Positions 1 to 64,000 of a DNA stretch of 64,000 nt are shown here, piece after piece. Positions within the stretch are counted from its first letter, which is position 1. Each line of letters opens with the position of its first letter. A model generated the notes under the pieces. The model worked only from the letters and a program-made list of their open reading frames with translations, was not told where the DNA came from and made no database searches. The DNA lies in NCBI GenBank assembly GCA_022340425.1, contig JAJDNY010000135.1, forward strand, positions 2,806-66,805. The letters run 5' to 3'. The DNA comes from Desulfobacteraceae bacterium. Its GTDB lineage: Bacteria > Desulfobacterota > Desulfobacteria > Desulfobacterales > JAABRJ01. The position numbers and the translations under genes were made by a program.

Positions 1-599
1 TCCATTTCTGTCCATACTCAACGGGCAGGTGCCTTTTTTCGGGAATTGAACAACAAACCTCTTATCAGGGTCGCGGCAATAAATAATTCCATAATATAGC
101 GCTGGATTTTGGTTCGTCGCCAAGGCACATTCGCCGGTGCATATCAGGATATGTGCGGGCGGGTGTAACGCCGGTGACGGGCCAAAAGACAAGTAAGATA
201 TGGAATTATTTCTTGCCGAGGCCCCCATGTAGTTGACGCCTGATTATTCTGTGTCCTTAGATTACGGGATATGTTCCGTAATTGAGAGGGCCGGGCGTCG
301 GGCTGAGCGAAACAACTGATTCGCATTTTCAAAATCCAGATTTCCTTAAATTTGAAACTTTTTTTATTGCATAGCCTGGATTACTGATATACGGGAATTA
401 TCTTTAACGAGATTCTAACATTCTGTATTTCGAGTCCACTAAGGTCAAACTTATATTTTGAGTAAAAGTTGGCCAAATTGTTCAACCCAAGGTCGGTATT
501 ATCATTGAGTAGCAGGCCGGTTAATTTTGGGTTGTTTACGGCCGATCTGGCAACCGGCCGCGCCTGTTCCGTAAACCATCACAAACCTGGAGGAAAGCA

Positions 600-1586
600 A
601 TGCGTAAAAGTACATTCAAATGGATATCGATTCTGGTTCTGGTTGCGTTCGCCATGGCACCGGCTGCGATAGCGGCCAAAAAGCGTCTCGCCTTCGGTGG
701 CGGACCCACCGGGGGTACTTTTCAGTACTTTGCCAATGGCATTGCCATTCTGATGTCCAAGAACATCGAGAATGTGGAAGTTTCCAGTGAAGGCACCGGC
801 GGTTCGGCCGAAAACCTCAAACGCTTGAACGCCGGCGATGTGGATTTCGGAATCGTCTATTCGGTGGATTTGTGGCTGGGCTCCCAAGGAAAACTGCCCC
901 AGGACACCAAGCAGTACACCAAGGTCCGTCCGATGAGCTATCTCTACGGCGCCCCGGCCCAGCTGGTGGTGCGGGCCGACAGCGGTGTGACGGACGCCAT
1001 GCAGCTGGTCGGCAAGAAGGTCGCGGTGGGCAATGCCGGCTCCGGGGCGGCGCTCTCTGCGCAGCGGTTTTTTGAAGCGCTGGGGATCTGGGACAAGGTC
1101 GAGCCCCAGTTTCTGGGCTATTCTGCGGCCGCTTCCGCCCTGGGCGACAAGAAGATCGACGCTTTTTGGGTCCTGGTGGGCTTTCCCAATGCTTCGATCA
1201 TCGAAGCCAGCACCACCAATGACATCGCGCTGCTGAACACATACGAAACCGCCAAAACCGCCGGCTTTTTCGACAAGTTCCCGGCCTATTCCGAAGCCAA
1301 GATTCCGGCCGGCACGTATAAAGGCCAGGACAAGGATGTCCTGACCTTCCAGGATTCCACTCTGTGGTGCGCACGGGAAGATCTCGATGCCGAGACGGTC
1401 TTTCAGGCCCTGAGCGTCGTCTACTCCCCGGAAGGGCTGGAACACATGGTGAAGTCCCACAAGGCAGCCGCCGAGATGAGCATCGAAACCGGCATCAGCG
1501 GTATTCCGCTGCCGCTGCACAAGGGGGCTGAGGCCTTCTGGACGGAACAAGGCGTCGTGATTCCCGAGGCCATCAAAGCCCAATAA
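600..1586 (+). CDS. TAXI-family TRAP transporter solute-binding protein
   Basis: 328-aa ORF with a signal peptide (MRKSTFKWISILVLVAFAMAPAAIA) and a GGGPTGGTFxxFANGIA motif typical of TAXI receptors. GGAGGA RBS just upstream. Followed by a fused TRAP permease. Confidence 0.85.
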   Translation: MRKSTFKWISILVLVAFAMAPAAIAAKKRLAFGGGPTGGTFQYFANGIAILMSKNIENVEVSSEGTGGSAENLKRLNAGDVDFGIVYSVDLWLGSQGKLPQDTKQYTKVRPMSYLYGAPAQLVVRADSGVTDAMQLVGKKVAVGNAGSGAALSAQRFFEALGIWDKVEPQFLGYSAAASALGDKKIDAFWVLVGFPNASIIEASTTNDIALLNTYETAKTAGFFDKFPAYSEAKIPAGTYKGQDKDVLTFQDSTLWCAREDLDAETVFQALSVVYSPEGLEHMVKSHKAAAEMSIETGISGIPLPLHKGAEAFWTEQGVVIPEAIKAQ

Positions 1587-1662
1587 AGCGCTAAGGACCT
1601 AACATTCCAGACTATAGGAGGGGTGGATATCCCCTCCTATTTTTCAACTCAATTCAGGGGGC

Positions 1663-3903
1663 TTGCCGGCCATGCCAGATAACGGGATTGAGAATCTCTC
1701 GGAGAGCATCACCAAGGGAGCTCTGCCGGAAGATGAAAAGATCAAAAAGATCATCGAAAAGGAGGAAAAGGGCACCCGCAAGATCCGGGGCTTCTGGCGC
1801 TGGGTTTCCATGATTCTGATGGCGGCCATGGTGCTGATCTACTTTTACTCCTCCGGCATCAGCCCGATTTCCGCCCAGTTGCACCGCGGCATCTACGTCC
1901 TGCTGACCTACGCCCTGGTTTTCATCATGTACCCGGCGGGTTCGGTCTGGATGCGGCCGGTTCTCTGTCTGTTGATGGGGTTGGGAATCGCAAGCGCCGC
2001 CTCAACCTTCGTCTTGTTCGACGGACTTGCCGGTTTTGACGCCCGGGTGGTTGCCTTCAAGGAGCTTTTTCAGGATGAAGGGCTGGTGGCGGCCCTGGGC
2101 AGCATGGGGCCGCTTTGGATCGTTTTTGTCGTCGGGGTCGTGATTGCAGGCCTTCTTTTCCTGGCGGGTTCGTGGGGCAAAAAGCGTTTCCCCAATTCCC
2201 CGAACATAACCGATGTTCTGTTCTGCCTGACCGCTTCGTTCGCCGTGATTTACTGGATACACGAATTCGAAGCCCTCAACTACCGGATGGGAAGTGAAAC
2301 CGCCCTCGATTTCTACATCAGCTTTATCGGCATCCTCATTTCCCTGGAGGTGGCCCGGCGGGTGCTGGGATGGTCCTTTACCCTAATCGGGATCTTCTTC
2401 ATCCTCTATTGCCTCTTCGGACCCTACATGCCGGAGGCCTTCGCGCACCGGGGTTTTCGTCTGGAGCGGATCATCAACGCGCTCTATTTGACCCAGGACG
2501 GGGTGTTCGGGGTCATGGCCGACGTTCTGGCCACCTACGTCATCCTCTTCATATTCTTCGGTGCCTTCCTGCAAAAATCCGGTGCCGGGCGCTTTTTCAT
2601 CGATTTTCCCCTGGCCATCGCCGGCCGGACCGCCGGCGGGCCGGCCAAGGTGGCGGTTCTCGCATCGGCCCTATTCGGCTCCATCTCCGGCAGCGCCATC
2701 GCCAACACGGTGGCCACCGGCGCGTTTACAATCCCCATGATGAAGCGGGCCGGATTCCGCCCCCATGTGGCCGGGGCGATTGAACCGTCCGCCTCCATCG
2801 GCGGCATGTTCATGCCGCCGGTCATGGGCGCGGGCGGGTTTCTGATGGCCGAGCTGACCGGCATCCCCTATGTCAGCATCATGCTGATGAGTGTCTTTCC
2901 CGCCTTTCTCTACTTCCTATCCGTCCTCACCATGGTTCACTTCGAGGCCAAAAAACACGGGATCCGGGGCCTCGAGGACCTTCCCAAACCGTGGCAGATC
3001 CTGAAAGCGCAGTGGTACATGGCCCTTCCCCTGGTGGTCATCATCGTCTTGATGCTGCAGGGCTTTTCACCGGGCTTTTCCGCTTTCTGGGCGACCCTCG
3101 GTTGCATCATGGTCAGCTGGGTCAAAAAGGATACCCGCATGGGGCCCAAGGAAATCTGGGATGCCATGATTACGGGGTCCCGCAACACCCTGGTGATCGG
3201 CGCTACCGTCGGGGTCATTGGCATCATCGTGGGCTCGATCGCACTGACCGGCATCGGTCTCAAATTCTCGGACATCATCATTTCCCTCGCCGGCGGCAAC
3301 CTGGTCATCGGCATTTTGCTGGTGGCGCTGGCTTCGCTGGTGCTGGGCATGGGCGTGCCCGTAACGGCGGCTTACCTGATCACTGCTGTTTTGGCCGTAC
3401 CGGCCCTGGGGGAGATGGGGGTTATGATCATCGCGGCGCACCAGATCGTCTACTGGTTGAGCCAGGATTCCAACATCACCCCGCCGGTCTGCGTGGCGGC
3501 CTACGCGGGTGCCGCCATTGCGGGCTCAGATCCGTGGAAGACAGGCTGGACGAGCTTCAAATTCGCCAAACTGCTCTATGTCATGCCGTTTCTTTTTGCC
3601 TTCACACCCGAGATTTTGATGAAGAACTGGGATCTGACGCCGGCGGAGGCGTTTCCCTTTGGGCACGTCGCCATGTCGTTCTTCTCGGCCACCGTCGGCA
3701 CACTGGCCTTCTCGTCCCTCACCATGGGGTATCTGGTGCGGCGCACCACCCTGATCGAGTGGATCTTTTTCGCGGTGGCCACGGTTCTGTGTTACACGCC
3801 CGGCCTGGCCACGGATCTTAGCGGGATCGCCATGGTGGTGGCGTTGGTCTTTTGGCAGAAACGCAAGAACCGCCTGGAGGCCCTGGCCAAAAACCCCGCC
3901 TGA
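1663..3903 (+). CDS. TRAP transporter fused small/large permease (TAXI-associated)
   Basis: 746-aa highly hydrophobic multi-TM ORF directly downstream of the TAXI receptor. Size and architecture match the fused 4TM+12TM TRAP permeases. Confidence 0.85.
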   Translation: MPAMPDNGIENLSESITKGALPEDEKIKKIIEKEEKGTRKIRGFWRWVSMILMAAMVLIYFYSSGISPISAQLHRGIYVLLTYALVFIMYPAGSVWMRPVLCLLMGLGIASAASTFVLFDGLAGFDARVVAFKELFQDEGLVAALGSMGPLWIVFVVGVVIAGLLFLAGSWGKKRFPNSPNITDVLFCLTASFAVIYWIHEFEALNYRMGSETALDFYISFIGILISLEVARRVLGWSFTLIGIFFILYCLFGPYMPEAFAHRGFRLERIINALYLTQDGVFGVMADVLATYVILFIFFGAFLQKSGAGRFFIDFPLAIAGRTAGGPAKVAVLASALFGSISGSAIANTVATGAFTIPMMKRAGFRPHVAGAIEPSASIGGMFMPPVMGAGGFLMAELTGIPYVSIMLMSVFPAFLYFLSVLTMVHFEAKKHGIRGLEDLPKPWQILKAQWYMALPLVVIIVLMLQGFSPGFSAFWATLGCIMVSWVKKDTRMGPKEIWDAMITGSRNTLVIGATVGVIGIIVGSIALTGIGLKFSDIIISLAGGNLVIGILLVALASLVLGMGVPVTAAYLITAVLAVPALGEMGVMIIAAHQIVYWLSQDSNITPPVCVAAYAGAAIAGSDPWKTGWTSFKFAKLLYVMPFLFAFTPEILMKNWDLTPAEAFPFGHVAMSFFSATVGTLAFSSLTMGYLVRRTTLIEWIFFAVATVLCYTPGLATDLSGIAMVVALVFWQKRKNRLEALAKNPA

Positions 3904-4019
3904 AGGTTTGGCGGGTGAGCGGACGAAAAATCGCTTTTAGGTGAAGTTGTGGGAAAGTCTTTTATCCTGGAATACTTGCAGCCGTAAGAAGTTCAAAAGT
4001 TTCAGCGTCTTTGCTGCCT

Positions 4020-4051
4020 GCGCCGCCTTTCGGGGCGGCGCACCTTTTTTT
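4020..4051 (+). terminator. Rho-independent terminator candidate (first of a tandem pair)
   Basis: GCGCCGCC / GGCGGCGC stem followed by a run of 7 T, downstream of the TRAP permease stop. Confidence 0.6.
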
Positions 4052-4106
4052 CCGAAAAATCCTTGCCCGGCTGAAACCCAAACACTCGCCCGGTATCACG
4101 CCCTGT

Positions 4107-4139
4107 CCACCCGCGGACTGTTCACGGGTGGTTTTTTTT
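4107..4139 (+). terminator. Rho-independent terminator candidate (second of a tandem pair)
   Basis: CCACCCG / CGGGTGG stem with an 11-nt loop followed by 8 T. It overlaps the TTG start proposed by the ORF track at 4138, which argues for a later start of the next gene. Confidence 0.6.
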
Positions 4140-4209
4140 GGCGTTCGAAAGGCGAAGGGGGCGAAGGAAGGTGGGTGCCCCAGGCCGGCCTGCCTTGGAG
4201 AGGCATGAG

Positions 4210-4956
4210 GTGGCGGTTATCGCATCGAGTTTTCCAACCTGGCTGAGCGGGTTCTTTGCGGATCGCGAGATCACCCTGTGGGGTGCGGCCGATCTGCGAC
4301 GTTTCGCCACGCCCAAGGATGAGACCGGGCAGGGATTGCCCTTCGCCCTTGCGTTTGCCTTACGGATGAATCCCAGGATCATGGTCACGATCCAGAAGGG
4401 GCCGAACCGTGCCTACGCCGATGAGTATGCCCGGGTGAACCGGCAGATCAATGATGTCTCCGCGGCCCTGGCCGCCGCAGTGAAATTCCAGGGGTTTCGG
4501 TCTTTGCCCCTGGCCGCCTCCGATCGTACCGACAGGGTGAATATCGCGGGGGATTTTCCCCACAAGACCGCAGCAACCCGGGCGGGGTTGGGCTGGGTGG
4601 GGCGCCACTGTCAGCTCATCACCCGCCCATTTGGATCGTGGGTCCGTCTGGGGACCGTTTTTACCGACCTTGAGCTGCCGTGCGGGCCGTCAAACGAGAG
4701 AAATTTCTGCGGCCGCTGCAGGCGTTGTGTGGATGCCTGCCCCGCGAAGGCCTTGAAAGGCGCCGCATGGCGTCCTGGAGTGCCCCGCGAGGAGATAGTG
4801 GACGTGCGGGCCTGTGATCGCTGGAAAAAGGAGCACTACGTGCAGTACCACGACGGGCACAACTGCGGCATTTGCTCCGCAGTCTGTCCCTACGGGTTAA
4901 AGGCGCTAAAAAATGCATCGGCTGGAAAACGAAATACCCAACCAAAACGCCCGTGA
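4210..4956 (+). CDS. QueG-like (epoxyqueuosine reductase-related) 4Fe-4S protein, short form
   Basis: Motifs AATRAGLGWVGRHCQLITRPFGSWVRLG, CGRCRRCVDACP and CGICSAVCP resemble the C-terminal half of QueG / reductive-dehalogenase-like proteins. Start is uncertain; I chose the in-frame GTG at 4210, 6 nt after GGAGAGG and downstream of the terminator at 4107-4139. Confidence 0.6.
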   Translation: MAVIASSFPTWLSGFFADREITLWGAADLRRFATPKDETGQGLPFALAFALRMNPRIMVTIQKGPNRAYADEYARVNRQINDVSAALAAAVKFQGFRSLPLAASDRTDRVNIAGDFPHKTAATRAGLGWVGRHCQLITRPFGSWVRLGTVFTDLELPCGPSNERNFCGRCRRCVDACPAKALKGAAWRPGVPREEIVDVRACDRWKKEHYVQYHDGHNCGICSAVCPYGLKALKNASAGKRNTQPKRP

Positions 4957-5047
4957 CCCTGCAAGGCGGCCCTGACTGCTGGCCGCTAAAATCCCGCAGT
5001 TTTGTTGATGGGCTTCCCAACGCCAAAAACTTCGAAATGAAACGTTT

Positions 5048-5497
5048 TTAGGCGCCGGTATCGGTATTGCCCAGCAGCTGGGCTTTCTGGTGGATCAAGG
5101 TTCCGAGGGTGATGGTGTCCAGGCGCTGGAACATCGCCTTGCTGGCCTCGATCCAGACCCAGCGAGAGAGACAATCCCCGGCGCGGTTGCAGATTCCGCA
5201 AAGTTTGTCGTTGCGCTCGGCGCAGTCGGTGATGGCTGTTTTTTCCTCCAACACCCGGACGATGTCCCCGATTCTGATCTCTTCGGGGGCCTTGGCCAGC
5301 ATGTGTCCGCCGAAAGGTCCCCGCTGGCTGTTGATGAAACCCGCCTCCTTGAGCTTTCGAATCAGCTTCTCAAGATATTTCAACGAAATGTTTTGCCGCT
5401 TGGCAATGTCACCTAGCGGCACCGGCCCCTTGTCGGCGTGAAGCGCCAGATCCAGAAGCATTCGGGTGCCGTAACGGCTTTTCGTGGTCAGTCGCAT
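5048..5497 (-). CDS. Rrf2-family transcriptional regulator (Cys-cluster type)
   Basis: MRLTTKSRYGTRMLLDLA... is the typical Rrf2 N-terminal wHTH. The Cys group CAERNDKLCGICNRAGDC fits Fe-S-ligating Rrf2 members. The ORF-track start at 5668 adds 57 implausible residues, so I used the ATG at 5497. Confidence 0.85.
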   Translation of the reverse strand: MRLTTKSRYGTRMLLDLALHADKGPVPLGDIAKRQNISLKYLEKLIRKLKEAGFINSQRGPFGGHMLAKAPEEIRIGDIVRVLEEKTAITDCAERNDKLCGICNRAGDCLSRWVWIEASKAMFQRLDTITLGTLIHQKAQLLGNTDTGA

Positions 5498-5594
5498 GAT
5501 GGTGGCCTCAGCGCTGAAGTCCTGCTCCCAACTGGTCTGATTTGGGAACGGACACGTAAATGACAATACATCTTTCCAGCGCTGGTCAGGATTG

Positions 5595-7187
5595 TCAAGA
5601 GTTGTCGCCACTGACCTGAAGGTGGGCGGTCTTAAGCGCTTCGGATGCCGGATCCAGGCGGACCGCATCAGGTTCCGCGCCCTTGGATGGCAGCTGCTGC
5701 ATTTCCGGTTCCGATGCCGCCTGCTTGTCCAGCCGCTGACGCGGCAGGTGGATCAAAAAGCGGGACCCTTCCCCTGGCTTGGAGGTCACCCGGATGCTGC
5801 CGCCGTGCTGGGTGATCACGTGGTGGGCGATGAACATCCCCAGCCCCGTGCCCTTGGAGCCCTTGGAGGAAAAAAAAAGGGTGAACATCTTCTCCTGGGT
5901 TTCCTGATCCATTCCCATGCCGTTGTCGGTTATCTCGAAGCAGACCCGATCGGCGCCGTCCGGGCGTGCCTGGAACCATACCTGATGGTCGGATTGGTTC
6001 CGGTCGTGCGCACAGGCCTCCACGGCGTTTTCAAGGAAGTTCACCAGCGCCGCCTGCAGCCAGTTCGGATCGGCTTCGCACACCCCCAACGCCGGGTCGA
6101 GATCGGTTACCAGCGGGACCTGGTTTCGTTCGGCCATTGGGTAGACGGTGGCCACCACGGTCCGGGCCAGGCGGTGGAGGTCCACCGGCTGGAACTGCAG
6201 CTCCCGGCTTTTGGCGTAGTAGAGGATTTCCAGCACCATCTTGCGGATGCGCTCGGTCATTTGACGGACCTGCTCGAAGGCGTGCTGGATGCGAACGGGG
6301 TCCTGTTTCTTGAGCCCGGTTTCAAGCTGATAGATCCCGCCGTCCAGGGCGGTGAGCATGCCCTTGACCCCGTGGGACATGGAGCCCAGCATCAGCCCCA
6401 GGGAGACCAGGTGATCCTGCAGCTTGCGGATTTGGGTGATGTTGGTGGACATCTCCATCACCTGGGTGATGCGGCCCCACTCGTCCCGGATGGGGGCCGT
6501 CCAGGTGAGCACGTTGTACTGGCGGCCGGACTTGGAGGTCACGATCTCCTCGGTCTGGTGGGGTTTACCGTCCCTGAAGGTGTCGGCCACCGGGCAGTTG
6601 GGGCACTGGGTGGAACGGTGTTTGTACACTTGGTAGCAGAAGGCCCCCACCTGAGTTCCAAAATCCTTTTTGAACAGGCGGTTGGCGGCGGTGATGCGAA
6701 ACTGGCGATCCTGAACCGAGATGTAGCACGGCACTTCGTCAAACAGCTGCTGGTAGAGGTTCTGGGCCGTTTGCAGGGTATCGACCTGCACCGCGTAACG
6801 TTGCAGCTGGTGTTTGAGGGCAATCCACTCCCGGGCCTGTTGCAGGAGGTGATCCAGGGCCAGGCTGTCCACCGGTTTGGCGAGATAGCCCAATGCCTGG
6901 GCGCCGAGCTGTTCCATAAACCGGGGCAGGAGTTCCTCGGCGGAAAAAACGATCAGCTGGGTGAGGGGTGCATCGGCTTTGAACCCGAGCAGCAGCCGGG
7001 GGCCGGCTTCCCGGCCGGCGACCATCGGGTCGGCCAGAACGATCCGGTGCCCACCGGTTTCAAAATGCCGCCGGGCATCGGCCTGAAAAGACGCGATATC
7101 GACGACAAACTGCTGCCGCTCCAGATAAAGGGCCAGTGCCTCGGCAAGGGAGGCGTCCGGGTCGATGATGAGAATTTTCTCCGTCAT
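5595..7187 (-). CDS. Sensor histidine kinase (N-terminal receiver-like domain, Cys-containing PAS, HisKA, HATPase_c)
   Basis: H-box region MSHGVKGMLTAL, and N/G boxes (ENAVEA, DNGMGM, GTGLGM). N-terminal ILIIDPD...IVLADP looks receiver-like. Confidence 0.85.
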   Translation of the reverse strand: MTEKILIIDPDASLAEALALYLERQQFVVDIASFQADARRHFETGGHRIVLADPMVAGREAGPRLLLGFKADAPLTQLIVFSAEELLPRFMEQLGAQALGYLAKPVDSLALDHLLQQAREWIALKHQLQRYAVQVDTLQTAQNLYQQLFDEVPCYISVQDRQFRITAANRLFKKDFGTQVGAFCYQVYKHRSTQCPNCPVADTFRDGKPHQTEEIVTSKSGRQYNVLTWTAPIRDEWGRITQVMEMSTNITQIRKLQDHLVSLGLMLGSMSHGVKGMLTALDGGIYQLETGLKKQDPVRIQHAFEQVRQMTERIRKMVLEILYYAKSRELQFQPVDLHRLARTVVATVYPMAERNQVPLVTDLDPALGVCEADPNWLQAALVNFLENAVEACAHDRNQSDHQVWFQARPDGADRVCFEITDNGMGMDQETQEKMFTLFFSSKGSKGTGLGMFIAHHVITQHGGSIRVTSKPGEGSRFLIHLPRQRLDKQAASEPEMQQLPSKGAEPDAVRLDPASEALKTAHLQVSGDNS

Positions 7188-7243
7188 GCTGGGGGTCCGT
7201 CCAATGCTTGGGTCAAGCCGGGGCCGCGCCGGGAACGCAGGGA

Positions 7244-7597
7244 TTAGGCAAGGGTCTCGCGAACGATCTTCAGCAGCTCCTGTCGGTCGAAGGGTTTGGT
7301 CAGGGTGGCCACGGCCTTGCCGATGGCGTATTCATTTCCCGACAAACCGCTGATGACGATCACCGGGGTGTTTTTCAGCTCCGGGTCCCGGCTCATTTTG
7401 CGGTAAAACCGTGGGCCCCATTCCCCCGGCATCTCCAGATCCAGCGTAATCAGATCGGGTCGTTCGCTTTGCGCCATCTCCAGCCCCGTTTGGGCGTCCG
7501 ACGCATGGCAGGTGGCGTAGCCGTGGTCCGCGAACAATGTGGTGAGATAATCGGCCACGTTGGGGTCGTCATCGATCACCAGTATCTTGTGTCCCAT
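7244..7597 (-). CDS. Single-domain response regulator (CheY-like receiver)
   Basis: 117 aa with KILVIDDD, LITLDLEMPG and TKPF receiver signatures, and no output domain. It occupies the position of rrf1 downstream of hmc. Confidence 0.9.
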   Translation of the reverse strand: MGHKILVIDDDPNVADYLTTLFADHGYATCHASDAQTGLEMAQSERPDLITLDLEMPGEWGPRFYRKMSRDPELKNTPVIVISGLSGNEYAIGKAVATLTKPFDRQELLKIVRETLA

Positions 7598-7658
7598 CTT
7601 TGCTTCCTTTCATCCGTGCAGCGGGGTTAAACCACGAACGGCATTTGGCCCGCAGCGC

Positions 7659-8576
7659 CTACTGTGCCTTGATCGGCCGATTCACGCTGAGCACCGGGCA
7701 GTTGGCGCGGACGATGACCTGCTCCATGGTGCTGCTCAGCCGGGCGGTTTCAACCTCCTGGGGTTGCCCGTGATGGGCCATGATTATCAGATCGGCTTGC
7801 CTTTCCCTGGCGAACTTGACGATTTCGATATAGGGGATCCCTTCCCAGACCTCGATGGCGAATTTTTTGAAGTCCCCCATTTGGGCCACGTAGAGCCCTC
7901 GAATCCGCTGGCGGGCTTCGCGCAGGCGCTTTTCGATGGTGTCCTGGTCCACCAGCACCCCGGTCTGGGGGGTGCCGATATCCAGGGCGTGAAAGAGGTG
8001 CAGCTCGGCGTTCAGGGACCGGGCCAGCTGGAGGGCGTAGGCAAACCCCGCGTTGGCGGCTTTGGAAAAATCGGTGGCAAATACGATGTGGGAAAAAGTG
8101 CCGCCCCAAAACGAGGCTGCCGAACGTCCCACGGCCAGGACGGGGCAAAAAGCCGCCTTGGCGACCCGGTGGAAGGTCGAGCCCACCATCACTTTCTTGT
8201 AAACGGAACTGTCCGGATCCTCGGTGGTGCCGCCCATCACGATCAGGTCCGGATTTTCGTCCCGCGCTTTGCGCAGGATTTCGCGATGCGGGTAGCCCAG
8301 CCGGATGTCGATTGCCGCATCGGGTATCGCCTCCAGTTGCTTGGCATAATACTGCCGGATCTCTTCCCGCACCCAGGCGATGTAGTCCGCGTCGGCCTGC
8401 ACCTTCTCACCCGTTCGGACATCGAGCACCTCCTGGCTGAAGCCGCGGGTGGGCACGCCGAGTACATGCAGCAGGGCAAGCCGTCCGCCATGGCGCTGGG
8501 CCAGGTTGAAAGCCACCCGTGCTGCCGGGTCGCAGGCCGGGGTCGCCGATGTGGCAAACAGAATCTGTTCAAACAT
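7659..8576 (-). CDS. Universal stress protein, tandem UspA domains
   Basis: 305 aa with two Usp-like halves (ILFATS...LHV...; IVFATDFS...HLFHAL...DLIIMAHHG...CPVL). Confidence 0.85.
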   Translation of the reverse strand: MFEQILFATSATPACDPAARVAFNLAQRHGGRLALLHVLGVPTRGFSQEVLDVRTGEKVQADADYIAWVREEIRQYYAKQLEAIPDAAIDIRLGYPHREILRKARDENPDLIVMGGTTEDPDSSVYKKVMVGSTFHRVAKAAFCPVLAVGRSAASFWGGTFSHIVFATDFSKAANAGFAYALQLARSLNAELHLFHALDIGTPQTGVLVDQDTIEKRLREARQRIRGLYVAQMGDFKKFAIEVWEGIPYIEIVKFARERQADLIIMAHHGQPQEVETARLSSTMEQVIVRANCPVLSVNRPIKAQ

Positions 8577-8612
8577 GGTTTACCCCTTTCCCCCGCTGAT
8601 GGCCCGGGGGGC

Positions 8613-10004
8613 CTAGTTGTTTTCGGGTCGAAGATGCTCCGGGACCTGAACCATTTTGATGAGCAACGGCTTTAAAAACGACCATTTGATGGGGACATGA
8701 TATTCTTCCACCAAGTCCCGAATGGCATCCCAGCAATTGTGGCAGGGGGCGATCACCAGTTCGGCGCCGGTGGCCAAGAGCTGATCCCTTTTGGTGATCA
8801 GGGCCTGGTTGCGTTGGGGGCGATACAACCCGATCCCGTTGAACCCCCCGCCGCCGCCGCAGCAATAGTTGTGCTCGCGGTTGGGGGACATCTCCCGGAA
8901 ATAGCCCGGCGCGACGATGTGGCTGATGATCTCGCGGGTGATCTCCTTGAGGCCGTGGTTGCGGATGTAGTTGCAGGAATCCTGGAGCGTCACCGGGACC
9001 TTGATCCGTTTCTCCGGATCGATCTTGAGTTTGCCGCTGCGCAGGGCCTCGGCCACCCACTCCACGTAGTGGATCGATTTGACCGGCGGCCGCCCGTCCC
9101 GGCGGCCGGCCCAGTAGGGGCCTTCGATCACCGTGGCCCGGTGGGCGTGGCCGCACTCGGTGCCCACCATGCGCCTGGGCTTGAGCCGCTCCATGGCGCT
9201 GTAAACGCTTTCCACCTGGAGCTTGCACGCCTCCCAGTCCCCGGCGAACATGGACAGGCTCGTCTGTTCCCAGCCGGAACTGGGAACGGTCCAGTCTTCG
9301 CCGGCCAGATGAAACAAGATGGCGGCCTCGGCCAGGTCTTCCGGATAGTGCTTCACCTCGCGCGCATTGACCGTGTAGAGGATATCGGCCCCCTCCTTGT
9401 CCACCGGCACGGTGAGGCCCGGATAATCCTCGGCGTACTCCTCCACCATCCACTCGAAGGTTTCGACAAACTCCTGGTCGCTGACATCCATCTGGGCGCG
9501 GTAGACCCGGTGCATGCCGGCACCGATCTTCAGCTCCCAGGGAACGAACCCCTGCTGATAGAGCAATCCGCGCAGGTACCCGAACATGACCCCCATATCG
9601 ATGCCATGGGGGCAATACAGGCCGCAGCGGTTGCAGCAGGTGCACTTGGCCCAGGCCGTCTCCATCGCCCTGTGCATGAAGGCGGTGTCCACGTTGCCCT
9701 TGCGGCGCACGATCTCACCCAGGGTGGACTGGATCTTGTAGGCCGGCACCTGCTTCGGGTCGCGGTTGCTGATCCGGTAGAGGAAGCAGCTGTCGGCGCA
9801 CATGCCGCAATGCGCGCAGAGGCTCAGCCAGGTGCGCAGCCGGCTTTTCAATGTTTTTTGAAGGGTGCCCCACAGCAGGGCGCGGTCCACCTCCAGGGCC
9901 TTCATCTCCTGGTAGTAGGTCTTGCCGCCGGTGTCGTCCAGCAGCCGCTTTAATGCCGCCTCGGTCTTGATGGGGGTCCGGTTGCAGAGCGTGCCTTCGG
10001 GCAT
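8613..10004 (-). CDS. hmcF: HmcF, HdrD/DsrK-like cytoplasmic Fe-S (CCG-domain) subunit
   Basis: 463 aa. Ferredoxin-like motifs [11 protein letters not shown] and [12 protein letters not shown] plus CCG-type motifs ([15 protein letters not shown]). Its size and its position as the last gene of the operon match Desulfovibrio HmcF. Confidence 0.85.
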
Positions 10005-10044
10005 GGGGGGGTCTCCTTGTGGTGGCCGTCGCCGGCCGGGGGCC

Positions 10045-10728
10045 TTACCAGGCCATACCCTTGCCGTTTATGCCGCCGCGTTTGATGCCGTAATCCATGC
10101 CGATCTGGGCGCGGGACATAAAGAACAGGACGATGTGGGCCAGTTTGGTAAACGGGGCCAGGATCAGCAGCAGTTCGCCGCAAAGAATGTGCAAAACTAG
10201 CACGAGGGAGTAGTCGCCGACGTGGTGGCGCGCCAGCAGGCCGGTGACGAAGGGCGCGGCCGAGAGGGCCAAAATGAGGTAATCCTGCCCCGAGGTGAGA
10301 ATGCGCACCTCGGGCAGCGCGATCCGCCGCAGGGTGAGCATCGCCAGCCCAACCAGCGCAGCCCAGGAGAGGATATCGGCCAGGGTGCCCGGAAGCGACG
10401 GCGGACTGACGCCGATCGCGGCCTGCAGGATCAGGGTGTGGCCCAGCAGGAAGAGCGGCACGAGCACGGCACCCAGGTGCAGCAGAAAAAAAGCCACGGT
10501 CATGAACGGCTGGGCGCGCCAGCCGTAGGTGCCGAAGGGCAGCAGCCAGGAGCCGACGGAGCGGACGGCGCCCTTCAGACCCGGGCCCGGGTACGTGCCA
10601 TAGGCGACCCGGTCCAATTGCCAGTTCAGCCCCCGTGCGTACCAGATCGCGCGGGCCGCCAGGCCGACGAAAAAAACGCAGAGGGACAGAATCAGCATGG
10701 GACCGGTGAGAAATTCGTACATGGACAA
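10045..10728 (-). CDS. hmcE: HmcE, NarI/DsrM-like integral membrane cytochrome b subunit
   Basis: 227-aa multi-TM protein between hmcD and hmcF. Size and position match HmcE. Confidence 0.8.
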
Positions 10729-10799
10729 CCTCCAGCAAAATCTTGTCGGGACGGACGGGGTTCGTCCTCAACCCGGGATGACAGCGGACGGATTCCTGC

Positions 10800-10943
10800 T
10801 CAATAGGTCCGCTGGTCCTCGTCGCGTCCGGTCAAAAAGCGCCAGAAAAGCGGCAGCCCGATCAGCCCCGCGGCCATGAGCAGGTAGACGATGTTTTTGG
10901 TGTGGAGCATGAAATCCTGGAGCGTGTGATAGGCGTGCACCAT
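10800..10943 (-). CDS. hmcD: HmcD, small single-TM subunit (not in the supplied ORF track)
   Basis: Hand translation of the minus strand gives MVHAYHTLQDFMLHTKNIVYLLMAAGLIGLPLFWRFLTGRDEDQRTY (47 aa). ATG at 10943 is preceded by GGAAAGGAGG, and the stop is TGA at 10800-10802. It has one hydrophobic helix and sits exactly where the ~6-kDa HmcD lies in Desulfovibrio. Confidence 0.55.
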   Translation of the reverse strand: MVHAYHTLQDFMLHTKNIVYLLMAAGLIGLPLFWRFLTGRDEDQRTY

Positions 10944-11009
10944 GAGGCAACGGCGCCTCCTTTCCCGGCTTGGTGTTGATGGCGGGGTAAAATGCTTTTT
11001 ACCGCTTCG

Positions 11010-12182
11010 TCAGTGTTCGTGCCTGAAATCGGGATGTTCGTATAAGATCGGCATTCGGCTGGTGATCAGCCGGTAGGCCACGATGCCCAGGGTGACGATG
11101 AAGATGCTGGTGGCGATCTCCATCCAGCTGGGGAAATAGCGCTGGGCCGGCGGCAGGTGATAGTTGAAGGCCACCAGCGATACGTTCAGGCGGTTGACCA
11201 TGACACCGATCACCGTCCAGACGGCGGTCCAGCGGATCAGGCTGCGGTTGCGCTCCCGGACCCCCAAGGTGTAAGCAAAGGCCGGCAGTGCCACGAACCC
11301 CAGCAGTTCCACCAGAAACCAGGCCCCCCAGCCGGTGGCCAGGTGTGCCCAATTGTCATCCACCGCGACCCCGATGATCTTGATGAAAAAATAGCCGGCC
11401 ATGACAAAGGCCGCCGCCTTGCCGAACGCCAGGACGACACCGTCGCTCTCATCCAAATGGGCCTCATCCATTTGGCCATGCAGATAGCGGTGGGCCAGGG
11501 TGCCTTCGAAAATCACCATGGACATGCCGGCAAAGAGACTGGAAACAAAAAAATAGATCGGCAGATACCCCGAGTACCACAGCGGGTGGAGCTTGGAGGG
11601 GGCGATCAGAAAAAGGGCGCCCAGCGAGGACTGGTGCAGGGTGGAGAGCACCACCCCGAAAATGGTCAGCACCAGCGTCAGGCGCACGACGATGTTGCGT
11701 GCCCGGCGCCAGCCCAGCCACTCCAGGGCCGCCGGCGAGTACTCGATGAAAAGCACCGTCAGATACAAAAAGACGCACAGGCCCACTTCAAACAGCAGGC
11801 TGGTGGTCCCCTGGCTGACGAAGATCGGGTAGGGCAGCCGCCAGGGGCGTCCCACATCGTAGTGCAGGGCGAAGACCACCAGCGCATAGCCCAGAAAGGC
11901 CGTCAGGATCGCCGGGCGCACGGCCGAGTGAAATCGTTTGAGGCCGAAGATGTAGCAGGCCGCCGAGGTCACATAGCCGCCGGCGGCCAGGGCCACGCCG
12001 CAGAGCAGGTCAAAGCCGATCCACACGCCCCAGGGGTTGTTGTCGTCCAGGTTGGTCACGGCGCCCAGCCCCCCGATGAAGCGCATGGCCGTCAGGGCCA
12101 GGCCGACAAACAAAATGCAACCGGTCACCACGTTAAAGGGCGTAAGCAGCCTTTTGCCGGGGACGGGCGTCGGTTGAGCCAT
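11010..12182 (-). CDS. hmcC: HmcC, NrfD/PsrC-family integral membrane quinone-interacting subunit
   Basis: 390-aa polytopic membrane protein. Its start ATG overlaps the hmcB stop (TAATG). Confidence 0.85.
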   Translation of the reverse strand: MAQPTPVPGKRLLTPFNVVTGCILFVGLALTAMRFIGGLGAVTNLDDNNPWGVWIGFDLLCGVALAAGGYVTSAACYIFGLKRFHSAVRPAILTAFLGYALVVFALHYDVGRPWRLPYPIFVSQGTTSLLFEVGLCVFLYLTVLFIEYSPAALEWLGWRRARNIVVRLTLVLTIFGVVLSTLHQSSLGALFLIAPSKLHPLWYSGYLPIYFFVSSLFAGMSMVIFEGTLAHRYLHGQMDEAHLDESDGVVLAFGKAAAFVMAGYFFIKIIGVAVDDNWAHLATGWGAWFLVELLGFVALPAFAYTLGVRERNRSLIRWTAVWTVIGVMVNRLNVSLVAFNYHLPPAQRYFPSWMEIATSIFIVTLGIVAYRLITSRMPILYEHPDFRHEH

Positions 12183-13267
12183 TATTTTTCCTCCTTGGAC
12201 TCGGGTTCACCGTTGCCGGGCAGCGCCTCGGCCTGGGCCGCCCGCGCCGCTTCCTCCAGGGCGTTTTTGACGGCCAGCTTGACGGCGATTTCTTTTTCCT
12301 TGCCCAGCTGCTCCCTGAGACCGGCCAACTTTGCCTCGGCCGCCTGCCGGGCATTTTTTTCGGCCTCGGCCACCGCCTGGCGCCGCTCGCCGGCGGCGAT
12401 CTTGTCCTTGCGCTTGCCGATGGCCCAGATGCCGGTCAGCAGTACCGGCCACAACCCCACGACGATCGGGACCGCCCCCAAGGGCCCGGCGGTGAGCTGC
12501 CCGGCGGCCATTGTACCCAGGTCCTCCCGCATACCGATCTCCCTGAAGGGCGCAGCGGAGATGTACAGCCAACTGGTGCCCCCCATTTCATGCTCGCCGT
12601 AGATGTGGTGGACATAGCGGCCCGGGTGTTGGGCGATCCGATTGCGCGCCGTCTGTAGCAGCTGCCCGCGCTGGCCAAAGGTCAGCGCCTCCTTGGGGCA
12701 GGCGAGGACGCATCCGGGAAGCAAGCCTTTTTCGATGCGGGGCTGGCAAAGGGTGCACTTCTGAACCGAGGGCGAAAACGGATTGTCGTACTCGTAGGTC
12801 GGGATGTTGAACGGGCAGGCGATCATGCAGTAGCGGCAGCCGACGCAGACATCGACATTGTAGGATACGGCCCCGCTGGGTACCTTCTGAAACGCCTTGA
12901 CGAAGCAGGCCGAGGCGCAGGCCGGCTCGAGACAGTGGTTGCACTGGGTTTTGACAAACACCGGCCCCTGGGCGGCTTCGAACCGGTTGACCACGGTGTA
13001 GGTGCCGGCATCGGTGCGGCGCTGTTGTTGCAGCAGGCTGAGATCATCAAACGGGCGTTCAGGCTCGGGGAGTCCGTTGACCTGCTGGCAGGCGGCTTCA
13101 CAGCGGCGGCACCCGATACAGCGGGTCACATCGTGCAGCACCCCGAAGCTTTCCGCGAACCCGGGAAACTGCCGGTTACCGGCGGCCTGCGATCGTCCGG
13201 CGACCACAACCTGACTGCCGGCGGCGGCACCCACCCAGGTTAAAAATCGACGACGGGTGATCCCCAT
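12182..13267 (-). CDS. hmcB: HmcB, periplasmic 4x[4Fe-4S] ferredoxin-like subunit with Tat signal and C-terminal TM anchor
   Basis: [17 protein letters not shown] twin-arginine signal. Four Cys clusters ([41 protein letters not shown]...GCVLACP). I used the ATG at 13267 rather than the track start at 13330, which would overlap hmcA. Confidence 0.85.
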
Positions 13268-13290
13268 GGCTTCTCCTCGATGGGCCTGTT

Positions 13291-14949
13291 TCAGTTTTGG
13301 GACGCGGTCGAGCTTCGGGGCGGGTGGCACTCGGTGCAGGCCGTGGCCGCCGGTTTTTCAATCCCCATCCGTTCGTGGCACGTGATGCACTGCAGGTGAT
13401 AGGCCCCCAGCAGGGCGGGGCGGCCGTCAGACGGCGTTGCGGTCATCGTTCCATGACAGCTGGCGCATGCCGGGGGTTTGGGAAGCGCGGCCGCATTGTG
13501 ATGGCATCCCTGGCACAATGTTTCCGATGTTGGGTGAAAAGTCTTGGCCAGCGTATTTTCGGCGATGCGATCCGCCAGAGCCCGGACGATTTTGCGGTGG
13601 GGCAGGCGCACCGGCTCGTAGGCGTCGCTGAGGGTTCCGATGGTGACGATTTCCGGGATATCGGTTTCCGGCGGCAAGGGCGCGCCACCCCCGCGGCGCT
13701 TGACGAAAGCGGCGGCCATGGCGGCGCGGGCGTCGGGGTCTGTCAGGACGGCCACCGTCTGTTCATCCGCCGCTACCCCGTGGCAGGCTTGACAGCCGGT
13801 GGCGGCAAAATCCGGGGCCGGAGTCATGCTGTGGCATCCGGCGCAGGCGGCGTCTGTCTGGGCTTGCTGGTGGCAGCCGATACAGCTTGGATCGCGGTCC
13901 GCGACGTGCATCGCCTGCCCCAGGCCGACAAAAGCGCCCTCCCGGGAACCGTCGGGGGTGTGGCAGTCGCTGCATTTTTGCAGGGATGCGTGGTGGCATG
14001 TGCGGCAGCTTTCGACATTGGCCTCGTGGCTTTTGTGGTTGAAAGCGACCGCCGATACAGGGGCCCGGTCTTCGGGGGAAGCGGCCAGTTGGTTGGTCAA
14101 GCGTGTGGCCAGCAGAACGGCGTCCGGCTGGTTGCGTTTGAACCGGGGCAGGGGCTGGACGGTCGCGATTTGCGCCTGCATGCTTTGGTCGTGGCAGCCG
14201 GCGCAGGTAATCGGACCGAATTTGGCATTGGCCTCTTTGGCGGCCTGGGTTTGGTTGATCAGATGACAGCTCACGCAGCCGTCGTGGGCCGCTTGCCGCA
14301 TGGCGCGCGCCGGATCGTCCGGTGTTGCGGCCGCCACGGGTGCGTGACAATATTGGCAGGCACCCTCGGTGCCTTTTTCATAGTACAGGGTCTGGGTGTC
14401 GGCATTGTAACGGTGATGGCAGGCGCTGCAGTTGGCGCTGTCCGCTTCGGCGGTCGGGCCGATGCGTGGGCTGGTTTCATGCCGGGCATGAAGGGAGTGG
14501 TCGAATCTCATGGCCGTCCAGGCCGAACGGTCCGGGGCGTTAGGTGTGTGGCACAGGCGGCACTCACCGGCCCTTGGGCCTGCAGGCTCCCCTTGCATGG
14601 CCGTTTTGGCGTGACAGCCGATGCAGTTGTCGTGAAATTCGGCCATGTCCGCGTGGTAGTCTTCGCCGGCTGCCTGCTTGAACGCAAAACGGATCCGTCC
14701 CTCGTCCTTCGTGTGGCAGGTCGTGCAGTCCTGTCCGGTCAGCGCATCGGTGTGGCGGTCATGGGCGAACCAAACCGGCGGCATCTCATCGGGTGTGGAT
14801 GCTGTGGAGATCGAGAGCGTCAGCCAATCCGGTCGACCACTGCCCGAAACCATCTGGTCACTGCCGGCGGCGAAATAAACGAACGCCAGAACCATTGAAC
14901 CACAAAGGCCTCCCCACATCCACGATCGGCTGCTGGCCCGCTTGCGCAT
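13291..14949 (-). CDS. hmcA: HmcA, high-molecular-weight 16-haem cytochrome c
   Basis: 552 aa with a signal peptide. I counted 16 CxxCH motifs (CTTCH, CIGCH, CRLCH, CSACH, CQYCH, CVSCH, CAGCH, CRTCH, CSDCH, CIGCH, CAGCH, CQACH, CQGCH, CASCH, CITCH, CTECH). Confidence 0.9.
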
Positions 14950-15050
14950 GATCTGAACCCTTCAGGTGTGTCCATCAAAATGGCGACGGTGTTTGGTCTG
15001 CACCCGGCAAGGACGAAAATTCAAGCCCTAATCTATACCCTCCCTTTAAG

Positions 15051-15088
15051 GTAGGATATTTCCCTACTATTTTTGGATGTTTTGTCAA
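15051..15088 (-). promoter_or_regulatory. Candidate hmc promoter -35 (TTGACA) with adjacent inverted repeat GTAGG-N7-CCTAC
   Basis: On the minus strand, TTGACA (15083-15088) is followed about 16 nt later by GTAGGGAAATATCCTAC (15051-15067), roughly 100 nt upstream of the hmcA ATG. No convincing -10 hexamer. Confidence 0.25.
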
Positions 15089-15411
15089 GAAAAAAATTCA
15101 CCCTTTTGGAATTTCCGCATTCATCGGCCCTCCAGGGGGCGGAAGGCTCGGGTTTGGGTGGGGCCGAATATTAACGTCGGCCGGGGAAATGATTCGGAGA
15201 GTGCATGGCGCCCCATCTTGGATCGGGAAACGCCTGAGGGCAAAGAAGCGGTGCCGTTGACGAGGCCCGGGTGCCCGGATGGGTATACCAGGCGGTCTGT
15301 TTCAGATGGCGGGCTGGGTTGCGGCCGGCCGGGGCGTACGGGTCGTTTTCCGATTCGGCCGTTGCTGCGACGATGCCGTTCACCTTCGGTGTCGCGCGTC
15401 GCTGACGGCTA

Positions 15412-17382
15412 TCAAAGCGCCTCCTTTTCCTCGGTTGTTTGTTTCTTCATGTTCTCCTCCGTCCCCTCGGAAGGCTCCGGTGTGGTGGACAAGGGTTCGG
15501 CGGCTTCGCCCCAGTCCTCGGGCGGAGACCCCGCCTCCACCGATCCCCGCGGGGGGTAGTCGAGGGTTCCGTGCAACCGGTCGATGCGTTCCCGTGAGAG
15601 GCGCGGGAACGGCAGTTTGCCGGATCGCCGCCAGGACTGCACGGCTTTGACCGCCGCCTGGCTGCTTTTCTCGTCCAGCCCCTGGTCGCGGCTGAAATAC
15701 ATCGTTTGCGACGGGAAGGCGAATCCGGTGCCGGCCTCGCGGACGATGTCGTTGATTCGCAGCAGAACGTCCTCACGGATGGCGAAGAACTCATTCCAGT
15801 CCCGGGTCAGCGCATAGATCCGGATCTGGATGTCGAGTGAGGAGGCACCGTATTCGAAGAAACGCACCCGGATCGTCTCGCTGTCGATCCGCGGGTGGGC
15901 GTGCAGCATTTCGCGGATCTTGACCAGCACGTAGCGCATTTGATCCGGCTCGGTTTCGTAGCGCAGGCCGATGATCGTCATGATCAGCATGCGGTCGCAC
16001 TTGGCGTAGTTGATCAACTGCATGTCGGCCAAAGCCGCGTTTGGGATGGAAATCAGCGTGCGGTCCAGCGCGCGCAGCTTGGTCGAGCGCACACCGATGC
16101 TCTCGATGGTGCCGGTCTTGTCGCCGAAGCTGCAGAAATCCCCGACCCGCACAGGCTGGTCGACGTAGAGAATGATGCCGCCGATCAGGTTTTCCAGGGT
16201 CGGGCGGATGGCGAGTGCGACGGCCAGGCCGCCGATTCCCAGACCGGCGATGACACTGTAAAGCGGCACCCCCAAATAATGCGCCGCGCGGGCGAGAATG
16301 ACCACCACCGCGGCAATGCCGAGCAACTTGCCGGCCAGCCGCCAGAGGTGGGCATCGAAACTGTCCTCCGGGATATTGCGCGAGCGCACGATCCCCGCGA
16401 ACAGGGCACGCAGGAGCAGCCAGGCCAGCCATGCGGCGGCAAGGTACATGATGATCGTTGTCGTGGTCTCGACGATGATCGCAAAGCCTCCGGCGACGTT
16501 GATCTGCAGGGTGATAAAGTTCGAAAACCAGGAGAAGAACAAGAGAGTCGCAATCGGTGTCAAGGCGCGTCGCAGCGCTGTGGAAAACTGGCCTTTGGCT
16601 TTCTTGCGGTTGACCATGCGATGGAAAACGGTCAGCAGGACCGCAGCCAGGGTGGTCATCAGGGCGACGGCGATCACCTTCCAGATCGGCGTTTTCTGCC
16701 AGATCTCCTGCAACGGGGCTGGTATGTTGGCCGGTATCCATTTCGGGATCATCGGGCCGGTGACTTGCGGCATCGCCTGGGTCCAACTCGCAATCTCCAG
16801 CGATGACCGCAAGGGAAGATGGGCAATGCGTTTGTAGAACCGGGGCGCCACCGTGATGGTACGGGCGGCGAACAGAAACTCGCCTTCACGTTCACCGCCT
16901 TGGATCTTGGTGATGGTAATCGGCGTGCGGGGGATGCGCCAGTATTCACCCACCTGGCCGGCCTCCACGGTGGCCTGGTCCGGGATGGCCTCCAGGTCAA
17001 GGGGGTCGATGCGCCCGAAAATATCCAGCAGATAGCCCAGGGTATCCATTCCGACATCGTAGCGGGCGCTGGGCGCCACCGCCGACAGATCGATCAGCGT
17101 GTGAAAATAAGGAACGAGGCTCTCCAGTGCAGCGAAATTGGCGCGCGATTTGTCAACGAGATAGGCATTGAAGCGTTCCTCGAGGCTGCGCGTGAGCGCC
17201 TGAAAAGTCTCGATGGTCTGGCGCGGGCTGTCGGTTTGAATCAGCACGATACCGCCGGGGGGACCGGCCGCCTCCTGTTCGACGGTTGGTTGCGCGGCCG
17301 CCGGCGCCTGCCCGCAGATCAATGCAGCGGCAATCAGGCACGGCAGCAAGGCAGCAAAAAATGTCTTGTTGTGGGTATTCAT
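15412..17382 (-). CDS. Mechanosensitive ion channel (MscS family), large form with signal peptide and periplasmic N-domain
   Basis: MscS core motif ...GGIILYVDQPVRVGDFCSFGDKTGTIESIGVRSTKLRALDRTLISIPNA. Multiple TM helices. Start taken at MNTHNKTFFAALLPCLIAAAL (ATG at 17382). Confidence 0.85.
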   Translation of the reverse strand: MNTHNKTFFAALLPCLIAAALICGQAPAAAQPTVEQEAAGPPGGIVLIQTDSPRQTIETFQALTRSLEERFNAYLVDKSRANFAALESLVPYFHTLIDLSAVAPSARYDVGMDTLGYLLDIFGRIDPLDLEAIPDQATVEAGQVGEYWRIPRTPITITKIQGGEREGEFLFAARTITVAPRFYKRIAHLPLRSSLEIASWTQAMPQVTGPMIPKWIPANIPAPLQEIWQKTPIWKVIAVALMTTLAAVLLTVFHRMVNRKKAKGQFSTALRRALTPIATLLFFSWFSNFITLQINVAGGFAIIVETTTTIIMYLAAAWLAWLLLRALFAGIVRSRNIPEDSFDAHLWRLAGKLLGIAAVVVILARAAHYLGVPLYSVIAGLGIGGLAVALAIRPTLENLIGGIILYVDQPVRVGDFCSFGDKTGTIESIGVRSTKLRALDRTLISIPNAALADMQLINYAKCDRMLIMTIIGLRYETEPDQMRYVLVKIREMLHAHPRIDSETIRVRFFEYGASSLDIQIRIYALTRDWNEFFAIREDVLLRINDIVREAGTGFAFPSQTMYFSRDQGLDEKSSQAAVKAVQSWRRSGKLPFPRLSRERIDRLHGTLDYPPRGSVEAGSPPEDWGEAAEPLSTTPEPSEGTEENMKKQTTEEKEAL

Positions 17383-17827
17383 TTGGATTTCTACGTTTTT
17401 CTCCTGGGCTGCCAGCGCCCTTAACACTTCAGGCCGTGACCTCCTCTTTGAGTTGGTTGATATGGACGCACTTTTTTAGCGGGCGAGTATAAAAATTTAC
17501 AATCAAAGTGTCAATGATCCCAAGAATGTAGGACATGGCACGGCAAACAAGTTCACTTTTCGCCGGAACCGGTCAAATGGTCAGATGTCGCTTTATCACC
17601 CGGTAAATAGCGGAATCGAAAACAGAGTCTTTGGTGGAAAACGTTTTAGCCTGCGGTGCGATGCTTCGGCGGAAAGGAACCTTTATGGGCATTCCGGGTT
17701 CAAGCCCGAAGTTAACAATTCCGATTGATTTATCAGAACTTTAATCCGGTGTTCGGTTCAAACTTTTTGGGCACGTTCTTAGGTGTGACCGCATGTAACC
17801 TTACCCTCTTTCTGATATACGCAACTC

Positions 17828-19000
17828 ATGAAAACCATCCCATTTTCCGTTCTTTTTTATTGTTTGATCTGCATTTTCCCCTCCTTGTCCACAGCCGGAG
17901 ATATGGATTTTTTTGTGGACACCACCGATTCGATTCCATACGCATGGGAAACGGTTGATCCTGAAATCGTTCTTCGCCAGCGGCCGGTTTTCATTCAATT
18001 TGAAAGAATTTCTCCTGATCATTGCCACGAACTGCACCTCAATTTTTTTGAGGATGTTCACATGACCGTTGTTCTGGATCAGCTAAAGACCATTTCTGCG
18101 GAGGAGTCGGTCTGGATCGGATCCGTTTCATCCGGCAGCATGGGGGGGACGGCAACTTTTGTATTTAAGCCGAATCAATTAACGGGCACCGTGCGTTTTG
18201 ATTCACTGGCATACCAGGTGCGCCACATCGAGGGCGCTCTTCACCTCGTCAGGGAAATCCGAGCACCCCAGGCTGGCGTGACCGCAAAGGCGCTATCGAG
18301 TGAGTCGACCAGCATGGAAACCGAGGTCTTCGCACTGGTCAATTTAGAGCGTCAGATCCAAGCCCTGCATCCCCTGCAAATGGACAGCCGATTGCATGAG
18401 GCCGCATTGAGGCACTCCCAGGACATGGCGGAGCAAAACTACTTCGATCATACCAGCCTGGACCTCCGGACACCCGGCACACGGATATCCCAAGCCGGAT
18501 ATGCCTGGAGCACCTACGGCGAAAATATCGCGGCCGGCTATTCGACGCCGGCGGCAGTCGTGGAAGGCTGGATGAACAGTTCGGGACACCGTGCCAACAT
18601 CCTGAGTAGCGGGTTTTGCGACATCGGTGTCGGGTATGCGTATTCGGCCGGAAGTACATACGGCGCATATTGGACCCAGGATTTTGGACGGCAACAGGGG
18701 GTGTCTGCCTGCAGTTCGATTCAGGAGCACACCATCTCCGTATCAGAGGGTCTGCACGGCAGTATTTCTCCGTCAGGAATTGTGACGGTCGCCCCGGGGG
18801 GAAGCGCAACCTTCAACATCAACGCCGATCCCGGATATCAAATTTCGGATGTGTTGGTTGACGGACAATCACTGGGGAGTCGCGGCATTTACAGTTTTGT
18901 TAATGTTTGGGAAAATCATACAATTGAAGCATTGTTTGAAAGGACCGGCAACGATCGCATAACTTTCCCCTGGATTCCGCTACTTCTGCCCGCAGAGTGA
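17828..19000 (+). CDS. Secreted CAP/SCP (YkwD-like) domain protein with a C-terminal bacterial repeat (InlB B-repeat-like) domain
   Basis: Signal peptide. CAP core HSQDMAEQNYFDHTS...GENIAAGY...VEGWMNSSGHRANIL...IGVGY...YWTQDFG. C-terminal segment HTISVSEGLHGSISPSG...GYQISDVLVDG. Lies in a visibly AT-richer stretch. Confidence 0.8.
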   Translation: MKTIPFSVLFYCLICIFPSLSTAGDMDFFVDTTDSIPYAWETVDPEIVLRQRPVFIQFERISPDHCHELHLNFFEDVHMTVVLDQLKTISAEESVWIGSVSSGSMGGTATFVFKPNQLTGTVRFDSLAYQVRHIEGALHLVREIRAPQAGVTAKALSSESTSMETEVFALVNLERQIQALHPLQMDSRLHEAALRHSQDMAEQNYFDHTSLDLRTPGTRISQAGYAWSTYGENIAAGYSTPAAVVEGWMNSSGHRANILSSGFCDIGVGYAYSAGSTYGAYWTQDFGRQQGVSACSSIQEHTISVSEGLHGSISPSGIVTVAPGGSATFNINADPGYQISDVLVDGQSLGSRGIYSFVNVWENHTIEALFERTGNDRITFPWIPLLLPAE

Positions 19001-19062
19001 CGCTTGCCATTTGGGAAAAAACCTTGTCGTTCATAAATACGAAGCATCAGCTATTGCCCATT

Positions 19063-20073
19063 TTAACGATCACCTTGCCGCAGCCAGGCGGCCAGCCGCT
19101 CCAGGCCCTCTGCGGTGGAGACCCGCGGCGCGTAGCCCAGGTCGCGGCGCGCGGCGCTGATGTCAAACCAGTGGGCGGTGGCCAGCTCGCGGGCCACAAA
19201 GCGGGTCATGGGCGGCTCCTGCGGGATTCGTAAAAGCCGGTAGACGCCCTCCAGCAGGGCGCCGCTCAGCCAGGCCAGCCCGGCCGGAACCCTGCGGTGG
19301 ACCGGCGGTTTGCCGCCCGCGGCCAGAATGGCGTCGATCATCTCCCAGAGGGGAATGGGTGCGCCCTGGCTGATGAAGTAGACCCTGCCCGAGAGCCCTG
19401 GTTCGGCGGTCAGGCGGTCGGCGGCCAGCAGGTGCGCCTCGGCGGCGTTGTCGATATAGATCGTGTCCACGCGGTTTCGCCCCCCGCCGACCCGTCTGAG
19501 GCGCCCGGCGCGGGCGAGGATGCGGGAGACCAGATGGGGGTCGCCCGGTCCCCAGATCAGGTGCGGGCGCAGGATGATGGCGGCGAGGCCCTGGCGCGCG
19601 GCCCGGATCACCAGCCTTTCGGCCAGGGCCTTGGTGCGCGGGTAGGCGGCGTGATAGCGCCCGGGGTAGGGCACCGATTCGTCCACCCCCTCCATGTCGC
19701 CCCCGTGAAACACGACGCTGGGGGAGCTGGTATGGATCAGAGCGCCCACCTCCTGCCGCCGGCAGGCGGCAATCACGTTGGCCGTGCCGATGACGTTGGT
19801 GCGGTGGTAGTCCGCGTAGGGGCCCCAGACACCCGCGCGGGCGGCGGTGTGAAAGACCACCTCTCGGCCGCGGCAGGCGGCGTCCACCGCCGCCGGGTCG
19901 GCCAGGTCGCCCAGCAGCTGGTCCACCCCCAGGGCCACCAGCTCCGGCTTGGGGTGGCGTGCAAAGCTGGCCACCCGGTCGCCGCGGGCCAGCAATCGGC
20001 GAACGATGGCGCTTCCCAGAAACCCGCCGCCGCCGGTCACCAGGATCCGTCTGCCCGATCGATCAGGGGGCAT
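19063..20073 (-). CDS. oleD: OleD, NAD(P)H-dependent 2-alkyl-3-ketoalkanoate reductase (3beta-HSD/epimerase family)
   Basis: ILVTGGGGFLGSAIV Rossmann motif and 336 aa. Last gene of the ole operon; overlaps oleC by 11 nt. Confidence 0.8.
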   Translation of the reverse strand: MPPDRSGRRILVTGGGGFLGSAIVRRLLARGDRVASFARHPKPELVALGVDQLLGDLADPAAVDAACRGREVVFHTAARAGVWGPYADYHRTNVIGTANVIAACRRQEVGALIHTSSPSVVFHGGDMEGVDESVPYPGRYHAAYPRTKALAERLVIRAARQGLAAIILRPHLIWGPGDPHLVSRILARAGRLRRVGGGRNRVDTIYIDNAAEAHLLAADRLTAEPGLSGRVYFISQGAPIPLWEMIDAILAAGGKPPVHRRVPAGLAWLSGALLEGVYRLLRIPQEPPMTRFVARELATAHWFDISAARRDLGYAPRVSTAEGLERLAAWLRQGDR

Positions 20074-21781
20074 CGGGGTCTCCCGCGTCTGTCTTGCCGG
20101 GCGGCCCCGAGACCACCTGCCGCTCGGCCCAGCGGGCCAGCTGCTCCCGGAAAATTTTGGAATTGTGGCGGATGTCCACCGGAAAAGCGGGGTGAAAGAG
20201 GATGGTTTCGATCTTGTGTGTCAGGGGCGTCTCGCATGCCAGCGCCAGCAGCTCCCGGCGCAGCGCCTCGCGGTCGGCCTGCCGGGAGGTCTTTTCAAGC
20301 TCGATGCAGATCACCGGGGTCTGCTGACCGCGGGGACCCACCCCCACCAAAGCGCTGCGGAAGACGGCGGGGTGCCGGTTGAAGATCGCCTCGCAGGGAA
20401 TGGTGAAAAGGGTTTCGTCGGGGGTGATCACCCGCTGGCTCTTGCGCCCGCAAAACCAAACCCGGCCCTTGGTATCCATCCAGCCCAGGTCTCCCATGCG
20501 GTGCCAGAAACCTTCCCCATCGGCGATTTTGGCCAGCGCGTCGGCTTCCGGGCGCTGGAAGTAGTGGCGGGTGACCAGGTCCCCCGTGACGGTGATCTCG
20601 CCGATATCCCCTTGGGGCACGACCCGCGCGTCGGACCACGCCCCGATGGGGTCGTCGCTGATTTCGATGATGGCCACCCTGAGCCCCTCCAGGGGCCGCC
20701 CAACGCAGGTGCCGAAACCCTTTTCGCTGAGGTGGCGGGTTTCGCTGAGGATCTCGCTGCTGCCGATGGAGATGACCGGCACGGCCTCGGTGGCGCCGTA
20801 GGGGGTGTGGATCTCGGCCTCCCCGCAGAGCATCCCCGCAAACCGTTTGATGTTGTCCGGCAGCACCGGTGCGCCGGCCGAGACCACGCGCCGGAGGCTC
20901 GGCAGGCGCAGGCCGCGGCGGGCTCCGTAGCGTCCAACGCGGTTGAGCAGCGCCGGCGAGGCGAACATGTTGGTGACCCCGTGGTTTTCGATGGCCTCCA
21001 GGATCCGCACGGGGTTCACCGCCGCCGGCCGAGTGGGGTCCATGTCGGGGATGACCGCCGTCATGCCCAGGGCGGGGTCGAAAAGAGCGAAGAGCGGAAA
21101 GGTCGGCAGGTCGATTTCGTCGGGGGCGATCTGAAAATGGGCCTGGATGTGCCGGATCTGGGCGTCGAAAACGCCGTGGGTGTAGACCACGCCCTTGGCC
21201 GGACCGGTGCTGCCGGTGGTGAACAGGATCGCGGCGGCTTCATCGGCGATCGTGCCGGCCGGGGGGTAGGCCTGCCACGGGCGCCGCAGCAGATGCAGCA
21301 GGGTGGGGCCGCCCCAGCACCAGCGGGGGCCCACTGTCACCCAGGTGCGCAGGGTTCGGAAAAAACGGGGGTAGAAAAGCCTCAAAAGATGGGCTTTGGA
21401 GATCCCCACGAACGCCTCGGGGCGGCTTTCTCCAAGGCACTCCAGCATCCGCTGGAGCCCCATGCCGGGGTCGACCACGACCGGAACGGCGCCCACCTTG
21501 AAAAGGGCGAAGCTCAGCAGAAAAAACTCGGGCCCTGGCTTGACCATCAGCACGGTGCGCACGCCGCGGGTGATCCCCGCGGCCTCCAGCCCGTTGGCAA
21601 TGCGTGCGGATTCGCGCTCCAGCTGGGCGAAGGTCAGGTGCGCGTAAGTCACCCGGCCGTATGCGTCGCGGCCGGCGGGATACACCACGGCCCGCTTGTA
21701 GGGCTGGCTGCGGGCCGTGCGTCTGAGGTGGCCGGCGACGTTGACGGGGTCAGGGCCGGCGGTCGGGGCGTTTAGATCCAT
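20063..21781 (-). CDS. oleC: OleC, AMP-dependent ligase family beta-lactone synthetase
   Basis: 572-aa adenylate-forming enzyme (ILFTTGSTGPAKGV, GDLGWMD motifs) in ole gene context. Confidence 0.8.
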   Translation of the reverse strand: MDLNAPTAGPDPVNVAGHLRRTARSQPYKRAVVYPAGRDAYGRVTYAHLTFAQLERESARIANGLEAAGITRGVRTVLMVKPGPEFFLLSFALFKVGAVPVVVDPGMGLQRMLECLGESRPEAFVGISKAHLLRLFYPRFFRTLRTWVTVGPRWCWGGPTLLHLLRRPWQAYPPAGTIADEAAAILFTTGSTGPAKGVVYTHGVFDAQIRHIQAHFQIAPDEIDLPTFPLFALFDPALGMTAVIPDMDPTRPAAVNPVRILEAIENHGVTNMFASPALLNRVGRYGARRGLRLPSLRRVVSAGAPVLPDNIKRFAGMLCGEAEIHTPYGATEAVPVISIGSSEILSETRHLSEKGFGTCVGRPLEGLRVAIIEISDDPIGAWSDARVVPQGDIGEITVTGDLVTRHYFQRPEADALAKIADGEGFWHRMGDLGWMDTKGRVWFCGRKSQRVITPDETLFTIPCEAIFNRHPAVFRSALVGVGPRGQQTPVICIELEKTSRQADREALRRELLALACETPLTHKIETILFHPAFPVDIRHNSKIFREQLARWAERQVVSGPPGKTDAGDPDAP

Positions 21782-21817
21782 GGCGGATAATGGTTGCTAA
21801 CCAGATTGAGGCATCGG

Positions 21818-22351
21818 TCATTTCAAAAAACGGGCCTTGAGTTTGGCGATCACCCCGCGGGGCTCCGGCGGCGGCCTTCGCGCCGCAAGCCCAGCCGACG
21901 CGGCCAGGGCCGTCTGCAGGTCGGCGACCATGCGCTGCTGCTGGGAGGCGATGGCCGCAAGCCCGTTTTCGCGGTTCACCAGAAAGCCAACATAGAGGGC
22001 CTGGAGCTGCTTTTCAAGTGCGCTCACGGTCTTTCGCAGCTCCCGGTCGGTTTTGACCCAGAGGCTGCGCTCGGCGGCGACGATGTTTTTCTGGTCGGGA
22101 AAGTCGGCCTCGATTTCATCCAGGCGTTTGAGCTCCCGCTCGATGAGTTCCAGCGCGCCCTCCAGGCGCAGCATCTCGGTGTAAAGGCCCGGGAGTCTTT
22201 CCCGACCGAAGGCCGCCACCTCCGGTTTGAGGGCGAGCTGCCGGAACTGGTCGGGGGGTGGCGCCCCGCTTTTCAGGACAAAAAGCGCCAGCGCCGCACC
22301 GCCCCCGGCCAGCAGGGCCAGGAGCAAAAAGATCACGATTCGTTTCTTCAA
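21818..22351 (-). CDS. Hypothetical membrane-anchored coiled-coil protein embedded in the ole operon
   Basis: 177 aa. TTG start preceded by GGGAG. N-terminal TM helix (IVIFLLLALLAGGGAALALFVL) followed by a helical, heptad-like region. I recognise no family. Confidence 0.5.
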   Translation of the reverse strand: MKKRIVIFLLLALLAGGGAALALFVLKSGAPPPDQFRQLALKPEVAAFGRERLPGLYTEMLRLEGALELIERELKRLDEIEADFPDQKNIVAAERSLWVKTDRELRKTVSALEKQLQALYVGFLVNRENGLAAIASQQQRMVADLQTALAASAGLAARRPPPEPRGVIAKLKARFLK

Positions 22352-22413
22352 AACTCATCTCCCGCAAAAGATTCCTGCCCTCCACGGCCGATTCTGGCGG
22401 CCGCAGACGGGCC

Positions 22414-23337
22414 TCAGGACGGGGTGGCAGTCAGAAAGGCCCTGATGCGCGCCAGGACCCGTTCGGGTTCGTCCTCCAGCAGGTAATGCCCGGCGCGTTC
22501 GAAAATCTCCACCCGGGCCGCCGGAAAGCGGCGGCGCCATTCGGCCAGGTAGTCGCCGTCGAAGACGAAATCGTGCCGCCCCCAGAGCAGCAGTATGGGT
22601 ACTGCAGCCAGAAGCGGCAGGCGCGCGGAAACCGAAGCGACCAGGGCATAGCTGGGGTCGCGGGGGCCAAGCGGAATGTCCTGGACAAATTTGAGGGTCG
22701 CGACGCGGTTGGCCGGGGTGTTGTAGGGGGCGATCAGCCCGGCGCGCACATCGGTCGTCAGGCCCCGGCGCGAGGCCATCAGCAGGGCAGCACGGGCGAA
22801 CAGGTTGAGCCCCAGGACCAGGGGCGGCGCCAGCCGAGGCATGTCGCGAATCAGCCGCAGCCGCAGCGGCAGCCGCTTGCCGTTGGGCGGCAAGAAGGCC
22901 GCCGTGTTGAGCAGCACCAGGCGCCGGATCCGCTCGGGGTGCGCGACGGCGTAGGCCATGCCGATCATGCCGCCCCAATCGTGGAGCACCAGGGTCAGGG
23001 GGCCGTTTAATCCCAACTGGTCCAGCAGCGCTTCCAGATCCGAAACCCGGCTGGCCAGGCGGTAGTCGTAGCGCCCGTCTTCGGGCTTGTCCGAAAAGCC
23101 GCAGCCGATATGGTCCGGCACGACCACCCGGTAGCGTCCGGAAAGGCCCTTGACCAGCGCCCGGTAGTAGAAGGACCAGGTGGGGTTGCCGTGGAGCATC
23201 ACGATTGGCTCGCCGTCGCCTTCGTCCAGGTAGTGGCAGGTGAACTTTCCCACCCGCAGATAGCGGGATCTGAACGGGTAGAGCCGGCGGAAGGCCGGTG
23301 TGGCCACGAATGCCGAATAGGGCCGGGCGGCGGTCAC
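22414..23337 (-). CDS. oleB: OleB, alpha/beta-hydrolase (haloalkane-dehalogenase-like) beta-lactone decarboxylase
   Basis: HGNPTWSFYYR and PDHIGCGFSDKP motifs and 307 aa. Located between oleA and oleC. Confidence 0.8.
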   Translation of the reverse strand: MTAARPYSAFVATPAFRRLYPFRSRYLRVGKFTCHYLDEGDGEPIVMLHGNPTWSFYYRALVKGLSGRYRVVVPDHIGCGFSDKPEDGRYDYRLASRVSDLEALLDQLGLNGPLTLVLHDWGGMIGMAYAVAHPERIRRLVLLNTAAFLPPNGKRLPLRLRLIRDMPRLAPPLVLGLNLFARAALLMASRRGLTTDVRAGLIAPYNTPANRVATLKFVQDIPLGPRDPSYALVASVSARLPLLAAVPILLLWGRHDFVFDGDYLAEWRRRFPAARVEIFERAGHYLLEDEPERVLARIRAFLTATPS

Positions 23338-23392
23338 GGTGCCTCCTCGGGGGCGGGCTGCAGGCCGGTGCGGCTCGCTGGGGTTCGCCGAC

Positions 23393-24433
23393 CTACCATC
23401 GCACCCCCAGCATCAGGCAGTTGAGGCCGCTGCCGATTCCCAGAAACCCCACCAGGTCGTTGGGCTGAAGAAACTCGCGCTCCGAGGCGATGGCCGCCGT
23501 GATCGGCAGCGACACGGTGCCGACATTGCCCAGATACTGGAAGGTGGTGAAATCCTTTTCCTCGGAAACGCCGATGGCGTTTAGGATCGTGCGCTGGTGG
23601 GTGGCGCCGACCTGGTGGCAAATGACCTTGTCGGGTTTGTCGAAGGGCCACGATAGCTCACGCTTGAAGGCCTTGTAGGTGGCGATCCCCAAACCGACGC
23701 CATTTTCCAGGACCCCGATGGAGTCGGTCTCCATGATGTGGGCGCAACTGGCCGGGATGCCGGTGTCCGGCCCCCAGCAGCAGAGGTGGTGGTGCTCGGT
23801 GGCGCTGCGGATGACCCCCCCCAGCAGCCGGTGGCCGCGGTTGGCCAGCGAGCCGGCGGTCAAGAGCACCGCCACGGCCCCGGAACCGCCGGTCAGGGTG
23901 GCAACGCTTTTCTTGAAAAGCGCCATGTCGGGACGCGCCAGCAGACGCCGGATGGTGATGTCGACGATCTGGCGGGCCGATTCGGAGGAGACCACCAGAC
24001 CGGCCCTGATCTGCCCCAGCTCGATGGCGTTGGCCACCTGGAGCATGCCGTTGAGGACCCCCAGGCAGGCGTTGGAGAGATCGTAGACCAGTGTTTCGCC
24101 GCTCAGCCCAAGCCCGTGGGCGACGGCGCAGGCCGTGGCCGGCTCCAGGTTGTCGCGGCACACCCCCCCGTAGACCAGCATGCCGATCTCCCCCGGGTCG
24201 ATCCCGGAGGCGTCCAGCGCCTTTTGCCCGGCACGCGTCGCGCCGTCGCAGTTTTTGTAACCGTCCTCCCAGTAGCGCCGCTCGTGGATGCCGGTCAGGG
24301 CTTCCAACTGCCCGGGCTTGAAGTGCAGCCGCTCGTAGAGAGCCATCAGGCGCTCCTCGAGGTCCGCCGAGGTGACCACCAGGGGGGCCAGCTCATAGCC
24401 GAATGAATCGATATATACGTTTGTGTATCGCAT
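23393..24433 (-). CDS. oleA: OleA, thiolase-superfamily acyl-CoA head-to-head Claisen condensing enzyme
   Basis: 346 aa, colinear with my recollection of Xanthomonas OleA. Active-site DLSNACLGVLNGM, RSATEHHHLC, HQVGATH, and the C-terminal LGIGSGLNCLMLGVRW. Confidence 0.85.
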   Translation of the reverse strand: MRYTNVYIDSFGYELAPLVVTSADLEERLMALYERLHFKPGQLEALTGIHERRYWEDGYKNCDGATRAGQKALDASGIDPGEIGMLVYGGVCRDNLEPATACAVAHGLGLSGETLVYDLSNACLGVLNGMLQVANAIELGQIRAGLVVSSESARQIVDITIRRLLARPDMALFKKSVATLTGGSGAVAVLLTAGSLANRGHRLLGGVIRSATEHHHLCCWGPDTGIPASCAHIMETDSIGVLENGVGLGIATYKAFKRELSWPFDKPDKVICHQVGATHQRTILNAIGVSEEKDFTTFQYLGNVGTVSLPITAAIASEREFLQPNDLVGFLGIGSGLNCLMLGVRW

Positions 24434-24651
24434 CGTGTCTCACGTAGGTCGGAATCGCGGACAGCAACAGGCGCTCAACCCAAGGGGGTTTTGTCCGGGT
24501 AACGGCGTCCGCGCTCCTGCACAATTTGGGGTTGCAATGCGGCCGTCGACCGGTCCGGCCGAAGCCCGCCTACCGCAGGCGCTGCCGGCCGATGGCGCCG
24601 ATGCCTCAAGATAGGGCCTCGCACCCCGAAGCTCAAGGGCCAGGTCTGTTT

Positions 24652-27600
24652 TCAGCGCGGTCTCAGCTGCAGCCTGAAACCCTCCATCTTGTAGATGTAA
24701 AGGCCGTCCACCTGAAGGTAGCCGTCCGCCTGGAGTGCGGGGGCGGGGCCTTCGGAGACGGCGGTGACAAACGCCTCCACCATCACCTGGCGGCTGGTGG
24801 GAATGATCTGCCCCCGGTAGGTCCAGCGGTGGGACGCGGGGGCCGCCAGGGCGAAGCGGTGGGTGTCGCAGAGTTCCTTCCAGCGCCGGCGGGCCGCGAA
24901 TTTCAGCAGCTGGAGAAACGATTCGATCCCCAGCGATCCCGGGCAGACCGGGTCCTGATAGAAGTGGGCCTTGAAGAACCACTCGTCGGGATCCACCGTC
25001 TTGCTGCCGCGCACGTAGCCCAACCCCCGCGGGCCGCCCTCGGGCAGGAAGATGTCGATGCGGTCGATCATCCGCAGCGCCCGGGCCGGCATGGCCAGGC
25101 CCGCCGGCGGGCTGCTGTGGGGGTCGTCCGGCGTCAGCGGCCGGGCGTCCGCCAGAAGGCGCCCCCCCGCCGGGTCTGCAGCGTCGGGCGCCCCGGACGG
25201 CGGGCTTTCCCGCAGGCCTACCTGTTTGGCCAGGGCGCTGCGGGTGAAAAAACCGAAGGCGGTGTCCCCCTCGTAGACCATGGCGCCCCCGGTGAGGACC
25301 TGGAAGTCAAAGTTCTCGATGATGATGTCGCCGGCCTTGGCCACCTTGGTCAGCCGGGCGCGCATGGTGAGGGTGCCGCTTTGCGTGGAGACCTCGCGCT
25401 GCAGCCGGGCGTTGCCGCCCAGGTTGCGGAATTGGAGGTCATGGGGGCTTTTGAGGGCCGAGCCGGCGTAGGCCGCCAGCCAGCCGCAGGGCTGGAGGGC
25501 GATTTCCAGCAGCACGCAAAAGGGCATCCGGCCGTTGCGCTCCGCCCGGAAATACCACGCCTCGGGCGGAATATCGTAGGCGGCTTCGATCCAGCCGCCC
25601 GGCGCCAGCTGCCAGGGGGGCGGCTCGGCGGCCGTGATACGATCCATGAAGCAGTAGGGCGGGCCCGGCAGGCGGGCGATGAAGCGCTCATGGTCAAAGA
25701 CCCGGTAGGGTTCCCCGAAGGCCTCCGACGGGTTGCCGACGCAGAAGGCCAGCAGCTGGTCGCGGGAGAAGAGAACCGGCCGGTCCTCGGTCGGCGCAGC
25801 CGGCAGGGCGTTCGCCGGCGATGCAAGACGGCGCCGGGATTCCCACAAGCTCTCCAATTCCGTTCGGGTGGTGCCGCTGAGCTGCAGGCTGAGCCCCTGG
25901 AAGGCGACGATGCGGCGGCCGTCGGCGTACATCAGTGCGTCGGCCACGGCATAGGGGGCCGGGTTGTAGCCGATTTCGCGCAGGGCGACCTCGTAGACCA
26001 CCTGCCGCGTGGCGGGGGTCACCGGCCCGCGGCACTTGAGCACGGCCTCCACGCCCGTTACCGGCTCGTAGGCCGCCCCGTCCTTGGCCGTCACCCAGCC
26101 CAGCCGCTGCAGCAGCACCCTTAGGGCATGACCGCAGCACTCGTACATCAGGGTGCCCGGCATGACCCGGTCGTCCACGAAGTGGCAGGTGAGAAACCAG
26201 TCGTCCGGATGGATGTCGGCCTGGGCGCGGATGCTGCCCAGGCCGAAGCGCCCGCCGGCGGGGTCGAGCTCCAGGACCCGGTCGATGAGATGCATCCGCC
26301 CCCCCGGCAGGCGCAGCGCCGGGGCGAGGTCAAGCCCGTCGAAGGCCGGTCCGAAGCAGGCCGAAAGATCGCCGCCGCGCAGGGCCTCCAGTTGGCCGTC
26401 GTCGTATTTTTCCTTGGCCAGGGGCGCCAGCGGCGACCAGTCTGCCGGGCGTTTGCCGGCTGCCGGGCGGGTGTCGGATTCGGTCAGAATGATCCCGCCG
26501 GAATTTTGGACTTCGGATTCGGTGAAAAAGCCGGCGCAGCCATCGCGCATGCTGATGAGGTGCGCGTCGCCGATCCAGCCTTCGAAGTGGAAGAAGAACA
26601 TCCAGGTTTCCCGCTGGCGCACGAAGCGGTCGATGGCGATCTCGTAGCGGATCACGTCCCCCGGCCGCGGCAGGCCGCGGTGAAAGCGCACCTTGGCGTC
26701 CAGCAGACGATAGGCGCGCTGGCCTCTGACGGCCAGGTCGATTCCCAGGTAAGAGCACAGAAAGAGGTCTGCCTGGCCCGCCTCCACCGCGATGCACACC
26801 GGGGCACGGTCGCCGTCCAGATACCAGGCGCCGGGCAGGACGTCGTGCTCGGTCACCACGCGGCCGGGGCCCAGGGAGCCCTTCTCGCCGCTCACCGACA
26901 CGATCCGGTCCACCAGCATCAGGGGCTCGTCGGGCAGGCGCACCCGCACCCGGTAGCCGTCAACCTCGGCAAATTCCGGCCCCAGCACGCGGGCCACGGA
27001 GCCCACGGCGAACTCCATGCACATCTCGCGGGAGTAGGCCGGCGGCGGTGCTGAAGGCCGGGGAGTGGTGGCCGCCGTCGGCGCGACCGGCTTTTCCGCG
27101 CCGGCCAGCTCCGCCAGCAGCCGGGTCTGGAGGTCGAAGGCGCGGGCGAAGCCCTGCTGGGACTGATCGGCGAAATCCAGGAAGCGCCGGTGGGCCTCGG
27201 CGGTGGCCTCGACGGCCGCGTCCAGGGGGCCCAACAGGTCGCTGAAGCGGCCTGGGGCGGTAGCGGCGGGGTGGGGGGGAGGTGCTGAAGCCGGGGCTGG
27301 CGCTGCGGTAGCAGCAGGGGGCGCCGTCGGCCGGGGTGGCGGCCCGCCGAGGGGGACCGTCACCGTCCGTGCAAAAACCGGTGGCGGCGCGGTTTCAGGT
27401 GTAGCGCCGCGGCTTCCGTATAGGAAATCCAGGCTCATGGGTAACCGATGGGTCCAGAGGTGTCCCAACAGCTTCAGCACGGTCAGCGGTTCGTCCTCGC
27501 CGCGGACCGAGGCCGAGACGGCCAGGTGGGGGCGATCGATCAGGATGCGCCCGATCATGCGGCTGCACGACGCCTGGGGGCCCATCTCCACAAAGATCCG

Positions 27601-30600
27601 CAGACCGTCGGCGTAAGCCTGCTCGACGGTGGCGGTGAAATCGAACCCGTGCAGGGCCTGGGCGAGGATCGCATCGGCGGCGCTGGCGGCGCTGAGCTCG
27701 TAAGCCCTGCCCGCCGCGCAGCTGTAAAACCGGATGCCGGGCGGGGCGGTGGTGGGGAAAAGGTGCAGCTCGCGGTAAGCCTGGCGCACCGGCTGGGCCG
27801 CATCGGAGTGGACCGTGACCACCCCGTCCAGGAAAAAAGCGTTGCAGCCCAGCTCGGCGATGACCGCCTGCAGCGCCTGGGCGTCGCCGCCGATGACGCA
27901 TTCCTCGGGGGTGTTGACGATCAGCAGGCGGGTGTGCCGGTGGCGGGCGATGGCCGGGCGGACGGCGTCGGCCGCCCGGTCCACGACGGCCACGGTCCAG
28001 GTGAAGGGCTGGTCGGCGGAGATCCCCCAGGCTTGCCGGGCGGCGCGGCAGGGCCCGGCCAGCTGGGTGCTGAAAAGATCGGTGGCGGCCATGCGCGCGA
28101 GCATCTGCCCGCGATCCGGCCATGCGCCCAGGGCGAAAAGCGCCGCCGATTCACCGAGGCTGTAGCCGATGGCGGCGTCAGGGGCGGGCATGAATCGGCG
28201 CACGAGATTGGTCATCAGACCGCCGTGCACCACCTGGCCGAAAATGGGTTTCAGCGGGTCTGCAGCAAGCTGCGCCAGGGCCGCCTTTTCCCAACCGGGA
28301 CCCCAGGCGCTGCGGCGGGGTAGGATGGCGTCGGGCAGCATCTGGGATTTCAAATGGGCGGTGGCGGCGTCCATGCGCCGCAGCACCTCGGGCCAACGCA
28401 CGCCGATGGCGCGGCCCATGCCCAGGAAATGATTGCCGCTGCCGGGGTAGACAAAGGCCACCTGTCCACCGGGGCCCAGCGGCGCCGGGGTGAAGCAGAC
28501 GCCCTCAGGGCCGTTTAAGCGAACGGCGGCGCCCTCCCGGACGGCGCCGCGGGCCTCGCGAATCCAGTGCTTTAGGCGCTCGCGGCTCCCGGCGATGATC
28601 GCCACCCCCAGTGCTGCGGCGCCCTCCGGTGCTGCGCTGCGGTGCCAGCTGCGGGCGAGAGACGCGATCGCGGCGGCCGGTCCCTGCTGCTTTAGGTGGC
28701 GCTCCAGGCGCTCCAGTCCGGCGGTGAGGCCGTCGCGGTCGCTGGCGCTGACACAAAAAAGCCCGTAGGGCAGCTCGCCTGCCGGATGAGGGCGCTGCCG
28801 GTGCGTTTTTTGGTGGCCAGTTGCGGCCGGCGCCGCTTCGACCCCCTCCAGCAGGACGTGCATGCAGCCGCCCGCTGAGGTCATGGCCGCGGCCACGGCC
28901 CGCCGCGGGCCCTCGCAGCGGTTGCGCACCCAGTACTGGGCGGAGGCCGGAAAATGAAACGGCCCCCCATGCCAACGGTCGTCGGACGGCTCGTTGAGGC
29001 CGGGCAGGGGCGGAATCATTTCGTGGTGCAGGCAAAGGGCGGTTTTGACCACCCCGGCGAGACCCGCGGCCGCTCCGCTGTGTCCGACGATCGGTTTCAG
29101 GCTGCCCACCGCGCAGGAGGCGGGGGGCGCCCCTTGAGCGGGCTGCGAAAAGACGGACTGCAGCGCGGCGCACTCCACGCGGTCCTCGGCCGGGTCGCCG
29201 CTGCCGTGGGCTTCCAGATAGCTGACAGCGGCGGCCGGGGTGCCGCCATCGCCCAGGGCACGCTCCAGGGAGAGGCGGTAGGCGGCGCTGCTGGCAAGGC
29301 CGGTGGCAATACTTCCCCCATCGGCGGCGCCGATACCGGCCACCGCCGCGTAGACCCGGTTCCCGTCGGCAACGGCCTGATCCAGGCGTTTGAGCACCAG
29401 CGCCACCGCCCCTTCGCCGGGCAGGGTGCCCTGGGCCCGGCGCTCGAAGGGCCGCACCCCGGCGCCGGTTCCCAGCGCCCGGATGCCGTGGCGTGCGGTC
29501 AGGTTGCGGACATCGGCGGTGATGTCCACGGCCCCCACCAGAACGGCGTCCAGCTCGCCCCGCTGCAGGGCGCGCACCCCGATTTCAAGGGCCCGCATGC
29601 CGGCCGCGGCTTCCGCCGATACGGTGAACGTCGGGCCCCCCAAGCGGTACTCGCGGGCGATCCGGCTGGCGACGATCCCCCCCAGGGCCCCCAGGGTGCG
29701 CACCGCGGTCAGCGGCGGGCCGCAGGCGTCGGCGAGCGCGGCCCGCCACTGGGCCAGGGCCCGGGGGTCGAGGCCGAGGCGGTAGCGGTCGTTCCACGCG
29801 GCGGCGGCCTGCAACAGGCGCCAGCGGAGGTGAAAGTCGGTGGCCGCGAAGTCGAACTCCACCCCGATCACGGCGCCCATGCGCGGCCGTTCCGGGCGGC
29901 CCTGGAAGCCGGCGGCCAGCATGGCGCCGGCGGCGGCCTTGAGCATCAGGAGCTGCTGGGGCAGGAGGTCGGCGATTTCGTTGGGGGCGATGTGGAACTC
30001 TCCGACCCCCACCGACAGGTCCGCCAGAAAAGCCCCCCGGGCGCCGGTCTCGCCGAGGAGGCCTGCGGCCGCGGTCTCAGCCCCCCGCCAGCGCTGGGAC
30101 GGTCTGGGGCCGATGGCCGGGCTGCCGCTGAAAACGGCTTCCTGAAAGGCCTGCAAGCCTTCCAGAGGTCCCAAAAAGGTTTGCATGCCGATGATGGCCG
30201 CAGCCGGCCGCGCCGGGGCCTCCACCGAGGGGGCGCTGGGGGCGGGCGGGGGCACGGCCGGGTCGGGGTCGGTGAACTCCTCCAGCAGCAGGTGGGCGTT
30301 GATGCCGCCGAAGCCGAAAGCGCTCACCGCCGCCCGACGGGGCTTTCCGGCGGCGCGGGGCTCCCAGTCGGCGGGCTGCGTTTGAACCCGGAAGGGGCCG
30401 TCCAATAGCGGGCTTCCGGCCGGTGGGACGCTGAAGTGCAGCGAGGGCGGTAGGGTGCGGTGCTGCAGGGCCAAGAGGGTTTTGATGGCCCCGGCGGCCC
30501 CGGCCGCGGTGAGCAGATGGCCGATCATCGATTTGACCGAGCCGATGGCACACTGCTGCGGCTGCCAGGTCAGCCCATCCCAGAGAGACGCCAGGCTGCG

Positions 30601-31614
30601 AATCTCGGTGGCATCCCCCACGGGGGTGCCGGCGCCGTGGCACTCGATCAGGTCCACCGCATCCGGCGACCAGCCGGCGGTCGCGTAGGCCCCCTGCATG
30701 GCCCGCAGCTGGCCCTCGCTGGCAGGCGCCAGGAGGCTGCCGTCGATGTCGTTGGAAAGGCCGATGCCCCGGATCACGGCGTGAATCCGGTCGCCATGGG
30801 TCAGGGCGTCCGCCAGGCGCTTCAACACCAGGATGCCGGCGCCCTCTCCCACCACCAGACCGTCGGCGCTGCGGTCGAAGGGGGCGCAGCGGCCCGAGGG
30901 TGAAAGCGCCCGCAGCTGGCTGAAGCCCACCTGGGTGTAGAGACAGTCCGGGCGCGATACGCCCCCGGCCAGGATGGCGTCCGCGCGATGCGCCTGAAGG
31001 GCGTCGCAGGCCAGTTTGAGGGCGAAAAGCGACGAGGCGCAAGCCGCATCCAGGGTGTAGCTGCCGCCGCCGAGGTTGAGCGCCCGGGCCAGAAGGGCGG
31101 CCGGCAGGCCCGCCACCTGGCCGGCCAGGCAGGCATGGCGGTCGATGGCGGCCGGCGTCGACGGCTGTTTGAAAAGCCGGTTTTCCAAGGGACGGCCGAA
31201 TAGCTCCCAGCTGATCTGGGAGGCGGCCTCGCTGGGAAGGACGATGGCGGCCAGAATGGTGCCGATGCGCTCCCGGTCGAGAGGCGCGTGGCGGCATTGG
31301 GCAAAGGCATCGCGGCCGGCGGTGAGCACCAGGTGGTAGAGGGGGTCAAGGGCCGCCAGCAGGTCGGTATCCAGGTCCAGGCCGGCGGGGTCCAGCGGCA
31401 GGGGGTCCACCAGACAGGCGCGGCCGGTAAGGGCCCGGTCCGGCTGGGGCTTCTGGCTGACCATGACCTCCGGGGGCGCGGCCCAGCGCCCCGGCGGGAC
31501 CTCGCGGCAGGTGTCCGCCTTGCCGCGGACATTCCTCCAGAAGGTCTCCACGTCGGGCGCGCCGGGGAAAACGGCGGCGAACGCCACCACGGCGATTGGG
31601 GGGGGAGGTGTCAT
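24652..31614 (-). CDS. PfaC-like polyunsaturated-fatty-acid-synthase-type PKS (KS - CLF - AT - 2x [pseudo-DH + FabA-type DH])
   Basis: 2320 aa.
- KS: DAACASS, CHGAGTPVGD, KSMIGH.
- CLF: second KS-like domain lacking the Cys (VSAEAAAG).
- AT: GYSLGES.
- Pro/Ala-rich linker.
- Two FabA-type DH domains (HFVDDRVMPGTL and HFYQDPVCPGSLG).
I saw no ACP (no DSL-type motif), KR or ER region. Confidence 0.9.
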   Translation of the reverse strand: MTPPPPIAVVAFAAVFPGAPDVETFWRNVRGKADTCREVPPGRWAAPPEVMVSQKPQPDRALTGRACLVDPLPLDPAGLDLDTDLLAALDPLYHLVLTAGRDAFAQCRHAPLDRERIGTILAAIVLPSEAASQISWELFGRPLENRLFKQPSTPAAIDRHACLAGQVAGLPAALLARALNLGGGSYTLDAACASSLFALKLACDALQAHRADAILAGGVSRPDCLYTQVGFSQLRALSPSGRCAPFDRSADGLVVGEGAGILVLKRLADALTHGDRIHAVIRGIGLSNDIDGSLLAPASEGQLRAMQGAYATAGWSPDAVDLIECHGAGTPVGDATEIRSLASLWDGLTWQPQQCAIGSVKSMIGHLLTAAGAAGAIKTLLALQHRTLPPSLHFSVPPAGSPLLDGPFRVQTQPADWEPRAAGKPRRAAVSAFGFGGINAHLLLEEFTDPDPAVPPPAPSAPSVEAPARPAAAIIGMQTFLGPLEGLQAFQEAVFSGSPAIGPRPSQRWRGAETAAAGLLGETGARGAFLADLSVGVGEFHIAPNEIADLLPQQLLMLKAAAGAMLAAGFQGRPERPRMGAVIGVEFDFAATDFHLRWRLLQAAAAWNDRYRLGLDPRALAQWRAALADACGPPLTAVRTLGALGGIVASRIAREYRLGGPTFTVSAEAAAGMRALEIGVRALQRGELDAVLVGAVDITADVRNLTARHGIRALGTGAGVRPFERRAQGTLPGEGAVALVLKRLDQAVADGNRVYAAVAGIGAADGGSIATGLASSAAYRLSLERALGDGGTPAAAVSYLEAHGSGDPAEDRVECAALQSVFSQPAQGAPPASCAVGSLKPIVGHSGAAAGLAGVVKTALCLHHEMIPPLPGLNEPSDDRWHGGPFHFPASAQYWVRNRCEGPRRAVAAAMTSAGGCMHVLLEGVEAAPAATGHQKTHRQRPHPAGELPYGLFCVSASDRDGLTAGLERLERHLKQQGPAAAIASLARSWHRSAAPEGAAALGVAIIAGSRERLKHWIREARGAVREGAAVRLNGPEGVCFTPAPLGPGGQVAFVYPGSGNHFLGMGRAIGVRWPEVLRRMDAATAHLKSQMLPDAILPRRSAWGPGWEKAALAQLAADPLKPIFGQVVHGGLMTNLVRRFMPAPDAAIGYSLGESAALFALGAWPDRGQMLARMAATDLFSTQLAGPCRAARQAWGISADQPFTWTVAVVDRAADAVRPAIARHRHTRLLIVNTPEECVIGGDAQALQAVIAELGCNAFFLDGVVTVHSDAAQPVRQAYRELHLFPTTAPPGIRFYSCAAGRAYELSAASAADAILAQALHGFDFTATVEQAYADGLRIFVEMGPQASCSRMIGRILIDRPHLAVSASVRGEDEPLTVLKLLGHLWTHRLPMSLDFLYGSRGATPETAPPPVFARTVTVPLGGPPPRPTAPPAATAAPAPASAPPPHPAATAPGRFSDLLGPLDAAVEATAEAHRRFLDFADQSQQGFARAFDLQTRLLAELAGAEKPVAPTAATTPRPSAPPPAYSREMCMEFAVGSVARVLGPEFAEVDGYRVRVRLPDEPLMLVDRIVSVSGEKGSLGPGRVVTEHDVLPGAWYLDGDRAPVCIAVEAGQADLFLCSYLGIDLAVRGQRAYRLLDAKVRFHRGLPRPGDVIRYEIAIDRFVRQRETWMFFFHFEGWIGDAHLISMRDGCAGFFTESEVQNSGGIILTESDTRPAAGKRPADWSPLAPLAKEKYDDGQLEALRGGDLSACFGPAFDGLDLAPALRLPGGRMHLIDRVLELDPAGGRFGLGSIRAQADIHPDDWFLTCHFVDDRVMPGTLMYECCGHALRVLLQRLGWVTAKDGAAYEPVTGVEAVLKCRGPVTPATRQVVYEVALREIGYNPAPYAVADALMYADGRRIVAFQGLSLQLSGTTRTELESLWESRRRLASPANALPAAPTEDRPVLFSRDQLLAFCVGNPSEAFGEPYRVFDHERFIARLPGPPYCFMDRITAAEPPPWQLAPGGWIEAAYDIPPEAWYFRAERNGRMPFCVLLEIALQPCGWLAAYAGSALKSPHDLQFRNLGGNARLQREVSTQSGTLTMRARLTKVAKAGDIIIENFDFQVLTGGAMVYEGDTAFGFFTRSALAKQVGLRESPPSGAPDAADPAGGRLLADARPLTPDDPHSSPPAGLAMPARALRMIDRIDIFLPEGGPRGLGYVRGSKTVDPDEWFFKAHFYQDPVCPGSLGIESFLQLLKFAARRRWKELCDTHRFALAAPASHRWTYRGQIIPTSRQVMVEAFVTAVSEGPAPALQADGYLQVDGLYIYKMEGFRLQLRPR

Positions 31615-31790
31615 GGGGGGTACGAACTTCCTTATCTTTTTTCTGGGGCTTCGGACCAGCGCGGCGCGAATGGTATACCGAAGTCATCGGGGCTTGGCAA
31701 GGCTTGATGAACCACGGGTGCGCGCATCCCGCCGCCGCCGGCCCGGGTGCTGGTAAGGCGAAAAATCGCCTTCAGGGAGCCTGCGCGGTC

Positions 31791-31819
31791 TTGACACCTG
31801 GGTGGAATTGCCCTAAATT
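31791..31819 (+). promoter_or_regulatory. Sigma-70-type promoter candidate for the nifX-like cluster
   Basis: TTGACA (31791-31796), 17-nt spacer, TAAATT (31814-31819), about 95 nt upstream of the ATG at 31915. Confidence 0.4.
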
Positions 31820-31833
31820 CGGCCCGTTGATGT

Positions 31834-31851
31834 GGGGCGGCGCGCCGCCCC
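31834..31851. repeat. Perfect 18-bp GC palindrome GGGGCGGCGCGCCGCCCC
   Basis: Read directly. It lies between the candidate promoter and the nifX-like start codon, so it could be an operator or a 5'-UTR hairpin. Confidence 0.5.
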
Positions 31852-31914
31852 GCAGCCATTTGGCCCCGCGGTTAAATATCCGGCGGGTGCTTTCCAAACG
31901 CAGGAGAAACCACC

Positions 31915-32295
31915 ATGCGTATCGCCTTTCCCAGCCAGGAGGACCGCGGGTTCGACAGCCCGGTTTACGGCCACTTCGGCTCCGCCCATTACTTTATCGT
32001 CGTTGAGAGCGACAGCGGCAGCTGCGAAACCATCGTCAACCCCGACCGCGACCATCTCCATGGCCACTGCCAGCCGCTCAGCGCCTTCACGGGCACCCCG
32101 CTGGATGCCGTCGTGGTGGGCGGGATCGGCGGCGGCGCCCTGCGCCAACTGAACGCCGCCGGTGTTCAGGCCTACCGTGCGGTTGAGGGCACGGTGGCCG
32201 AAAACCTGGCCTTGATCCGGGCCGAACGCCTGCCGACCTTCACCCCGGCGCACACCTGCGCCGGGCACAGCCGGGACGGTGCCTGCAGCCACTGA
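31915..32295 (+). CDS. NifB/NifX-family (dinitrogenase Fe-Mo cofactor biosynthesis domain) small protein
   Basis: 126 aa. MRIAFPSQ...VYGHFGSAHYFIVVE...AVVVGGIGGGALRQLNAAGVQAY fits the NifX/NifB C-terminal-domain fold family. C-terminal Cys/His tail HTCAGHSRDGACSH. Confidence 0.8.
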   Translation: MRIAFPSQEDRGFDSPVYGHFGSAHYFIVVESDSGSCETIVNPDRDHLHGHCQPLSAFTGTPLDAVVVGGIGGGALRQLNAAGVQAYRAVEGTVAENLALIRAERLPTFTPAHTCAGHSRDGACSH

Positions 32296-32515
32296 ACCCG
32301 GCGGCAGCCTGCGGCGGTCGATAACCGATCCGTTGTCAACATTTCAAGGAAGATGAAGCAGTAAAAAGTCAAAAACCAGACGGTTTCGAAAAAAGTTCAA
32401 TTTAGGGTGCGCAAATCTCAGCGGCGTGAAGCGTACTCAGTTACGCCGCAGCGACTTCGAGATGCAGCGCAACGCAGAAAGTGGACTTTTTGCGGAACCG
32501 TCAAGGAAGCGAGCC

Positions 32516-32956
32516 ATGAGCAACAACCCGACCATTCAACCGGCAGCTTTCGATGCCATGCACGACATGCTGGCCACCGCGGGTTATTCCGACCGGGCCA
32601 TCGCCTATTACCTGGAGAAGCCCAACATGGGCAAACTGGCGAATGCCGACCAGGTCAGTGAAGTCACCGGGGAGTGCGGCGACACCATGCGGGTGTACCT
32701 CAGAATCGCCGACGGGGTGATTCAGGATGCCAAGTTCGAGGTCATGGGCTGTCCCGGTGCCGTGGCCTCGGCGATGGCGGTGGCCGACATGGTCAAAGGC
32801 GCCAGCCTGGCGAAGGCCCGGTCGATTCGCGATGCGGATATCTTTCGCTGCCTGGTGGGAATTCCAGATCAGAAACAGGACTGTATCCGGCTGGCGGCCA
32901 AGACCCTGCAACGGGCCCTGGAGGACTACCAGCCCGGAAATGGTCAGAAAGCGTGA
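32516..32956 (+). CDS. IscU/NifU N-terminal-domain-like Fe-S scaffold protein
   Basis: The three scaffold Cys contexts are present (GECGDTM, MGCPGAV, KQDCIRLA). Start taken at the ATG at 32516 after AGGAAG. Confidence 0.8.
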   Translation: MSNNPTIQPAAFDAMHDMLATAGYSDRAIAYYLEKPNMGKLANADQVSEVTGECGDTMRVYLRIADGVIQDAKFEVMGCPGAVASAMAVADMVKGASLAKARSIRDADIFRCLVGIPDQKQDCIRLAAKTLQRALEDYQPGNGQKA

Positions 32957-32967
32957 GGGGGTAACCG

Positions 32968-33222
32968 ATGCCGCTTTTCGACTACCTTTGTCCCGACTGC
33001 GGTCAAACTTCCGAAATCCTGACCGGCGCTGGCGCCGAGGCGCCGGTCTGCCCGGCGTGCGGCGGCAACCGGCTTAAAAAGCTGCTGTCCGCGCACTCCT
33101 CTTTTTCCGGCGCCTCGCGGCACGCCCTGCCTGGTTCGGGGGACACCGCCTGCTGCGGTTCCACACCGGGCCACGCAGGCTGTGCCGGCCCCGGGAGCTG
33201 CTGCGGCCACAAGGCCCGCTAG
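32968..33222 (+). CDS. FmdB-family zinc-ribbon protein with Cys-rich C-terminal tail
   Basis: MPLFDYLCPDCG...CPACGG is the CxxC-CxxC zinc ribbon. The tail is ACCGSTPGHAGCAGPGSCCGH. Confidence 0.75.
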   Translation: MPLFDYLCPDCGQTSEILTGAGAEAPVCPACGGNRLKKLLSAHSSFSGASRHALPGSGDTACCGSTPGHAGCAGPGSCCGHKAR

Positions 33223-33878
33223 TGGGGCAGGGCCCGTCGGCCGAACTGAGCGCCTATCAGCGCGAACAGCTCGAAGCCCTGGTTGTGGTGCGCCGCCACC
33301 TGGCGCAGCTGGGGCCGGCCGGGCAAAACCGTCTGCGCCGCCAGGCGGCCCCCTACCTGTTGCTGCGGGCCGAGATGGCCGCCTTTCTGAACGCCAATTT
33401 CAGCGAGACCTGCACCGCCGCCTGCTTCAAAAACCGGGTGAGCGCCTGCTGCAGCCGCGACGGCATCATCACCTTCTTTGCCGACGTGGTCCTCAACGTC
33501 CTGGTTTCCGGGGAGGCGCAGCTGGAACACTTGCAGACCCTCTTGATGCGGCCCCACCTGGGCGCCAAGTGCGTCTATCTGGGCCCGCAGGGGTGCTGCT
33601 GGCGCCTGAAACCCATCGTCTGCGAGCGTTTTCTCTGCGACACCGCCCAGCGCCGGGTGTTCGGCTGTCAGCCGGCTCTGGCAGATGCCTGGGAGGCACT
33701 CAAAAAAAGGGCCAGCACCTTCACCTGGCCCGACCGCCCGATCCTCTTTGACCGGCTGGAGCAAGAATTCATTGACGCCGGCCTTTCCTCCTCCCTGATG
33801 TACCTCCACCAGAGCCCCGGCCTGCTGCGGGTCAAGCGTCGCGCCCGGCAGGCCACCGCCGACAGCACCGAATTCTGA
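33222..33878 (+). CDS. Cys-rich hypothetical protein (YkgJ / CxxCxxCC-like cysteine-cluster family?)
   Basis: 218 aa. GTG start overlaps the previous stop by 1 nt. Cys groups CTAACFKNRVSACC and GCCWRLKPIVCERFLC. Family assignment is tentative. Confidence 0.5.
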   Translation: MGQGPSAELSAYQREQLEALVVVRRHLAQLGPAGQNRLRRQAAPYLLLRAEMAAFLNANFSETCTAACFKNRVSACCSRDGIITFFADVVLNVLVSGEAQLEHLQTLLMRPHLGAKCVYLGPQGCCWRLKPIVCERFLCDTAQRRVFGCQPALADAWEALKKRASTFTWPDRPILFDRLEQEFIDAGLSSSLMYLHQSPGLLRVKRRARQATADSTEF

Positions 33879-33908
33879 AAAGCGCCGGGGACACCGGCTG
33901 CGACTCTT

Positions 33909-36900
33909 TCAGGAGGCCTCTGCAGGCAGGCTGCGCAGCCGCTCCAGGGCCTTGTCGTATTCGTAGGCCGCGATACTCGCCGCCAGCTCGGCGGCCAGCT
34001 CGGCCGGCAGATAGGCGCGCGCGGCGGCGAAGCGCGGCGGGATGGTTTCGGGGTCCGCCAGTTGGAGCGCCTCGGCCAGCCCGTCCAATTTCGCCTGCCG
34101 TTCGGCCGGGTCGGCCGCCGGGCCTTCGCCGCCGGCCGCCGCCGGCGCCGGTGAGATGGTGGCGATTCCGGCCAACACCTCGGCCAGGTGCGTACCCACG
34201 GTGTCCGTGAGGGCCGAAAGGGTCACCGGGTCCGGCGTCTGGCCGGCCGCCAGGGTTTTCTCCAACTCGCGTGCGGCTGTGGAGAGCCGGGTTGCACCGA
34301 TATTGGCGGCGCTGCCCTTGATGCTGTGGGCCAGTTGGCGCAGGGCGTCGTGGTCGCCGCCCGCCCGCAGGTCCTCCAGGGCGGCGGCCGTTGCGGCATT
34401 GTGCTCGGCAAAGCCGATCAGGATCCGGCGGAAGGTGGCCGGGTCGATGCTGAGGGTCTCCAGGGTCTTGCGGACCTCGATCCCCGGCAGGCTGTCGGGC
34501 AGCGGGCCGGCTGAGGGCGGGGGCGCGGCGGCGCTCGCATCCGGCGCCGGGACGGGTTTCGGCAGCGGGCAGGCGAGCTGTGTGGCGGGCCGTTTGATGG
34601 TGCGCCAGAGGGTGTGAAAGAGGCGGTCCTGATTGATGGGTTTGGAGACGTAGCCGTCCATCCCGGCTGCCAGACATTTTTCCTCGTCGCCTTTCATGGC
34701 GTGGGCGGTCATGGCGATGATCGGGATCTGCCCCACGGCGGGGATCGCGCGGATCGCGCGGGTGGCTTCGAAGCCGTCCATTTCGGGCATCTGGATGTCC
34801 ATCAGAACGGCCTCGAAAGCGCCGGCCTGAACCGCATCGACCGCTTCGCGGCCGTTGGCGGCGGTTTCCACCTGGATGCCGGCGGATTCCAGAACCGCGG
34901 TTGCGATCTCGCGGTTGGTGGGGTTGTCCTCGGCCAGAAGGACCCGAAAGCCCCGCAGGCGCTCTTTGTAGATGGAGGCCCGGGTGGTGAAGCGGGTGCG
35001 CGTGGTTTCGCTTTTGGCGGCGGTTTTGCCGAAGGCGTCCATCACCGCGTTGAACAGCTCCGACTGGTAGATGGGCTTGGCCAGAAAACCGTTGATGCCC
35101 TCCCGCTGGGCCGCGTTGCGGACGCTCTGGTCCTCGAAGGCGGTCATCAGGATGATGACGGTATCGCGCTTGAGGTCGCGGCGGATGCGTCGGGCGGCGG
35201 CGATGCCATCCATCCCGGGCATCTTCCAGTCCATCAGGACCAGGTCGAAGGGTCCTTCAGCGCCCGGCTCAGCCCCGAGGCGCTCCAGGGCCTCCTCGGC
35301 CGAGTCCGCGGTTTGGACCGCAAACCCGAAGCTCTCCAGCATCTTCTGCATGATCACGAGGCTGTCGTTGCAGTCGTCCACCACCAGCACGTTGAGTCCC
35401 TGGATGTCGGCCGGCGGCACGAACTTCGGCGGTGGCGGGCCGGCGCAGCGTTCGAAGCCGGCGGTGAAATAAAACGTGCTGCCCTTGCCCAGCTCGCTTT
35501 CCACCCAGATGGTGCCGCCCATCATCTGCACCAGCTGCTTGCAGATCGCAAGTCCCAGGCCGGTGCCCTGGTATTTGCGGGTGGAGGAAGCGTCGGCCTG
35601 ACTGAAGGACTGAAACAGCAGCGGCAGGTACTCCGGTGCGATCCCGATGCCCGTGTCCTTGACGAAAAACTTCAGAAAAACCCGCTCTTCGGTGGTTTCC
35701 GCCGGAACCAGACCCACCAGGATCACGCCGCCTTTGTCGGTGAACTTGACGGAGTTGCTGACTAGGTTGGTGAGGATCTGCTGCAGGCGCAGGGGATCGC
35801 CCACCAGCGTCCTGGGAACACCGGGGTCGATATCCACCAAAAGTTCGATCCGGTTCTCGGCCACCTTGTTGTGGAAGACGTCCACCACGTTGTCCAGGAT
35901 CTCGTCCAGCATGAAGGGGCGGGCTTCCAGGGCCATTTTTTCGGCCTCGATCTTGGAAAAATCCAGGATGTCGTTGATGATCCCCAGCAGGGAATAGGCG
36001 GAGGTGTGGATGATTTCGAGGTAGTGGGCGGCCCGTTCGGGCAGTTTTTCGCTCAGGGCCAGCTCGGCGGCCGCAATCACGCCGTTCATGGGGGTACGGA
36101 TCTCGTGGCTCATATTGGCCAGAAACTCGCTCTTGGCGCGGGTGGCGGCCTCGGCCTGGTCCCGGGCCTGGATCAGGCGTTTCTCCACCAGGCGCCGCTC
36201 GCCGACTTCGGCCTCCAGGCGGAAGTGCGAGGTCTTCAGCCGCCGGTTGAGCTTCATAATGGTCACGGTGAAGCCCGCCAGGATCAGAAAGCCGGCGGCG
36301 ATCAACTCCAGCCAGTACCAGTATTTTTTGAGCACGTCGGCAAAAGTGATCTTGCCCAGGTCCCGGTAAGGCCCGATCTTAAGCTCCCGCAGGAGATCGT
36401 GGACGTCCTGGTAGTTCAGCGGGATGGTCCAGCCGGCGTAGCGCCCGGCAACGGCCGCCGGGTTGTCGAGCGTGATCTGGAGCAGGGCGATGGCAACGGC
36501 CACGCCCAGTTCATCGGAGGTTCGGCCCATTTTGGCGATCGGCCACTCCGGGTACAGGCGGGTGGAGGCGACAAAGGGCAGGTTCTCGTGGGTGACCCCG
36601 TCCACGGGAATGATAAAAAAGTCATCGAGATCGATCTTGTTTTCGGTCTGCATCCGCTCCAGGGTGTCGGTGCGCACCGTGCCGGCGTCGCTCAATCCGT
36701 CGCGCACCGCCAGCACAACGGCGTCGTGGGTGCCGGCAAAGTGGAAGTTCTTCAAATCCCGCCGGGGGTCGATGCCGCGGGCGGCCAACTCGCGCCAGGC
36801 CGCGTGCCAGCCCCCCAGGGAGTGCTCCTCCACCGCCATGAAGGACTTGCCCTTGAGGTCTTCCAGGCGTCGGATGTCGCTGCGCTCCTGGCGGGTGAAA

Positions 36901-37283
36901 ATCACGCCACCGTATCGGGTGAAGCTTCTGCCGGCATGAAGATTCTTGAGGGTGGCGATCCGCATGGCGCCGTATTCGATTTCCAGATCGACGTAAACCG
37001 AGGGGTTGCAGATGATAAAATTAAGCGGCTCCAGACGGAAGGGATCGAAAATCTGATCGTACTCCAGCGGGACGATGACAAACCGTTTGCCGGGTATTTG
37101 GCTGGAGAGGTAGTCCGCAGTGGGGGACCATTTTTCCAAGCAGCGATCGACGCCGCGTTTGGCCAGCACGCCGATCAGGACCTGCTGCGGGGTCTCTTCG
37201 CCGCGGGCGCCTGGAGCCGAAACAAATGTCGCTGCCAGAAGGAGAAAACCGATGAGGAGGGTTGTGCAACGCCGTCTGTTCAT
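33909..37283 (-). CDS. Hybrid sensor histidine kinase (periplasmic PhnD-like binding domain, TM, HisKA, HATPase_c, 2x REC, Hpt)
   Basis: Signal peptide plus a periplasmic PBP-like domain. H-box FLANMSHEIRTPMNG. Two receiver domains (VLVVDDC..., VLLAEDNPTN...). C-terminal Hpt (LAHSIKGSAANIGA). Confidence 0.85.
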   Translation of the reverse strand: MNRRRCTTLLIGFLLLAATFVSAPGARGEETPQQVLIGVLAKRGVDRCLEKWSPTADYLSSQIPGKRFVIVPLEYDQIFDPFRLEPLNFIICNPSVYVDLEIEYGAMRIATLKNLHAGRSFTRYGGVIFTRQERSDIRRLEDLKGKSFMAVEEHSLGGWHAAWRELAARGIDPRRDLKNFHFAGTHDAVVLAVRDGLSDAGTVRTDTLERMQTENKIDLDDFFIIPVDGVTHENLPFVASTRLYPEWPIAKMGRTSDELGVAVAIALLQITLDNPAAVAGRYAGWTIPLNYQDVHDLLRELKIGPYRDLGKITFADVLKKYWYWLELIAAGFLILAGFTVTIMKLNRRLKTSHFRLEAEVGERRLVEKRLIQARDQAEAATRAKSEFLANMSHEIRTPMNGVIAAAELALSEKLPERAAHYLEIIHTSAYSLLGIINDILDFSKIEAEKMALEARPFMLDEILDNVVDVFHNKVAENRIELLVDIDPGVPRTLVGDPLRLQQILTNLVSNSVKFTDKGGVILVGLVPAETTEERVFLKFFVKDTGIGIAPEYLPLLFQSFSQADASSTRKYQGTGLGLAICKQLVQMMGGTIWVESELGKGSTFYFTAGFERCAGPPPPKFVPPADIQGLNVLVVDDCNDSLVIMQKMLESFGFAVQTADSAEEALERLGAEPGAEGPFDLVLMDWKMPGMDGIAAARRIRRDLKRDTVIILMTAFEDQSVRNAAQREGINGFLAKPIYQSELFNAVMDAFGKTAAKSETTRTRFTTRASIYKERLRGFRVLLAEDNPTNREIATAVLESAGIQVETAANGREAVDAVQAGAFEAVLMDIQMPEMDGFEATRAIRAIPAVGQIPIIAMTAHAMKGDEEKCLAAGMDGYVSKPINQDRLFHTLWRTIKRPATQLACPLPKPVPAPDASAAAPPPSAGPLPDSLPGIEVRKTLETLSIDPATFRRILIGFAEHNAATAAALEDLRAGGDHDALRQLAHSIKGSAANIGATRLSTAARELEKTLAAGQTPDPVTLSALTDTVGTHLAEVLAGIATISPAPAAAGGEGPAADPAERQAKLDGLAEALQLADPETIPPRFAAARAYLPAELAAELAASIAAYEYDKALERLRSLPAEAS

Positions 37284-38389
37284 TCTTGCCGTTTTCCTTC
37301 CAGGCGCTTTTCTTCCAACTGGCCGGCGCTGCGGCGCTCGGATGGTTCAATCCTGAAGCCTTCCTTCTGAAGAAGCTCCAGGCAGGCGTCGACCGCATCG
37401 GGCGTGTAGCGCACGCCGCGGTGCGTGGTGATTTCCTCCAGGGCCACGTCCAGGCCGCGGGCCGGTCGGTAGGGGCGGAAGGAACTGCCGGCTTCTACGA
37501 CGTCGGAGACGGTCAGGATGGTGGCCTCGCGCAGAATCTGGTCGCCTTTCAAGCCCCGGGGGTAGCCCGAGCCGTCCAGCCGTTCGTGATGTTGGTGGAC
37601 GATTTCCGCCAGGGGCCAGGGGGCCGGAATGTTTTGGAGGATCTCGAAGCCCACCTGGGGATGCAGCTTGATCAACTCCATCTCCACGTCCAGCAGCCGG
37701 CCGGGGCGGTTGAGGATCGAGGTCGGAATGCGGATTTTACCGATATCGTGCAGAATCCCGGCAAAGCGGATGGCCTGGATCTGTTCCTGGGAGAGCGCCA
37801 GCTTTTCGGCGATGGCGCAGGCCAGGTGCGCCACCCGCTGCTGGTGGCCGGCGGTATATGGGTCGCGCATTTCAAGGGCGAAGGCCATGGTTTTGACCGT
37901 GGCGTTGAGCATTTCCTGAAGTTCGGCGGTTTTTTCGTTGACCTTTTTTTCCAGCACGACGTTCTGGTTGCTGAGATCCCGGCGCATCTGCCGGAGGGTC
38001 AGGTGGGTGCGCACCCGGGCCTTGACCTCCGCGGCGTGAAACGGTTTGGTGACATAGTCGACCCCGCCGACTTCGAAGCCGTGGGTCTTGTGACCCGGTT
38101 CGTCCAGGGCGGTGATGAAGATCACGGGGATTTCGCTGGTTTCCGGGTCCTGCTGCAAGCGGCCGCAGACTTCGTAGCCGTTCATCTCCGGCATCATGAT
38201 ATCCAGCAGGATCAGGTCCGGGTGGTGGCGTGCGGCGTACTCCAGGGCCTTGGGTCCGTTTTTGGCGATCCCCAGACGGTAGTCCTCCTTGAGGGTGTTC
38301 ACCAGCAGGTCGATATTGGTGGCGTTGTCGTCAACGATCAGCACCAGGGAATCACGGTTCTGCAAGATCTTCTCCTTCGCTGGTTTCAA
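37280..38389 (-). CDS. Response regulator with HD-GYP output domain (c-di-GMP phosphodiesterase type)
   Basis: REC (LIVDDNATN...DLILLDIMMPEMNG) plus HD-GYP (HDIGKIRIP ... HHERLDGSGYPRGL). Start is uncertain: a TTG at 38365, 6 nt after AAGGAG, is an alternative. The stop overlaps the next gene's ATG. Confidence 0.9.
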   Translation of the reverse strand: MKPAKEKILQNRDSLVLIVDDNATNIDLLVNTLKEDYRLGIAKNGPKALEYAARHHPDLILLDIMMPEMNGYEVCGRLQQDPETSEIPVIFITALDEPGHKTHGFEVGGVDYVTKPFHAAEVKARVRTHLTLRQMRRDLSNQNVVLEKKVNEKTAELQEMLNATVKTMAFALEMRDPYTAGHQQRVAHLACAIAEKLALSQEQIQAIRFAGILHDIGKIRIPTSILNRPGRLLDVEMELIKLHPQVGFEILQNIPAPWPLAEIVHQHHERLDGSGYPRGLKGDQILREATILTVSDVVEAGSSFRPYRPARGLDVALEEITTHRGVRYTPDAVDACLELLQKEGFRIEPSERRSAGQLEEKRLEGKRQE

Positions 38390-41300
38390 GCGCGGTCAGG
38401 TCCGCCGCGGCGGCCCGCAGGACCACCAGGGCGCGGTCGTATTCATAGGCAGTGATGCAGTCGTCCAGTTCATGCCAGGTGTCGGGGTCCAGATGTTCGT
38501 GCAGGGCGTTGAGGGCGTGCCGGATGGCCTGTGGGTCGGCGTTTTCGAGGCCTTCCTGGATCGCGGCGAGCAACGGTCGCAGCACGGCCGGATCGCAGGT
38601 TCGGCCGGATACCTCGGCCGTCTCCGCTTCCGTGGGATGCGCCAGGCTCTCCAGGGACCGGTGCACCTGGTCGAAGGCCGCCTGGAGGCGTTTGAAGCGC
38701 GCACCGAAATCTGCGGCGTCGCTTGCCGGGTCGGCCGCCGCGGTTTCCAGTTCGCGGGCGGCTGCCGCCAATTCAGCGGCGCCGATGGCCGCCGCGCTGC
38801 CCCGCAGGGCATGGGCGTTCTGGCGCAGGGCCGGCCGGTCTTCAGCGTCCAGGGCGGCTTCGATGCGGGTGGCGTTTTCAGCACTGTCGCGCGCAAAACG
38901 CTGCAGGATGCCGCGGAAAGTTGCGGCATCCAGGCCCAGTGCACTTCGGGCCGCGCCGATCTGCAGACCGGGCAACCAGTCCGGCAGGGCGCCCGCCCCC
39001 GGGCGTTGGGTCCCTGGGAGGCGCCCTGAAGGGCCGCTGCGGCCTTTCAGGAGCTTTCCCAGAACGGTGTAGAGGGTGTCGCGGCTGACCGGTTTGGCGA
39101 TGTAGGCGTTCATCCCGGCCGCAAGACAGCGCTCCTCGTCGCCCTTGAGGGCATGGGCGGTCATGGCCACGATGGGCAATCCGGCGTGGCGCCGGTCCTG
39201 GCGGATGCGGGAGGTGGCCTCCAGGCCGTCCATGACCGGCATCTGAACGTCCATCAGGACGGCGTCGAAGCGCCTGCGGCTGACGGCGGCAACGGCCTGG
39301 CGGCCGTCCGGGGCGATTTCCACGATGGCCCCGGCCTCCTCCAGGACCGCGCGCGCGATTTCCTGGCTGGTGGGGGTGTCTTCGGCCACCAGGATGTGCG
39401 CACCCTCCAGCAGGCTTTCGTCCGCTGCGGGCGGGCTTGGGGCGGCAAGGCGATCGCCGCTGTCGGGTTCCCCGCAGAGGGTCAGGATGGCGTTGAGCAG
39501 CAGGGTGGGGTAGACCGGCTTGGCGACGAAGCCGTTGATGCCGGCGGCCATTGCAGCGCTGCGGTCGTTGTTGCGGTCATAGGCCGCCAGCAGCAGCAGC
39601 GGCACCGGGGGGGCGATTTCGGTGCGGATCCGGCGGGCGGTGGCAAGACCGTCCATCCCCGGCATTTTCTGATCCAGCAGGACAAGGTCGAAGGGTTCGC
39701 CCGCTGCTGCCGCCGTTTGGAGCCGTTTTACGGCGTCCGGCCCGCAAGCGGCGGTCTCCACCTGCAGGCCCCAGGCGCTGGCCGTGGTTTTCAGTGCCGC
39801 CAGGACTGCCGGGCAGTCATCCACCAGCAGCAGGCGCAGGCCGGCGAGCGCCCGCGGCAGCCCGGCGGAGGCCACCGCAAGGCGCTGTTTGAAACGGGCC
39901 GTGAAGTGAAAGACGCTGCCCGCCCCCGGGGTGCTCTCGACCCCGATGGTGCCCCCCATGATTTTAACCAACTGCCGGCAGATGCTGAGTCCCAGTCCGG
40001 TGCCGCCGTATTTGCGGGTGATCGAGGCGTCCGCCTGGGTGAAGGGGTTGAACAGGGCGCGGCGGTATTCGGGGGCGATGCCCACCCCGGTGTCCCGAAC
40101 ATGAAACTGCAGCACATCGGGCTCGCCTTCAGTCGAACCGACGTCCAGTTCGACCACCCCGCCTTTCTCGGTGAACTTAATGGCGTTGTCCAGAAGGTTC
40201 TTGAGGACCTGCTGCAGGCGCAGGGCGTCGCCGACCAGCTCGGTGGGGGTCCCGGGCTGGATGGCCACGACCAGTTCCAGCTCTTTTTCGGCCACCTTGC
40301 TCAGAAACATGCCGGTGACGCCATCCAGGGCGTTTTCGAGGTTGAACGGGCCGGCCTCCAGGTCCAGCTTGCCGGCCTCGATCTTGGAGAAGTCCAGGAT
40401 GTCGTTGATGATGCCCAGCAGCGAAATCGCCGAACTGTGGATGATCTTCAGGAAATGGGCGGTCTTGGGGGAAAGCGCGTCGTTCAGGGCCAGTTCCGCC
40501 GCCGCGATGACGCCGTTCATGGGGGTGCGGATCTCATGGCTCATGTTGGCCAGAAAGTCGCTCTTGGCGCGGGTGGCGGCCTCCGCGGTTTCCTTTGCGG
40601 TCAGTAGTTCGCGGTTGGCGGCCTGCAGTTCGGCGGTGCGGTCGGCCACTCGCTGCTCCATGTCGCGATAAGCCTCCTGCAGGGCGGCCTCGGAGCGCTT
40701 GCGCAGGGAGATGTCCTGCAGAAATCCCTCGATCAGCAGAAGGCCGCCGTCGGCGGCGCGCACCGCCCGCGCCCGGATGGCGGTCCAGACGGGGCTGCCG
40801 TCCCGGCGCCTGAGCTGGCACTCGAAGTCGGTGACGACGCCTTCGCTGGTCAGGCGCGCCATCAGGGTCTCATGGTCGGCGGGGGTGACGTAGACCGCTT
40901 TGCCCAGCCTTTCCAGGGCGTCGATCAGCTCGGCGGGCGAGCCGTAGCCGAGAATTGTCGCCATCGCGGGGCTGGCGCTGATCATCTGTCCATCGGGGGT
41001 CACCTGGAATATGCCTTCGGGGGCGTTTTCGAATATGCTGCGGTATTTTGCCTCGCTTTCCGCCAGGGCCGCCTCGGTTTTCTCCTGCTCGAGGATACGC
41101 AGCTCAAGCGCCTTGCTGTACTCCTGAAGCTCGGCGGCGTGGTTGGTCAGCAGGTTTTCCTTTTCACGATAATAATCAAGCTTGGCGTAAAGCTCCTCGG
41201 GGGAAATGCGCAGGCTGGCGAGAACTTCGGTGTAGACTTCGCTGAGTTCCACGGACTCCTGGGGCGTGAAGACCGCCGAGCTGGTGAGGGCCTTGTGGGC

Positions 41301-43145
41301 GGCGGGGGCGCCGATGGCGCCTGCCAGAGATTTTTCCACCTCGCTGTGGAGCTTGATGAGATCGATGATGGTGATCTGCGCTTGCCCTTCCAGGCGGCAG
41401 GCCGCCAGGCAGCGGGCGAGAATCGATTGGGCTTCGGTTTCCTCCATGTAGCGCTGGAGGACCTTTTCGATTTCCAGGCGTTTGGCCGCCAGGTCGATGC
41501 TGGCTGTGTGGCGCTCCCGGTCAGGGGGCAGGCCCGCGTCCGGGCCTTCGCCGGTAAAGGCCAGCGCCAGCCGCTTTTCGCTGGGGCCCTGCTCGCGCCA
41601 GAGCGACACCAGCACGTAGGCCCCGAGATTGAAAAGGATGGACCAGAAAAGCGTGTGGGAGAGCGCCGGCAGTCCTCGCAGACCGAAGAGACTCTCGGGG
41701 TTGAGGGCCGCAAGCCCCCATGGCCCGTTTTCCAGGATGCCGGGCGAAAACCAGCCGACTCGGATCAGGGCCGGCAGCAGCAGAGTGTAGAGCCAGGTCG
41801 CGAACCCCGCGCTCAGCCCGGCCAGTGCGCCCCATTTGTTGGCCTGGCGCCAGAACATGCCGCCCACGATGGCCGGGGCGAACTGGAAGACCGCCGCAAA
41901 TGAGATCATGCCGATATTGGCCAGCATGAAGGTTTGGCCGATCAAACGCTCGAAGCCGTGGCTCAGGATCAGCACCAGCCCTACGGCCGTCCACTTGCAG
42001 CGCAGCAGGTGGCGCCGCAAAAAACCCAGCCAGGGCACCCAGCGGACCAGCGGCAGCAGCAGGTGGTTGGTGAGCATCGTGGAGAGGGTGACCGAACTGA
42101 TCATGATCATGCCGGTGGCGGCCGAAAAACCGCCGATAAAGACCAGCATCACCATCCAGGGTTTGCCGTGATCGCGTGGCAGATCCAGAACGAAGGTGTC
42201 GGCCCCCATGGCCGGCAGGCCCTGCAGCAGGCCCGCGGCGGCAATCGGCAGAACAAAGAGGTTGATCAGCAGCATGTAGACCGGAAAGATCCACATCGCC
42301 GAGGAGATAAAATCCGGGTTTGGGTTTTCCACCACCGCCACGTGAAATTGGCGGGGCAGAAACAGGCTGGCGGACATGGCCAGCACGATGTAGGTGGCCC
42401 ACAACAGGTAGGGCGAGGCGGCGCGGCCGCTGAGGGCGAACAGGCTGTGATGGGGGCTCTCCGCCAGCCGTTGGAAAAGGTCACCGAAGCCGTCGTAGAG
42501 AAAATAGGTCACGAAAACCCCCGCCACAAGGAGGCTTGCCAGCTTGACGCCGCATTCCACCGCCAGGGCCATCACCATCCCGTCGTGGCGCTCGGTGGGG
42601 TCCAGCCGCCGAACCCCGAAAATGATGGTAAAGAGGATCATCAGCGCCACCACGATGGGGCCCACGTGGCCGCCGATCCAGGCGGAAAATCCCTGGCCCG
42701 GGGAGGTGATCAGGGCAAAGGTGCTGATGATCGCCTTGAGCTGCAGCGAAACGTAGGGGATGGTCGCAAACAGGGCCAGCAGGGTGGCCAGTGCGGCCAG
42801 GGTTTCGGATTTGTCGTAGCGGGCCGAAATGAAGTCCGCGATGCTGGTGATGTGGTGATGGGATTTGATCAGCGCCATCCGCCGCAGCACCTTCCACCAG
42901 AGGATGATGCCCAGGGTGGGCCCCAGGTAGACTGTGAGAAAGAGCAGCCCCGAGGAGGCCGCGATGCCGACGCTGCCATAGTAGGTCCAGGCGGTGCAGT
43001 AGACCGCCAGCGAGAGGGCGTAGACCCAGGGGTTGTTGGCGGGACTTCTTCCGGCTCTGGCGCAGCGCTCGGCCCACAGGGCCACCAGGAAAAGGGCCCC
43101 GGCGTAGAGCAGAAATACGAGCATGGCGACCAGCGGATCGAACAT
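38352..43145 (-). CDS. Hybrid sensor kinase with N-terminal sodium:solute symporter (SSF) domain (CbrA-like), PAS, HisKA, HATPase_c, 2x REC, Hpt
   Basis: About 520 aa of SSF-type polytopic membrane domain, then PAS (YRSIFENAPEGIFQ), H-box FLANMSHEIRTPMNG, two REC domains, and Hpt (NAHALRGSAAAIGA). Start moved to the ATG at 43145 (MFDPLVAMLVFLLYAG...); the 117 residues upstream in the track ORF are low-complexity. Confidence 0.85.
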   Translation of the reverse strand: MFDPLVAMLVFLLYAGALFLVALWAERCARAGRSPANNPWVYALSLAVYCTAWTYYGSVGIAASSGLLFLTVYLGPTLGIILWWKVLRRMALIKSHHHITSIADFISARYDKSETLAALATLLALFATIPYVSLQLKAIISTFALITSPGQGFSAWIGGHVGPIVVALMILFTIIFGVRRLDPTERHDGMVMALAVECGVKLASLLVAGVFVTYFLYDGFGDLFQRLAESPHHSLFALSGRAASPYLLWATYIVLAMSASLFLPRQFHVAVVENPNPDFISSAMWIFPVYMLLINLFVLPIAAAGLLQGLPAMGADTFVLDLPRDHGKPWMVMLVFIGGFSAATGMIMISSVTLSTMLTNHLLLPLVRWVPWLGFLRRHLLRCKWTAVGLVLILSHGFERLIGQTFMLANIGMISFAAVFQFAPAIVGGMFWRQANKWGALAGLSAGFATWLYTLLLPALIRVGWFSPGILENGPWGLAALNPESLFGLRGLPALSHTLFWSILFNLGAYVLVSLWREQGPSEKRLALAFTGEGPDAGLPPDRERHTASIDLAAKRLEIEKVLQRYMEETEAQSILARCLAACRLEGQAQITIIDLIKLHSEVEKSLAGAIGAPAAHKALTSSAVFTPQESVELSEVYTEVLASLRISPEELYAKLDYYREKENLLTNHAAELQEYSKALELRILEQEKTEAALAESEAKYRSIFENAPEGIFQVTPDGQMISASPAMATILGYGSPAELIDALERLGKAVYVTPADHETLMARLTSEGVVTDFECQLRRRDGSPVWTAIRARAVRAADGGLLLIEGFLQDISLRKRSEAALQEAYRDMEQRVADRTAELQAANRELLTAKETAEAATRAKSDFLANMSHEIRTPMNGVIAAAELALNDALSPKTAHFLKIIHSSAISLLGIINDILDFSKIEAGKLDLEAGPFNLENALDGVTGMFLSKVAEKELELVVAIQPGTPTELVGDALRLQQVLKNLLDNAIKFTEKGGVVELDVGSTEGEPDVLQFHVRDTGVGIAPEYRRALFNPFTQADASITRKYGGTGLGLSICRQLVKIMGGTIGVESTPGAGSVFHFTARFKQRLAVASAGLPRALAGLRLLLVDDCPAVLAALKTTASAWGLQVETAACGPDAVKRLQTAAAAGEPFDLVLLDQKMPGMDGLATARRIRTEIAPPVPLLLLAAYDRNNDRSAAMAAGINGFVAKPVYPTLLLNAILTLCGEPDSGDRLAAPSPPAADESLLEGAHILVAEDTPTSQEIARAVLEEAGAIVEIAPDGRQAVAAVSRRRFDAVLMDVQMPVMDGLEATSRIRQDRRHAGLPIVAMTAHALKGDEERCLAAGMNAYIAKPVSRDTLYTVLGKLLKGRSGPSGRLPGTQRPGAGALPDWLPGLQIGAARSALGLDAATFRGILQRFARDSAENATRIEAALDAEDRPALRQNAHALRGSAAAIGAAELAAAARELETAAADPASDAADFGARFKRLQAAFDQVHRSLESLAHPTEAETAEVSGRTCDPAVLRPLLAAIQEGLENADPQAIRHALNALHEHLDPDTWHELDDCITAYEYDRALVVLRAAAADLTALETSEGEDLAEP

Positions 43146-43147
43146 GG

Positions 43148-43384
43148 CTATTGCCTCGGCACCGGTGGGGGGTCGCGGTCGGCGGGCGACCGCCGGCAGT
43201 GGCGGGCGATCAGCGCCAAGACCACCACCAGGGCGGACCATGTCAGGTAGAGGTAGAGAAAACCGACCGGCGGCCGGGTCTTCTCGAGGATGGTCAGCAG
43301 GGGCCAGTTGAAGAGCAGGAAAAAAAGGCAGAAAAGAAAAATATGGAACTCCGTCTTGCCCAGCAGGTCCTTGAGGCGCGCCAT
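43148..43384 (-). CDS. Small two-TM membrane protein translationally coupled to the SSF-kinase
   Basis: MARLKDLLGKTEFHIFLFCLFFLLFNWPLL...FLYLYLTWSALVVVLALIA (78 aa). GGAGG RBS. Its TAG stop lies 2 nt before the kinase ATG. The arrangement is reminiscent of the small DUF-type membrane proteins that precede SSF transporters. Confidence 0.5.
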   Translation of the reverse strand: MARLKDLLGKTEFHIFLFCLFFLLFNWPLLTILEKTRPPVGFLYLYLTWSALVVVLALIARHCRRSPADRDPPPVPRQ

Positions 43385-43464
43385 AAAACCTCCTCCCGGC
43401 GGCGTCGGCCACCGTCGGTGCCGGATGGGTGCGACGGCGGTGAATTCCGGCATCCGCTCGAAAA

Positions 43465-43493
43465 GAATATGAAAAACGGCTCAGCCTGTCAAG
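43465..43493 (-). promoter_or_regulatory. Sigma-70-type promoter candidate for the signalling operon
   Basis: Minus strand: TTGACA (43488-43493), 17-nt spacer, TATTCT (43465-43470), about 80 nt upstream of the small membrane protein ATG. Confidence 0.4.
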
Positions 43494-43499
43494 CACAAC

Positions 43500-43517
43500 C
43501 CCCGGCGGCCGCCGGGG
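43500..43517 (-). terminator. Perfect 18-bp GC palindrome CCCCGGCGGCCGCCGGGG immediately after the rpe stop (hairpin, no U-tract)
   Basis: Read directly. It starts 1 nt after the rpe stop codon. Confidence 0.35.
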
Positions 43518-43518
43518 T

Positions 43519-44175
43519 CTACGGGCCCATCAGGTGCCGCAGCTCGGCGATGGTGGCCGCGTAGTCCGGACTGCCGAAGATCGCCGAGCCGGCGACGAAC
43601 ACATCGGCGCCGGCGGCGGCAACCGCGGCGATGGTGCCGGCGTTGACGCCGCCGTCCACCTGAATGAGGGTCGAAAGCCCGCGGGACTGGATCATCCTCC
43701 GCAGCCGGGTGATTTTTTCCAGGCTGGATTGGATGAACTGCTGCCCGCCGAAGCCGGGGTTGACGCTCATCACCAGGACGAAGTCGACCGCCTCCAGGAC
43801 CCATTCCAACGCCGTCAGGGGCGTGGCCGGGTTGAGGACCACGCCGGCCTTGACGCCCGCCTCGCGGATGAGCTGGATGCTGCGGTGGAGGTGGACGCAG
43901 GCCTCGACCTGCACGGCGATCAAGTCTGCCCCGGCGCGGGCGAAGTCGGTGATGTAGCGCTCCGGGGCGTCGATCATCAGGTGGACGTCCAGGGGCAGCT
44001 GGGTCACCCGCCGCACCGCCGCCACCACCAGGGGACCCATGGTGATGTTGGGCACGAAATGGCCGTCCATGACGTCGATGTGGATCCAGTCGGCGCCGGC
44101 GGCTTCAACAGCACGAATCTCCTCGCCCAACCGGCTGAAATCGGCGGATAGGATCGAGGGGGCGATCAGTTTCAT
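43519..44175 (-). CDS. rpe: Ribulose-phosphate 3-epimerase
   Basis: 218 aa. Canonical [13 protein letters not shown]...[12 protein letters not shown]...[10 protein letters not shown]...DGG motifs. Confidence 0.95.
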
Positions 44176-44281
44176 TCGGCAATCTCCTCTAAATCTTGAT
44201 GGCGCGGCCTTCGGGCTGCGGCCGCGCGGTTGGGGCAGTTAACACCTGCGGCGCCCAAAAAGCAAGCACGGGCTGTCGGTT

Positions 44282-45250
44282 TCAGTCCTCAAGGGGGCGG
44301 GCCTTGACGGGCTCTTCATCCAGGTAGACCACCAGGCTGGGGTAGGCTTCGGCGGGCACCAGGAGCCAGATTTCCTCGCCCGGCCGGAAATAGTCGTTCA
44401 CCAGGTCCGTGCCGATCCCGTATAGGCTGGCGTGGACGCGCACCCGTCGCTTGAGAAAACCCTCGGGCAGACGGAAGCGAAAAAGGCGTCCCTCGGCGGT
44501 TTCCGCTGCAGCCGTGGGGTCCACCGGGGACCTGCGGCGGTTGAGAACCAGAGCGACGCTGGTGCCGGCGGTCACCCGCGAGCCCTTGGCCGGATTCTGG
44601 TCGATCACGACGTTGAGGGGTTGGTCGGGGTCGTAGCGCACCGACACCCTTCCGGCGCTGAGATGGGTGCGCTCGCAGAGCAGAATCGCATCGTCCAGAC
44701 CCAGTCCGGTCAGATCCGGCATCGCATACGCCGCCGGCCGGGGGCCGGCGCTGACCAGCAGATCGGCGCAGCGGTCGTGGCGGACGGTGCTGCCGGGGGC
44801 GGGCACCTGGGCCAGGACGCCATCGGCGAACATGCGCGGATCGAAGATCAAGCTGAGATGGCCCAGGCAGAGCCCGTTTTCCTCCAGAATCAGTCGTGCC
44901 TGCTGGCTGGAAAGGCCCGTGAGGTTGGGCATCACCAGGGTTTCCGGGCCCTTGGAAATGATCAGGCGGACGTCGCGCCCCTTTTTGATCTCGGCCCCCG
45001 CCGGGGGCTCCTGGAAGATTATGCTGTGCTTGGGGGCGTCGGGGCTGAATTCGGAGCCCTTGACGCGGGTGTTGAGACCCAGGTCGCTTAAAATCTCCAG
45101 GGCGTAGACCACGTGCCGGCCGACCAAGTCGGGGATCACCACCGTGTCCTGGCTGCGGATGACGAGGGTCAGGCCCAGGTAGGCGCCGGCGCCAGCCAGG
45201 CCGACAAAGAACCCGGTGAGGGCCAGGAACTTGAGCACCCGCGGCATCAT
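44282..45250 (-). CDS. Membrane-anchored protein with three PASTA domains (no kinase or PBP domain)
   Basis: TM helix (FLALTGFFVGLAGAGAYLGL) followed by three PASTA-like repeats (IPDLVGRH..., MPNLTGLS..., MPDLTGLG...). Start taken at the ATGATG that overlaps the rsmB stop; the 102-aa Arg/Gly-rich extension in the track ORF is rejected. Confidence 0.8.
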   Translation of the reverse strand: MMPRVLKFLALTGFFVGLAGAGAYLGLTLVIRSQDTVVIPDLVGRHVVYALEILSDLGLNTRVKGSEFSPDAPKHSIIFQEPPAGAEIKKGRDVRLIISKGPETLVMPNLTGLSSQQARLILEENGLCLGHLSLIFDPRMFADGVLAQVPAPGSTVRHDRCADLLVSAGPRPAAYAMPDLTGLGLDDAILLCERTHLSAGRVSVRYDPDQPLNVVIDQNPAKGSRVTAGTSVALVLNRRRSPVDPTAAAETAEGRLFRFRLPEGFLKRRVRVHASLYGIGTDLVNDYFRPGEEIWLLVPAEAYPSLVVYLDEEPVKARPLED

Positions 45251-46605
45251 CGCCGGCGCCTCAAGCCGACGGCGAAGAACCCGTCCATGTGGTGGCGGTG
45301 GGGCAGGGTGCGCAACGCCCCCGCGGCGTCCACCAGACCGGCGGCCGCCAGGCGACCGTCCGCCGCGGAGCGTGCCAGGTCGAAGCCGGGGACGGCATCC
45401 AGAAAGGCTGCGACCACCGCGTCGGTCTCCTCGGGCTCCAGACTGCAGACCGCGTACACCAGCCGGCCGCCGGGCCTGACCAGGGGCGCCAGGTTTTTCA
45501 GAAAGCCCAGCTGGCGCTCGCCGAAGCGGCCCAGGTCGGCGCGCTCGGCGGCCCATTTGGTGTCCGGGTTGCGCCGCAGCACCCCGAGGCCCGAGCAGGG
45601 CGCATCCAGCAGGACGCGGTCAAAGGACCAGGGGGTGAGGTTTTTGGGCGGCTGGGCGAGGTCGTGGGGGACAATTTCAGCACAGCCGACCCCCAGCCGC
45701 TGGAGTTCTCCTGCGAGCTCCGCCAGCCGCAGATTGTCGTTGTCCAGGGCCACGAGGAGGCCTCGGTTCCGCAGCCGCTGGGCGATATGGCCGGTTTTGC
45801 CGCCCCGGCCGGCGCAGGCGTCCAGCACCCGCTCCCCCGGCCTGGGGTCCAGCAGATGGGTCACCAGCTGGGCGGCCTCGTCCTGGACCTGGCACCAGCC
45901 CTGCTGAAAGGGGGGCAGCTCGGTCAGCGCCTCCCTGAGCCGGGCGCAGCGAATGCCCTCGGGGGCGTAGAGGGTCGGCTGGGGTGCCTCGGCCGCGGAC
46001 TGCAGGGCCGCCAGCAGCGCGGCGCGGGAGGTCTTGAGGGTGTTGGTGCGCAGGGTGATGGGCGGGATCGCGTTGGCGGCATCGCACAGGGCCAGGGTCT
46101 CCTGCAACCCGAAGCGCTGCAGCCAGCGTTCGACCAGCCAGCGGGGAAAGGCTCGGGTGGCGGCGATGGCGCCCACCGGGTCGCCAGAAAGCTCCGGGAA
46201 AGGCACGTTCTCCAGGCCGCGGGCGGCGTTTCGCAGCACACCGTTGACAAACCGTGCCGCCCAGGGGGCGGCGGTCTGTTTGGCCAGTTCGACGGCGGTG
46301 TTGACCGCGGCGGAAACCGGGATGCGCTCCATGAAGGCGATTTGAAACAGACCCAGGCGCAGGATGTTGCGGATCGGCGGGTCCATGCGCTCCAGGGGGG
46401 TCCTTGAAAAGTGGGCGATGATCCAGTCCAGTCGCCCGCGCCAGCGCTGGACCCCGTAGACCAGGGCATTGGCCAGGGCCCGGTCGCGGCGGTCGAGCTG
46501 CGGCGCGGCCTCGAAGGCCGCCGCCATGATCCGGTCGAGGGTCGTGGTCGCGCCCTCCAGGGCGTTCAGCGTCCACAGTGCGGTCTGGCGGGGGTCGTTT
46601 GACAT
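45247..46605 (-). CDS. rsmB: 16S rRNA (cytosine967-C5)-methyltransferase
   Basis: N-terminal NusB-like domain plus SAM MTase (DACAGRGGKT, LLDAPCSGLG, VYAVCS). Lies in the classic def-fmt-rsmB context. Confidence 0.9.
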   Translation of the reverse strand: MSNDPRQTALWTLNALEGATTTLDRIMAAAFEAAPQLDRRDRALANALVYGVQRWRGRLDWIIAHFSRTPLERMDPPIRNILRLGLFQIAFMERIPVSAAVNTAVELAKQTAAPWAARFVNGVLRNAARGLENVPFPELSGDPVGAIAATRAFPRWLVERWLQRFGLQETLALCDAANAIPPITLRTNTLKTSRAALLAALQSAAEAPQPTLYAPEGIRCARLREALTELPPFQQGWCQVQDEAAQLVTHLLDPRPGERVLDACAGRGGKTGHIAQRLRNRGLLVALDNDNLRLAELAGELQRLGVGCAEIVPHDLAQPPKNLTPWSFDRVLLDAPCSGLGVLRRNPDTKWAAERADLGRFGERQLGFLKNLAPLVRPGGRLVYAVCSLEPEETDAVVAAFLDAVPGFDLARSAADGRLAAAGLVDAAGALRTLPHRHHMDGFFAVGLRRRR

Positions 46606-46664
46606 CGGCGGGCCCTTGGGGGGACGAGGTCCCGGGGGGCAGAGGGTAAAGGGCGTCGGGCCGG

Positions 46665-47606
46665 TCAGGCGAGAAGGGTGCCCGGCGGCAGGTGGTGGCC
46701 CCGCAGAAAATCCCGGATCGCGAGGCGCTTGCCGGATTCCCCCTGAATCTCCAGGATCGACAGCACCCCATCGCCGGTTGCCACCCGCAGCTCATCCTCG
46801 AATCCCGGAAGGACGCGGCCCGGGGTCTCGTCGGTTGCGGCCGCCAAGGGCTGCGCCCTGAAAATCTTGAGGCGCCGGTCGCCATGAAAGGTGTAGGCAC
46901 CGGGCCAGGGGGTCATCCCCCGAATGAAGCAGGCCAATTCCCGGGCGGACTTTTGCCAGGTAATCCGACCGTCTTTCTTGGCGAGCAGCGGGGCATAGGT
47001 GGCCTGCCGGTCGTCCTGGGCCACCGGGGTCAGGGTGCCGCTGGCCAGGCCTCCCAGGGCCGTGATCAACAGTTCGGCGCCGGCCACAGACAGCCGGTCG
47101 TGAAGGGTTGCCGAGGTATCCTCCGAGCGGATCACCACCTCCCGCGCGCAGAGGGTGGGGCCGGTGTCCAGACCCTCCTCCATCAGCATCGCGGTCACCC
47201 CGGTGACGGTGTCCCCGTTGATCAGCGCCCACTGGATCGGGGCCGGCCCCCGATAGCGGGGCAGGAGCGAGCCGTGGATGTTGACCGCCCCCAAACGTGG
47301 CAGGTTGAGCAGCGCAGCCGGCAGAATTCGGCCGAAGGCCACCACCACCAGGACGTCCGGCGCCAGCGCGGCCATTTCGCGGACGAACGCCTCGGTGCGG
47401 ATTTTTTCGGGCTGCAGCACCGGGATGCCCAGCCGCTGGGCGCTGCGCTTGACCGGGGGCGGAGTCAGCTGGCGGCCGCGACCCACCGGGCGGTCCGGCT
47501 GGGTCACCGCCGCCAGCACCCGGTGACCGGCGGCGGCCAGGGCCTCCAGGGACGGTACGGCAAACGCCGGGGTTCCCATGAAGATGATGTCGAGGGGCTT
47601 TTTCAC
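46665..47606 (-). CDS. fmt: Methionyl-tRNA formyltransferase
   Basis: IIFMGTPAFAVPSL...NIHGSLLPRYRGPAPIQWA motifs; directly downstream of def. Confidence 0.95.
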   Translation of the reverse strand: MKKPLDIIFMGTPAFAVPSLEALAAAGHRVLAAVTQPDRPVGRGRQLTPPPVKRSAQRLGIPVLQPEKIRTEAFVREMAALAPDVLVVVAFGRILPAALLNLPRLGAVNIHGSLLPRYRGPAPIQWALINGDTVTGVTAMLMEEGLDTGPTLCAREVVIRSEDTSATLHDRLSVAGAELLITALGGLASGTLTPVAQDDRQATYAPLLAKKDGRITWQKSARELACFIRGMTPWPGAYTFHGDRRLKIFRAQPLAAATDETPGRVLPGFEDELRVATGDGVLSILEIQGESGKRLAIRDFLRGHHLPPGTLLA

Positions 47607-47607
47607 G

Positions 47608-48120
47608 TCAGGCCAGCTTCATCTGTTTTTTGATGCGGCGCTTGTAGAGCTGCCGTTTGAGGGAGCTGATGTGCTCGATAAAGAGCGTGCCTTCCAGATG
47701 GTCGATCTCGTGCTGCAGGACGATGGCCTGAAACCCGGAGGCCTCGATTTCGAGCTCATTGCCCTCCCGGTCGTAACCTTTGACGAAGACCGTGCGGGCG
47801 CGCAAAACATCCGCCCGGAAATCGGGCACGCTGAGGCAGCCCTCGTTTTCCGACAGGACCTCCCCCTCCTTGTTTACGATCCGCGGGTTGATGAGAACCT
47901 GCAGGGCGCGTTCGCCCTCTTGGGCTGCGATGTCGTAGATCAGAAAACTCTGGTCGATGCCAACCTGGATCGCCGCCAGGCCGATCCCCGGCGCCGCGTA
48001 CATGGTCTCGGCCATGCGGTCGATCTGCTGCTGCAGCGCACCGTTGATGTTTTTGACCGGCTGGGTGGGCTTGAGCAGAAACTTTTCGGGATAGGTCAAT
48101 ATTTGGAGTGGTGTGGACAT
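47608..48120 (-). CDS. def: Peptide deformylase
   Basis: GIGLAAIQVG, EGCLSVP and HEIDHLEG motifs. Confidence 0.95.
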   Translation of the reverse strand: MSTPLQILTYPEKFLLKPTQPVKNINGALQQQIDRMAETMYAAPGIGLAAIQVGIDQSFLIYDIAAQEGERALQVLINPRIVNKEGEVLSENEGCLSVPDFRADVLRARTVFVKGYDREGNELEIEASGFQAIVLQHEIDHLEGTLFIEHISSLKRQLYKRRIKKQMKLA

Positions 48121-48174
48121 GGTAATTACCTTGGGGATTGACGGCGGCCGCCCGTCGGCGGTCCGAGGCGGCCT

Positions 48175-49110
48175 CTACAGGTTCAGCAGCCCGCGTGCGG
48201 TCTGGACATCCTGCCGGATCTGGGCCGAGAGCTCGGCGATGCTGTTGAACTTTTTTTCGTCCCGGATGCGCTCGATGAAGTTCACCCGGATCTCCTCGCC
48301 GTAGAGGTTGCCGCTGAAATCCAGGAGGTGGACCTCCACGGTGAACAGGTGGTCGTCGAAGGTCGGGCTGTAGCCGATGTTGGCCACGCCCTTGAACTTC
48401 TCGCCCAGGCATTCGACGGTCACGGCGTAGACGCCGGTCTGGGGGCAGAGCTCGTCGTAGAGGTTGATATTGGCCGTCGGGCAGCCGAGCAGCTTGCCGC
48501 CGCGGTCGCGTCCGGTGGCCACGGTGCCGCGGATCTGGTAATGGCGTCCCAGCAGGAAGCGGGCCTTGGCGACCTTGCCGGCCATGACCAGCTTGCGGAT
48601 GCGGGTGCTGCTGATGCGCCCCTGGAGCGTGTGGTTCATTTCGATCCAGTCCATGACGAGGACCTCGAAGCCCAGCGCTTGCCCGAGTTCCTGAAGCATG
48701 GCCAGGTTCCCCTTGCGGCCCCGGCCGAAGGTATAGTCCTTGCCGACGACGATGGCCCGCATGCCGATGCGTTTTACCAAAAGGTCCTCGACGAACTGGC
48801 GGGCCGGGATGGCGGCGAACTCCAGGGTGAAAGGCACGCCGAACAGGATGTCGATGCCCGTGCTGGCGATCAGTTCGACCTTCTGCCGGTAAAGCGTGAT
48901 CAGCGGAGGGTGGCCGTTGGGTTTGAGCACCCGGATGGGGTGAGGCTCGAAAGTCATGGCCACCGAGGTGCCGCCGATGGCGTCGGCCTTTTCGATCACC
49001 GCATGAAACAGGGCCTGATGGCCGATATGCACGCCGTCGAAATTGCCGATCGTAATCACGGCGTTTTTTAAAGGTTCCTTAATTTTTTCAAGGTCTTCTA
49101 TAAGGTGCAT
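48175..49110 (-). CDS. ribF: Bifunctional riboflavin kinase / FMN adenylyltransferase
   Basis: GNFDGVHIGHQ N-terminal motif. C-terminal riboflavin kinase (PTANI...GVANIG..PTF). Confidence 0.95.
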   Translation of the reverse strand: MHLIEDLEKIKEPLKNAVITIGNFDGVHIGHQALFHAVIEKADAIGGTSVAMTFEPHPIRVLKPNGHPPLITLYRQKVELIASTGIDILFGVPFTLEFAAIPARQFVEDLLVKRIGMRAIVVGKDYTFGRGRKGNLAMLQELGQALGFEVLVMDWIEMNHTLQGRISSTRIRKLVMAGKVAKARFLLGRHYQIRGTVATGRDRGGKLLGCPTANINLYDELCPQTGVYAVTVECLGEKFKGVANIGYSPTFDDHLFTVEVHLLDFSGNLYGEEIRVNFIERIRDEKKFNSIAELSAQIRQDVQTARGLLNL

Positions 49111-49140
49111 GATGGGTCGGATCCAGGTCGATTTTAGCGC

Positions 49141-49169
49141 TTGACAGGAAAACCAAAAAAAAATATATA
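49141..49169 (+). promoter_or_regulatory. Near-consensus sigma-70 promoter for tRNA-Leu
   Basis: TTGACA (49141-49146), 17-nt A-rich spacer, TATATA (49164-49169). A leader hairpin CCGCCAAA/TTTGGCGG (49181-49207) lies between the promoter and the tRNA. Confidence 0.5.
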
Positions 49170-49217
49170 AGACACCTTAACCGCCAAATCAATCCTTCTT
49201 TTGGCGGTCGCCCGCGT

Positions 49218-49304
49218 GCCGAAGTGGCGGAACTGGTAGACGCGCTAGGTTCAGGGTCTAGTCGACGTACGTCGGTGGGAGTTCGAGTCTCCCCTTCGGC
49301 ACCA
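49218..49304 (+). tRNA. tRNA-Leu (anticodon CAG), class II with long variable arm, CCA encoded
   Basis: Hand-folded cloverleaf:
- Acceptor stem GCCGAAG/CTTCGGC.
- D stem GCG/CGC.
- Anticodon stem CTAGG/TCTAG with loop TTCAGGG.
- Variable arm CGAC-GTAC-GTCG.
- T stem GGGAG/CTCCC with loop TTCGAGT.
- Discriminator A followed by CCA.
Very similar to E. coli tRNA-Leu(CAG). Confidence 0.9.
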
Positions 49305-49315
49305 AACAAACCCAA

Positions 49316-49350
49316 CGGGTCAGGTGACCAGCCTGGCCCGTTTTTGTTTT
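49316..49350 (+). terminator. Rho-independent terminator after tRNA-Leu
   Basis: CGGGTCAGG / CCTGGCCCG stem (one G-U pair) followed by TTTTTGTTTT. Confidence 0.7.
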
Positions 49351-49729
49351 TGGCCGAGCGCTGTATCCCCGCTTAAGCGCGTACCCAAACATAGGTCCTT
49401 CCGGGCGAAATGGAAGCCCCAATGGTTGGGAATCCGCTATTTGGATTTGAAAAGCCGCCCAGCGGTCCGATTTTGCTTGGCAAGCCAGCCTGTGAGTCGT
49501 AAAATAGTTTTAGTAGATTTCCTCATTGTGGTTTTGGCAGCCGGCTCGGTAAGCCTTTTTCTTCGCAAACAAAGCGTTTTCCAGGTTTTTAAGCGCGGCC
49601 AATCAAGGCCCCTGAAGGCGCGGGCTCATCATCTCCGGCGAGTCAAGCTCTTGGAGCACCGCCGGTTGGGGGCCAGGGGGCCAAACAATATGCTGGCAAA
49701 GTTTTGACCAAACCAAAGGAGGCCACAAC

Positions 49730-50251
49730 ATGAAGCAGCGGGATGGCGGCTGGAGCCCCTATCTGGCAGGGGCATTGAGTGGTGTGGTGGGCGTTTTGTC
49801 GGTCTGGTTCGCCGGGCAATTTTTGGGTGCATCCACCTCATTTGTGCGCACTGCCGGTATGATCGAGCAGCTTTTCGGACCGGAGCGGGTGGCTCAGATG
49901 GCCTATTTCGTCAAGACCGTGCCCAAGATCGACTGGCAGTGGATGTTCATGGTGGGTATTTTGCTCGGGTCGGCCATCGCGGCGGTCACCTCGGGCGCAT
50001 TCAAGCTGCAGGCCGTTCCCGATATGTGGGCTGCGCGCTTTGGCCGCGGCAGCACCGCCCGGCGTGCTCTCGTGGCCTTTGTGGGCGGCGTGGTGGCGAT
50101 GTTCGGGGCGCGCCTGGCCGATGGGTGACCGAGCGGGCACGGGTTGAGCGGTTCGCTTCAACTGGCTGTCAGTGGTTTTATCGCCTTGGTCTGCTTTTTT
50201 ATCGGCGGGATGGTCGTGGCCCGCATCGTCTATGGTGGAGGTGACCGATGA
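49730..50251 (+). CDS. YeeE/YedE-family sulfur/selenium transporter component (half 1), probable selenoprotein with in-frame UGA at 50126-50128
   Basis: The track ORF stops at ...GARLADG-TGA. The same frame continues as PSGHGLSGSLQLAVSGFIALVCFFIGGMVVARIVYGGGDR, ending in a TGA that overlaps the next ATG (ATGA). The RLADG-U-PSGHGLSG context matches the family motif RLAGGC(T/A)SGHG(I/L)SG, with Sec at the conserved Cys. Confidence 0.6.
50143..50162 (+). promoter_or_regulatory. Candidate bacterial SECIS hairpin
   Basis: GUUGAGCG-GUU-CGCU(U)CAAC is an 8-bp stem with one bulged U and a G-first apical loop. The loop begins 25 nt after the U of the UGA, within the spacing range typical of bacterial SECIS elements. 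Confidence 0.4.
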
Positions 50252-50775
50252 AGATGCTTGTCTACGGGCTGGTGACCGGTCTGCTCTTCGGTTTTTTGCT
50301 CCAGAAGGGGCGTGTCCTGCGCTATGATAAACAACTCGGCGCCCTGCGTCTGCTGGACATGACCATCGTCAAATTCATGCTCTCCAGTGTGATGGTCGGG
50401 ATGGTGGGGGTTTATCTTCTCCATGACCTGGGTCTTGCCAAGCTCTCCATCAAGGCCACGGTCTTGGGGCCCGTCATCATCGGCGGCCTTGTGTTCGGTA
50501 TCGGCTGGGGCCTTTTAGGGTATTGCCCGGGAACCTCCATGGGCGCCCTGGGCGAAGGCCGCTGGGATGCGGTCTGGGGGATTTTGGGGATGATCGTGGG
50601 GGCCGGCCTGTTTGCCGAAGCCTACCCCGCGTTGAAGCAAACGGTTTACACCTGGGGGGATTTTGGGCGCATCACCATGCCCGAGGTTCTCGGCATCAAC
50701 CACTGGGTCATCATTCCGCTTTTCATCGCAGGCGCCTTGCTGCTCTTCCGGTGGCTGGAAAAAAAGGGACTGTAG
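50248..50775 (+). CDS. YeeE/YedE-family transporter component (half 2)
   Basis: 175-aa multi-TM protein with a GLLGYCPGTSMGALGEG motif. Its start overlaps the read-through stop of the upstream gene. Confidence 0.8.
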   Translation: MKMLVYGLVTGLLFGFLLQKGRVLRYDKQLGALRLLDMTIVKFMLSSVMVGMVGVYLLHDLGLAKLSIKATVLGPVIIGGLVFGIGWGLLGYCPGTSMGALGEGRWDAVWGILGMIVGAGLFAEAYPALKQTVYTWGDFGRITMPEVLGINHWVIIPLFIAGALLLFRWLEKKGL

Positions 50776-50909
50776 ACCTTTTTTGCTGGGAGATTTAAGC
50801 CGGGGCGCAACCCGGGCGCCCATTGGTTCGAAACAGGCCGCAGCGGCCATCCCTGGCTTTTCGGGGTCACCTGCAGCAGGTGCACGCGCCGTTCGGCCCG
50901 GGTGTGAGC

Positions 50910-52742
50910 ATGGATTTCAAAGACACCAATGATATGTCATCCCCGCAGCGAACCCGGCCGGAAATTCCGCCGGATGCAGGCGCCGACTGCGCTGCGTCCG
51001 TTTTTGCGGCCTCCCATCCGCTTGCCGAGCGCATCAAAGAACTCAATTGCCTTTACGGCATCTCAAATCTGCTGGAAAATCACGGGGTATCCCTTTCCTG
51101 GATCATGCAGCGGGCCGTTGAACTAATACCGGCGGCCTGGCAGTATCCCCAAAACGCCTGTGCGCGAATCCTTCTGGACGGCCAGGAATACACCTCCCGA
51201 AATTTCAAGACCACCCCTTGGCGTCAAAGTACCACGATCATACTCAACGACCAGCCCGTCGGGGGAGTGGATGTTTTCTACCTTGAGGCGCCTCCTGAAA
51301 ACCCTGCGGGCCCGTTTCTGGAGGAGGAGCAAAGGCTGCTTAGGGCCATCGGGGAACGCTTGAGTAAAGTACTCTGGCTGAAGCGCTCAGAAGAAGCCCT
51401 GAAAGAAAGCGAAGCCCGCTACAGGGTGCTCACCGAGCAGGTCGCCGAAGGGGTCGCGCTGGTTCAGGATGGGCGCTTCCGCTATGTCAACCCGGCGTTT
51501 TGCGGGATGTTCAACGTCCCGCTGGCGGAGGCCCTGATCGGTGGGCTTGTGAGCGCCCCGGCAGTCGGTGCAGCCGATGACATTGCCTGCCTGTACGCCG
51601 GCTCTGCGGCAGATGACCCCACGACCCGGGTGGAGAACGTGCACCGCTTGGCCCGGGATGGCGCCACTTGCTGGATTCAGGTCTGCCACAGTCCCATCAC
51701 CCTGAAAGGCCTGCCGGCACTGCTCTCCACATTCAAGGACATCACCGAGATCAAGGAGCAGCAGGTGGCCGCAGAGAAGATGGCCGACCTGTTGGACCGC
51801 GAAAACCGCGTGTTGCGCGCCTCGTTGAGCGATCGCTACCGGCTTGGAGAAATCCTGGGCCGCTCGGCGGCCATGCAAACGGTCTACGAGCTGATTCTGA
51901 AAGCGGCCGCAACCGATGCCAGTGTCGCAATTTTCGGCGAATCCGGGACCGGCAAAGAGCTTGTGGCCCGTGCGATCCACGACCACAGCCACCGCAAAAA
52001 GGCGCGCTTTGTGGCGGTCAACTGTGGGGCCATCCAGGAGACCCTTTTCGAACGCGAATTTTTCGGCCATCGCAAGGGGGCCTTTTCAAGCGCCCACGCC
52101 GATTCCCCGGGCTACCTGGATATGGCCGCGGGCGGAACCCTGTTTCTCGATGAGGTCGGGGATCTGACCCCCGGTATGCAAGCCAAGCTCCTGCGGGCGA
52201 TCGAGGGCGGCGGCTATCGGCCGGTAGGCGGAACGGAGGCCATTTTGTCCGATTTCCGCATCATATCGGCCTCAAATGCCCCACTGGCCGACAGGGTTGT
52301 CAAAGGCGAGATGCGCGATGATTTTTTCTACCGGATCCAGGTGATCCAGATCCAGCTGCCCCCCTTGCGCGAGCGGCGCCAGGACATCCCCCTGCTGGTG
52401 GAGCATTTTTTGCGCAAGATGCGGCCGCCCGCTGATTCCATCAGGATCGCCGGACCCATCATGGACGCCTTGATGGACTACGACTGGCCCGGCAATGTCC
52501 GCGAGCTGCGCAACGTCCTGCAGCGTTACGCCACCCTCGGCCAGCTTGAGTTTCTCTCCCCGGGCCAACAGCCTTCAACGGCCCCCATCACAGCCGCCCT
52601 TGATCTGCGCGAAGCCGTCCAGCAGCTGGAAAAGTCCTTGATTTTACGAGCTCTTCGAGAAGCAGGCGGGAACCGCACCAAAGCCGCCAGATTACTGGGC
52701 ATATCCCGCCGCGCCCTTTTCCGCAAAATAACCGCCCCATGA
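50910..52742 (+). CDS. Sigma-54-dependent transcriptional activator (N-terminal GAF-like + PAS sensory domains, AAA+, Fis-type HTH)
   Basis: [15 protein letters not shown] Walker [16 protein letters not shown] (GAFTGA-loop variant), [10 protein letters not shown], and a C-terminal HTH ([15 protein letters not shown]). Start taken at the ATG at 50910. Confidence 0.9.
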
Positions 52743-52927
52743 GTGCCTGAACCGCCCCTATCGGGGCGAAAACGCTCATATCCTAAAAAAGTAATTAATT
52801 TAGATTGTTGTAAGTTAAACCGCCACTCAAAGGCGGGCGCTTAATTCCCAGCGGTCAGCCTGTGGATTTTGTTTAAAAACAAAAAATTTCATTTATTTCC
52901 AATTAGTTATCACCTTATTGGGCAGGG

Positions 52928-52943
52928 TGGTATTTTTTTTGCT
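52928..52943 (+). promoter_or_regulatory. Candidate sigma-54 (-24/-12) promoter TGGTAT-N6-TTGCT
   Basis: TGGTATTTTTTTTGCT has the invariant GG-N10-GC spacing. It lies 185 nt after the activator stop and about 85 nt upstream of the first small ORF. Confidence 0.35.
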
Positions 52944-53028
52944 GTAATCTGCGGCAAAACCGCAAAAGACGCCGAGTCCGGTCATCGGTGTATAACCTGA
53001 AATAATCGCATTTCTGGAGGTGCTTTCG

Positions 53029-53262
53029 ATGAGACTCGTGAAAAACAAAGCTTCCGGTAAATTTTTTATCGTTCTCGACGAGAATGATGCCCGGGAAACC
53101 GATTTCATGCTGATCACCCCCGAGGGAAGGGTCAAACAACTCGAGCAGCATCTGTTTGAGTCTTTGGATGACGTTGACCCCGCAGAGGACCGCTGCATCC
53201 AGCGCTACACAGCGGCCCAGTTGAAGAGATATCGCCGCTATCTCAAAGAGGAAAGCCTTTGA
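53029..53262 (+). CDS. Hypothetical small protein (77 aa)
   Basis: ATG at 53029, 8 nt after CTGGAGG. MRLVKNKASGKFFIVLDENDARETDFMLITPEGRVKQLE... I recognise no family. Confidence 0.4.
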   Translation: MRLVKNKASGKFFIVLDENDARETDFMLITPEGRVKQLEQHLFESLDDVDPAEDRCIQRYTAAQLKRYRRYLKEESL

Positions 53263-53329
53263 AACCGAGCTTTCGCGGACAGCGGATGATTCGCGGATGC
53301 AATTGAGCAGACCGGAGAGGAGATTTGTC

Positions 53330-53743
53330 ATGTCGGATGATCCTTTTGGAAATCTTCAGGATTGGGGAGAGGCCCTCGAACTTCTCGATGAGCTGTCACG
53401 AAACGGCCGTTTGGCGGAATGCCAGCGCGGTTTGGTGCGGATACTGAACTACAAGGGCAACTGGCGCCTTCGGGAGGAAGTCCTGAAGCGCTTGGATCAA
53501 ATTGAAGCACCGACCGATGAACTGATTGGACAAGTTCTCAGCATCCTCGCAGATGACAACACCTACTACGAGGCAAGAATTATGGCGAGCGGCGCCCTGA
53601 TGCAATTTTTAAAAAACGGTGAAAGCGAGGTGCGGCCGGAGTTGAATCTGAAAAGTCGAAAAATAATTGAAAAGCTTTGCAAAACACCCCAGCCGCCGAT
53701 TTTTGAAAAAGCCCTCCAAGAATGCAACCAGGCGTTGGCCTGA
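53330..53743 (+). CDS. Hypothetical all-helical (HEAT/ARM-repeat-like) protein (137 aa)
   Basis: ATG at 53330 after GGAGAGGAG. Helical-repeat-like sequence (…VLSILADDNTYYEARIMASGALMQFL…). Family uncertain. Confidence 0.45.
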   Translation: MSDDPFGNLQDWGEALELLDELSRNGRLAECQRGLVRILNYKGNWRLREEVLKRLDQIEAPTDELIGQVLSILADDNTYYEARIMASGALMQFLKNGESEVRPELNLKSRKIIEKLCKTPQPPIFEKALQECNQALA

Positions 53744-53799
53744 GCGGCTTCAGGGTGAAGTCAAACGCCTGCTCTTGATATCAAAAAAGGAACACTAGC

Positions 53800-54036
53800 A
53801 TGATGACCAATACGATTAGAAACTTTGGTTTATGCTTTACCTGCAATCACCGCTGGGCTTGTCTGTCTCTGAGAAACAGCCTTCGGGAGGGTATTCCGAT
53901 TTTGCACTGCGAACAGTTTGATGATGGTGCTGCCGGTGGGGGCGATTTTCGCCTCCGGAAAAAACCGAGAACATGGTTTTTGGAAAATAACGCGACCACA
54001 CCAGCGCCTTTCTTCAAATCTGGGCTGGAAGCTTGA
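53800..54036 (+). CDS. Hypothetical small Cys/His-containing protein (78 aa)
   Basis: MMTNTIRNFGLCFTCNHRWACLSLRNSLREGIPILHCEQFDD... has a possible metal-binding CxxCxH...C...HC pattern. It ends 14 nt before the pntAA ATG. Weak RBS. Confidence 0.4.
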   Translation: MMTNTIRNFGLCFTCNHRWACLSLRNSLREGIPILHCEQFDDGAAGGGDFRLRKKPRTWFLENNATTPAPFFKSGLEA

Positions 54037-54050
54037 GGAAAGGAGGCACC

Positions 54051-55220
54051 ATGCGAATCGGAATACCCAGAGAAATACTGCCGGAAGAAAAAAGAGTCGC
54101 CGCCACCCCCGAGACGGTCCTAAAGTATATCCAGATGGGTTTCAGCGTGGCGGTCGAATCCGCAGCGGGGGAGGGCGTCGGAAGAAGCGATGAAGAATAC
54201 CAAAATGCGGGGGCGGTCATAATCTCCGATGTTCAAAAACTTTTTTCCGATTCGGACATCATCTTAAAAGTCAAACAACCGGTCTTCAACGATGCCATTG
54301 ATCGGCACGAAGCCCGGATGCTCAAAGACGGCAGTATTCTGATCACCTTTCTGCACCCGGCAGCGCATGGTAATCACGACATGGTCCGCGTGCTGCGGGA
54401 TAAGAACATCACCGCCTTCACCATGGATGGCATTCCGCGCATTCCCAGGGCCCAGAGAATGGATGCCTTGTCTTCGATGAGCACCGTCACCGGCTACAAG
54501 GCTGTGCTGGTGGCCGCCAATCGCCTGCCCAAGTTCGTGCCCATGATCACCACCGCCATCGGCACCGTCAAGCCGGCCCAATTCTTGGTCGTCGGCGCGG
54601 GGGTTGTCGGCCTTCAGGCGATTGCCACCGCCAAACGGTTGGGAGGGGTCGTCAAGGCCCTGGATATTCGCAAAGAAGCCTGCACCCAGGCCGAAAGTCT
54701 GGGGGCCAAAGTGGCGCCATTCGATATTCCCCAAGAACTGGCGGTGGGCAAAGGCGGGTATGCAAAGTCCCTGGAAGCCGAATGGCTGGAAATCGAGCGC
54801 AATGTGATGAAGCCCTTGCTAGAGGAGGCTGACGTTGTGGTCCTCAGCGCCCTGGTGCCAGGTGAGGTCGCACCGATTCTGATCACCGCGGAAATGGTGC
54901 GGGTGATGAAGCGGGATGCGGTGATCATGGATATCGCCATCGATCAGGGGGGCAACTGTGCGGCCACGGAGCCTGGGGAGTTTGTTCAAAAAGAAGGCGT
55001 CCACATTTGCGGCATCCAGAACATTCCGGGCAGAATGGCCGTCCATGCCAGTTGGTTGTACGCCAACAACATGTACCACTATGTGGCCAATCTTTTCAAA
55101 AACGGAGTGGGCACCCTCGATTTGGATGACGAAATCGCCAAGGAATCCCTTGTGACCTACCAGGGTAAAATTGTTTTTGAAGGCGCCCTTAAGGCGATGG
55201 GTTTTCATTACGTGCAGTGA
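54051..55220 (+). CDS. pntAA: NAD(P) transhydrogenase alpha subunit part 1 (dI, NAD(H)-binding)
   Basis: MRIGIPREILPEEKRVAATPE..., Rossmann motif VVGAGVVGLQAIATAKRLGG. AGGAGG RBS before the ATG at 54051. Alanine-dehydrogenase/PNT family. Confidence 0.9.
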   Translation: MRIGIPREILPEEKRVAATPETVLKYIQMGFSVAVESAAGEGVGRSDEEYQNAGAVIISDVQKLFSDSDIILKVKQPVFNDAIDRHEARMLKDGSILITFLHPAAHGNHDMVRVLRDKNITAFTMDGIPRIPRAQRMDALSSMSTVTGYKAVLVAANRLPKFVPMITTAIGTVKPAQFLVVGAGVVGLQAIATAKRLGGVVKALDIRKEACTQAESLGAKVAPFDIPQELAVGKGGYAKSLEAEWLEIERNVMKPLLEEADVVVLSALVPGEVAPILITAEMVRVMKRDAVIMDIAIDQGGNCAATEPGEFVQKEGVHICGIQNIPGRMAVHASWLYANNMYHYVANLFKNGVGTLDLDDEIAKESLVTYQGKIVFEGALKAMGFHYVQ

Positions 55221-55240
55221 TGCCTGTCGGGAGGCTTTGT

Positions 55241-55540
55241 ATGGAAAATCTTTTGTTTTTGAGCGGGGTTTTTCTTTTCTACTTTTTTGTCGCCTATGTC
55301 CTGATCTCCCGCGTTCCAACCCTCCTGCACACCCCCTTGATGTCCATGACGAATGCTGTTTCCGCCGTTACCCTGCTGGGCGCCCTGATTCTGTTTTCGG
55401 TTCCGACGACCGCGGTTGAAAGGATTCTTGCCGGCCTCGCCATTGTGGCCGCGGCCTTCAATGTCGTCGGCGGGTTTGCCATTACGGATCGCATGCTCAG
55501 GCTCTTCAAAGAAAAAGAGGCCGAGACCGAGACCCGATGA
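55241..55540 (+). CDS. pntAB: NAD(P) transhydrogenase alpha subunit part 2 (membrane dII-a)
   Basis: About 99-aa 3-TM protein with HTPLMSMTNAVSAV motif. GGGAGG RBS. Its stop overlaps the pntB ATG. Confidence 0.85.
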   Translation: MENLLFLSGVFLFYFFVAYVLISRVPTLLHTPLMSMTNAVSAVTLLGALILFSVPTTAVERILAGLAIVAAAFNVVGGFAITDRMLRLFKEKEAETETR

Positions 55541-57534
55541 CCGAGACCCGTTACGTCCTCGATCTGGTTCTGGACCTGGTGGTGATCGCCTTTCTGGCTA
55601 TCGGGATCTGGCAATTTCGGACGCCCCGTGGCGCTAAATTCGGCAACCTGACGGCGGCATTTGCGCTGTTGTGCGCATTTGTCCTGGTTTTGTGGCGCAG
55701 CGGAGTTGTCGACCCGGCAACGGTGGTGATCTCGCTGCTGATCGGCAGCGCAGGCGGATATGCCGTGGCCAGGGCGGTCAGCATGATTCAGATTCCCGCC
55801 ATGGTGGCGGTGCAAAATGGCGCCGGCGGCATGGCGGCCGTTTTGGTGTCACTGGTGGAACTGATGCGCCGGGCCGATTCCCTGGAATTTGTGAACGAAT
55901 TTTCGGGGGTCCTGGGATTGGCCATCGGTGCCCTGACCTTCAGCGGCAGCATGGTGGCAGCGGCCAAACTGGCGGGTAAGATGCGGCAGCCCCCCCAGGT
56001 GCTGCCCGCTCACGGCGTGCTGGTGCTCGCCACGCTGGTCGCCATGGCGGCCATCGGCCTGTGGTCGCTCAATGTGCCGATTGTGGTCAGATTGTACCTG
56101 CTGATTTTCCAGATCGTACTTGCGGCCGTCTTTGGGGTACTGTTTTCGATTCGCATCGGCGGCGCGGACATGCCGGTCTTGATTTCATTTTTAAACGCCA
56201 ACACGGGGTTGGCGGCGGCGCTCTGCGGGATGGTGATCGGAAATCAGCTGCTGATCGCCTTCGGCGCCACCGTGGCGGCCTCCGGCTCGATCCTAACCCA
56301 CCTGATGTGCCGGGCGATGAATCGCAATCTTTTGCGAATATTCGTTCCCGACAGCCGTCAACCGAAAATCGTTGCCCAAGGTCGAACCGAACCAGCGGCG
56401 GCCGGTTTGCCAAACCCACCGGTTTCCCCCGCCGACAGTCAGCGCGCCGACGGCTCAAAGCTGGAGCAAGCGCTTGCCGTTCTGAGCGATGCCAAAAAAA
56501 TCATCATTGTCCCGGGCTACGGCATGGCGCTCGCCCAGGCCCAAGGGGAGTTGGTGGCCTTGGCCAATAAATTGGCCGAGATGGGCAAGCGGGTCAGATA
56601 CGCGATTCACCCGGTGGCGGGGAGAATGCCCGGACACATGAATGTGCTGCTGGCCGAAGCCGGGGTCGACTACGATCTTCTGGTGGAGATGGAGGAGATC
56701 AACCCCGAGTTCCAGGCCACCGATCTGGCGCTGGTCGTCGGGGCCTGCGACGTGGTCAACCCGGCGGCCATCGATGTGCCGGGCACCCCCATCACGGGCA
56801 TGCCGATCCTGCTGACCCATGAAGCGCGACATGTCACTTGCTGCAATTACGATGACCAGCCCGGCTATTCGGGGGTCAAAAACCCGCTCTATGAGAAACC
56901 CCACACGCTCCTGCTGACGGGTGATGCCAAGGAAACCCTCCACCGCATTTTGGAGGCCCTGACAGATGAAAAGCCCGTGATTGTTCACCCCGCTGCGGTG
57001 GCCGCCGGGGATGTTCTGGCCGCCGCGTGCGACGCCCTCTTATACGCCAAAACGGTGGTGATCGTTCCCGGTTACGGGATGGCCCTGGCCCAGGCGCAAT
57101 TCAAAGTCGCGGCATTGGCGGCGATGCTTGCAAAGCGGGGCGCCGCTGTCAAATTCGCCATCCACCCCGTGGCGGGGCGGATGCCCGGCCACATGAACGT
57201 CATCCTGGCCGAGGCCGAGGTGGATTACGAAAACCTGCTGGAAATGGACACCGTCAACCCTATGTTTGAAGAAACCGACGTGGCGCTGATCTTCGGGGCC
57301 TGCGACGTGGTTAACCCCGCGGCCATCGATGTGCCGGGTACCCCGATTTCCGGCATGCCGATCCTGATGGCGCACGCGGCCAAGACCGTTATCGTCTGCA
57401 ACTTGGATTCGAAGCCCGGTTATTCGGGCGTTGACAATCCCCTTTACGAAAGCCCAAAAACCATTCTGCTCTTGGGTGATGCCCAAAAGACGGCCAGTAA
57501 GCTGATCTCTGCGCTGGAGGCGCTGCATGCCTGA
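55537..57534 (+). CDS. pntB: NAD(P) transhydrogenase beta subunit with tandemly duplicated NADP(H)-binding dIII domain
   Basis: 665 aa. Membrane dII (aa 1 to ~270), then two complete dIII copies (aa ~308-475 and ~491-665). Each copy carries VPGYGMALAQAQ, HPVAGRMPGHMNV(L/I)LAEA, GACDVVNPAA and GMPIL. Confidence 0.9.
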   Translation: MTETRYVLDLVLDLVVIAFLAIGIWQFRTPRGAKFGNLTAAFALLCAFVLVLWRSGVVDPATVVISLLIGSAGGYAVARAVSMIQIPAMVAVQNGAGGMAAVLVSLVELMRRADSLEFVNEFSGVLGLAIGALTFSGSMVAAAKLAGKMRQPPQVLPAHGVLVLATLVAMAAIGLWSLNVPIVVRLYLLIFQIVLAAVFGVLFSIRIGGADMPVLISFLNANTGLAAALCGMVIGNQLLIAFGATVAASGSILTHLMCRAMNRNLLRIFVPDSRQPKIVAQGRTEPAAAGLPNPPVSPADSQRADGSKLEQALAVLSDAKKIIIVPGYGMALAQAQGELVALANKLAEMGKRVRYAIHPVAGRMPGHMNVLLAEAGVDYDLLVEMEEINPEFQATDLALVVGACDVVNPAAIDVPGTPITGMPILLTHEARHVTCCNYDDQPGYSGVKNPLYEKPHTLLLTGDAKETLHRILEALTDEKPVIVHPAAVAAGDVLAAACDALLYAKTVVIVPGYGMALAQAQFKVAALAAMLAKRGAAVKFAIHPVAGRMPGHMNVILAEAEVDYENLLEMDTVNPMFEETDVALIFGACDVVNPAAIDVPGTPISGMPILMAHAAKTVIVCNLDSKPGYSGVDNPLYESPKTILLLGDAQKTASKLISALEALHA

Positions 57535-57699
57535 AGCGGGCTGATGCTTGAACTGGCTTGGCGAGCCGGGCTCTCATGACGGAAACAATCGACGACCTGC
57601 GGTAGACCACCCGCCACGTATCGTGATCGGTTTGGGCGGATGTAAGGCCGGGGACGGGTCAAAAGACCGGCAAGATGTGAAATTAAAATTCCCGGGGCC

Positions 57700-58812
57700 T
57701 CACAACAGATCATCGATGGGGGTGTGTTCAAGGCCGAACGCGTCAGCTACGGCCTCATAGGTAACCTTACCGTCGATAACATTGGCGCCCAGCTTGATGT
57801 CGCTGTTCTTCTGCATGGCCGCCTTCCAGCCCTTGTTGGCGATTTCCACCGCATAGGGCAGGGTGGCATTGGTCAGTGCCATGGTCGAGGTCCGTGGCAC
57901 CGCCCCGGGCATGTTGGCCACGCAGTAATGGACCACGCCCTCAACCGTGAAGATCGGGTTGCCGTGGGTCGTGGCCCTGGAGGTTTCAAAGCAGCCGCCC
58001 TGGTCGATGGCGACATCCACCATGACGGTGCCCGGCTTCATGGTTTTGAGCATCTCGCGGGTGATCAACTTGGGCGCCTTGGCGCCGGGAATCAACACCG
58101 CACCGATGATGACATCGGCCTGCCTGATGAGTTCCCGCAGCGTCGCCGGGCTGGAAAAAAGGCCGAAACAATTGGCCGGCATCACGTCACTCAGATACCG
58201 CAAGCGGTCGAGGTTGTTGTCCAGGACATACACCTTGGCGCCCAGACCGCAGGCCATCTTGGCGGCGTTGATGCCGACGATGCCGCCTCCGATGACCACC
58301 ACATTGCCCGGGTCCACGCCCGGCACGCCCCCCAGCAGCACGCCGTGGCCTCCCTGGGCCATTTCCAGATACTTGGCCCCCTGCTGTATGGCCATTCTGC
58401 CGGCCACCTCGCTCATGGGGGTCAACAGCGGCAGGGAGCGGTCCGGCTTTTGAATTGTTTCATAGGCGATGCAGACGGCCCTGCTCTGGATGAGGGCCTT
58501 GGTCAGCTCCTCCGCCGCCGCCAGATGCAGGTAGGTGAAGACGATCTGGCCTTCCCGGATCAGATCGTACTCGGCGGGCAGGGGTTCCTTGACATGCATC
58601 ACCATGTCGGATCTTTCAAATATTTCGCGGTTTGTCGCAATTATCTCCGCGCCGGACTTGAGATAGGTGGCGTCCTCGAAGCCGCTGCCCTTGCCGGCCC
58701 CCTTTTCCACCAACACCTTGTGGCCGTTGGTGATCATCACCTCGACCCCTGCCGGGGTCATGGACACGCGATTTTCTTCTGTCTTGATTTCTTTCAAAAT
58801 TCCGACGATCAT
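57700..58812 (-). CDS. ald: Alanine dehydrogenase
   Basis: MIVGILKEIKTEENRVSMTPAGV..., GGVPGV...VVVIGGGIVGINAA. 370 aa. Confidence 0.95.
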   Translation of the reverse strand: MIVGILKEIKTEENRVSMTPAGVEVMITNGHKVLVEKGAGKGSGFEDATYLKSGAEIIATNREIFERSDMVMHVKEPLPAEYDLIREGQIVFTYLHLAAAEELTKALIQSRAVCIAYETIQKPDRSLPLLTPMSEVAGRMAIQQGAKYLEMAQGGHGVLLGGVPGVDPGNVVVIGGGIVGINAAKMACGLGAKVYVLDNNLDRLRYLSDVMPANCFGLFSSPATLRELIRQADVIIGAVLIPGAKAPKLITREMLKTMKPGTVMVDVAIDQGGCFETSRATTHGNPIFTVEGVVHYCVANMPGAVPRTSTMALTNATLPYAVEIANKGWKAAMQKNSDIKLGANVIDGKVTYEAVADAFGLEHTPIDDLL

Positions 58813-59034
58813 TCGTTTCTCCTCCTTTGGGTCTAAGCTATCGCGGGTTTTTATCCTTACTGTAAAAGAAAGCGTGCTTCTGAACCATCGTCCTTACGCT
58901 CTTCATTACACTGGAGGAAAAGTTTTGCCAATTAGATACACGAATGAAAAGTCAGAAGGGGTTTAGAAATTTCAAGCACCATTCGTCACATCTTATCCTG
59001 CCGCGGACCCGAACCCCGGAGGACAGAGCCGGCC

Positions 59035-59445
59035 ATGCAGCCAGATCCCAAGACCACCAACATCATCCTGTATTGCCGCAAGTGGGGCCCCACGGTCCGC
59101 TTCTACCGTGAACAGCTGGGCCTGAGCGTGACCTTCGCCAGCGACTGGTTCGTGGAGTTTCGCCTGAATGCCCTTTCCAGGTTGAGCATCGCCGACGAAA
59201 AACGCGCCACCGTTAAAGGCTGCGGGAGCAGGGGGGTCACCTTGGCGCTGGAGGTGGAGGAGATTGCGACCCTGCGGGAATCCGCCCTGAAAAGCGGGCT
59301 GGCGCCGACGGCAATCCGCAGCCATCCCTGGGGCGCCTGGGTGTTTTACCTTTTCGATCCCGAGGGGCACCGGCTGGAGTTTTGGCAGGCGCGGGCTTTC
59401 GATGAGGGGGCAGGCCCGCAAAAGCGCGGTCAGGTTTTGATCTGA
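59035..59445 (+). CDS. VOC (glyoxalase/bleomycin-resistance) family protein
   Basis: 136 aa. FYREQLGL... and ...FDPEGHRLEFW are typical VOC beta-alpha-beta-beta-beta module ends. Confidence 0.75.
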   Translation: MQPDPKTTNIILYCRKWGPTVRFYREQLGLSVTFASDWFVEFRLNALSRLSIADEKRATVKGCGSRGVTLALEVEEIATLRESALKSGLAPTAIRSHPWGAWVFYLFDPEGHRLEFWQARAFDEGAGPQKRGQVLI

Positions 59446-60557
59446 ATGATCCCGCGGGTCGGCTGATGGGGAAAGTCTTCCAGGGGGGCCAGATCGTCCT
59501 TGTCCCGCAGAAAGGTCGGCTCGCTTTGCAGGTAGTGCACGATGGCCGCGGCCACCGCCCTCAGGGATGCCATGCGGGTGCGCTCGTAGCCGTGGGAGCC
59601 GTCGACGCCGAAGCAGACCAGCGCCGTGCGGGTATCGTTGCCGGCCTCGATCGCCGAGGCGGAGTCGCTGCGGTAGAAGCGGAACACGTCTTTGGCATAG
59701 GCGAGGTGGTTGTCCTGGCAGATTCTGACCAGCTTGCGGCTGAGGTGATAATCGAAGGGGCCGCTCTGGTCCATCATCCCGATGGTCACGCCGTCCTCCA
59801 GGGCATTTTGGCCCGGGGCCAGCGGGGCGTGGTCGATCACCACCATCTCGGCCACATCGACGCAGACCGCCGCCGAGGCGCCGTTGCCGACCTCTTCGAA
59901 AACCGTGAAAATCAGGTGGCAATCCACGGGCAGCGCGGCTCCTGCATCGCGGATGGCCTTGGCGGCGGTCAGTAAGACCGCCACGCCCGCCTTGTCGTCC
60001 AGGTGCCGGGCGTTGATGAACCCGTTGGGCGTGATTTCAGGCAGGGCGTCGAAGGCCACGAAATCCCCGACCGAAAAGCCGGCCGCTTGCAGCCCGGCCC
60101 GCGATCGGGCGGGGACGTCCACCCGGATTTCGATGTGATCCCAGCCGGTGGGTTGGCTGTCCACCGCGTCGCCGAAAACATGTCCGGATGCCTTAAGGGG
60201 CAGAACGGTTCCCCGCTGCGGGCCGCCGGGCGTGAAGACGGTCACCCGCCCGCCCTCCGCGAATCGGCTGGACCAGGTCCCGATGGGGGCAAGCCCCAGC
60301 CGTCCGTTTTCTTTCAGCCGGCTGACCATGGCCCCCAAGGTGTCCAGGTGCGCCGTCACGGCGCGATCCAGAAGCTTCCCCTTGCCCCGCAGGGTCGCCC
60401 GGATGGCGCCCCGCCGGGTGACGTTGACCTCCAGCCCCAGGCGCTGGAGCTTCTGGCCGACAAAATGGACGATCTGGTCGGAGTACCCCGAGGGGCTGGG
60501 AATGTTCAGCAAGGCCAGCAGGGTTTCCTGCAGGTAGGCAGGGTCGATCGCTATCAT
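59430..60557 (-). CDS. M42-family peptidase of the NAGGN osmoprotectant system
   Basis: MIAIDPAYLQETLLALLNIPSPSGY... is M42/FrvX-like, immediately downstream of ngg. Start moved to the ATG at 60557; the track ORF runs 83 aa into ngg. Confidence 0.85.
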   Translation of the reverse strand: MIAIDPAYLQETLLALLNIPSPSGYSDQIVHFVGQKLQRLGLEVNVTRRGAIRATLRGKGKLLDRAVTAHLDTLGAMVSRLKENGRLGLAPIGTWSSRFAEGGRVTVFTPGGPQRGTVLPLKASGHVFGDAVDSQPTGWDHIEIRVDVPARSRAGLQAAGFSVGDFVAFDALPEITPNGFINARHLDDKAGVAVLLTAAKAIRDAGAALPVDCHLIFTVFEEVGNGASAAVCVDVAEMVVIDHAPLAPGQNALEDGVTIGMMDQSGPFDYHLSRKLVRICQDNHLAYAKDVFRFYRSDSASAIEAGNDTRTALVCFGVDGSHGYERTRMASLRAVAAAIVHYLQSEPTFLRDKDDLAPLEDFPHQPTRGIIQIKT

Positions 60558-60561
60558 CGGC

Positions 60562-62349
60562 TCAGGCCTGCCTCGCCGGCTGGCCGGTGGCCGCGGTCTG
60601 GGGAAAGAGAAAGTCGATAAAGCGCTCGGCTGTCGGCTGCGGCTCGTGGTTCGCCAGCCCGGGGCGCTCGTTGGCTTCGATGATCCAGTAATCCGGGCGG
60701 CTCCGGTCGGGCACGATGAGATCCAGCCCGGTGACCGGAATCTTGAGGGCCCGCGCGGCTTGCTCGCCCACCGCGGCCAGTGCCGGGTGAATCTCGCCGG
60801 TGACATCGGTGATGGTGCCTCCCGTGTGCAGGTTGGCGGTTTTGCGCAGCGGAATTTTTTCCTCCGCCGGGGGTACGTCCTCCAGGCCGTGGCCGCTTAG
60901 CCGCAGGCAGCGCTTGGTTTCAGCGTCCAGCGGCAGACGCCCTTCGCCGCCCGTCGCGGCCGCCCGCCGCCGGTTGTACTTTTCGATCAAGGTGCGCACG
61001 CTGTGCTGCCCCGTGCCGACGATTACCGGCGGCCGGCGCACGGCGGCGGCCACCATCCGGTAATCGATCACGATCAGCCGCAGGTCCTCCCCGGCGACCA
61101 ATTCCTCCAGGACAACATCCGGACAGTAGCGGCGGGCGCGCCCGATGGCCTGTTCCAGATCCGCCTCGGTCCTGAGATCGACGCTGATGCCGTCCCCCTG
61201 CTCGCCGCTGGCCGGCTTGACCACCAGGCGCCCCAGGGCGGCGAGAACATTGCGGTTCTGCTCGGGCTTTCCGGCGGGGTGCTGCCGGGGGACTTTCAGG
61301 CCGGCCGTCCTCAGGACCCGATGGGTGACCCGCTTGTCGTCGCATCGGCTCATGGCTACGGCCGAGGTCTGATCGCTCAGGGATTCCCGGCAGGCAACTG
61401 TGCGGCCGCCCAGGGTCAAGTCGAAATAGCCGTACTCGGCGTCCACGACCCTGACCCCGATCCCGCGGCGCTGGGCCTCCTTGACGATGATGGCCGCATA
61501 GGGGTTGAGCTGGGCCGCCGGGGAGGCGCCGGTGTATAGGGGTTCGTTGATGGGGTTCTTGCGTTTGACGCAGAAGACCGGGACCCGCTGGAAACCCATT
61601 TTTTCATACAGGGCGATGGCCTCGGCGTTGTCGTGGAGGACCGAAAGATCCAGGTAGGCCCTTCCGCGGGTCAGGTAGTGGCCGGCCAGATGACGCACCA
61701 GGGCCTCTCCCACCCCCGGGGCCTGGGTTTGGGGATCCACCGCCAGGCACCAGAGGCTGGCGCCGTTTTCGGGGTCGGCAAAGGCCTCGGTGTGGTCCAC
61801 CCCGGTTACGGTGCCGACGATCCGGCCGTCCCCACGCGACTCCGCAACCAGGTAGGTCCGTTTGCGGGAGGCGCTGTGGGCGAGAAGGAACGTGGGATCA
61901 CAGCCGACCATCTGGCGGGTGGCATACAGGCGGTTGATCTCCTCGGCGTCTTTGCGCGAATGCAGCCTGCGGATCGTGAAAGCTCCCGAGCGCGGGCTGC
62001 GCGGCTGGTATTCGTGCAACCACAGGCGGTAGGCGTGGGAGGGATCCAGGAAGAAGCGGTCCGGCCCCATCGCGAGCAGTACGTGGGGGTCGCGCAGGTA
62101 GAAGGTGATGTCGCGCTTGCCCGCGGTCTCCCGCTCCATTGCGGCGCAGAGCGTCTTTTGGGAGCGGAAGGTGTGGCCGAAAATGATCCGCCCCCAGCCC
62201 ATCTCGATCGTTGCATTGGCGCTCATCTGGGCGGCTTTGGGTCCCTGGGGGAGCTTCTCGTTGCGCAGTGTGAAGCCCGTCATGCGCTGCAGTCGGTCGC
62301 GCAGCTCGTTGGGTCGTTCCATTTGCTGCCTCCTGACGGATGCGAACAT
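60562..62349 (-). CDS. ngg: N-acetylglutaminylglutamine synthetase (GNAT + ATP-grasp)
   Basis: 595 aa with an N-terminal acetyltransferase region and a C-terminal ATP-grasp (VVKPASGEQGDGISV ...). Flanked by asnO-like and M42 genes, as in the known NAGGN locus. Confidence 0.85.
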   Translation of the reverse strand: MFASVRRQQMERPNELRDRLQRMTGFTLRNEKLPQGPKAAQMSANATIEMGWGRIIFGHTFRSQKTLCAAMERETAGKRDITFYLRDPHVLLAMGPDRFFLDPSHAYRLWLHEYQPRSPRSGAFTIRRLHSRKDAEEINRLYATRQMVGCDPTFLLAHSASRKRTYLVAESRGDGRIVGTVTGVDHTEAFADPENGASLWCLAVDPQTQAPGVGEALVRHLAGHYLTRGRAYLDLSVLHDNAEAIALYEKMGFQRVPVFCVKRKNPINEPLYTGASPAAQLNPYAAIIVKEAQRRGIGVRVVDAEYGYFDLTLGGRTVACRESLSDQTSAVAMSRCDDKRVTHRVLRTAGLKVPRQHPAGKPEQNRNVLAALGRLVVKPASGEQGDGISVDLRTEADLEQAIGRARRYCPDVVLEELVAGEDLRLIVIDYRMVAAAVRRPPVIVGTGQHSVRTLIEKYNRRRAAATGGEGRLPLDAETKRCLRLSGHGLEDVPPAEEKIPLRKTANLHTGGTITDVTGEIHPALAAVGEQAARALKIPVTGLDLIVPDRSRPDYWIIEANERPGLANHEPQPTAERFIDFLFPQTAATGQPARQA

Positions 62350-62439
62350 CCTGGCGTATCGCGGGGGTCAGCTGTCGACCCCCGGCGTGGTCTGTTTTGG
62401 CATCATTTGGGTGCGAGGCGTGCCGGTCAATGGGCCGCG

Positions 62440-64000
62440 TCACAGTCCCTGGGCGGCCAGCCAGTAGCTTAGGACCGCCATTTGCCAAATCTTCGAGCCC
62501 CGCAGTGGGGTGAAGTGGTCCTCCGGCTCGGCCAGCAGACGGTTGACGTGCTGGGGATTGAAAAGCGCGCGCGCACGGCTTCGCGGGGACAGCAGGGCCT
62601 CCTGCACAAAGGCCAGATAGTCCCCCTGGAGGTGTTTGAGGGCCGGCACCGGGAAATAGCCCTTGGGGCGGTCGATCACCTCCGAGGGGATGATGCCGCG
62701 GGCGGCCTCCTTCAGGACGTGCTTGCCGTCGCCCGCGACCTTGAATCGGGCGGGAATGCGGGCGGCGAGTTCCACCACCTCATGGTCCAGAAAAGGCACG
62801 CGGGCCTCCAGCCCCCAGGCCATGGTCATGTTGTCCACCCGCTTGACAGGGTCCTCCACCAGCATCACCGTCGTGTCGATCCGCAGGGCCTTGTCGATGG
62901 CCCGGGGAGCGCCGGCAGTCGCGAAGTGCCCCGCCACAAAAGCGGTGCTGTAATCGTCTTTCAGAAACTGCGGGTCCACCGCCGCCGCGTATTCCGCATG
63001 GGTGCGGTCGAAAAAATGACCAGCATAGTCTTCAAGCGCCGCGCTGCTGGTCATCAGGGGCGGATACCAGTGATAGCCGCCGAATATTTCGTCGGCCCCC
63101 TGACCGCTTTGGACCACCTTGACGTGCCGGGCGACGGCCCGGCTCAACAGGTAAAAGCCGATGCAGTCGTGGCTGACCATCGGTTCGCTCATCGCAGTGA
63201 TGCAGTCGTCGATGGATGCGAGAACATCCGCCGCCTGGGCTTCGATGCGGTGGTGACGGGTGCCGAAGTGATCGGCCACGCGGTCGGAATAGCGAAACTC
63301 GTTACCCGCCTCGCCGTTGACGGCATCGAATCCGATGGAGAAGGTCGTCAGGTCCCTCTGGCCCAGCTCGGCCAGCAGCCCCACCACCAGGCTGGAATCC
63401 ACCCCCCCGGAGAGCAGTACCCCCACCGGCACATCGGCCGTGAGCCGCCGCTTGACCGAACGCCGCAGCGCCCGCCGGACCAGGGCTTGCCATTGGGCGA
63501 GATCATAGCCGCGCTCCTCCGGGCGGGGGCCAAAATTCAAGCTCCAGTAAGGTTTTGTCTCGATGCCGCCCCGGGCATCGATGGTCATGGTCTCCCCCGG
63601 CGGCAGTTTGCGGACGGAGCTGAGGATCGTGCGGGGGGCCGGCACCACCGAGTGAAAGGTCATGTAATGGTGCAGGGCCACCGGGTCGATGTCGCCCGCA
63701 ACATCCCCGCCGGCGATCAGTGCGGGCAGGGAGGAGGCGAACCGAAACTCATCCGGCCCCTGCCGGTAGTAGAGCGGCTTGATGCCCAGGCGATCACGGG
63801 TCAGGAACAGGCGGCCGCTGTCGCGCTCGTAGATGGCGAAGGCGAACATGCCGTTCAAGCGCCGCACGCAGTCCTGACCCCAGGCATGATAGGCTTTGAG
63901 GATCACCTCGGTGTCGCCGGTCGAGAAAAACCGGTAGCCCCTGTCTTCCAGCGTTTTGCGCAGCGCTGCAAAGTTGTAAATGGCGCCGTTGAAGATGATG
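62440..64000 (-). CDS. asnO: N-acetylglutaminylglutamine amidotransferase (asparagine synthase, glutamine-hydrolysing family), 5' end outside the window
   Basis: PP-loop LLSGGVDSSLV. The upstream frame stays open to the window edge (…IIFNGAIYNFAALRKTLEDRGYRFFSTGDTEVILKAY…), so the N-terminus is truncated by the window. Confidence 0.85.
   Translation of the reverse strand, partial: IIFNGAIYNFAALRKTLEDRGYRFFSTGDTEVILKAYHAWGQDCVRRLNGMFAFAIYERDSGRLFLTRDRLGIKPLYYRQGPDEFRFASSLPALIAGGDVAGDIDPVALHHYMTFHSVVPAPRTILSSVRKLPPGETMTIDARGGIETKPYWSLNFGPRPEERGYDLAQWQALVRRALRRSVKRRLTADVPVGVLLSGGVDSSLVVGLLAELGQRDLTTFSIGFDAVNGEAGNEFRYSDRVADHFGTRHHRIEAQAADVLASIDDCITAMSEPMVSHDCIGFYLLSRAVARHVKVVQSGQGADEIFGGYHWYPPLMTSSAALEDYAGHFFDRTHAEYAAAVDPQFLKDDYSTAFVAGHFATAGAPRAIDKALRIDTTVMLVEDPVKRVDNMTMAWGLEARVPFLDHEVVELAARIPARFKVAGDGKHVLKEAARGIIPSEVIDRPKGYFPVPALKHLQGDYLAFVQEALLSPRSRARALFNPQHVNRLLAEPEDHFTPLRGSKIWQMAVLSYWLAAQGL

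Follow-up and report, generated by a model that had tools for sequence, protein, structure and literature searches.

Gene content of the locus

The window, by which we mean the whole 64-kb stretch of DNA analysed here, from a bacterium of the sulfate-reducer type, carries six ORFs at 19063-31614, all on the minus strand and in the order pfaBC, oleA, oleB, U177, oleC and oleD. The ORF listing thereby reproduces exactly the six co-directional genes of the preliminary description, and Pfam and NCBIfam domain scans bear out the identities given to them. The genes are separated by 218 nt (pfaBC-oleA), 55 nt (oleA-oleB), 62 nt (oleB-U177) and 36 nt (U177-oleC), while oleC runs 11 nt into oleD. Small divergently transcribed genes lie 5' of pfaBC, followed by histidine-kinase and response-regulator genes, and oleD is followed on its 3' side by an oppositely oriented CAP-domain gene. 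The features are, in the direction of transcription:

24652..31614, minus strand: pfaBC-like gene encoding a PfaB-PfaC fusion of 2320 aa with the domain order KS-CLF-AT-(pseudoDH-DH)x2 (Pfam and NCBIfam scans)
30250..31599, minus strand: KS domain, residues 6-455 (ketoacyl-synt, Ketoacyl-synt_C, KAsynt_C_assoc), active-site Cys present
29002..30198, minus strand: KS-like chain-length-factor (CLF) domain, residues 473-871 (second ketoacyl-synt plus Ketoacyl-synt_C pair), active-site Cys absent
27424..28533, minus strand: PfaB-type acyltransferase (AT) domain, residues ~1028-1397 (TIGR02816, Acyl_transf_1, GYSLGE)
24685..26937, minus strand: two FabA-type dehydratase/isomerase (DH) domains with a pseudo-DH in front of each, residues 1560-2310 (FabA matches)
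24434..24651, minus strand: spacer of 218 nt between pfaBC and oleA, no terminator-like site
24608..24636, minus strand: promoter-like element TTGAGC-17 nt-TATCTT, 16-44 nt past the pfaBC stop codon
23393..24433, minus strand: oleA, 346 aa, thiolase for head-to-head acyl condensation, thiolase/KAS III fold (NCBIfam PRK09258)
22414..23337, minus strand: oleB, 307 aa, alpha/beta hydrolase assigned as beta-lactone decarboxylase from homology and context
21818..22351, minus strand: U177, 177 aa, bitopic membrane protein with a helical-bundle domain (AlphaFold model)
20063..21781, minus strand: oleC, 572 aa, AMP-binding protein assigned as AMP-dependent beta-lactone synthetase from homology and context
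19063..20073, minus strand: oleD, 336 aa, 3beta-HSD/SDR protein assigned as NAD(P)H-dependent 2-alkyl-3-oxoalkanoate reductase from homology and context

The largest protein had been described as a PfaC-like polyketide synthase (PKS). It does combine the PfaC-type KS-CLF didomain with two FabA-type DH domains, but it is a PfaB-PfaC fusion and not PfaC alone. The KS has its cysteine in the motif DAACASS at residue 189, whereas the CLF reads SAEAAAG at 666 instead; the AT serine motif GYSLGE is found at 1150, and the catalytic His motifs of the DH domains are CHFVDD at 1810 and AHFYQD at 2216. In the domain scan, four FabA stretches score 35 and 122 bits and then 35 and 120 bits. For the AT, the PfaB family model TIGR02816 gives 102.5 bits, which is below its cut-off of 144.3, and the Acyl_transf_1 match is weak. 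The best solved relative of the whole protein is 6RIW (“ORF10”, a KS-CLF), with 394 bits over residues 7-863. Domain scans found no ACP, KR, ER or MAT domain in the 2320 residues, nor was a GxDS ACP motif found.

As to whether the OleA-like protein sides with OleA or with FabH, a check proposed in the preliminary description, its sequence identifies it as a true OleA and not a FabH/KAS III. It passes PRK09258 with 476 bits (cut-off 285) and reaches only 68 bits with the FabH model TIGR00747. Structures of Xanthomonas campestris OleA (3ROW, 3S21, 4KTI and others) match over the full length with 198-202 bits (E ~1e-58), compared with 69 bits for the best FabH-type structure. Glu97, Cys123, His273 and Asn303 align with Glu117, Cys143, His285 and Asn315 of the Xanthomonas enzyme, in which we take Cys143, His285 and Asn315 to be catalytic and Glu117 to be the OleA-specific glutamate base. 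Moreover, oleA is encoded alongside oleB, oleC and oleD, with the same order in 40+ related loci.

OleB matches Abhydrolase_1 with 119 bits and haloalkane-dehalogenase-like models with 139-169 bits, the latter below their cut-offs, and none of its NCBIfam matches is a model named for OleB. It has an HDWGG motif at 119-123, whose Asp120 is presumably the nucleophile, and oleB keeps its place in the gene order of 40+ loci. Because an intact OleB with this motif is present, a beta-lactone as the end product, which had been offered as an alternative to the hydrocarbon, is unlikely. OleC passes PRK09274 with 750 bits (cut-off 478) and is 52-70% identical to the gene in the oleC position of related clusters. 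With the narrow “olefin beta-lactone synthetase” equivalogs, which together with PRK09274 are the named models that it matches best, it stays under the curated cut-offs (NF045786, 637 bits against 900; NF045785, 597 against 850). The same applies to OleD and its equally narrow equivalogs NF042422 (412 bits) and NF042423 (389 bits), both with a cut-off of 580; nevertheless, its best match is “2-alkyl-3-oxoalkanoate reductase OleD”, far ahead of the next family, HpnA, with 142 bits.

Conservation of the pfaBC-ole adjacency

A synteny search, as suggested in the preliminary description, found the arrangement again in several orders. Of the species-representative PfaBC loci, 63 extend 1.3 kb or more beyond pfaBC; in 48 of these 63, ole genes follow pfaBC immediately, and such loci occur in Desulfobacterales, Geobacterales, Desulfuromonadales and one Myxococcota MAG. 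Since so many loci keep it, the adjacency is not a matter of chance, and its conservation argues for a functional link between the Pfa-type synthase and Ole. This link is not obligatory, because the remaining 15 of the 63 loci have pfaBC without ole, and ole clusters without pfaBC exist in related taxa (L002 from Desulfonema magnum, and L173). Nor is the contiguity new: Yoshida et al. (2016) described the tandem pfaD,A,B,C,oleA,B,C,D,pfaE together with the product C31:9 for the strict anaerobe Geobacter bemidjiensis, and Allemann et al. (2019) noted that pfa adjoins ole in Photobacterium profundum SS9.

The 218-nt spacer bears on whether PKS and ole are expressed together. A scan found no terminator-like site in it, and its predicted fold is no more stable than that of shuffled sequence (z = +0.9). 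Its middle part is deleted in the relative L001, and in Geobacter-type loci the two genes are a few nt apart (in L025, pfaBC ends at 16581 and oleA starts at 16584). Co-expression of pfaBC and ole would be in line with these data. The spacer also contains the promoter-like element, both hexamers of which are kept in four relatives with otherwise divergent spacers (TATATT in L167). The element agrees with the consensus at 8 of 12 positions, which is below the promoter-scan threshold of 9 and explains its absence from the scan listing. It represents a possible internal ole promoter, and ole may also be expressed separately.

This conserved motif, the ole clusters without pfaBC and the pfaBC genes without ole would also fit two neighbours that are functionally independent: OleABCD would draw on acyl-CoA/ACP of the type II FAS as in Xanthomonas and yield C27-C31 olefins with few double bonds, and PfaBC would belong to a separate secondary-lipid/PUFA pathway. 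We consider this unlikely, as the adjacency is kept across several orders and often with gaps of a few nt, as OleA of Shewanella uses the Pfa-derived 16:4 chain exclusively in spite of a type II FAS (PMC6463001), and as G. bemidjiensis, the carrier of a linked tandem cluster, makes C31:9 (PMC3098273, PMC4882568).

Partner genes and the split layout

Within the 64-kb window, tblastn with a Geobacter-type PfaA matched the KS domains of PfaBC only, and no tblastn match was obtained for pfaD or pfaE; the locus has neither pfaD-pfaA immediately upstream of pfaBC nor pfaE after oleD. The preliminary description had the PKS make the unsaturated acyl chain, a claim that does not hold for the genes found here, because without ACP, KR, ER and MAT the PKS is unable to build a chain alone and the window supplies no pfaA, pfaD or pfaE.

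Such a layout is not confined to this locus. Among ole-linked PfaBC loci with readable upstream sequence, pfaD-pfaA lies upstream in 24, which corresponds to the layout published for Geobacter, the full tandem pfaD-pfaA-pfaBC-oleABCD-pfaE. Sixteen further species-level loci are split as here, without pfaA or pfaD within at least 6 kb upstream, and the close relatives L001, L167 and L170 share this layout as well. The other half is also found on its own: a Desulfobacterales-centred PfaA profile recovered metagenome loci of which 32 extend 2.5 kb or more past pfaA, and 19 of these 32 have pfaD-pfaA without pfaBC. The split layout, with pfaBC next to ole and pfaD-pfaA elsewhere, is common in Desulfobacterales. 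Copies of pfaBC that are 90-94% identical at the DNA level lie 3 kb from pfaA in L095 and have no pfaA within 10 kb in L014, which points to a recent separation of the two genes by rearrangement rather than loss. Most likely, PfaA, PfaD and PfaE are supplied in trans from another locus.

One could also imagine that PfaBC works without PfaA, extending acyl-ACPs of the type II FAS (with discrete AcpP, FabG and FabI), adding cis double bonds and feeding OleA. The intact pfaBC ORF with every catalytic motif in place would allow for this, as would the missing pfaA and pfaD here and in the 16 other split loci. However, loci with pfaD-pfaA but no pfaBC are common among the metagenome loci recovered with the PfaA profile, near-identical pfaBC genes with and without a nearby pfaA speak for rearrangement instead of loss, and we know of no PfaC that uses a discrete ACP, which makes such a hybrid very unlikely. 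Even less probable, and hardly to be expected, is that pfaBC is left over from a formerly complete pfa-ole cluster, is decaying and no longer adds to any product. The absence of partner genes from the window could be read in this way, and Yoshida et al. speculated that some pfa genes of anaerobes are remnants, but the 6963-nt ORF is uninterrupted with all active-site motifs present, the protein shares 43-58% full-length identity with orthologs in 80 species, and the layout is kept in relatives at a synonymous divergence of 0.2-0.5 (neighbouring ole genes).

Proposed pathway, related systems and U177

We favour the following reading with good, if not full, confidence: the six genes form a module for a polyunsaturated long-chain olefin, of the known pfa-ole kind and in a split layout. 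The PfaB-PfaC fusion would contribute the KS-CLF pair for elongation, an acyltransferase of the PfaB type and, for the placement of cis double bonds, two dehydratase/isomerases of the FabA type, and would require PfaA (KS-MAT-ACPn-KR-DH), the enoyl reductase PfaD and the phosphopantetheinyl transferase PfaE, encoded elsewhere. OleA would take the polyunsaturated acyl intermediate (16:4n-3 in Shewanella) and condense two such chains head to head to a 2-alkyl-3-ketoacid, which OleD would reduce; OleC would close the OleD product to a beta-lactone with ATP, and OleB would decarboxylate the latter to a cis-olefin. The product is probably a polyunsaturated olefin, a polyene of the C31:9 type. U177 may act at the inner membrane as an accessory protein that is coupled to oleC. 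The route from PKS to polyene in the preliminary description is therefore supported in its functional part but not in its novelty, since pfa-ole linkage and C31:9 production by G. bemidjiensis are already in print (PMC3098273, PMC4882568, PMC6463001).

A close counterpart is the tandem cluster of G. bemidjiensis Bem, a “Type I” secondary-lipid synthase (Shulse and Allen, 2011; Yoshida et al., 2016) with the product C31:9 hentriacontanonaene. Both systems belong to strictly anaerobic Desulfobacterota hosts and have a pfaBC fusion (KS-CLF-AT-DH2) directly upstream of oleA-oleB-oleC-oleD (Type I/K, linked ole), and compared with Geobacter-type loci PfaBC is 46-49% and the Ole proteins are 52-60% identical. 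In contrast to G. bemidjiensis, pfaD, pfaA and pfaE are missing from the cluster and the 64 kb, the pfaBC-oleA gap is 218 nt instead of a few nt, and U177 is inserted between oleB and oleC. In Shewanella, C31:9 requires Pfa and OleA joins the two pathways; the chemistry proposed here, from a Pfa-derived polyunsaturated chain via OleA to OleD, OleC and OleB, is that of Shewanella oneidensis MR-1 (PMC6463001). However, PfaB and PfaC of Shewanella are separate proteins and its pfa genes stay together, away from ole, whereas here the pfaBC gene alone travels with ole. P. profundum SS9 likewise has pfa and ole physically adjacent, but with a whole pfaA-D operon and the hot-dog thioesterase gene pfaT between the operons, while no gene separates pfaBC from oleA here; polyunsaturated hydrocarbon was not detectable in SS9 (Allemann et al., 2019). 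The “Type J” locus of Planctomyces limnophilus (Shulse and Allen, 2011) consists of pfaD-pfaA only and is thus the mirror image, holding the subunits missing here; partial loci of this kind are numerous in metagenomes. Finally, extra genes can sit between ole genes in Xanthomonas campestris oleABCD too, in line with the “oleABCD clusters with 0 to 3 intermediate genes” of Smith et al. (2020), but those of Xanthomonas have PF13784 and PF03692 domains, whereas U177 is a membrane-anchored helical protein that matches no Pfam family.

U177 had no match in NCBIfam either. Its family comprises 86 cluster representatives at E <= 1e-10, and its dN/dS of 0.20-0.31 is like that of the neighbouring ole genes. 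The AlphaFold model (pLDDT 87) has one TM helix and a helical bundle, and a comparison with PDB folds gave no match. A U177 homolog stands immediately 5' of oleC in every relative with a readable downstream gene, and homologs with 33-39% identity occupy the same position in L171-L176; the pairing with oleC spans several lineages, with or without pfaBC. This membrane protein family, unnamed and well conserved, is a minor new point of this work.

Taken as a whole, the pfa-ole linkage is real but known, and only the split gene layout and U177 are fresh details: the main finding extends the published pfa-ole association in anaerobes to a high-GC lineage of Desulfobacterales and adds little to it. 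Nevertheless, surveys anchored on pfaA would overlook the two halves of the split layout or wrongly class them as “partial” clusters. As a joint and tentative speculation, ole-linked PfaBC in the split layout might serve as a switch, controlled by the ole locus, through which a PfaA/PfaD core encoded at another locus becomes committed to making precursors of the hydrocarbon, and U177 might be an undescribed fifth component of some Ole pathways, a bitopic inner-membrane protein with a periplasmic helical domain, always 5' of oleC, that places or moves the hydrocarbon or anchors the Ole assembly. The U177 family is in any case a concrete candidate for the unexplained membrane handling of the very hydrophobic Ole products.

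Organization and protein content of the pfaBC-ole block

The ORF listing places the six minus-strand genes of the preliminary description exactly at the positions claimed there:

24652-31614, minus strand: pfaBC, the PKS gene (2320 aa)
23393-24433, minus strand: oleA (346 aa)
22414-23337, minus strand: oleB (307 aa)
21818-22351, minus strand: gene for U177, a membrane protein (177 aa)
20063-21781, minus strand: oleC (572 aa)
19063-20073, minus strand: oleD (336 aa)

Counted from the PKS gene, the first four intergenic gaps are 218, 55, 62 and 36 nt long; the last two genes, oleC and oleD, share 11 nt. On the 5' side of the PKS gene the direction switches to small genes for Nitro_FeMo-Co, NifU_N and Zn-ribbon proteins on the other strand, as judged by comparison with the 95% identical locus L001, and the downstream neighbour of oleD, a CAP-domain gene, also lies on the opposite strand. 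Since the block is thus bordered by opposite-strand genes on both sides, the six genes form a discrete co-directional unit. Further upstream, past the small divergent genes, 33909-43496 of the window (minus strand) encodes two very large hybrid histidine kinases, one of 1124 aa whose sensor domain resembles a phosphonate-binding protein and one of 1714 aa with PAS, and between them an HD-domain response regulator. The G+C content is 68-73% in the PKS gene (window 24000-32000), about 62-65% in most of the flanks and 53-61% in parts of the window.

Domain and motif scans of the PKS identified a ketosynthase (KS) domain (residues 6-455, motif DAACASS), a second KS-like domain without active-site cysteine (CLF, residues 473-871, with SAEAAAG), a PfaB-type acyltransferase (approximately residues 1028-1397, motif GYSLGE) and, within residues 1560-2310, two FabA-type dehydratases (motifs CHFVDD and AHFYQD), both with a weak FabA-like pseudo-domain in front of them. 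The closest solved structure is the KS-CLF 6RIW (“ORF10”, 394 bits), and such an architecture was named “pfaBC fusion [KS-CLF-AT-DH2]” by Shulse & Allen. In these scans the protein showed neither an ACP motif nor a KR, ER or MAT domain. What had been described as a PfaC-like PKS is one subunit of a Pfa-type synthase and is not self-sufficient.

The OleA-like protein sides with OleA and not with FabH, so that the main outcome that would have refuted the preliminary description did not occur. Against the Xanthomonas campestris OleA structures it reaches 202 bits, whereas no FabH gives more than 69 bits, and it passes the NCBIfam model PRK09258 (476 bits, cut-off 285), while the FabH model TIGR00747 gives 68 bits. 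Moreover, Glu97, Cys123, His273 and Asn303 align with Glu117, Cys143, His285 and Asn315 of the Xanthomonas enzyme. For OleC and OleD, the best specific NCBIfam matches are the named Ole equivalogs, with both scores below the narrow cut-offs of these models. OleB belongs to the haloalkane-dehalogenase-like hydrolases and contains the HDWGG nucleophile motif; as oleB is present and intact, the previously considered beta-lactone was rejected as an unlikely end product. Each of the four Ole proteins shares 47-75% identity with its positional counterparts in dozens of related clusters.

Regarding expression, a terminator between the PKS and ole genes, which had been named as evidence against a joint pathway, was not found: the 218-nt spacer contains no terminator-like site and no structured RNA, as its predicted folding is no more stable than that of shuffled sequence (z = +0.9). 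In an alignment with three relatives the ends of the spacer are conserved, while the middle is variable and is deleted in L001. Just past the pfaBC stop codon, the element TTGAGC-17 nt-TATCTT (24608-24636, minus strand) is conserved in the 5' part of the spacer in four relatives, with TATATT in place of TATCTT in L167. Based on this conservation, it is a possible candidate for an internal ole promoter. The simplest picture is read-through from pfaBC combined with an internal promoter, in which case pfaBC and ole may be co-transcribed.

Linkage in relatives and possible location of the remaining synthase genes

We mapped Pfa and Ole genes in 80 species-representative PfaBC loci, 63 of which extend at least 1.3 kb downstream and were used for the counts. 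pfaBC is directly followed by oleA in 41 of the 63 loci, by oleB-oleC-oleD without oleA in seven (L011, L019, L020, L021, L024, L057 and L081, with oleA not in the cluster) and by no ole gene in 15. A less probable rival explanation is that the PfaBC and Ole parts are functionally independent. The ole-linked loci originate from Desulfobacterales, Geobacterales, Desulfuromonadales and one Myxococcota MAG, and in Geobacter-type loci the gap between pfaBC and oleA shrinks to a few nucleotides (L025). Among ole-linked loci with readable upstream sequence, 24 carry pfaD and pfaA upstream, often with pfaE after oleD, and 16 have no pfaA within at least 6 kb upstream, which is the layout of the window. 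This split layout is common to the window and its close relatives L001, L167 and L170; a further, improbable rival explanation regards pfaBC as a decaying remnant. Within the L170 cluster, oleA and the spacer hardly differ from the window (dS 0.10), whereas the neighbouring oleB and U177 are much more divergent (dS 0.33 and 0.52); this mosaic divergence suggests recombination within the operon.

Genes for the ACP-bearing subunit PfaA, the enoyl reductase PfaD and the phosphopantetheinyl transferase PfaE were not found anywhere in the 64-kb window. The window's own proteins gave no exact match in the databases. A PfaA protein search returned only relatives at 53-60% identity, many of them “partial” and none on a contig assignable to a split-layout locus. 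Most database PfaA relatives carry this annotation and lie on short contigs, probably because the tandem ACP repeats interrupt assembly. Hence, the absence of pfaA on short contigs says little, any synteny census of pfaA is biased, and only loci with sufficient flanking sequence were counted. We also considered the Olavius symbiont pfaBC-ole loci (L163-166) as partners of the pfaD...pfaA loci L123, L125 and L146, and dropped this pairing, as there is no sequence overlap and the GC content is only roughly alike.

Scanning metagenomes with a PfaA profile yielded many pfaD-pfaA loci (L083-L162), of which the 32 extending 2.5 kb or more past pfaA were counted. In 19 of these 32, no pfaBC-like gene is located downstream. 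These loci resemble the two-gene “Type J” cluster of Planctomyces limnophilus (Shulse & Allen), which accordingly is a common arrangement rather than a one-off partial cluster. In L095, pfaD-pfaA is followed by a 3-kb gap and then by pfaBC (9890-10978 compared), which is 90-94% identical in DNA to pfaBC of L014 and L005 (L003 was also compared), and in L014 the 10 kb in front of pfaBC contain no pfaA. It appears that the pfaD-pfaA and pfaBC halves have recently been separated and joined by rearrangement over short evolutionary times. Together, the metagenome loci and the L095/L014 comparison indirectly favour that the rest of the synthase may be encoded at a second locus of the same genome. 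Alternatively, but with low probability, PfaBC could be active without PfaA, using the ACP of the type II fatty acid synthase.

U177, a membrane protein encoded next to oleC

U177 has no match in Pfam or NCBIfam. An exhaustive HMMER search retrieved 123 cluster representatives (86 at E <= 1e-10), all with a length of 170-250 aa and full-length matches at 25-39% identity. In the alignment the N-terminus is basic, a single hydrophobic helix is present and the motifs LKPE..F...LP.LY, RL...E..FP.QK.IV, YV...VN.E.G and, C-terminally, RLK....LK.KF are conserved. The dN/dS ratio of 0.20-0.31 (window versus L001, L167 and L170) falls inside the span of 0.04-0.34 for the ole genes. A lineage-specific ORF artefact is excluded by the 86 clusters, the dN/dS of 0.2-0.3 and the conserved position. 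A confident AlphaFold model (pLDDT 87), computed with the family alignment as input, has a transmembrane helix at residues 2-28, connected by a linker to a helical bundle (43-157), and ends in a short helix; Foldseek found no specific fold match in the PDB (best E = 0.24). According to the positive-inside rule, the strongly basic N-termini suggest an N-in, C-out topology with a periplasmic helical domain.

Genomic context of U177 homologs (U, homolog; identity to U177 in brackets)
P0370, P0372 (74-75%): pfaBC-oleA-oleB-U-oleC-oleD (L167, L170)
P0128 (33%): three NCBI MAGs with these six genes in identical order (L174-L176)
P0147 (39%): oleA-oleB-U-oleC-oleD, RND efflux genes upstream, no pfaBC within 8 kb (L173)
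P0124 (37%): pair U-oleC only, U immediately in front of the gene for an OleC ortholog (63% identical), oleA/oleB not nearby (L171)
P0126 (38%): 947-nt contig with U and, after it, the OleC N-terminus (L172)
P0157: 1.2-kb contig, downstream gene on the opposite strand, uninformative on context (L177)

Wherever the downstream gene is readable, the U177 homolog immediately precedes oleC, whether or not pfaBC is present. No U177 homolog was detected in the 80 species-level PfaBC loci. We therefore regard U177 as a recurrent minority accessory of ole clusters that is tied to oleC and not to pfaBC. In L173, oleA is directly preceded, on its own strand, by the three genes of an RND efflux system (45-5765; membrane fusion protein, RND pump and outer-membrane factor). 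At the oleB-oleC junction, other lineages carry inserted small ORFs that are unrelated to U177; in the Geobacter-type loci L040 (18131-18726) and L043 (18831-20069) these are paired ORFs of about 95 and 104 aa, antitoxin/toxin-like by eye. Considering these pairs, U177 and the inserts in L055 and L080, the junction seems tolerant of insertions. “oleABCD clusters with 0 to 3 intermediate genes” have been described, with their significance left open (PMC7064751), but the intermediate genes named there carry other Pfam domains, in contrast to U177 without any Pfam match.

Proposed pathway and relation to described clusters

Published clusters already show pfa-like and ole genes side by side: Photobacterium profundum SS9 has adjacent pfa and ole operons (PMC6463001), and Geobacter bemidjiensis has a tandem pfa-ole cluster and makes hentriacontanonaene (PMC3098273, PMC4882568). 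At least in its general arrangement, the contiguity of PKS and ole genes is thus not novel, which leaves the proposed function unaffected. We found no description of the split layout or of the U177 family in the literature.

In the best explanation, which follows the established Pfa-to-Ole route (PMC6463001), a Pfa-type synthase would produce a polyunsaturated acyl chain, with PfaBC encoded alongside ole and the ACP-bearing PfaA, the enoyl reductase PfaD and the phosphopantetheinyl transferase supplied from elsewhere. OleA would join two such chains, OleD would reduce the resulting product, OleC would convert it to a beta-lactone and OleB would decarboxylate the latter to the olefin. By analogy to the tandem cluster and the hentriacontanonaene of Geobacter bemidjiensis, the product is likely a C31:9-type polyene.

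Follow-up and report, generated by a model that had tools for sequence, protein, structure and literature searches.

The locus considered here raises the question of whether the TGA triplet at 50126-50128, which closes the forward-strand ORF 49730-50128 in the context RLADG-*-PSGHGLSG, is a stop codon or directs the insertion of selenocysteine (Sec). The sequence-only reading of the window (the whole stretch of DNA analyzed, 64 kb in length) had drawn attention to this triplet and favored Sec read-through over a true stop, and comparison with related genes supports that preference. In our judgment, UGA codon 133 is very probably read as Sec, and it is proposed with high confidence that the two adjacent genes described below together encode a YeeE/YedE membrane carrier that is split into two halves in the manner of PmpA/PmpB and has Sec at this codon.

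Organization of the gene pair

With the UGA at codon 133 taken as Sec, gene 1 occupies 49730-50251 (+; 173 codons plus stop), and a Shine-Dalgarno sequence GGAGG, identified by direct reading, lies at 49718-49722 (+), 7 nt 5' of its ATG. Past the TGA, the frame is open for another 40 codons, whose product is LQLAVSGFIALVCFFIGGMVVARIV, and closes at the TGA at 50249-50251, where the true stop of gene 1 (UGA) and the ATG that opens the following ORF (50248-50775, +) form an ATGA overlap at 50248-50251 (+). This second ORF (gene 2) encodes a 175-aa PmpB-like N-terminal-half YeeE/YedE subunit carrying Cys93 in a GYCPG motif (codon at 50524-50526, +), and its own GGAGG site, also read directly, is placed within the final codons of gene 1 (50237-50241, +). 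Gene 1 corresponds to a PmpA-like C-terminal-half YeeE/YedE subunit, an assignment based on Pfam family PF04143, on alignment to the structure 6LEO and on its homologues, so that the C-half gene comes first and the N-half gene second. The proposed Sec codon (50126-50128, +; residue 133) was assigned from the Cys column of the homologues and from Cys293 of Spirochaeta thermophila YeeE (StYeeE; PDB 6LEO). Both the open frame and the overlap with a second YeeE-half gene had been noted in the sequence-only reading, which gave the family motif as RLAGGC(T/A)SGHG; the window actually encodes D-G-U-P-S-G-H-G, i.e., RLADG-U-PSGHGLSG.

The sequence of the window by itself is not significant and does not prove recoding, as a frame of 40 open codons would arise by chance in about one of three cases at the GC content of the window (63.6%; calculated from base composition), the region after the UGA does not fold more stably than shuffled sequences (z = -0.3 to -1.4), and no SECIS or other relevant family was found by Rfam, either in the whole window at gathering thresholds or in 50050-50300 at permissive E-values. 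The chance frame and the single-sequence hairpin without significance would agree with a genuine stop, produced by a pseudogene or a sequencing error or terminating a real 132-aa protein followed by an untranslated remnant, and public pipelines do call a 132-aa product. The proof of recoding is comparative and comes from the relatives of the pair.

Conservation of the UGA codon and of the frame beyond it

Relatives of gene 1 were searched for among 5.8 billion proteins. Full-length homologues (171-178 aa, 65-78% identical to the gene 1 product) have Cys at the UGA column in all 12 aligned cases, within RLADG-C-PSGHGLSG, which bears out the Cys/Sec correspondence suggested by the sequence-only reading. 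Nine further clusters, 93-98% identical, were all called as 132-aa proteins and represent close relatives with this same UGA. In addition, a genome scan with one genome per GTDB species yielded 80 loci, representing the closest species-level relatives, in which the codon at the Sec position is TGA in 65 and TGC/TGT in 15. The TGA carriers include Desulfobacterales, Syntrophobacteraceae, Desulfuromonas/Geobacter, Desulfobulbaceae, Desulfovibrionaceae (Desulfovibrio relatives), Desulfomonilaceae, Desulfobaccales, and Nitrospirota, and the same TGA is also present in many independent metagenome assemblies. Isolate genomes with the TGA include those of Desulfatitalea alkaliphila M08but and Hydrosulfovibrio ferrireducens CB1MN.

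The orthologues do not end at the TGA: in all 88 sequences (87 related loci and the window), 36-45 codons lie beyond the codon at the Sec position, and the end of gene 1 coincides with the start of gene 2 wherever gene 2 was found (85 sequences). The ATGA overlap was scored in 63 of these 85 by a start-codon heuristic that sometimes chose another frame, and the same behavior of the heuristic accounts for most of the misses of the gene 2 motif G[YF]CPG, detected in 72 of the 85. Among 67 distinct TGA carriers, the five codons that follow the TGA (+1 to +5) never vary at their first two bases, whereas as many as four states occur at the third base; PSGHGLSG is kept among relatives with synonymous variation, and no start codon is present between the UGA and the conserved downstream codons. 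Constancy at the first two bases combined with variation at the third implies that the sequence beyond the UGA is translated and that purifying selection acts on it.

The reading of the TGA as a genuine stop is hardly compatible with these observations. An identical TGA would have to be present in 65 species-level genomes and many independent metagenome assemblies, protein-level conservation with synonymous variation begins at the very next codon and extends over 36-45 codons, gene 1 ends where gene 2 starts, and truncation would remove the family's GH motif together with the final transmembrane helix. Sequencing error, a pseudogene and a true stop are thus untenable, and purifying selection on the codons after the TGA effectively refutes this alternative, whose probability we regard as negligible. 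As UGA also serves as the true stop of gene 1 40 codons later, the standard genetic code with site-specific recoding is indicated. On the tree of relatives, Sec and Cys switched about ten times, always at the position of codon 133.

A SECIS hairpin downstream of the UGA

In bacteria, Sec is inserted at UGA when SelB carrying Sec-tRNA(Sec) binds the loop of a SECIS element. A hairpin of this type, proposed in the sequence-only reading at 50143-50162 with a bulged U and an apical loop beginning with G, was found here at 50142-50163 (+); its bulge and loop are as described, and only its ends differ, by one nucleotide each. The stem is formed by 50142-50150 with 50154-50163 (9 bp), the apical loop GUU occupies 50151-50153, and a one-nucleotide U bulge is located at 50157 or 50158. 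Numbered with the U of UGA as position 1, the hairpin spans positions 17-38 and reads GGUUGAGCG-GUU-CGCU(U)CAACU, with 22 nt between the UGA and the apical loop and a minimum free energy of -7.9 kcal/mol.

Its identification is based on pairing, covariation, frozen synonymous sites and published bacterial SECIS (bSECIS) criteria. Across the 67 distinct TGA carriers, this structure is paired in 99.0% of cells, compared with 23-53% in slid controls, in which the 3' partners were moved by 1-3 columns, and with 69.6% in the 15 Cys-codon orthologues. The pair 19-36 is U-A in 36 carriers and C-G in 31 and is never broken; both of its columns are synonymous, one being base 1 of a Leu codon (TTG/CTG) and the other base 3 of a Gln codon (CAA/CAG), and parsimony on a neighbor-joining tree calculated from the remaining gene sequence gave at least 8 joint flips among TGA carriers with no intermediates, a count that is approximate since the tree is crude. 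Similarly, the pair 18-37 is G-C in 61 carriers, A-U in four, G-U in one and mismatched in one, and the pair 21-33 is G-C in 38, G-U in 25 and C-G in four. Third-position entropy within the hairpin (positions 18, 21, 24, 27 and 30) ranges from 0 to 0.38 bits in TGA carriers and from 0.7 to 1.97 bits in Cys forms, whereas in the flanking codons it is similar in the two groups. The entropy drop, which is confined to the hairpin and to genes with UGA, argues that the constraint belongs to the RNA and is present only where the codon is UGA. A few Cys forms nested among Sec clades (L065, L037 and L080) retain the hairpin, which fits a recent replacement of Sec by Cys in these genes.

The hairpin agrees with all of the published bSECIS constraints as given in PMC13188914, section 5 (a 3-nt loop, a 9-bp stem with a one-nucleotide bulge, a spacing of 22 nt, and the minimum free energy); the loop residue G26 is invariant, and position 27 is U in 63 carriers and G in four, corresponding to the pattern G[G|U]. 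It resembles the bacterial SECIS consensus (bSECISearch model; E. coli fdhF type) in being a coding-region hairpin directly 3' of the UGA with a bulged U, in its small apical loop of G followed by U or G, and in its spacing, which lies within 16-37 nt. As a difference, no Rfam model recognizes the hairpin of the window. Since this hairpin shares its nucleotides with conserved codons (G-L-S-G-S-L-Q-L), its sequence is specific to the gene family. Taking covariation and the published constraints together, the hairpin is considered to be a SECIS, in line with the original suggestion.

Selenium machinery and genomic context

None of selA, selB, selD and tRNA-Sec was found in the 64-kb window by a tRNA search and Pfam scans of about 30 ORFs, and the same Pfam scans detected no other selenoprotein genes there; the sole tRNA of the window is Leu-CAG (49218-49304). 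The host lineage (former Deltaproteobacteria) is a recognized selenoprotein-rich group (PMC5029168), and we infer that SelB and the Sec machinery are encoded in the host genome. A same-frame ORF pair at 21797-23392 (-) was also considered as a selenoprotein candidate and was rejected, as neither piece has a Pfam match. An alpha/beta hydrolase at these coordinates sits in an overlapping ORF of another frame.

The lack of Sec machinery in the window, along with the fact that sequence alone does not identify the inserted residue, might be taken to suggest that the UGA is read through as a standard amino acid, either by near-cognate decoding (Trp or Cys) or under a reassigned code. This appears very unlikely, as gene 1 itself and other genes end in TGA, which indicates the standard code; Cys is the only alternative at the column, the classic Sec/Cys pattern; TGA carriers alone are under selection to keep a hairpin with a SelB-type G-U loop at the distance of a SECIS; and the host lineages are known to be rich in selenoproteins (PMC5029168). 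Insertion of Sec at codon 133 is thus the preferred reading.

In the window, the neighbors of the pair are tRNA-Leu, ribF and a sigma-54 activator. Across 71-73 related loci, the nearest ORFs on either side are not conserved, and no TusA/YeeD, DsrE or rhodanese partner was found among recurrent neighbors. Gene neighborhood was dropped as a guide to function because neighbors are not conserved. A sigma-54 promoter 5' of gene 1, an idea that came from the adjoining sigma-54 activator, was also discarded, as no match lies near 49500-49730 and sigma-54 promoter matches in the window are fewer than expected by chance. A sigma-70-like site is present at 49477-49505 as a consensus match only.

Family assignment and structural position of residue 133

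When Cys was put at the UGA, gene 1 matched PF04143 (Sulf_transp) at profile positions 174-310 with 77.6 bits, and gene 2 matched positions 19-153 with 48.2 bits, both above the gathering threshold of 27 bits. Gene 2 also scored 30.3 bits against PF20398 (DUF6691; cut-off 27). Residues 65-168 of gene 1 align to residues 236-328 of 6LEO (E 1.6e-7), which places residue 133 on Cys293, and residues 4-130 of gene 2 align to residues 2-126, which places Cys93 of GYCPG on Cys91; the position of StYeeE Cys22 is occupied by Leu in gene 2. Homology to the two YeeE halves and the Cys/UGA correspondence are therefore demonstrated at the level of sequence. In StYeeE, Cys293 lies in a periplasmic indentation beside the bound thiosulfate and is the first in the line C293-C91-C22; the mutants C293A and C91A do not complement, whereas C22A does (PMC7449682; PMC11073785).

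The sequence-only reading had invoked the link of YedE-type proteins to selenium and thiosulfate handling. The gene pair itself scores far below the NCBIfam cut-offs for both TsuA and YedE/FdhT and is not orthologous to either. The TsuA equivalogs NF052577 (49.9 and 46.5 bits; cut-off 400) and NF041049 (28 and 34.3 bits; cut-off 645) were rejected, as were the YedE/FdhT models NF033796 (25.8 and 34.9 bits; cut-off 350) and TIGR04112 (27.7 bits; cut-off 200). An AlphaFold2 monomer model of the Cys homologue P0002, built from a 38-sequence alignment, was of low confidence (mean pLDDT 61.6, pTM 0.35), probably because a half-transporter was folded without its partner; a Foldseek search of this model against the PDB gave no match at E <= 0.001, and the model was set aside.

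Several known systems resemble the pair to different degrees. TsuA/YeeE of S. thermophila and E. coli (PDB 6LEO, 6LEP and 8J4C) has homologous fold halves, with Sec133 of the window at Cys293 (periplasmic, thiosulfate site I) and Cys93 at Cys91. However, TsuA/YeeE is one protein of 330-350 aa with three cysteines (C22, C91 and C293) in a single chain, whereas the window has two genes of about 175 aa each, the C-half first, with C22 replaced by Leu, and no gene for the TsuA/YeeE partner YeeD/TsuB was found near the pair. PmpA/PmpB of Serratia sp. ATCC 39006 is a pair of half-size genes, the C-half with a Cys293 equivalent and the N-half with a Cys91 equivalent, for which a heterodimer was proposed by its authors (PMC11582611). 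By that published description, the window pair is alike in its adjacent C-half and N-half genes and in its Cys293 and Cys91 equivalents, and its products may similarly form a heterodimer; PmpA and PmpB, which have four transmembrane helices, are nevertheless shorter (about 130 aa each, compared with 173 and 175 aa), and PmpA carries Cys where gene 1 carries the proposed Sec. YedE/FdhT shares a superfamily and a thematic selenium link (PMC5322559) with the pair, but YedE is tied to selenium by gene neighborhood and is not described as Sec-containing in the literature consulted.

A YeeE/YedE (thiosulfate transporter) family has already been catalogued as a predicted selenoprotein, with PF04143, the motif GUxSG and the representative WP_012471001.1 (PMC13188914, PMC9312934), and Supplementary Table S3 of PMC5029168 has an entry "YeeE/YedE family" with 5 sequences from 5 organisms. 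The family is absent from the main text of the 2008 GOS paper to which the review refers and is present in the 2016 supplement. The window protein resembles the catalogued one in family and motif (PF04143; G-U-x-S-G, here G-U-P-S-G), and the catalogued hosts are former Deltaproteobacteria, as are relatives of the window. The catalogues give five instances, without SECIS analysis or structural mapping, and no paper with either for this family, nor any experimental selenium incorporation for a family member, was found in our literature search.

Proposed decoding and role of Sec133

When the UGA enters the ribosomal A site, the hairpin at 50142-50163 (loop GUU) would be bound by SelB with Sec-tRNA(Sec), Sec would be inserted at codon 133, and the following 40 codons, including the last transmembrane helix, would be translated up to the true stop at the ATGA overlap with gene 2. 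By analogy with the solved TsuA/YeeE, Sec133 would stand in for the "first cysteine" (Cys293), a residue that in TsuA contacts the sulfur anion from a re-entrant loop at the periplasmic entrance and then passes it on to the second cysteine. In the topology that we infer for the pair, and with the StYeeE structure as a guide, the selenolate at the outer pore mouth would make the first contact with the substrate, which would then be handed over to Cys93 of gene 2. Family membership suggests a sulfur or selenium oxyanion or a sulfane species, such as thiosulfate, as the probable substrate, and the more nucleophilic selenolate probably improves the efficiency of its capture or relay.

Sec insertion in bacteria is inefficient and depends on selenium. 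It is conceivable that the UGA is mainly regulatory, with selenium supply tuning the amount of the full-length subunit and, via translational coupling, of gene 2, and with Sec chemistry being secondary; the inefficiency of insertion, the conserved ATGA coupling and the association of relatives (YedE) with selenium metabolism (PMC5322559) would be in line with this. Such a role as the main one is nonetheless highly improbable, as gene 2 is preceded by a strong GGAGG site of its own, the position taken by Sec is not arbitrary but exactly that of the essential Cys in contact with the substrate, and all of the approximately ten Sec/Cys switches occurred at codon 133.

The second cysteine is never affected by the interchange of Sec and Cys, which is confined to the periplasmic "first cysteine". 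Natural replacement of Cys by Sec is known almost only from reactive, nucleophilic sites, and the repeated switches at codon 133 give a hint that the first cysteine does chemistry beyond hydrogen bonding. It is possible, if rather doubtful at present, that this residue acts as a nucleophile to which the sulfur of the incoming sulfane species or thiosulfate is bound covalently for a short time (Se-S or S-S), so that YeeE/YedE carriers would move sulfur across the membrane by a covalent chalcogen relay. Such a relay contrasts with the published structural model, in which the substrate is guided by hydrogen bonds.

Significance

As the YeeE/YedE family is already catalogued as a predicted selenoprotein family, its status as such is not a new discovery, and what is gained here is wider coverage and further support rather than a new kind of protein. 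The breadth is new, with UGA in 65 of the 80 closest species-level relatives as compared to five organisms in the 2016 census, and so are the strong covariation support for the hairpin, the mapping of Sec to the first-cysteine site and the PmpA/PmpB-like split gene layout. Moreover, gene 1 is cut at 132 aa by public gene callers in many assemblies, one source labeling the product HdeD/DUF308, which implies that a widespread transporter subunit of sulfate and metal reducers is systematically mis-annotated.

Sec would sit at the thiosulfate-contacting residue of the only solved structure of the family, and the natural Sec/Cys pairs therefore offer a ready test of whether this cysteine performs chemistry or serves only as a hydrogen-bond donor. 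If the covalent relay holds true, the Sec form would be the common, high-affinity version of this carrier in anaerobic sulfur-cycling bacteria, and it would be among the very few selenoproteins with Sec inside a transport pathway.

Public annotation of the UGA-containing gene

In public pipelines (NCBI, ENA, JGI and Logan), the UGA-containing gene of the split YeeE/YedE carrier (gene 1, 49730-50251, + strand) is called as a 132-aa product spanning 49730-50128, which ends at the proposed Sec codon. Such calls are represented by the proteins P0011, P0028, P0036, P0054, P0057, P0058, P0061, P0062, P0075 and P0114, and one JGI entry names the product "HdeD (DUF308 family)". None of these calls annotates the 40 codons past the UGA.

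Genomic context of the transporter operon

Upstream of the gene pair, a strong terminator-like hairpin (49314-49342, with a T run) comes after a tRNA-Leu(CAG), the two spanning 49218-49342 (+ strand). The site at 49477-49505 resembles a sigma-70 promoter by consensus match only; if used, it would give the transporter operon a 5' leader of approximately 220 nt. Immediately 3' of the pair and on the same strand lies a PAS/sigma-54-activator/HTH_8 regulator (50823-52742, +), which is kept only in the closest relatives (L085 and L086); no sigma-54 promoter match was detected ahead of the transporter genes.

Among related loci (L005-L084 flanks), the upstream neighbour was a peroxiredoxin (AhpC/TSA) in 8 of 73 loci and the downstream neighbour a C_GCAxxG_C_C protein in 5 of 71, and Sec-containing members are known in both families. 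These two aside, the neighbourhood of the gene pair showed no conservation across the 71-73 loci. In five related loci from Desulfosarcina and Desulfuromonas-type genomes, a bacterial aeRF1-like gene of the release-factor family (PF18845 and relatives, E values 1e-39 to 1e-46) immediately precedes the UGA-containing gene in the same orientation (L016:1669-2883, L017:1791-2945, L021:1763-2947, L022:148-1332 and L035:1786-2934, all +). The presence of a release-factor-family gene beside a recoded stop codon is a curious pairing; the window itself contains no aeRF1-like gene of this family.

Elsewhere in the window lies an Hmc-like membrane redox cluster of a type typical of sulfate reducers (8613-14949, - strand). 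Its products are a multihaem class-III cytochrome c of 552 aa (13291-14949), a Fer4_11 protein (12182-13357), NrfD (11010-12206), a protein resembling NarI (10045-10767) and a Fer4 plus CCG protein (8613-10067). A lipid or polyketide-type cluster (20063-31683, -) comprises an AMP-binding enzyme, an alpha/beta hydrolase, KAS III and a 2343-aa megasynthase that has two ketosynthase and four FabA domains and is PfaC-like, in the manner of polyunsaturated fatty acid synthases. The window also encodes two very large hybrid histidine kinases, at 33909-37346 (-; 1145 codons) and 38352-43529 (-; 1725 codons), with lengths counted stop-to-stop. Receiver and Hpt domains are present in each, and one of the two has a phosphonate-binding-protein-like sensor domain.

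Apparent Sec-to-Cys conversion in orthologues

Three orthologues (L065, L037 and L080) have TGC at the position of the Sec codon, yet they were placed within TGA-carrying clades in the neighbour-joining tree built on the rest of gene 1. Most of the SECIS hairpin is retained in all three, as if Sec had been replaced by Cys recently and the hairpin left behind as a fossil SECIS.

Follow-up and report, generated by a model that had tools for sequence, protein, structure and literature searches.

The pntB gene described here raises the question of how a transhydrogenase might use more than one dIII domain in the same subunit. To our knowledge, every current mechanistic model of these enzymes (binding-change, 'division of labour' and dIII-swivel) works with a protomer of one dI, one dII and one dIII, and has the dIII domains of the dimer's two protomers alternate between hydride transfer and proton gating. 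The canonical PntB proteins in the PDB have a single dIII each, and are 450 aa (Thermus thermophilus) and 462 aa (E. coli) in length. In the window, by which we mean the whole stretch of 64,000 nucleotides of Desulfobacteraceae DNA that was analysed, pntB (55537..57534, on the + strand, as are all genes and domains described below) is an intact ORF of 665 aa that encodes a dII membrane domain followed by two tandem dIII domains, and thus departs from the rule of one C-terminal dIII per beta subunit (1:1:1). An earlier note, made from the letters of the window, had reported two complete dIII copies, which the domain searches bear out, and had read them as an old duplication implying altered stoichiometry or regulation, or an NADP(H)-sensing role for one copy.

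The dII domain (55537..56346; aa 1-270) has nine predicted TM helices, running from H2-26 to H237-260 in an AF2 model of the protein (pTM 0.46), and carries the coupling motifs GGADMPV and MCRAMNR, where GGADMPV and the Arg of MNR align with the dII domains of T. thermophilus and E. coli. A hinge, linker 1 (56347..56457; aa 271-307), joins dII to dIII copy 1 (56458..56961; aa 308-475), and linker 2 (56962..57012; aa 476-492) joins copy 1 to dIII copy 2 (57013..57531; aa 493-665). In the AF2 model the pLDDT of both linkers falls below 50 (aa 271-304 and aa 478-490), which fits an arrangement of beads on a string. With copy 1 as the query, phmmer finds two dIII units in the window PntB (aa 308-475 and 493-660); copy 1 also aligns with dIII structures in the PDB, and copy 2 matches 4j16_C (E = 4e-40). 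The earlier note had asked whether PF02233 would match twice, and it does so, in two stretches with 710.5 bits against a cutoff of 31.7. A gapless BLASTP alignment of the copies has 104 of 157 residues identical (66%, E = 1e-80), the estimate by eye in the note having been roughly 60%, and the position given in the note for the start of the feature, 56458, corresponds to aa 308, the first residue of copy 1. The four motifs listed there, VPGYGMALAQAQ, HPVAGRMPGHMNV, GACDVVNPAA and GMPIL, are found in both copies, and loop E reads CCNYDDQPGYSG in copy 1 and VCNLDSKPGYSG in copy 2.

A duplicated domain might be a collapsed or mis-joined repeat, or a decaying pseudogene fusion, and beyond the a priori oddness of such a duplication nothing speaks for this reading. 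The two copies are 67% identical in DNA, with 73%, 82% and 46% identity at codon positions one, two and three, and the longest identical in-register run between them is 20 nt; on these figures they are clearly diverged in nucleotides, as the earlier note had claimed. The pntB reading frame is unbroken, both copies are under purifying selection, and orthologues of the same length are present in independent assemblies at 98%, 89%, 88% and lower identity. The same tandem architecture is seen in complete isolate genomes, for instance that of Desulfosarcina widdelii (AP021875.1). Given the DNA divergence, the orthologues in independent assemblies and the complete genomes, an assembly artefact was rejected, its probability being practically negligible. 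The duplication is also old, in keeping with the note, since the dS between the paralogous copies is about 1.3 and copy 1 and copy 2 each have their own orthologues in other genomes.

The genes immediately upstream of pntB encode the remaining parts of a three-subunit enzyme of the Thermus/Rhodospirillum type, in which a soluble dI of about 385 aa and a 4-TM alpha2 of about 100 aa are encoded side by side. The pntAA gene (54033..55220; 395-aa ORF, PF05222 and PF01262), whose true start is likely M7 at 54051, encodes the soluble dI (alpha1), and pntAB (55217..55540; 107-aa ORF, PF12769 with 92.3 bits) encodes alpha2, the 4-TM part of dII. The stop codon of pntAA overlaps the start codon of pntAB, and the stop codon of pntAB in turn overlaps the start of pntB. 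In dI, the residues RAQRMDALSS, GAGVVG and ALDIR align with those of T. thermophilus dI, and the NAD(H) site is canonical. In the case of alpha2, the LLHTPLMS motif aligns with ILHTPLMS of T. thermophilus alpha2, and the protonatable channel His is supplied by this subunit, as in Thermus. The operon is intact, and the proton-channel and coupling residues (the alpha2 His, and GGADMPV and MNR of beta) are conserved. A split alpha subunit (pntAA and pntAB) adjoins every multi-dIII pntB for which the locus was fully examined, namely the window and loci L014-L017.

Among enzymes of known structure, that of T. thermophilus (PDB 4O9U, 4O93, 4J16) is the closest, being the best PDB match for all three window subunits (4izh_A for alpha1, E = 3e-85; 4o9p_C for alpha2, E = 1e-18; 4o9u_B for beta, E = 7e-84). 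Both enzymes consist of three polypeptides, alpha1, alpha2 and beta, with a soluble dI and an alpha2 of about 100 aa, and both have the alpha2 His in (I/L)LHTPLMS and an Asn, not a His, in beta at the position of E. coli H91. The Thermus beta subunit, however, has one dIII in 450 aa and a K-R-G loop E, whereas the window beta has two dIII domains in 665 aa, with N-Y-D and N-L-D at these positions. E. coli PntAB (9L76, 2BRU) and mitochondrial NNT (6QTI) share with the window the dI, dII and dIII domain types, and, apart from the 2'-phosphate clamp, all nucleotide-site motifs of dIII, namely GYGMA, HPVAGR-PGHMNV, GA-D, NPAA, GMP-L, GY-G and NP-; the window PntB matches 9l76_C with E = 1e-80, and Foldseek returns 4o9u and 9l76. 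These enzymes differ from the window in that alpha is fused in E. coli and the whole enzyme is one chain in NNT, and in having the channel His on beta (H91), a strict 1:1:1 ratio of dI, dII and dIII, and the KRS motif. Permuted or fused domains are known from the eukaryotic alpha-beta and beta-alpha NTH isoforms (PMC7614955), which provide a precedent for domain rearrangement by gene fusion and fission, but there one of each domain is present in a changed order, and the survey of these (apicomplexan) isoforms does not mention a repeated dIII.

The earlier note had proposed a search for other long PntB proteins and their taxonomic spread but had missed that, judged by homology, the window PntB is one member of a large family and no singular oddity. 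Three homologue searches listed 354 distinct relatives, every one of them with 2, 3, 4 or 5 tandem dIII domains; as read from the source names of the matches, they come from Desulfobacterota, Bacteroidales and Bacillota. The matches listed comprised 80 proteins with 2 dIII, 22 with 3, 18 with 4 and one with 5 in the first search, 55 with 2 and 64 with 3 in the second, and 109 with 4 and six full-length proteins with 5 in the third. A search of genome contigs with an inter-domain junction peptide located 13 loci. Loop E of the form N-[F/Y/L]-D, here N-x-D, marks by sequence comparison a broad clade of anaerobe PntB proteins with 1 to 5 dIII per beta. The single-dIII members (for example P0121 from Desulfamplus sp., 491 aa, P0129 and P0133) are the nearest to the window PntB by dII (48-59% identity) and have the same loop E, C-N-[L/F]-D-x-[K/R]-P-G-Y-S, and loop D, GACD; they differ from it in having one dIII and, like it, are uncharacterised. 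In a dII-only tree, 42 of 43 N-x-D proteins cluster, and a single outlier (P0154) breaks strict monophyly; the trees were built by simple NJ and carry no bootstrap support. Across these sequences, dIII copies have been gained and lost more than once. A literature search for multi-dIII PntB, and for the PntAB of sulfate reducers or Bacteroidales, returned nothing relevant and no characterised N-x-D member; no paper was found that describes tandem dIII domains together with the clade-wide loss of KRS.

Which nucleotide these heads bind is less obvious. The KRS motif (K424-R425-S426 in E. coli) holds the 2'-phosphate of NADP(H) and, together with loop D, sets specificity for NADP over NAD (PMC9529548), and the E. 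coli cryo-EM paper places T393 and R425 among the NADP+ contacts. All solved dIII domains that were aligned have KR (KRG in T. thermophilus; KRS in E. coli, R. rubrum and the ovine enzyme). Loop E of the window has neither KRS nor KRG, and among the dIII units examined the changes K424N and S426D reach at least 90% conservation and position 425 holds F, Y or L instead of Arg (302/302 and 463/466), with KR in none. T393, too, is replaced in the tandem-dIII family, as is R425. The rest of the domain is strongly kept, with 67 dIII columns that are at least 90% conserved and agree in residue between copy 1, copy 2 and the units of the 3-5x proteins, 56 of them identical to E. coli, and with G314, Y315, H345, R350, D392, G430, Y431 and D450 (E. 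coli numbering) retained in both copies and the family. In the alignment, the dinucleotide-binding and hydride-transfer residues common to these domains and E. coli dIII are all kept in both copies, the 2'-phosphate clamp excepted. Of the NADP-contacting residues that the earlier note had wished to see checked in each copy, the dinucleotide and hydride-transfer residues are present and the KRS motif is missing from both, a loss that the note did not pick up and that leaves its label 'NADP(H)-binding' a putative one for both domains. Its rule that a copy lacking essential NADP(H) residues would be a degenerate spacer does not hold here, since the N-x-D replacement is strictly conserved throughout the clade and is a derived functional state, not decay.

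The nucleotide bound is most likely still NADP(H), held in a putatively altered pocket formed by N424, D426 and a Lys or Arg at position 427 or 428. A literature search for K424 and R425 mutants returned background only, on the swivel mechanism (PMC8551311). A possible, though rather doubtful, alternative is that the N-x-D heads bind a dinucleotide other than NADP(H), be it NAD(H) or a different one, whose free 2'/3'-diol would be read by the invariant Asp426, and that the complex would then be no NADH/NADPH transhydrogenase, its tandem heads serving another hydride-handling or proton-coupled role. An Asp reads the free 2'/3'-diol in this manner in NAD-specific Rossmann sites, and the uniform loss of KR and of the T393 and R425 contacts would suit such a switch, as would the acidic stretch of window copy 1 (NYDDQ), which is without a putative compensating basic residue, and the score of the window PntB against the NCBIfam equivalog for Re/Si-specific NAD(P)+ transhydrogenase subunit beta (NF006974), 505.6 bits against a curated cutoff of 689. 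However, 79-88% of units have a Lys or Arg at 427/428 that could stand in for K424 and R425, the motifs contacting the nicotinamide and pyrophosphate are all unchanged, and the proton-coupling residues are kept. Moreover, with a canonical NAD(H) site (ALDIR) in the dI of the same operon, an NAD/NAD enzyme would lack a thermodynamic purpose.

A different division would leave the nucleotide alone and separate the heads, with the proximal dIII alone being catalytic and the distal copy serving as a nucleotide sensor, regulator or structural spacer. Only dIII-1 has a direct hinge to dII, the window copies differ slightly in loop E (DDQ in copy 1, SK in copy 2), and in a few distant relatives (P0156, P0236) the second dIII is degenerate or divergent, all of which are suggestive of unequal roles. 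Yet the mean column conservation of the copies is 0.816 and 0.813, with a systematic difference in one of 163 alignment columns, and in the comparison of the window with its L001 orthologue dIII-2 has a dN/dS of 0.15, which does not exceed the 0.21 of dIII-1, with dII at 0.14. The linkers, by contrast, are disordered and evolve nearly neutrally (dN/dS of 0.97 for linker 1, which is 46% identical in amino acids to its orthologue, and 0.87 for linker 2). Similar purifying selection on both copies beside drifting, disordered linkers speaks against one copy being a degenerate spacer or specialised sensor. In the proteins with 3 to 5 copies, the dIII domains are 72-100% identical to each other, and a series of 1 to 5 near-identical domains resembles a dosage or modular trait more than a split of functions. 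The single-dIII Desulfamplus protein, in turn, groups with the copy-2 lineage, indicating that copy 2 is able to work alone. A sensor or spacer role for one copy is accordingly disfavoured by the equal conservation and dN/dS, and we regard the separation of roles as improbable; from the earlier interpretation, the old and real duplication and the changed ratio of encoded dIII to dII stand, and the specialised sensor or regulator does not.

The reading to which we incline, if by a modest degree, is that the window encodes a three-subunit proton-translocating transhydrogenase whose beta subunit would carry, one after the other on flexible tethers, two dIII heads that are equivalent and both catalytically competent. 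In the accepted swivel mechanism, dIII alternates between a face-down position on dII and a face-up position on dI (PMC8551311). The face-down position serves nucleotide exchange and proton gating, and the face-up position hydride transfer. Tandem heads would take turns at the two stations, and one head could be at dI while its neighbour in the same protomer is at dII. The dIII copy number would then determine how many mobile, nucleotide-carrying heads there are per proton channel, and additional heads could bring in further dI dimers, as dI is here a free soluble subunit. The distal head would have to reach dII on a tether of about 13 residues, and distal heads unable to exchange nucleotide would perform 'cyclic' hydride exchange only, with no kinetic benefit. 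The absence of KRS from all units, the lack of a compensating basic residue in window copy 1 and the sub-cutoff equivalog score count against this two-headed transhydrogenase. We consider it unlikely that the N-x-D clade represents distinct, transhydrogenase-like machines with heads switched to NAD(H) or another dinucleotide, in which arrays of 2 to 5 heads act together; such an array might be a multi-head shuttle or hydride relay that serves several soluble dI dimers per proton channel. If true, many anaerobes, among them gut and oral Desulfovibrio, Porphyromonas, Dysgonomonas and Anaerococcus, would depart from the textbook 1:1:1 binding-change/swivel mechanism in chemistry as well as in stoichiometry.

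The natural series with 1, 2, 3, 4 or 5 heads offers a test of whether turnover is limited by head number, of whether the proton channel can still gate a head that has no direct hinge to dII, and of the number of dI dimers that such an enzyme can engage. The loss of KRS also matters for annotation, as pipelines call this large group of anaerobe proteins, human-associated Desulfovibrio and Porphyromonas included, 'NAD(P) transhydrogenase subunit beta', and the putative cofactor assignment affects metabolic models of NADPH supply.

Further genes lie upstream of pntAA. An ORF at 53297..53743 encodes a conserved protein of unknown function, of about 137 aa from M12 at 53330, that is possibly part of the pnt operon; it has no Pfam or NCBIfam match, and D. 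widdelii (54% identical) and Desulforhopalus (44% identical) have homologues at the corresponding place. As a universal partner of the tandem-dIII enzyme it was rejected, for it is present in three Desulfobacterales loci and missing in Porphyromonas, and is thus limited by lineage; the survey covered loci other than L001, whose contig ends before the region upstream of the operon. An 80-aa ORF at 53020 has no homologue in D. widdelii. Matches to the sigma-54 promoter consensus are fewer across the window than in shuffled sequence, and a candidate sigma-54 site at 52928 is a lead only. A PAS/sigma-54 enhancer-binding activator (50823..52742; NCBIfam sigma-54 regulator models) is encoded further upstream, and is a conserved operon neighbour in Desulfobacterales that is also found at L016 and L017.

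In a compact operon, pntAA-pntAB-pntB, the third gene (55537..57534, forward strand, its start overlapping the pntAB stop codon) encodes a PntB of 665 residues with two copies of dIII, the mobile nucleotide-binding head, whereas the PDB sequences of canonical PntB from T. thermophilus (450 aa) and E. coli (462 aa) have one each. The Pfam profile PF02233 (PNTB) matches in two stretches (710.5 bits in total), confirming a double match proposed as a check in an earlier note, and phmmer with the first dIII as query places the units at residues 308-475 and 493-660. The copies align without gaps in BLASTP, with 104 of 157 residues identical (66%, E = 1e-80). The coordinates, motifs and canonical comparison of that note proved correct against the ORF, the phmmer units and the PDB alignments.

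Upstream, on the same strand, lie pntAA (54033..55220; PF05222, PF01262), encoding the soluble domain dI, and pntAB (55217..55540; PF12769), encoding the four-TM alpha2. For all three subunits the top PDB match is T. thermophilus alpha1/alpha2/beta (E = 3e-85, 1e-18 and 7e-84). The window dI retains RAQRMDALSS, GAGVVG and the acidic beta-2 end (ALDIR), and is therefore a canonical NAD(H) site. In alpha2, LLHTPLMS aligns with ILHTPLMS of T. thermophilus, while beta retains GGADMPV and MCRAMNR and has Asn at the position of E. coli H91; judged from sequence, the proton-coupling apparatus looks intact and of the Thermus type. Both partner genes lie immediately upstream of pntB at each multi-dIII locus fully examined (the window and homologue loci L014-L017).

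The window PntB belongs to a large family. Each of the best 120 homologues of the whole protein has more than one dIII (80 with two, 22 with three, 18 with four), and one N-terminally truncated fragment among the best homologues has five. A second search listed a further 119 proteins with two or three, and a third a further 115 with four or five; six of those listed are full-length five-dIII proteins of 1168-1234 aa. The sources, as named in the sequence records, include Desulfobacterota (Desulfosarcina widdelii, D. variabilis, Desulforhopalus, Desulfopila, Desulfovibrio intestinalis), Bacteroidales (Porphyromonas gingivicanis, levii, circumdentaria, bennonis, uenonis and cangingivalis; Dysgonomonas) and Bacillota (Dehalobacterium formicoaceticum, Anaerococcus, Alkalicella caledoniensis). 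Among the largest contigs is a complete chromosome, that of D. widdelii (AP021875.1). These sequences are already public under the generic PntB name, and a full-text literature search found no description of a repeated-dIII PntB or of the loop E type described below, though subscription journals may hold one; a survey of transhydrogenase isoforms (PMC7614955) does not mention repeated dIII. Two four-dIII proteins from Desulfovibrio MAGs (P0002, P0003) carry the names 'NAD synthetase' and 'NAD-dependent protein deacylase sirtuin-5', which annotation has probably assigned in error because of the DHS-like NAD-binding fold.

The history of the repeats differs between lineages. In the two-dIII group that includes the window, the nearest neighbour of every copy 1 is another protein's copy 1, and likewise for copy 2 (80/80 each), with a mean within-protein identity of 61%. 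In a neighbour-joining tree, each window copy pairs with its D. widdelii counterpart (copy 1 with copy 1, copy 2 with copy 2), the three-dIII Desulforhopalus protein has two copy-1-type units and one of copy-2 type, and a single-dIII Desulfamplus protein falls with the copy-2 lineage. In other lineages copies group by protein at 72-100% identity, indicating recent duplication or gene conversion, and the 93% identity between P0011 (at least five dIII) and P0397 (four) indicates a very recent change in number. On these comparisons, dIII copy number is evolutionarily labile. In one protein (P0156) the second dIII is degenerate (LFNLAEDTGWA).

That the window's two-dIII protein is an artefact is extremely improbable: the copies share 67% of their DNA (73%, 82% and 46% at the three codon positions), their longest in-register identical stretch is 20 nt, and their paralogue dS is ~1.3, all of which argues for an old duplication, as first proposed, and not a collapsed repeat. 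It was also suggested that one copy may act as an NADP(H) sensor, and a degenerate spacer was named there as a refuting alternative. Against the L001 orthologue, 84% identical to the window PntB, dN/dS is 0.14 for the membrane domain dII, 0.21 for dIII-1, 0.15 for dIII-2, and 0.97 and 0.87 for linkers 1 and 2. Across 80 two-dIII proteins mean column conservation is 0.816 and 0.813 for copies 1 and 2, and, of 163 columns, a single one (E. coli position 384, Leu vs Val) differs systematically between the copies while being conserved in each. An AlphaFold2 model built with 75 family sequences (mean pLDDT 73, pTM 0.46) falls below pLDDT 50 at residues 271-304 and 478-490, and Foldseek supports the dII and dIII folds, with target-length-normalised TM-scores of 0.79-0.88 to solved dIII; the modelled protein would thus consist of folded domains on two disordered tethers, without a fixed relative arrangement. 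Equal conservation, purifying selection and folded domains argue against both a spacer and a one-copy sensor, and we consider either role for copy 2 improbable.

The main rival to the favoured reading given further below is a real change of cofactor specificity. Canonical loop E starts K424-R425-S426 (E. coli numbering), a motif that binds the NADP(H) 2'-phosphate and, with loop D, sets specificity for NADP over NAD (PMC9529548), and NADP+ contacts in the E. coli cryo-EM paper include R425 and T393. The solved dIII sequences aligned here have KRS or KRG (T. thermophilus, VIKRGQGKGFAG; E. coli, VFKRSMNTGYAG; ovine NNT, VMKRSLGVGYAA; R. rubrum, FIKRSMASGYAG), whereas the window copies (copy 1, CCNYDDQPGYSG; copy 2, VCNLDSKPGYSG) have N-x-D, as does every family unit checked. 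N-[F/Y/L]-D occurs in almost all of 303 units in a first set, 302/302 in a second and 463/466 in a third; KR was found in none of the multi-dIII family units checked. Compared with E. coli, the clade is marked by F423C, K424N, S426D, T429P, T393V, L351M, S404T and F439Y, with 56 other positions conserved and identical to E. coli. Those kept include the dinucleotide and hydride-transfer residues G314, Y315, H345, R350, D392, G430, Y431 and D450; KRS and T393 are replaced. Loss of both basic residues and an invariant Asp at the Ser426 position would fit altered specificity; however, dI has a standard NAD(H) site, so that an NAD/NAD enzyme would be thermodynamically senseless, and a basic residue at 427 or 428, present in 79-88% of units (window copy 2, SK, but not copy 1, DQ), could compensate. 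We therefore regard a cofactor change as unlikely, though a less distant prospect than a specialised copy 2.

The N-x-D trait is wider than the repeat. When dII only was searched against 1.84 billion cluster representatives, the nearest relatives included many single-dIII proteins with C-N-[L/F]-D (P0121 of Desulfamplus, 491 aa; P0127, P0129, P0130, P0133), and KRS/KRG-type PntBs ranked lower. A dII-only neighbour-joining tree placed 42 of 43 N-x-D proteins together, with one- to five-dIII forms intermixed. Among near-complete representatives in this sample, multiple dIII domains occur in about 10 of 36 proteins of N-x-D type, versus about 1 of 20 of KR type; the latter, P0236, combines the canonical KRS-type form with a divergent second dIII, so duplication is not strictly confined to the N-x-D clade. 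Against NF006974, the NCBIfam equivalog model for PntB, the window protein reaches 505.6 bits, under the cutoff of 689.

We lean, by a modest measure, towards reading the complex as a functional, proton-coupled transhydrogenase that belongs to a distinct anaerobe clade and whose beta subunit bears two equivalent mobile heads. In the swivel model, dIII alternates between a face-up position on dI (hydride transfer) and a face-down position on dII (nucleotide exchange, proton gating) (PMC8551311). Tethered tandem heads could alternate at these stations, extra heads may engage additional dI dimers, as dI is a free subunit here, and dIII copy number would adjust how many heads there are per proton channel.

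Between a PAS-domain sigma-54 enhancer-binding protein (50823..52742, forward), a conserved pnt neighbour in three Desulfobacterales loci, and pntAA lies an ORF for a ~137-aa protein (53297..53743, forward; likely start 53330) without a match in Pfam or NCBIfam. Equivalently placed homologues occur in D. widdelii (54% identity; L016 3617-4051) and Desulforhopalus (44%; L017 3890-4321), none was found upstream of the Porphyromonas operon, and the protein may serve as an accessory or regulatory partner restricted to certain lineages. A candidate -24/-12-like element (TGGTATTTTTTTTGCT, 52928..52943, forward), 90 nt 5' of the first small ORF, is only a lead as a sigma-54 promoter, because consensus matches in the window are not enriched over shuffles. 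Over 52750..54250, where the regulatory region and the small ORFs 5' of pntAA lie, G+C falls to 0.46-0.52, versus ~0.60-0.63 in flanking genes.

Multi-dIII pnt operons are repeatedly adjoined by amino-acid redox and transport genes, and may be linked to amino-acid catabolism: a convergent alanine dehydrogenase in the window (57700..58812, reverse), a large glutamate dehydrogenase of 1046 aa in D. widdelii (L016 8746-11886), and alanine racemase and an amino-acid permease in D. intestinalis (L014 1588-4314). Elsewhere in the window, on the reverse strand, a 2320-aa ORF (24652..31614) encodes a PfaC-like subunit of a polyunsaturated fatty acid / polyketide-type synthase; it contains two ketoacyl-synthase and four FabA-like dehydratase domains and weakly matches an acyltransferase. 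Two very large hybrid histidine kinases of 1714 aa (38352..43496) and 1124 aa (33909..37283) have PAS, HisKA, HATPase, two receiver and Hpt domains, the shorter with a phosphonate-type periplasmic binding domain at its N-terminus.
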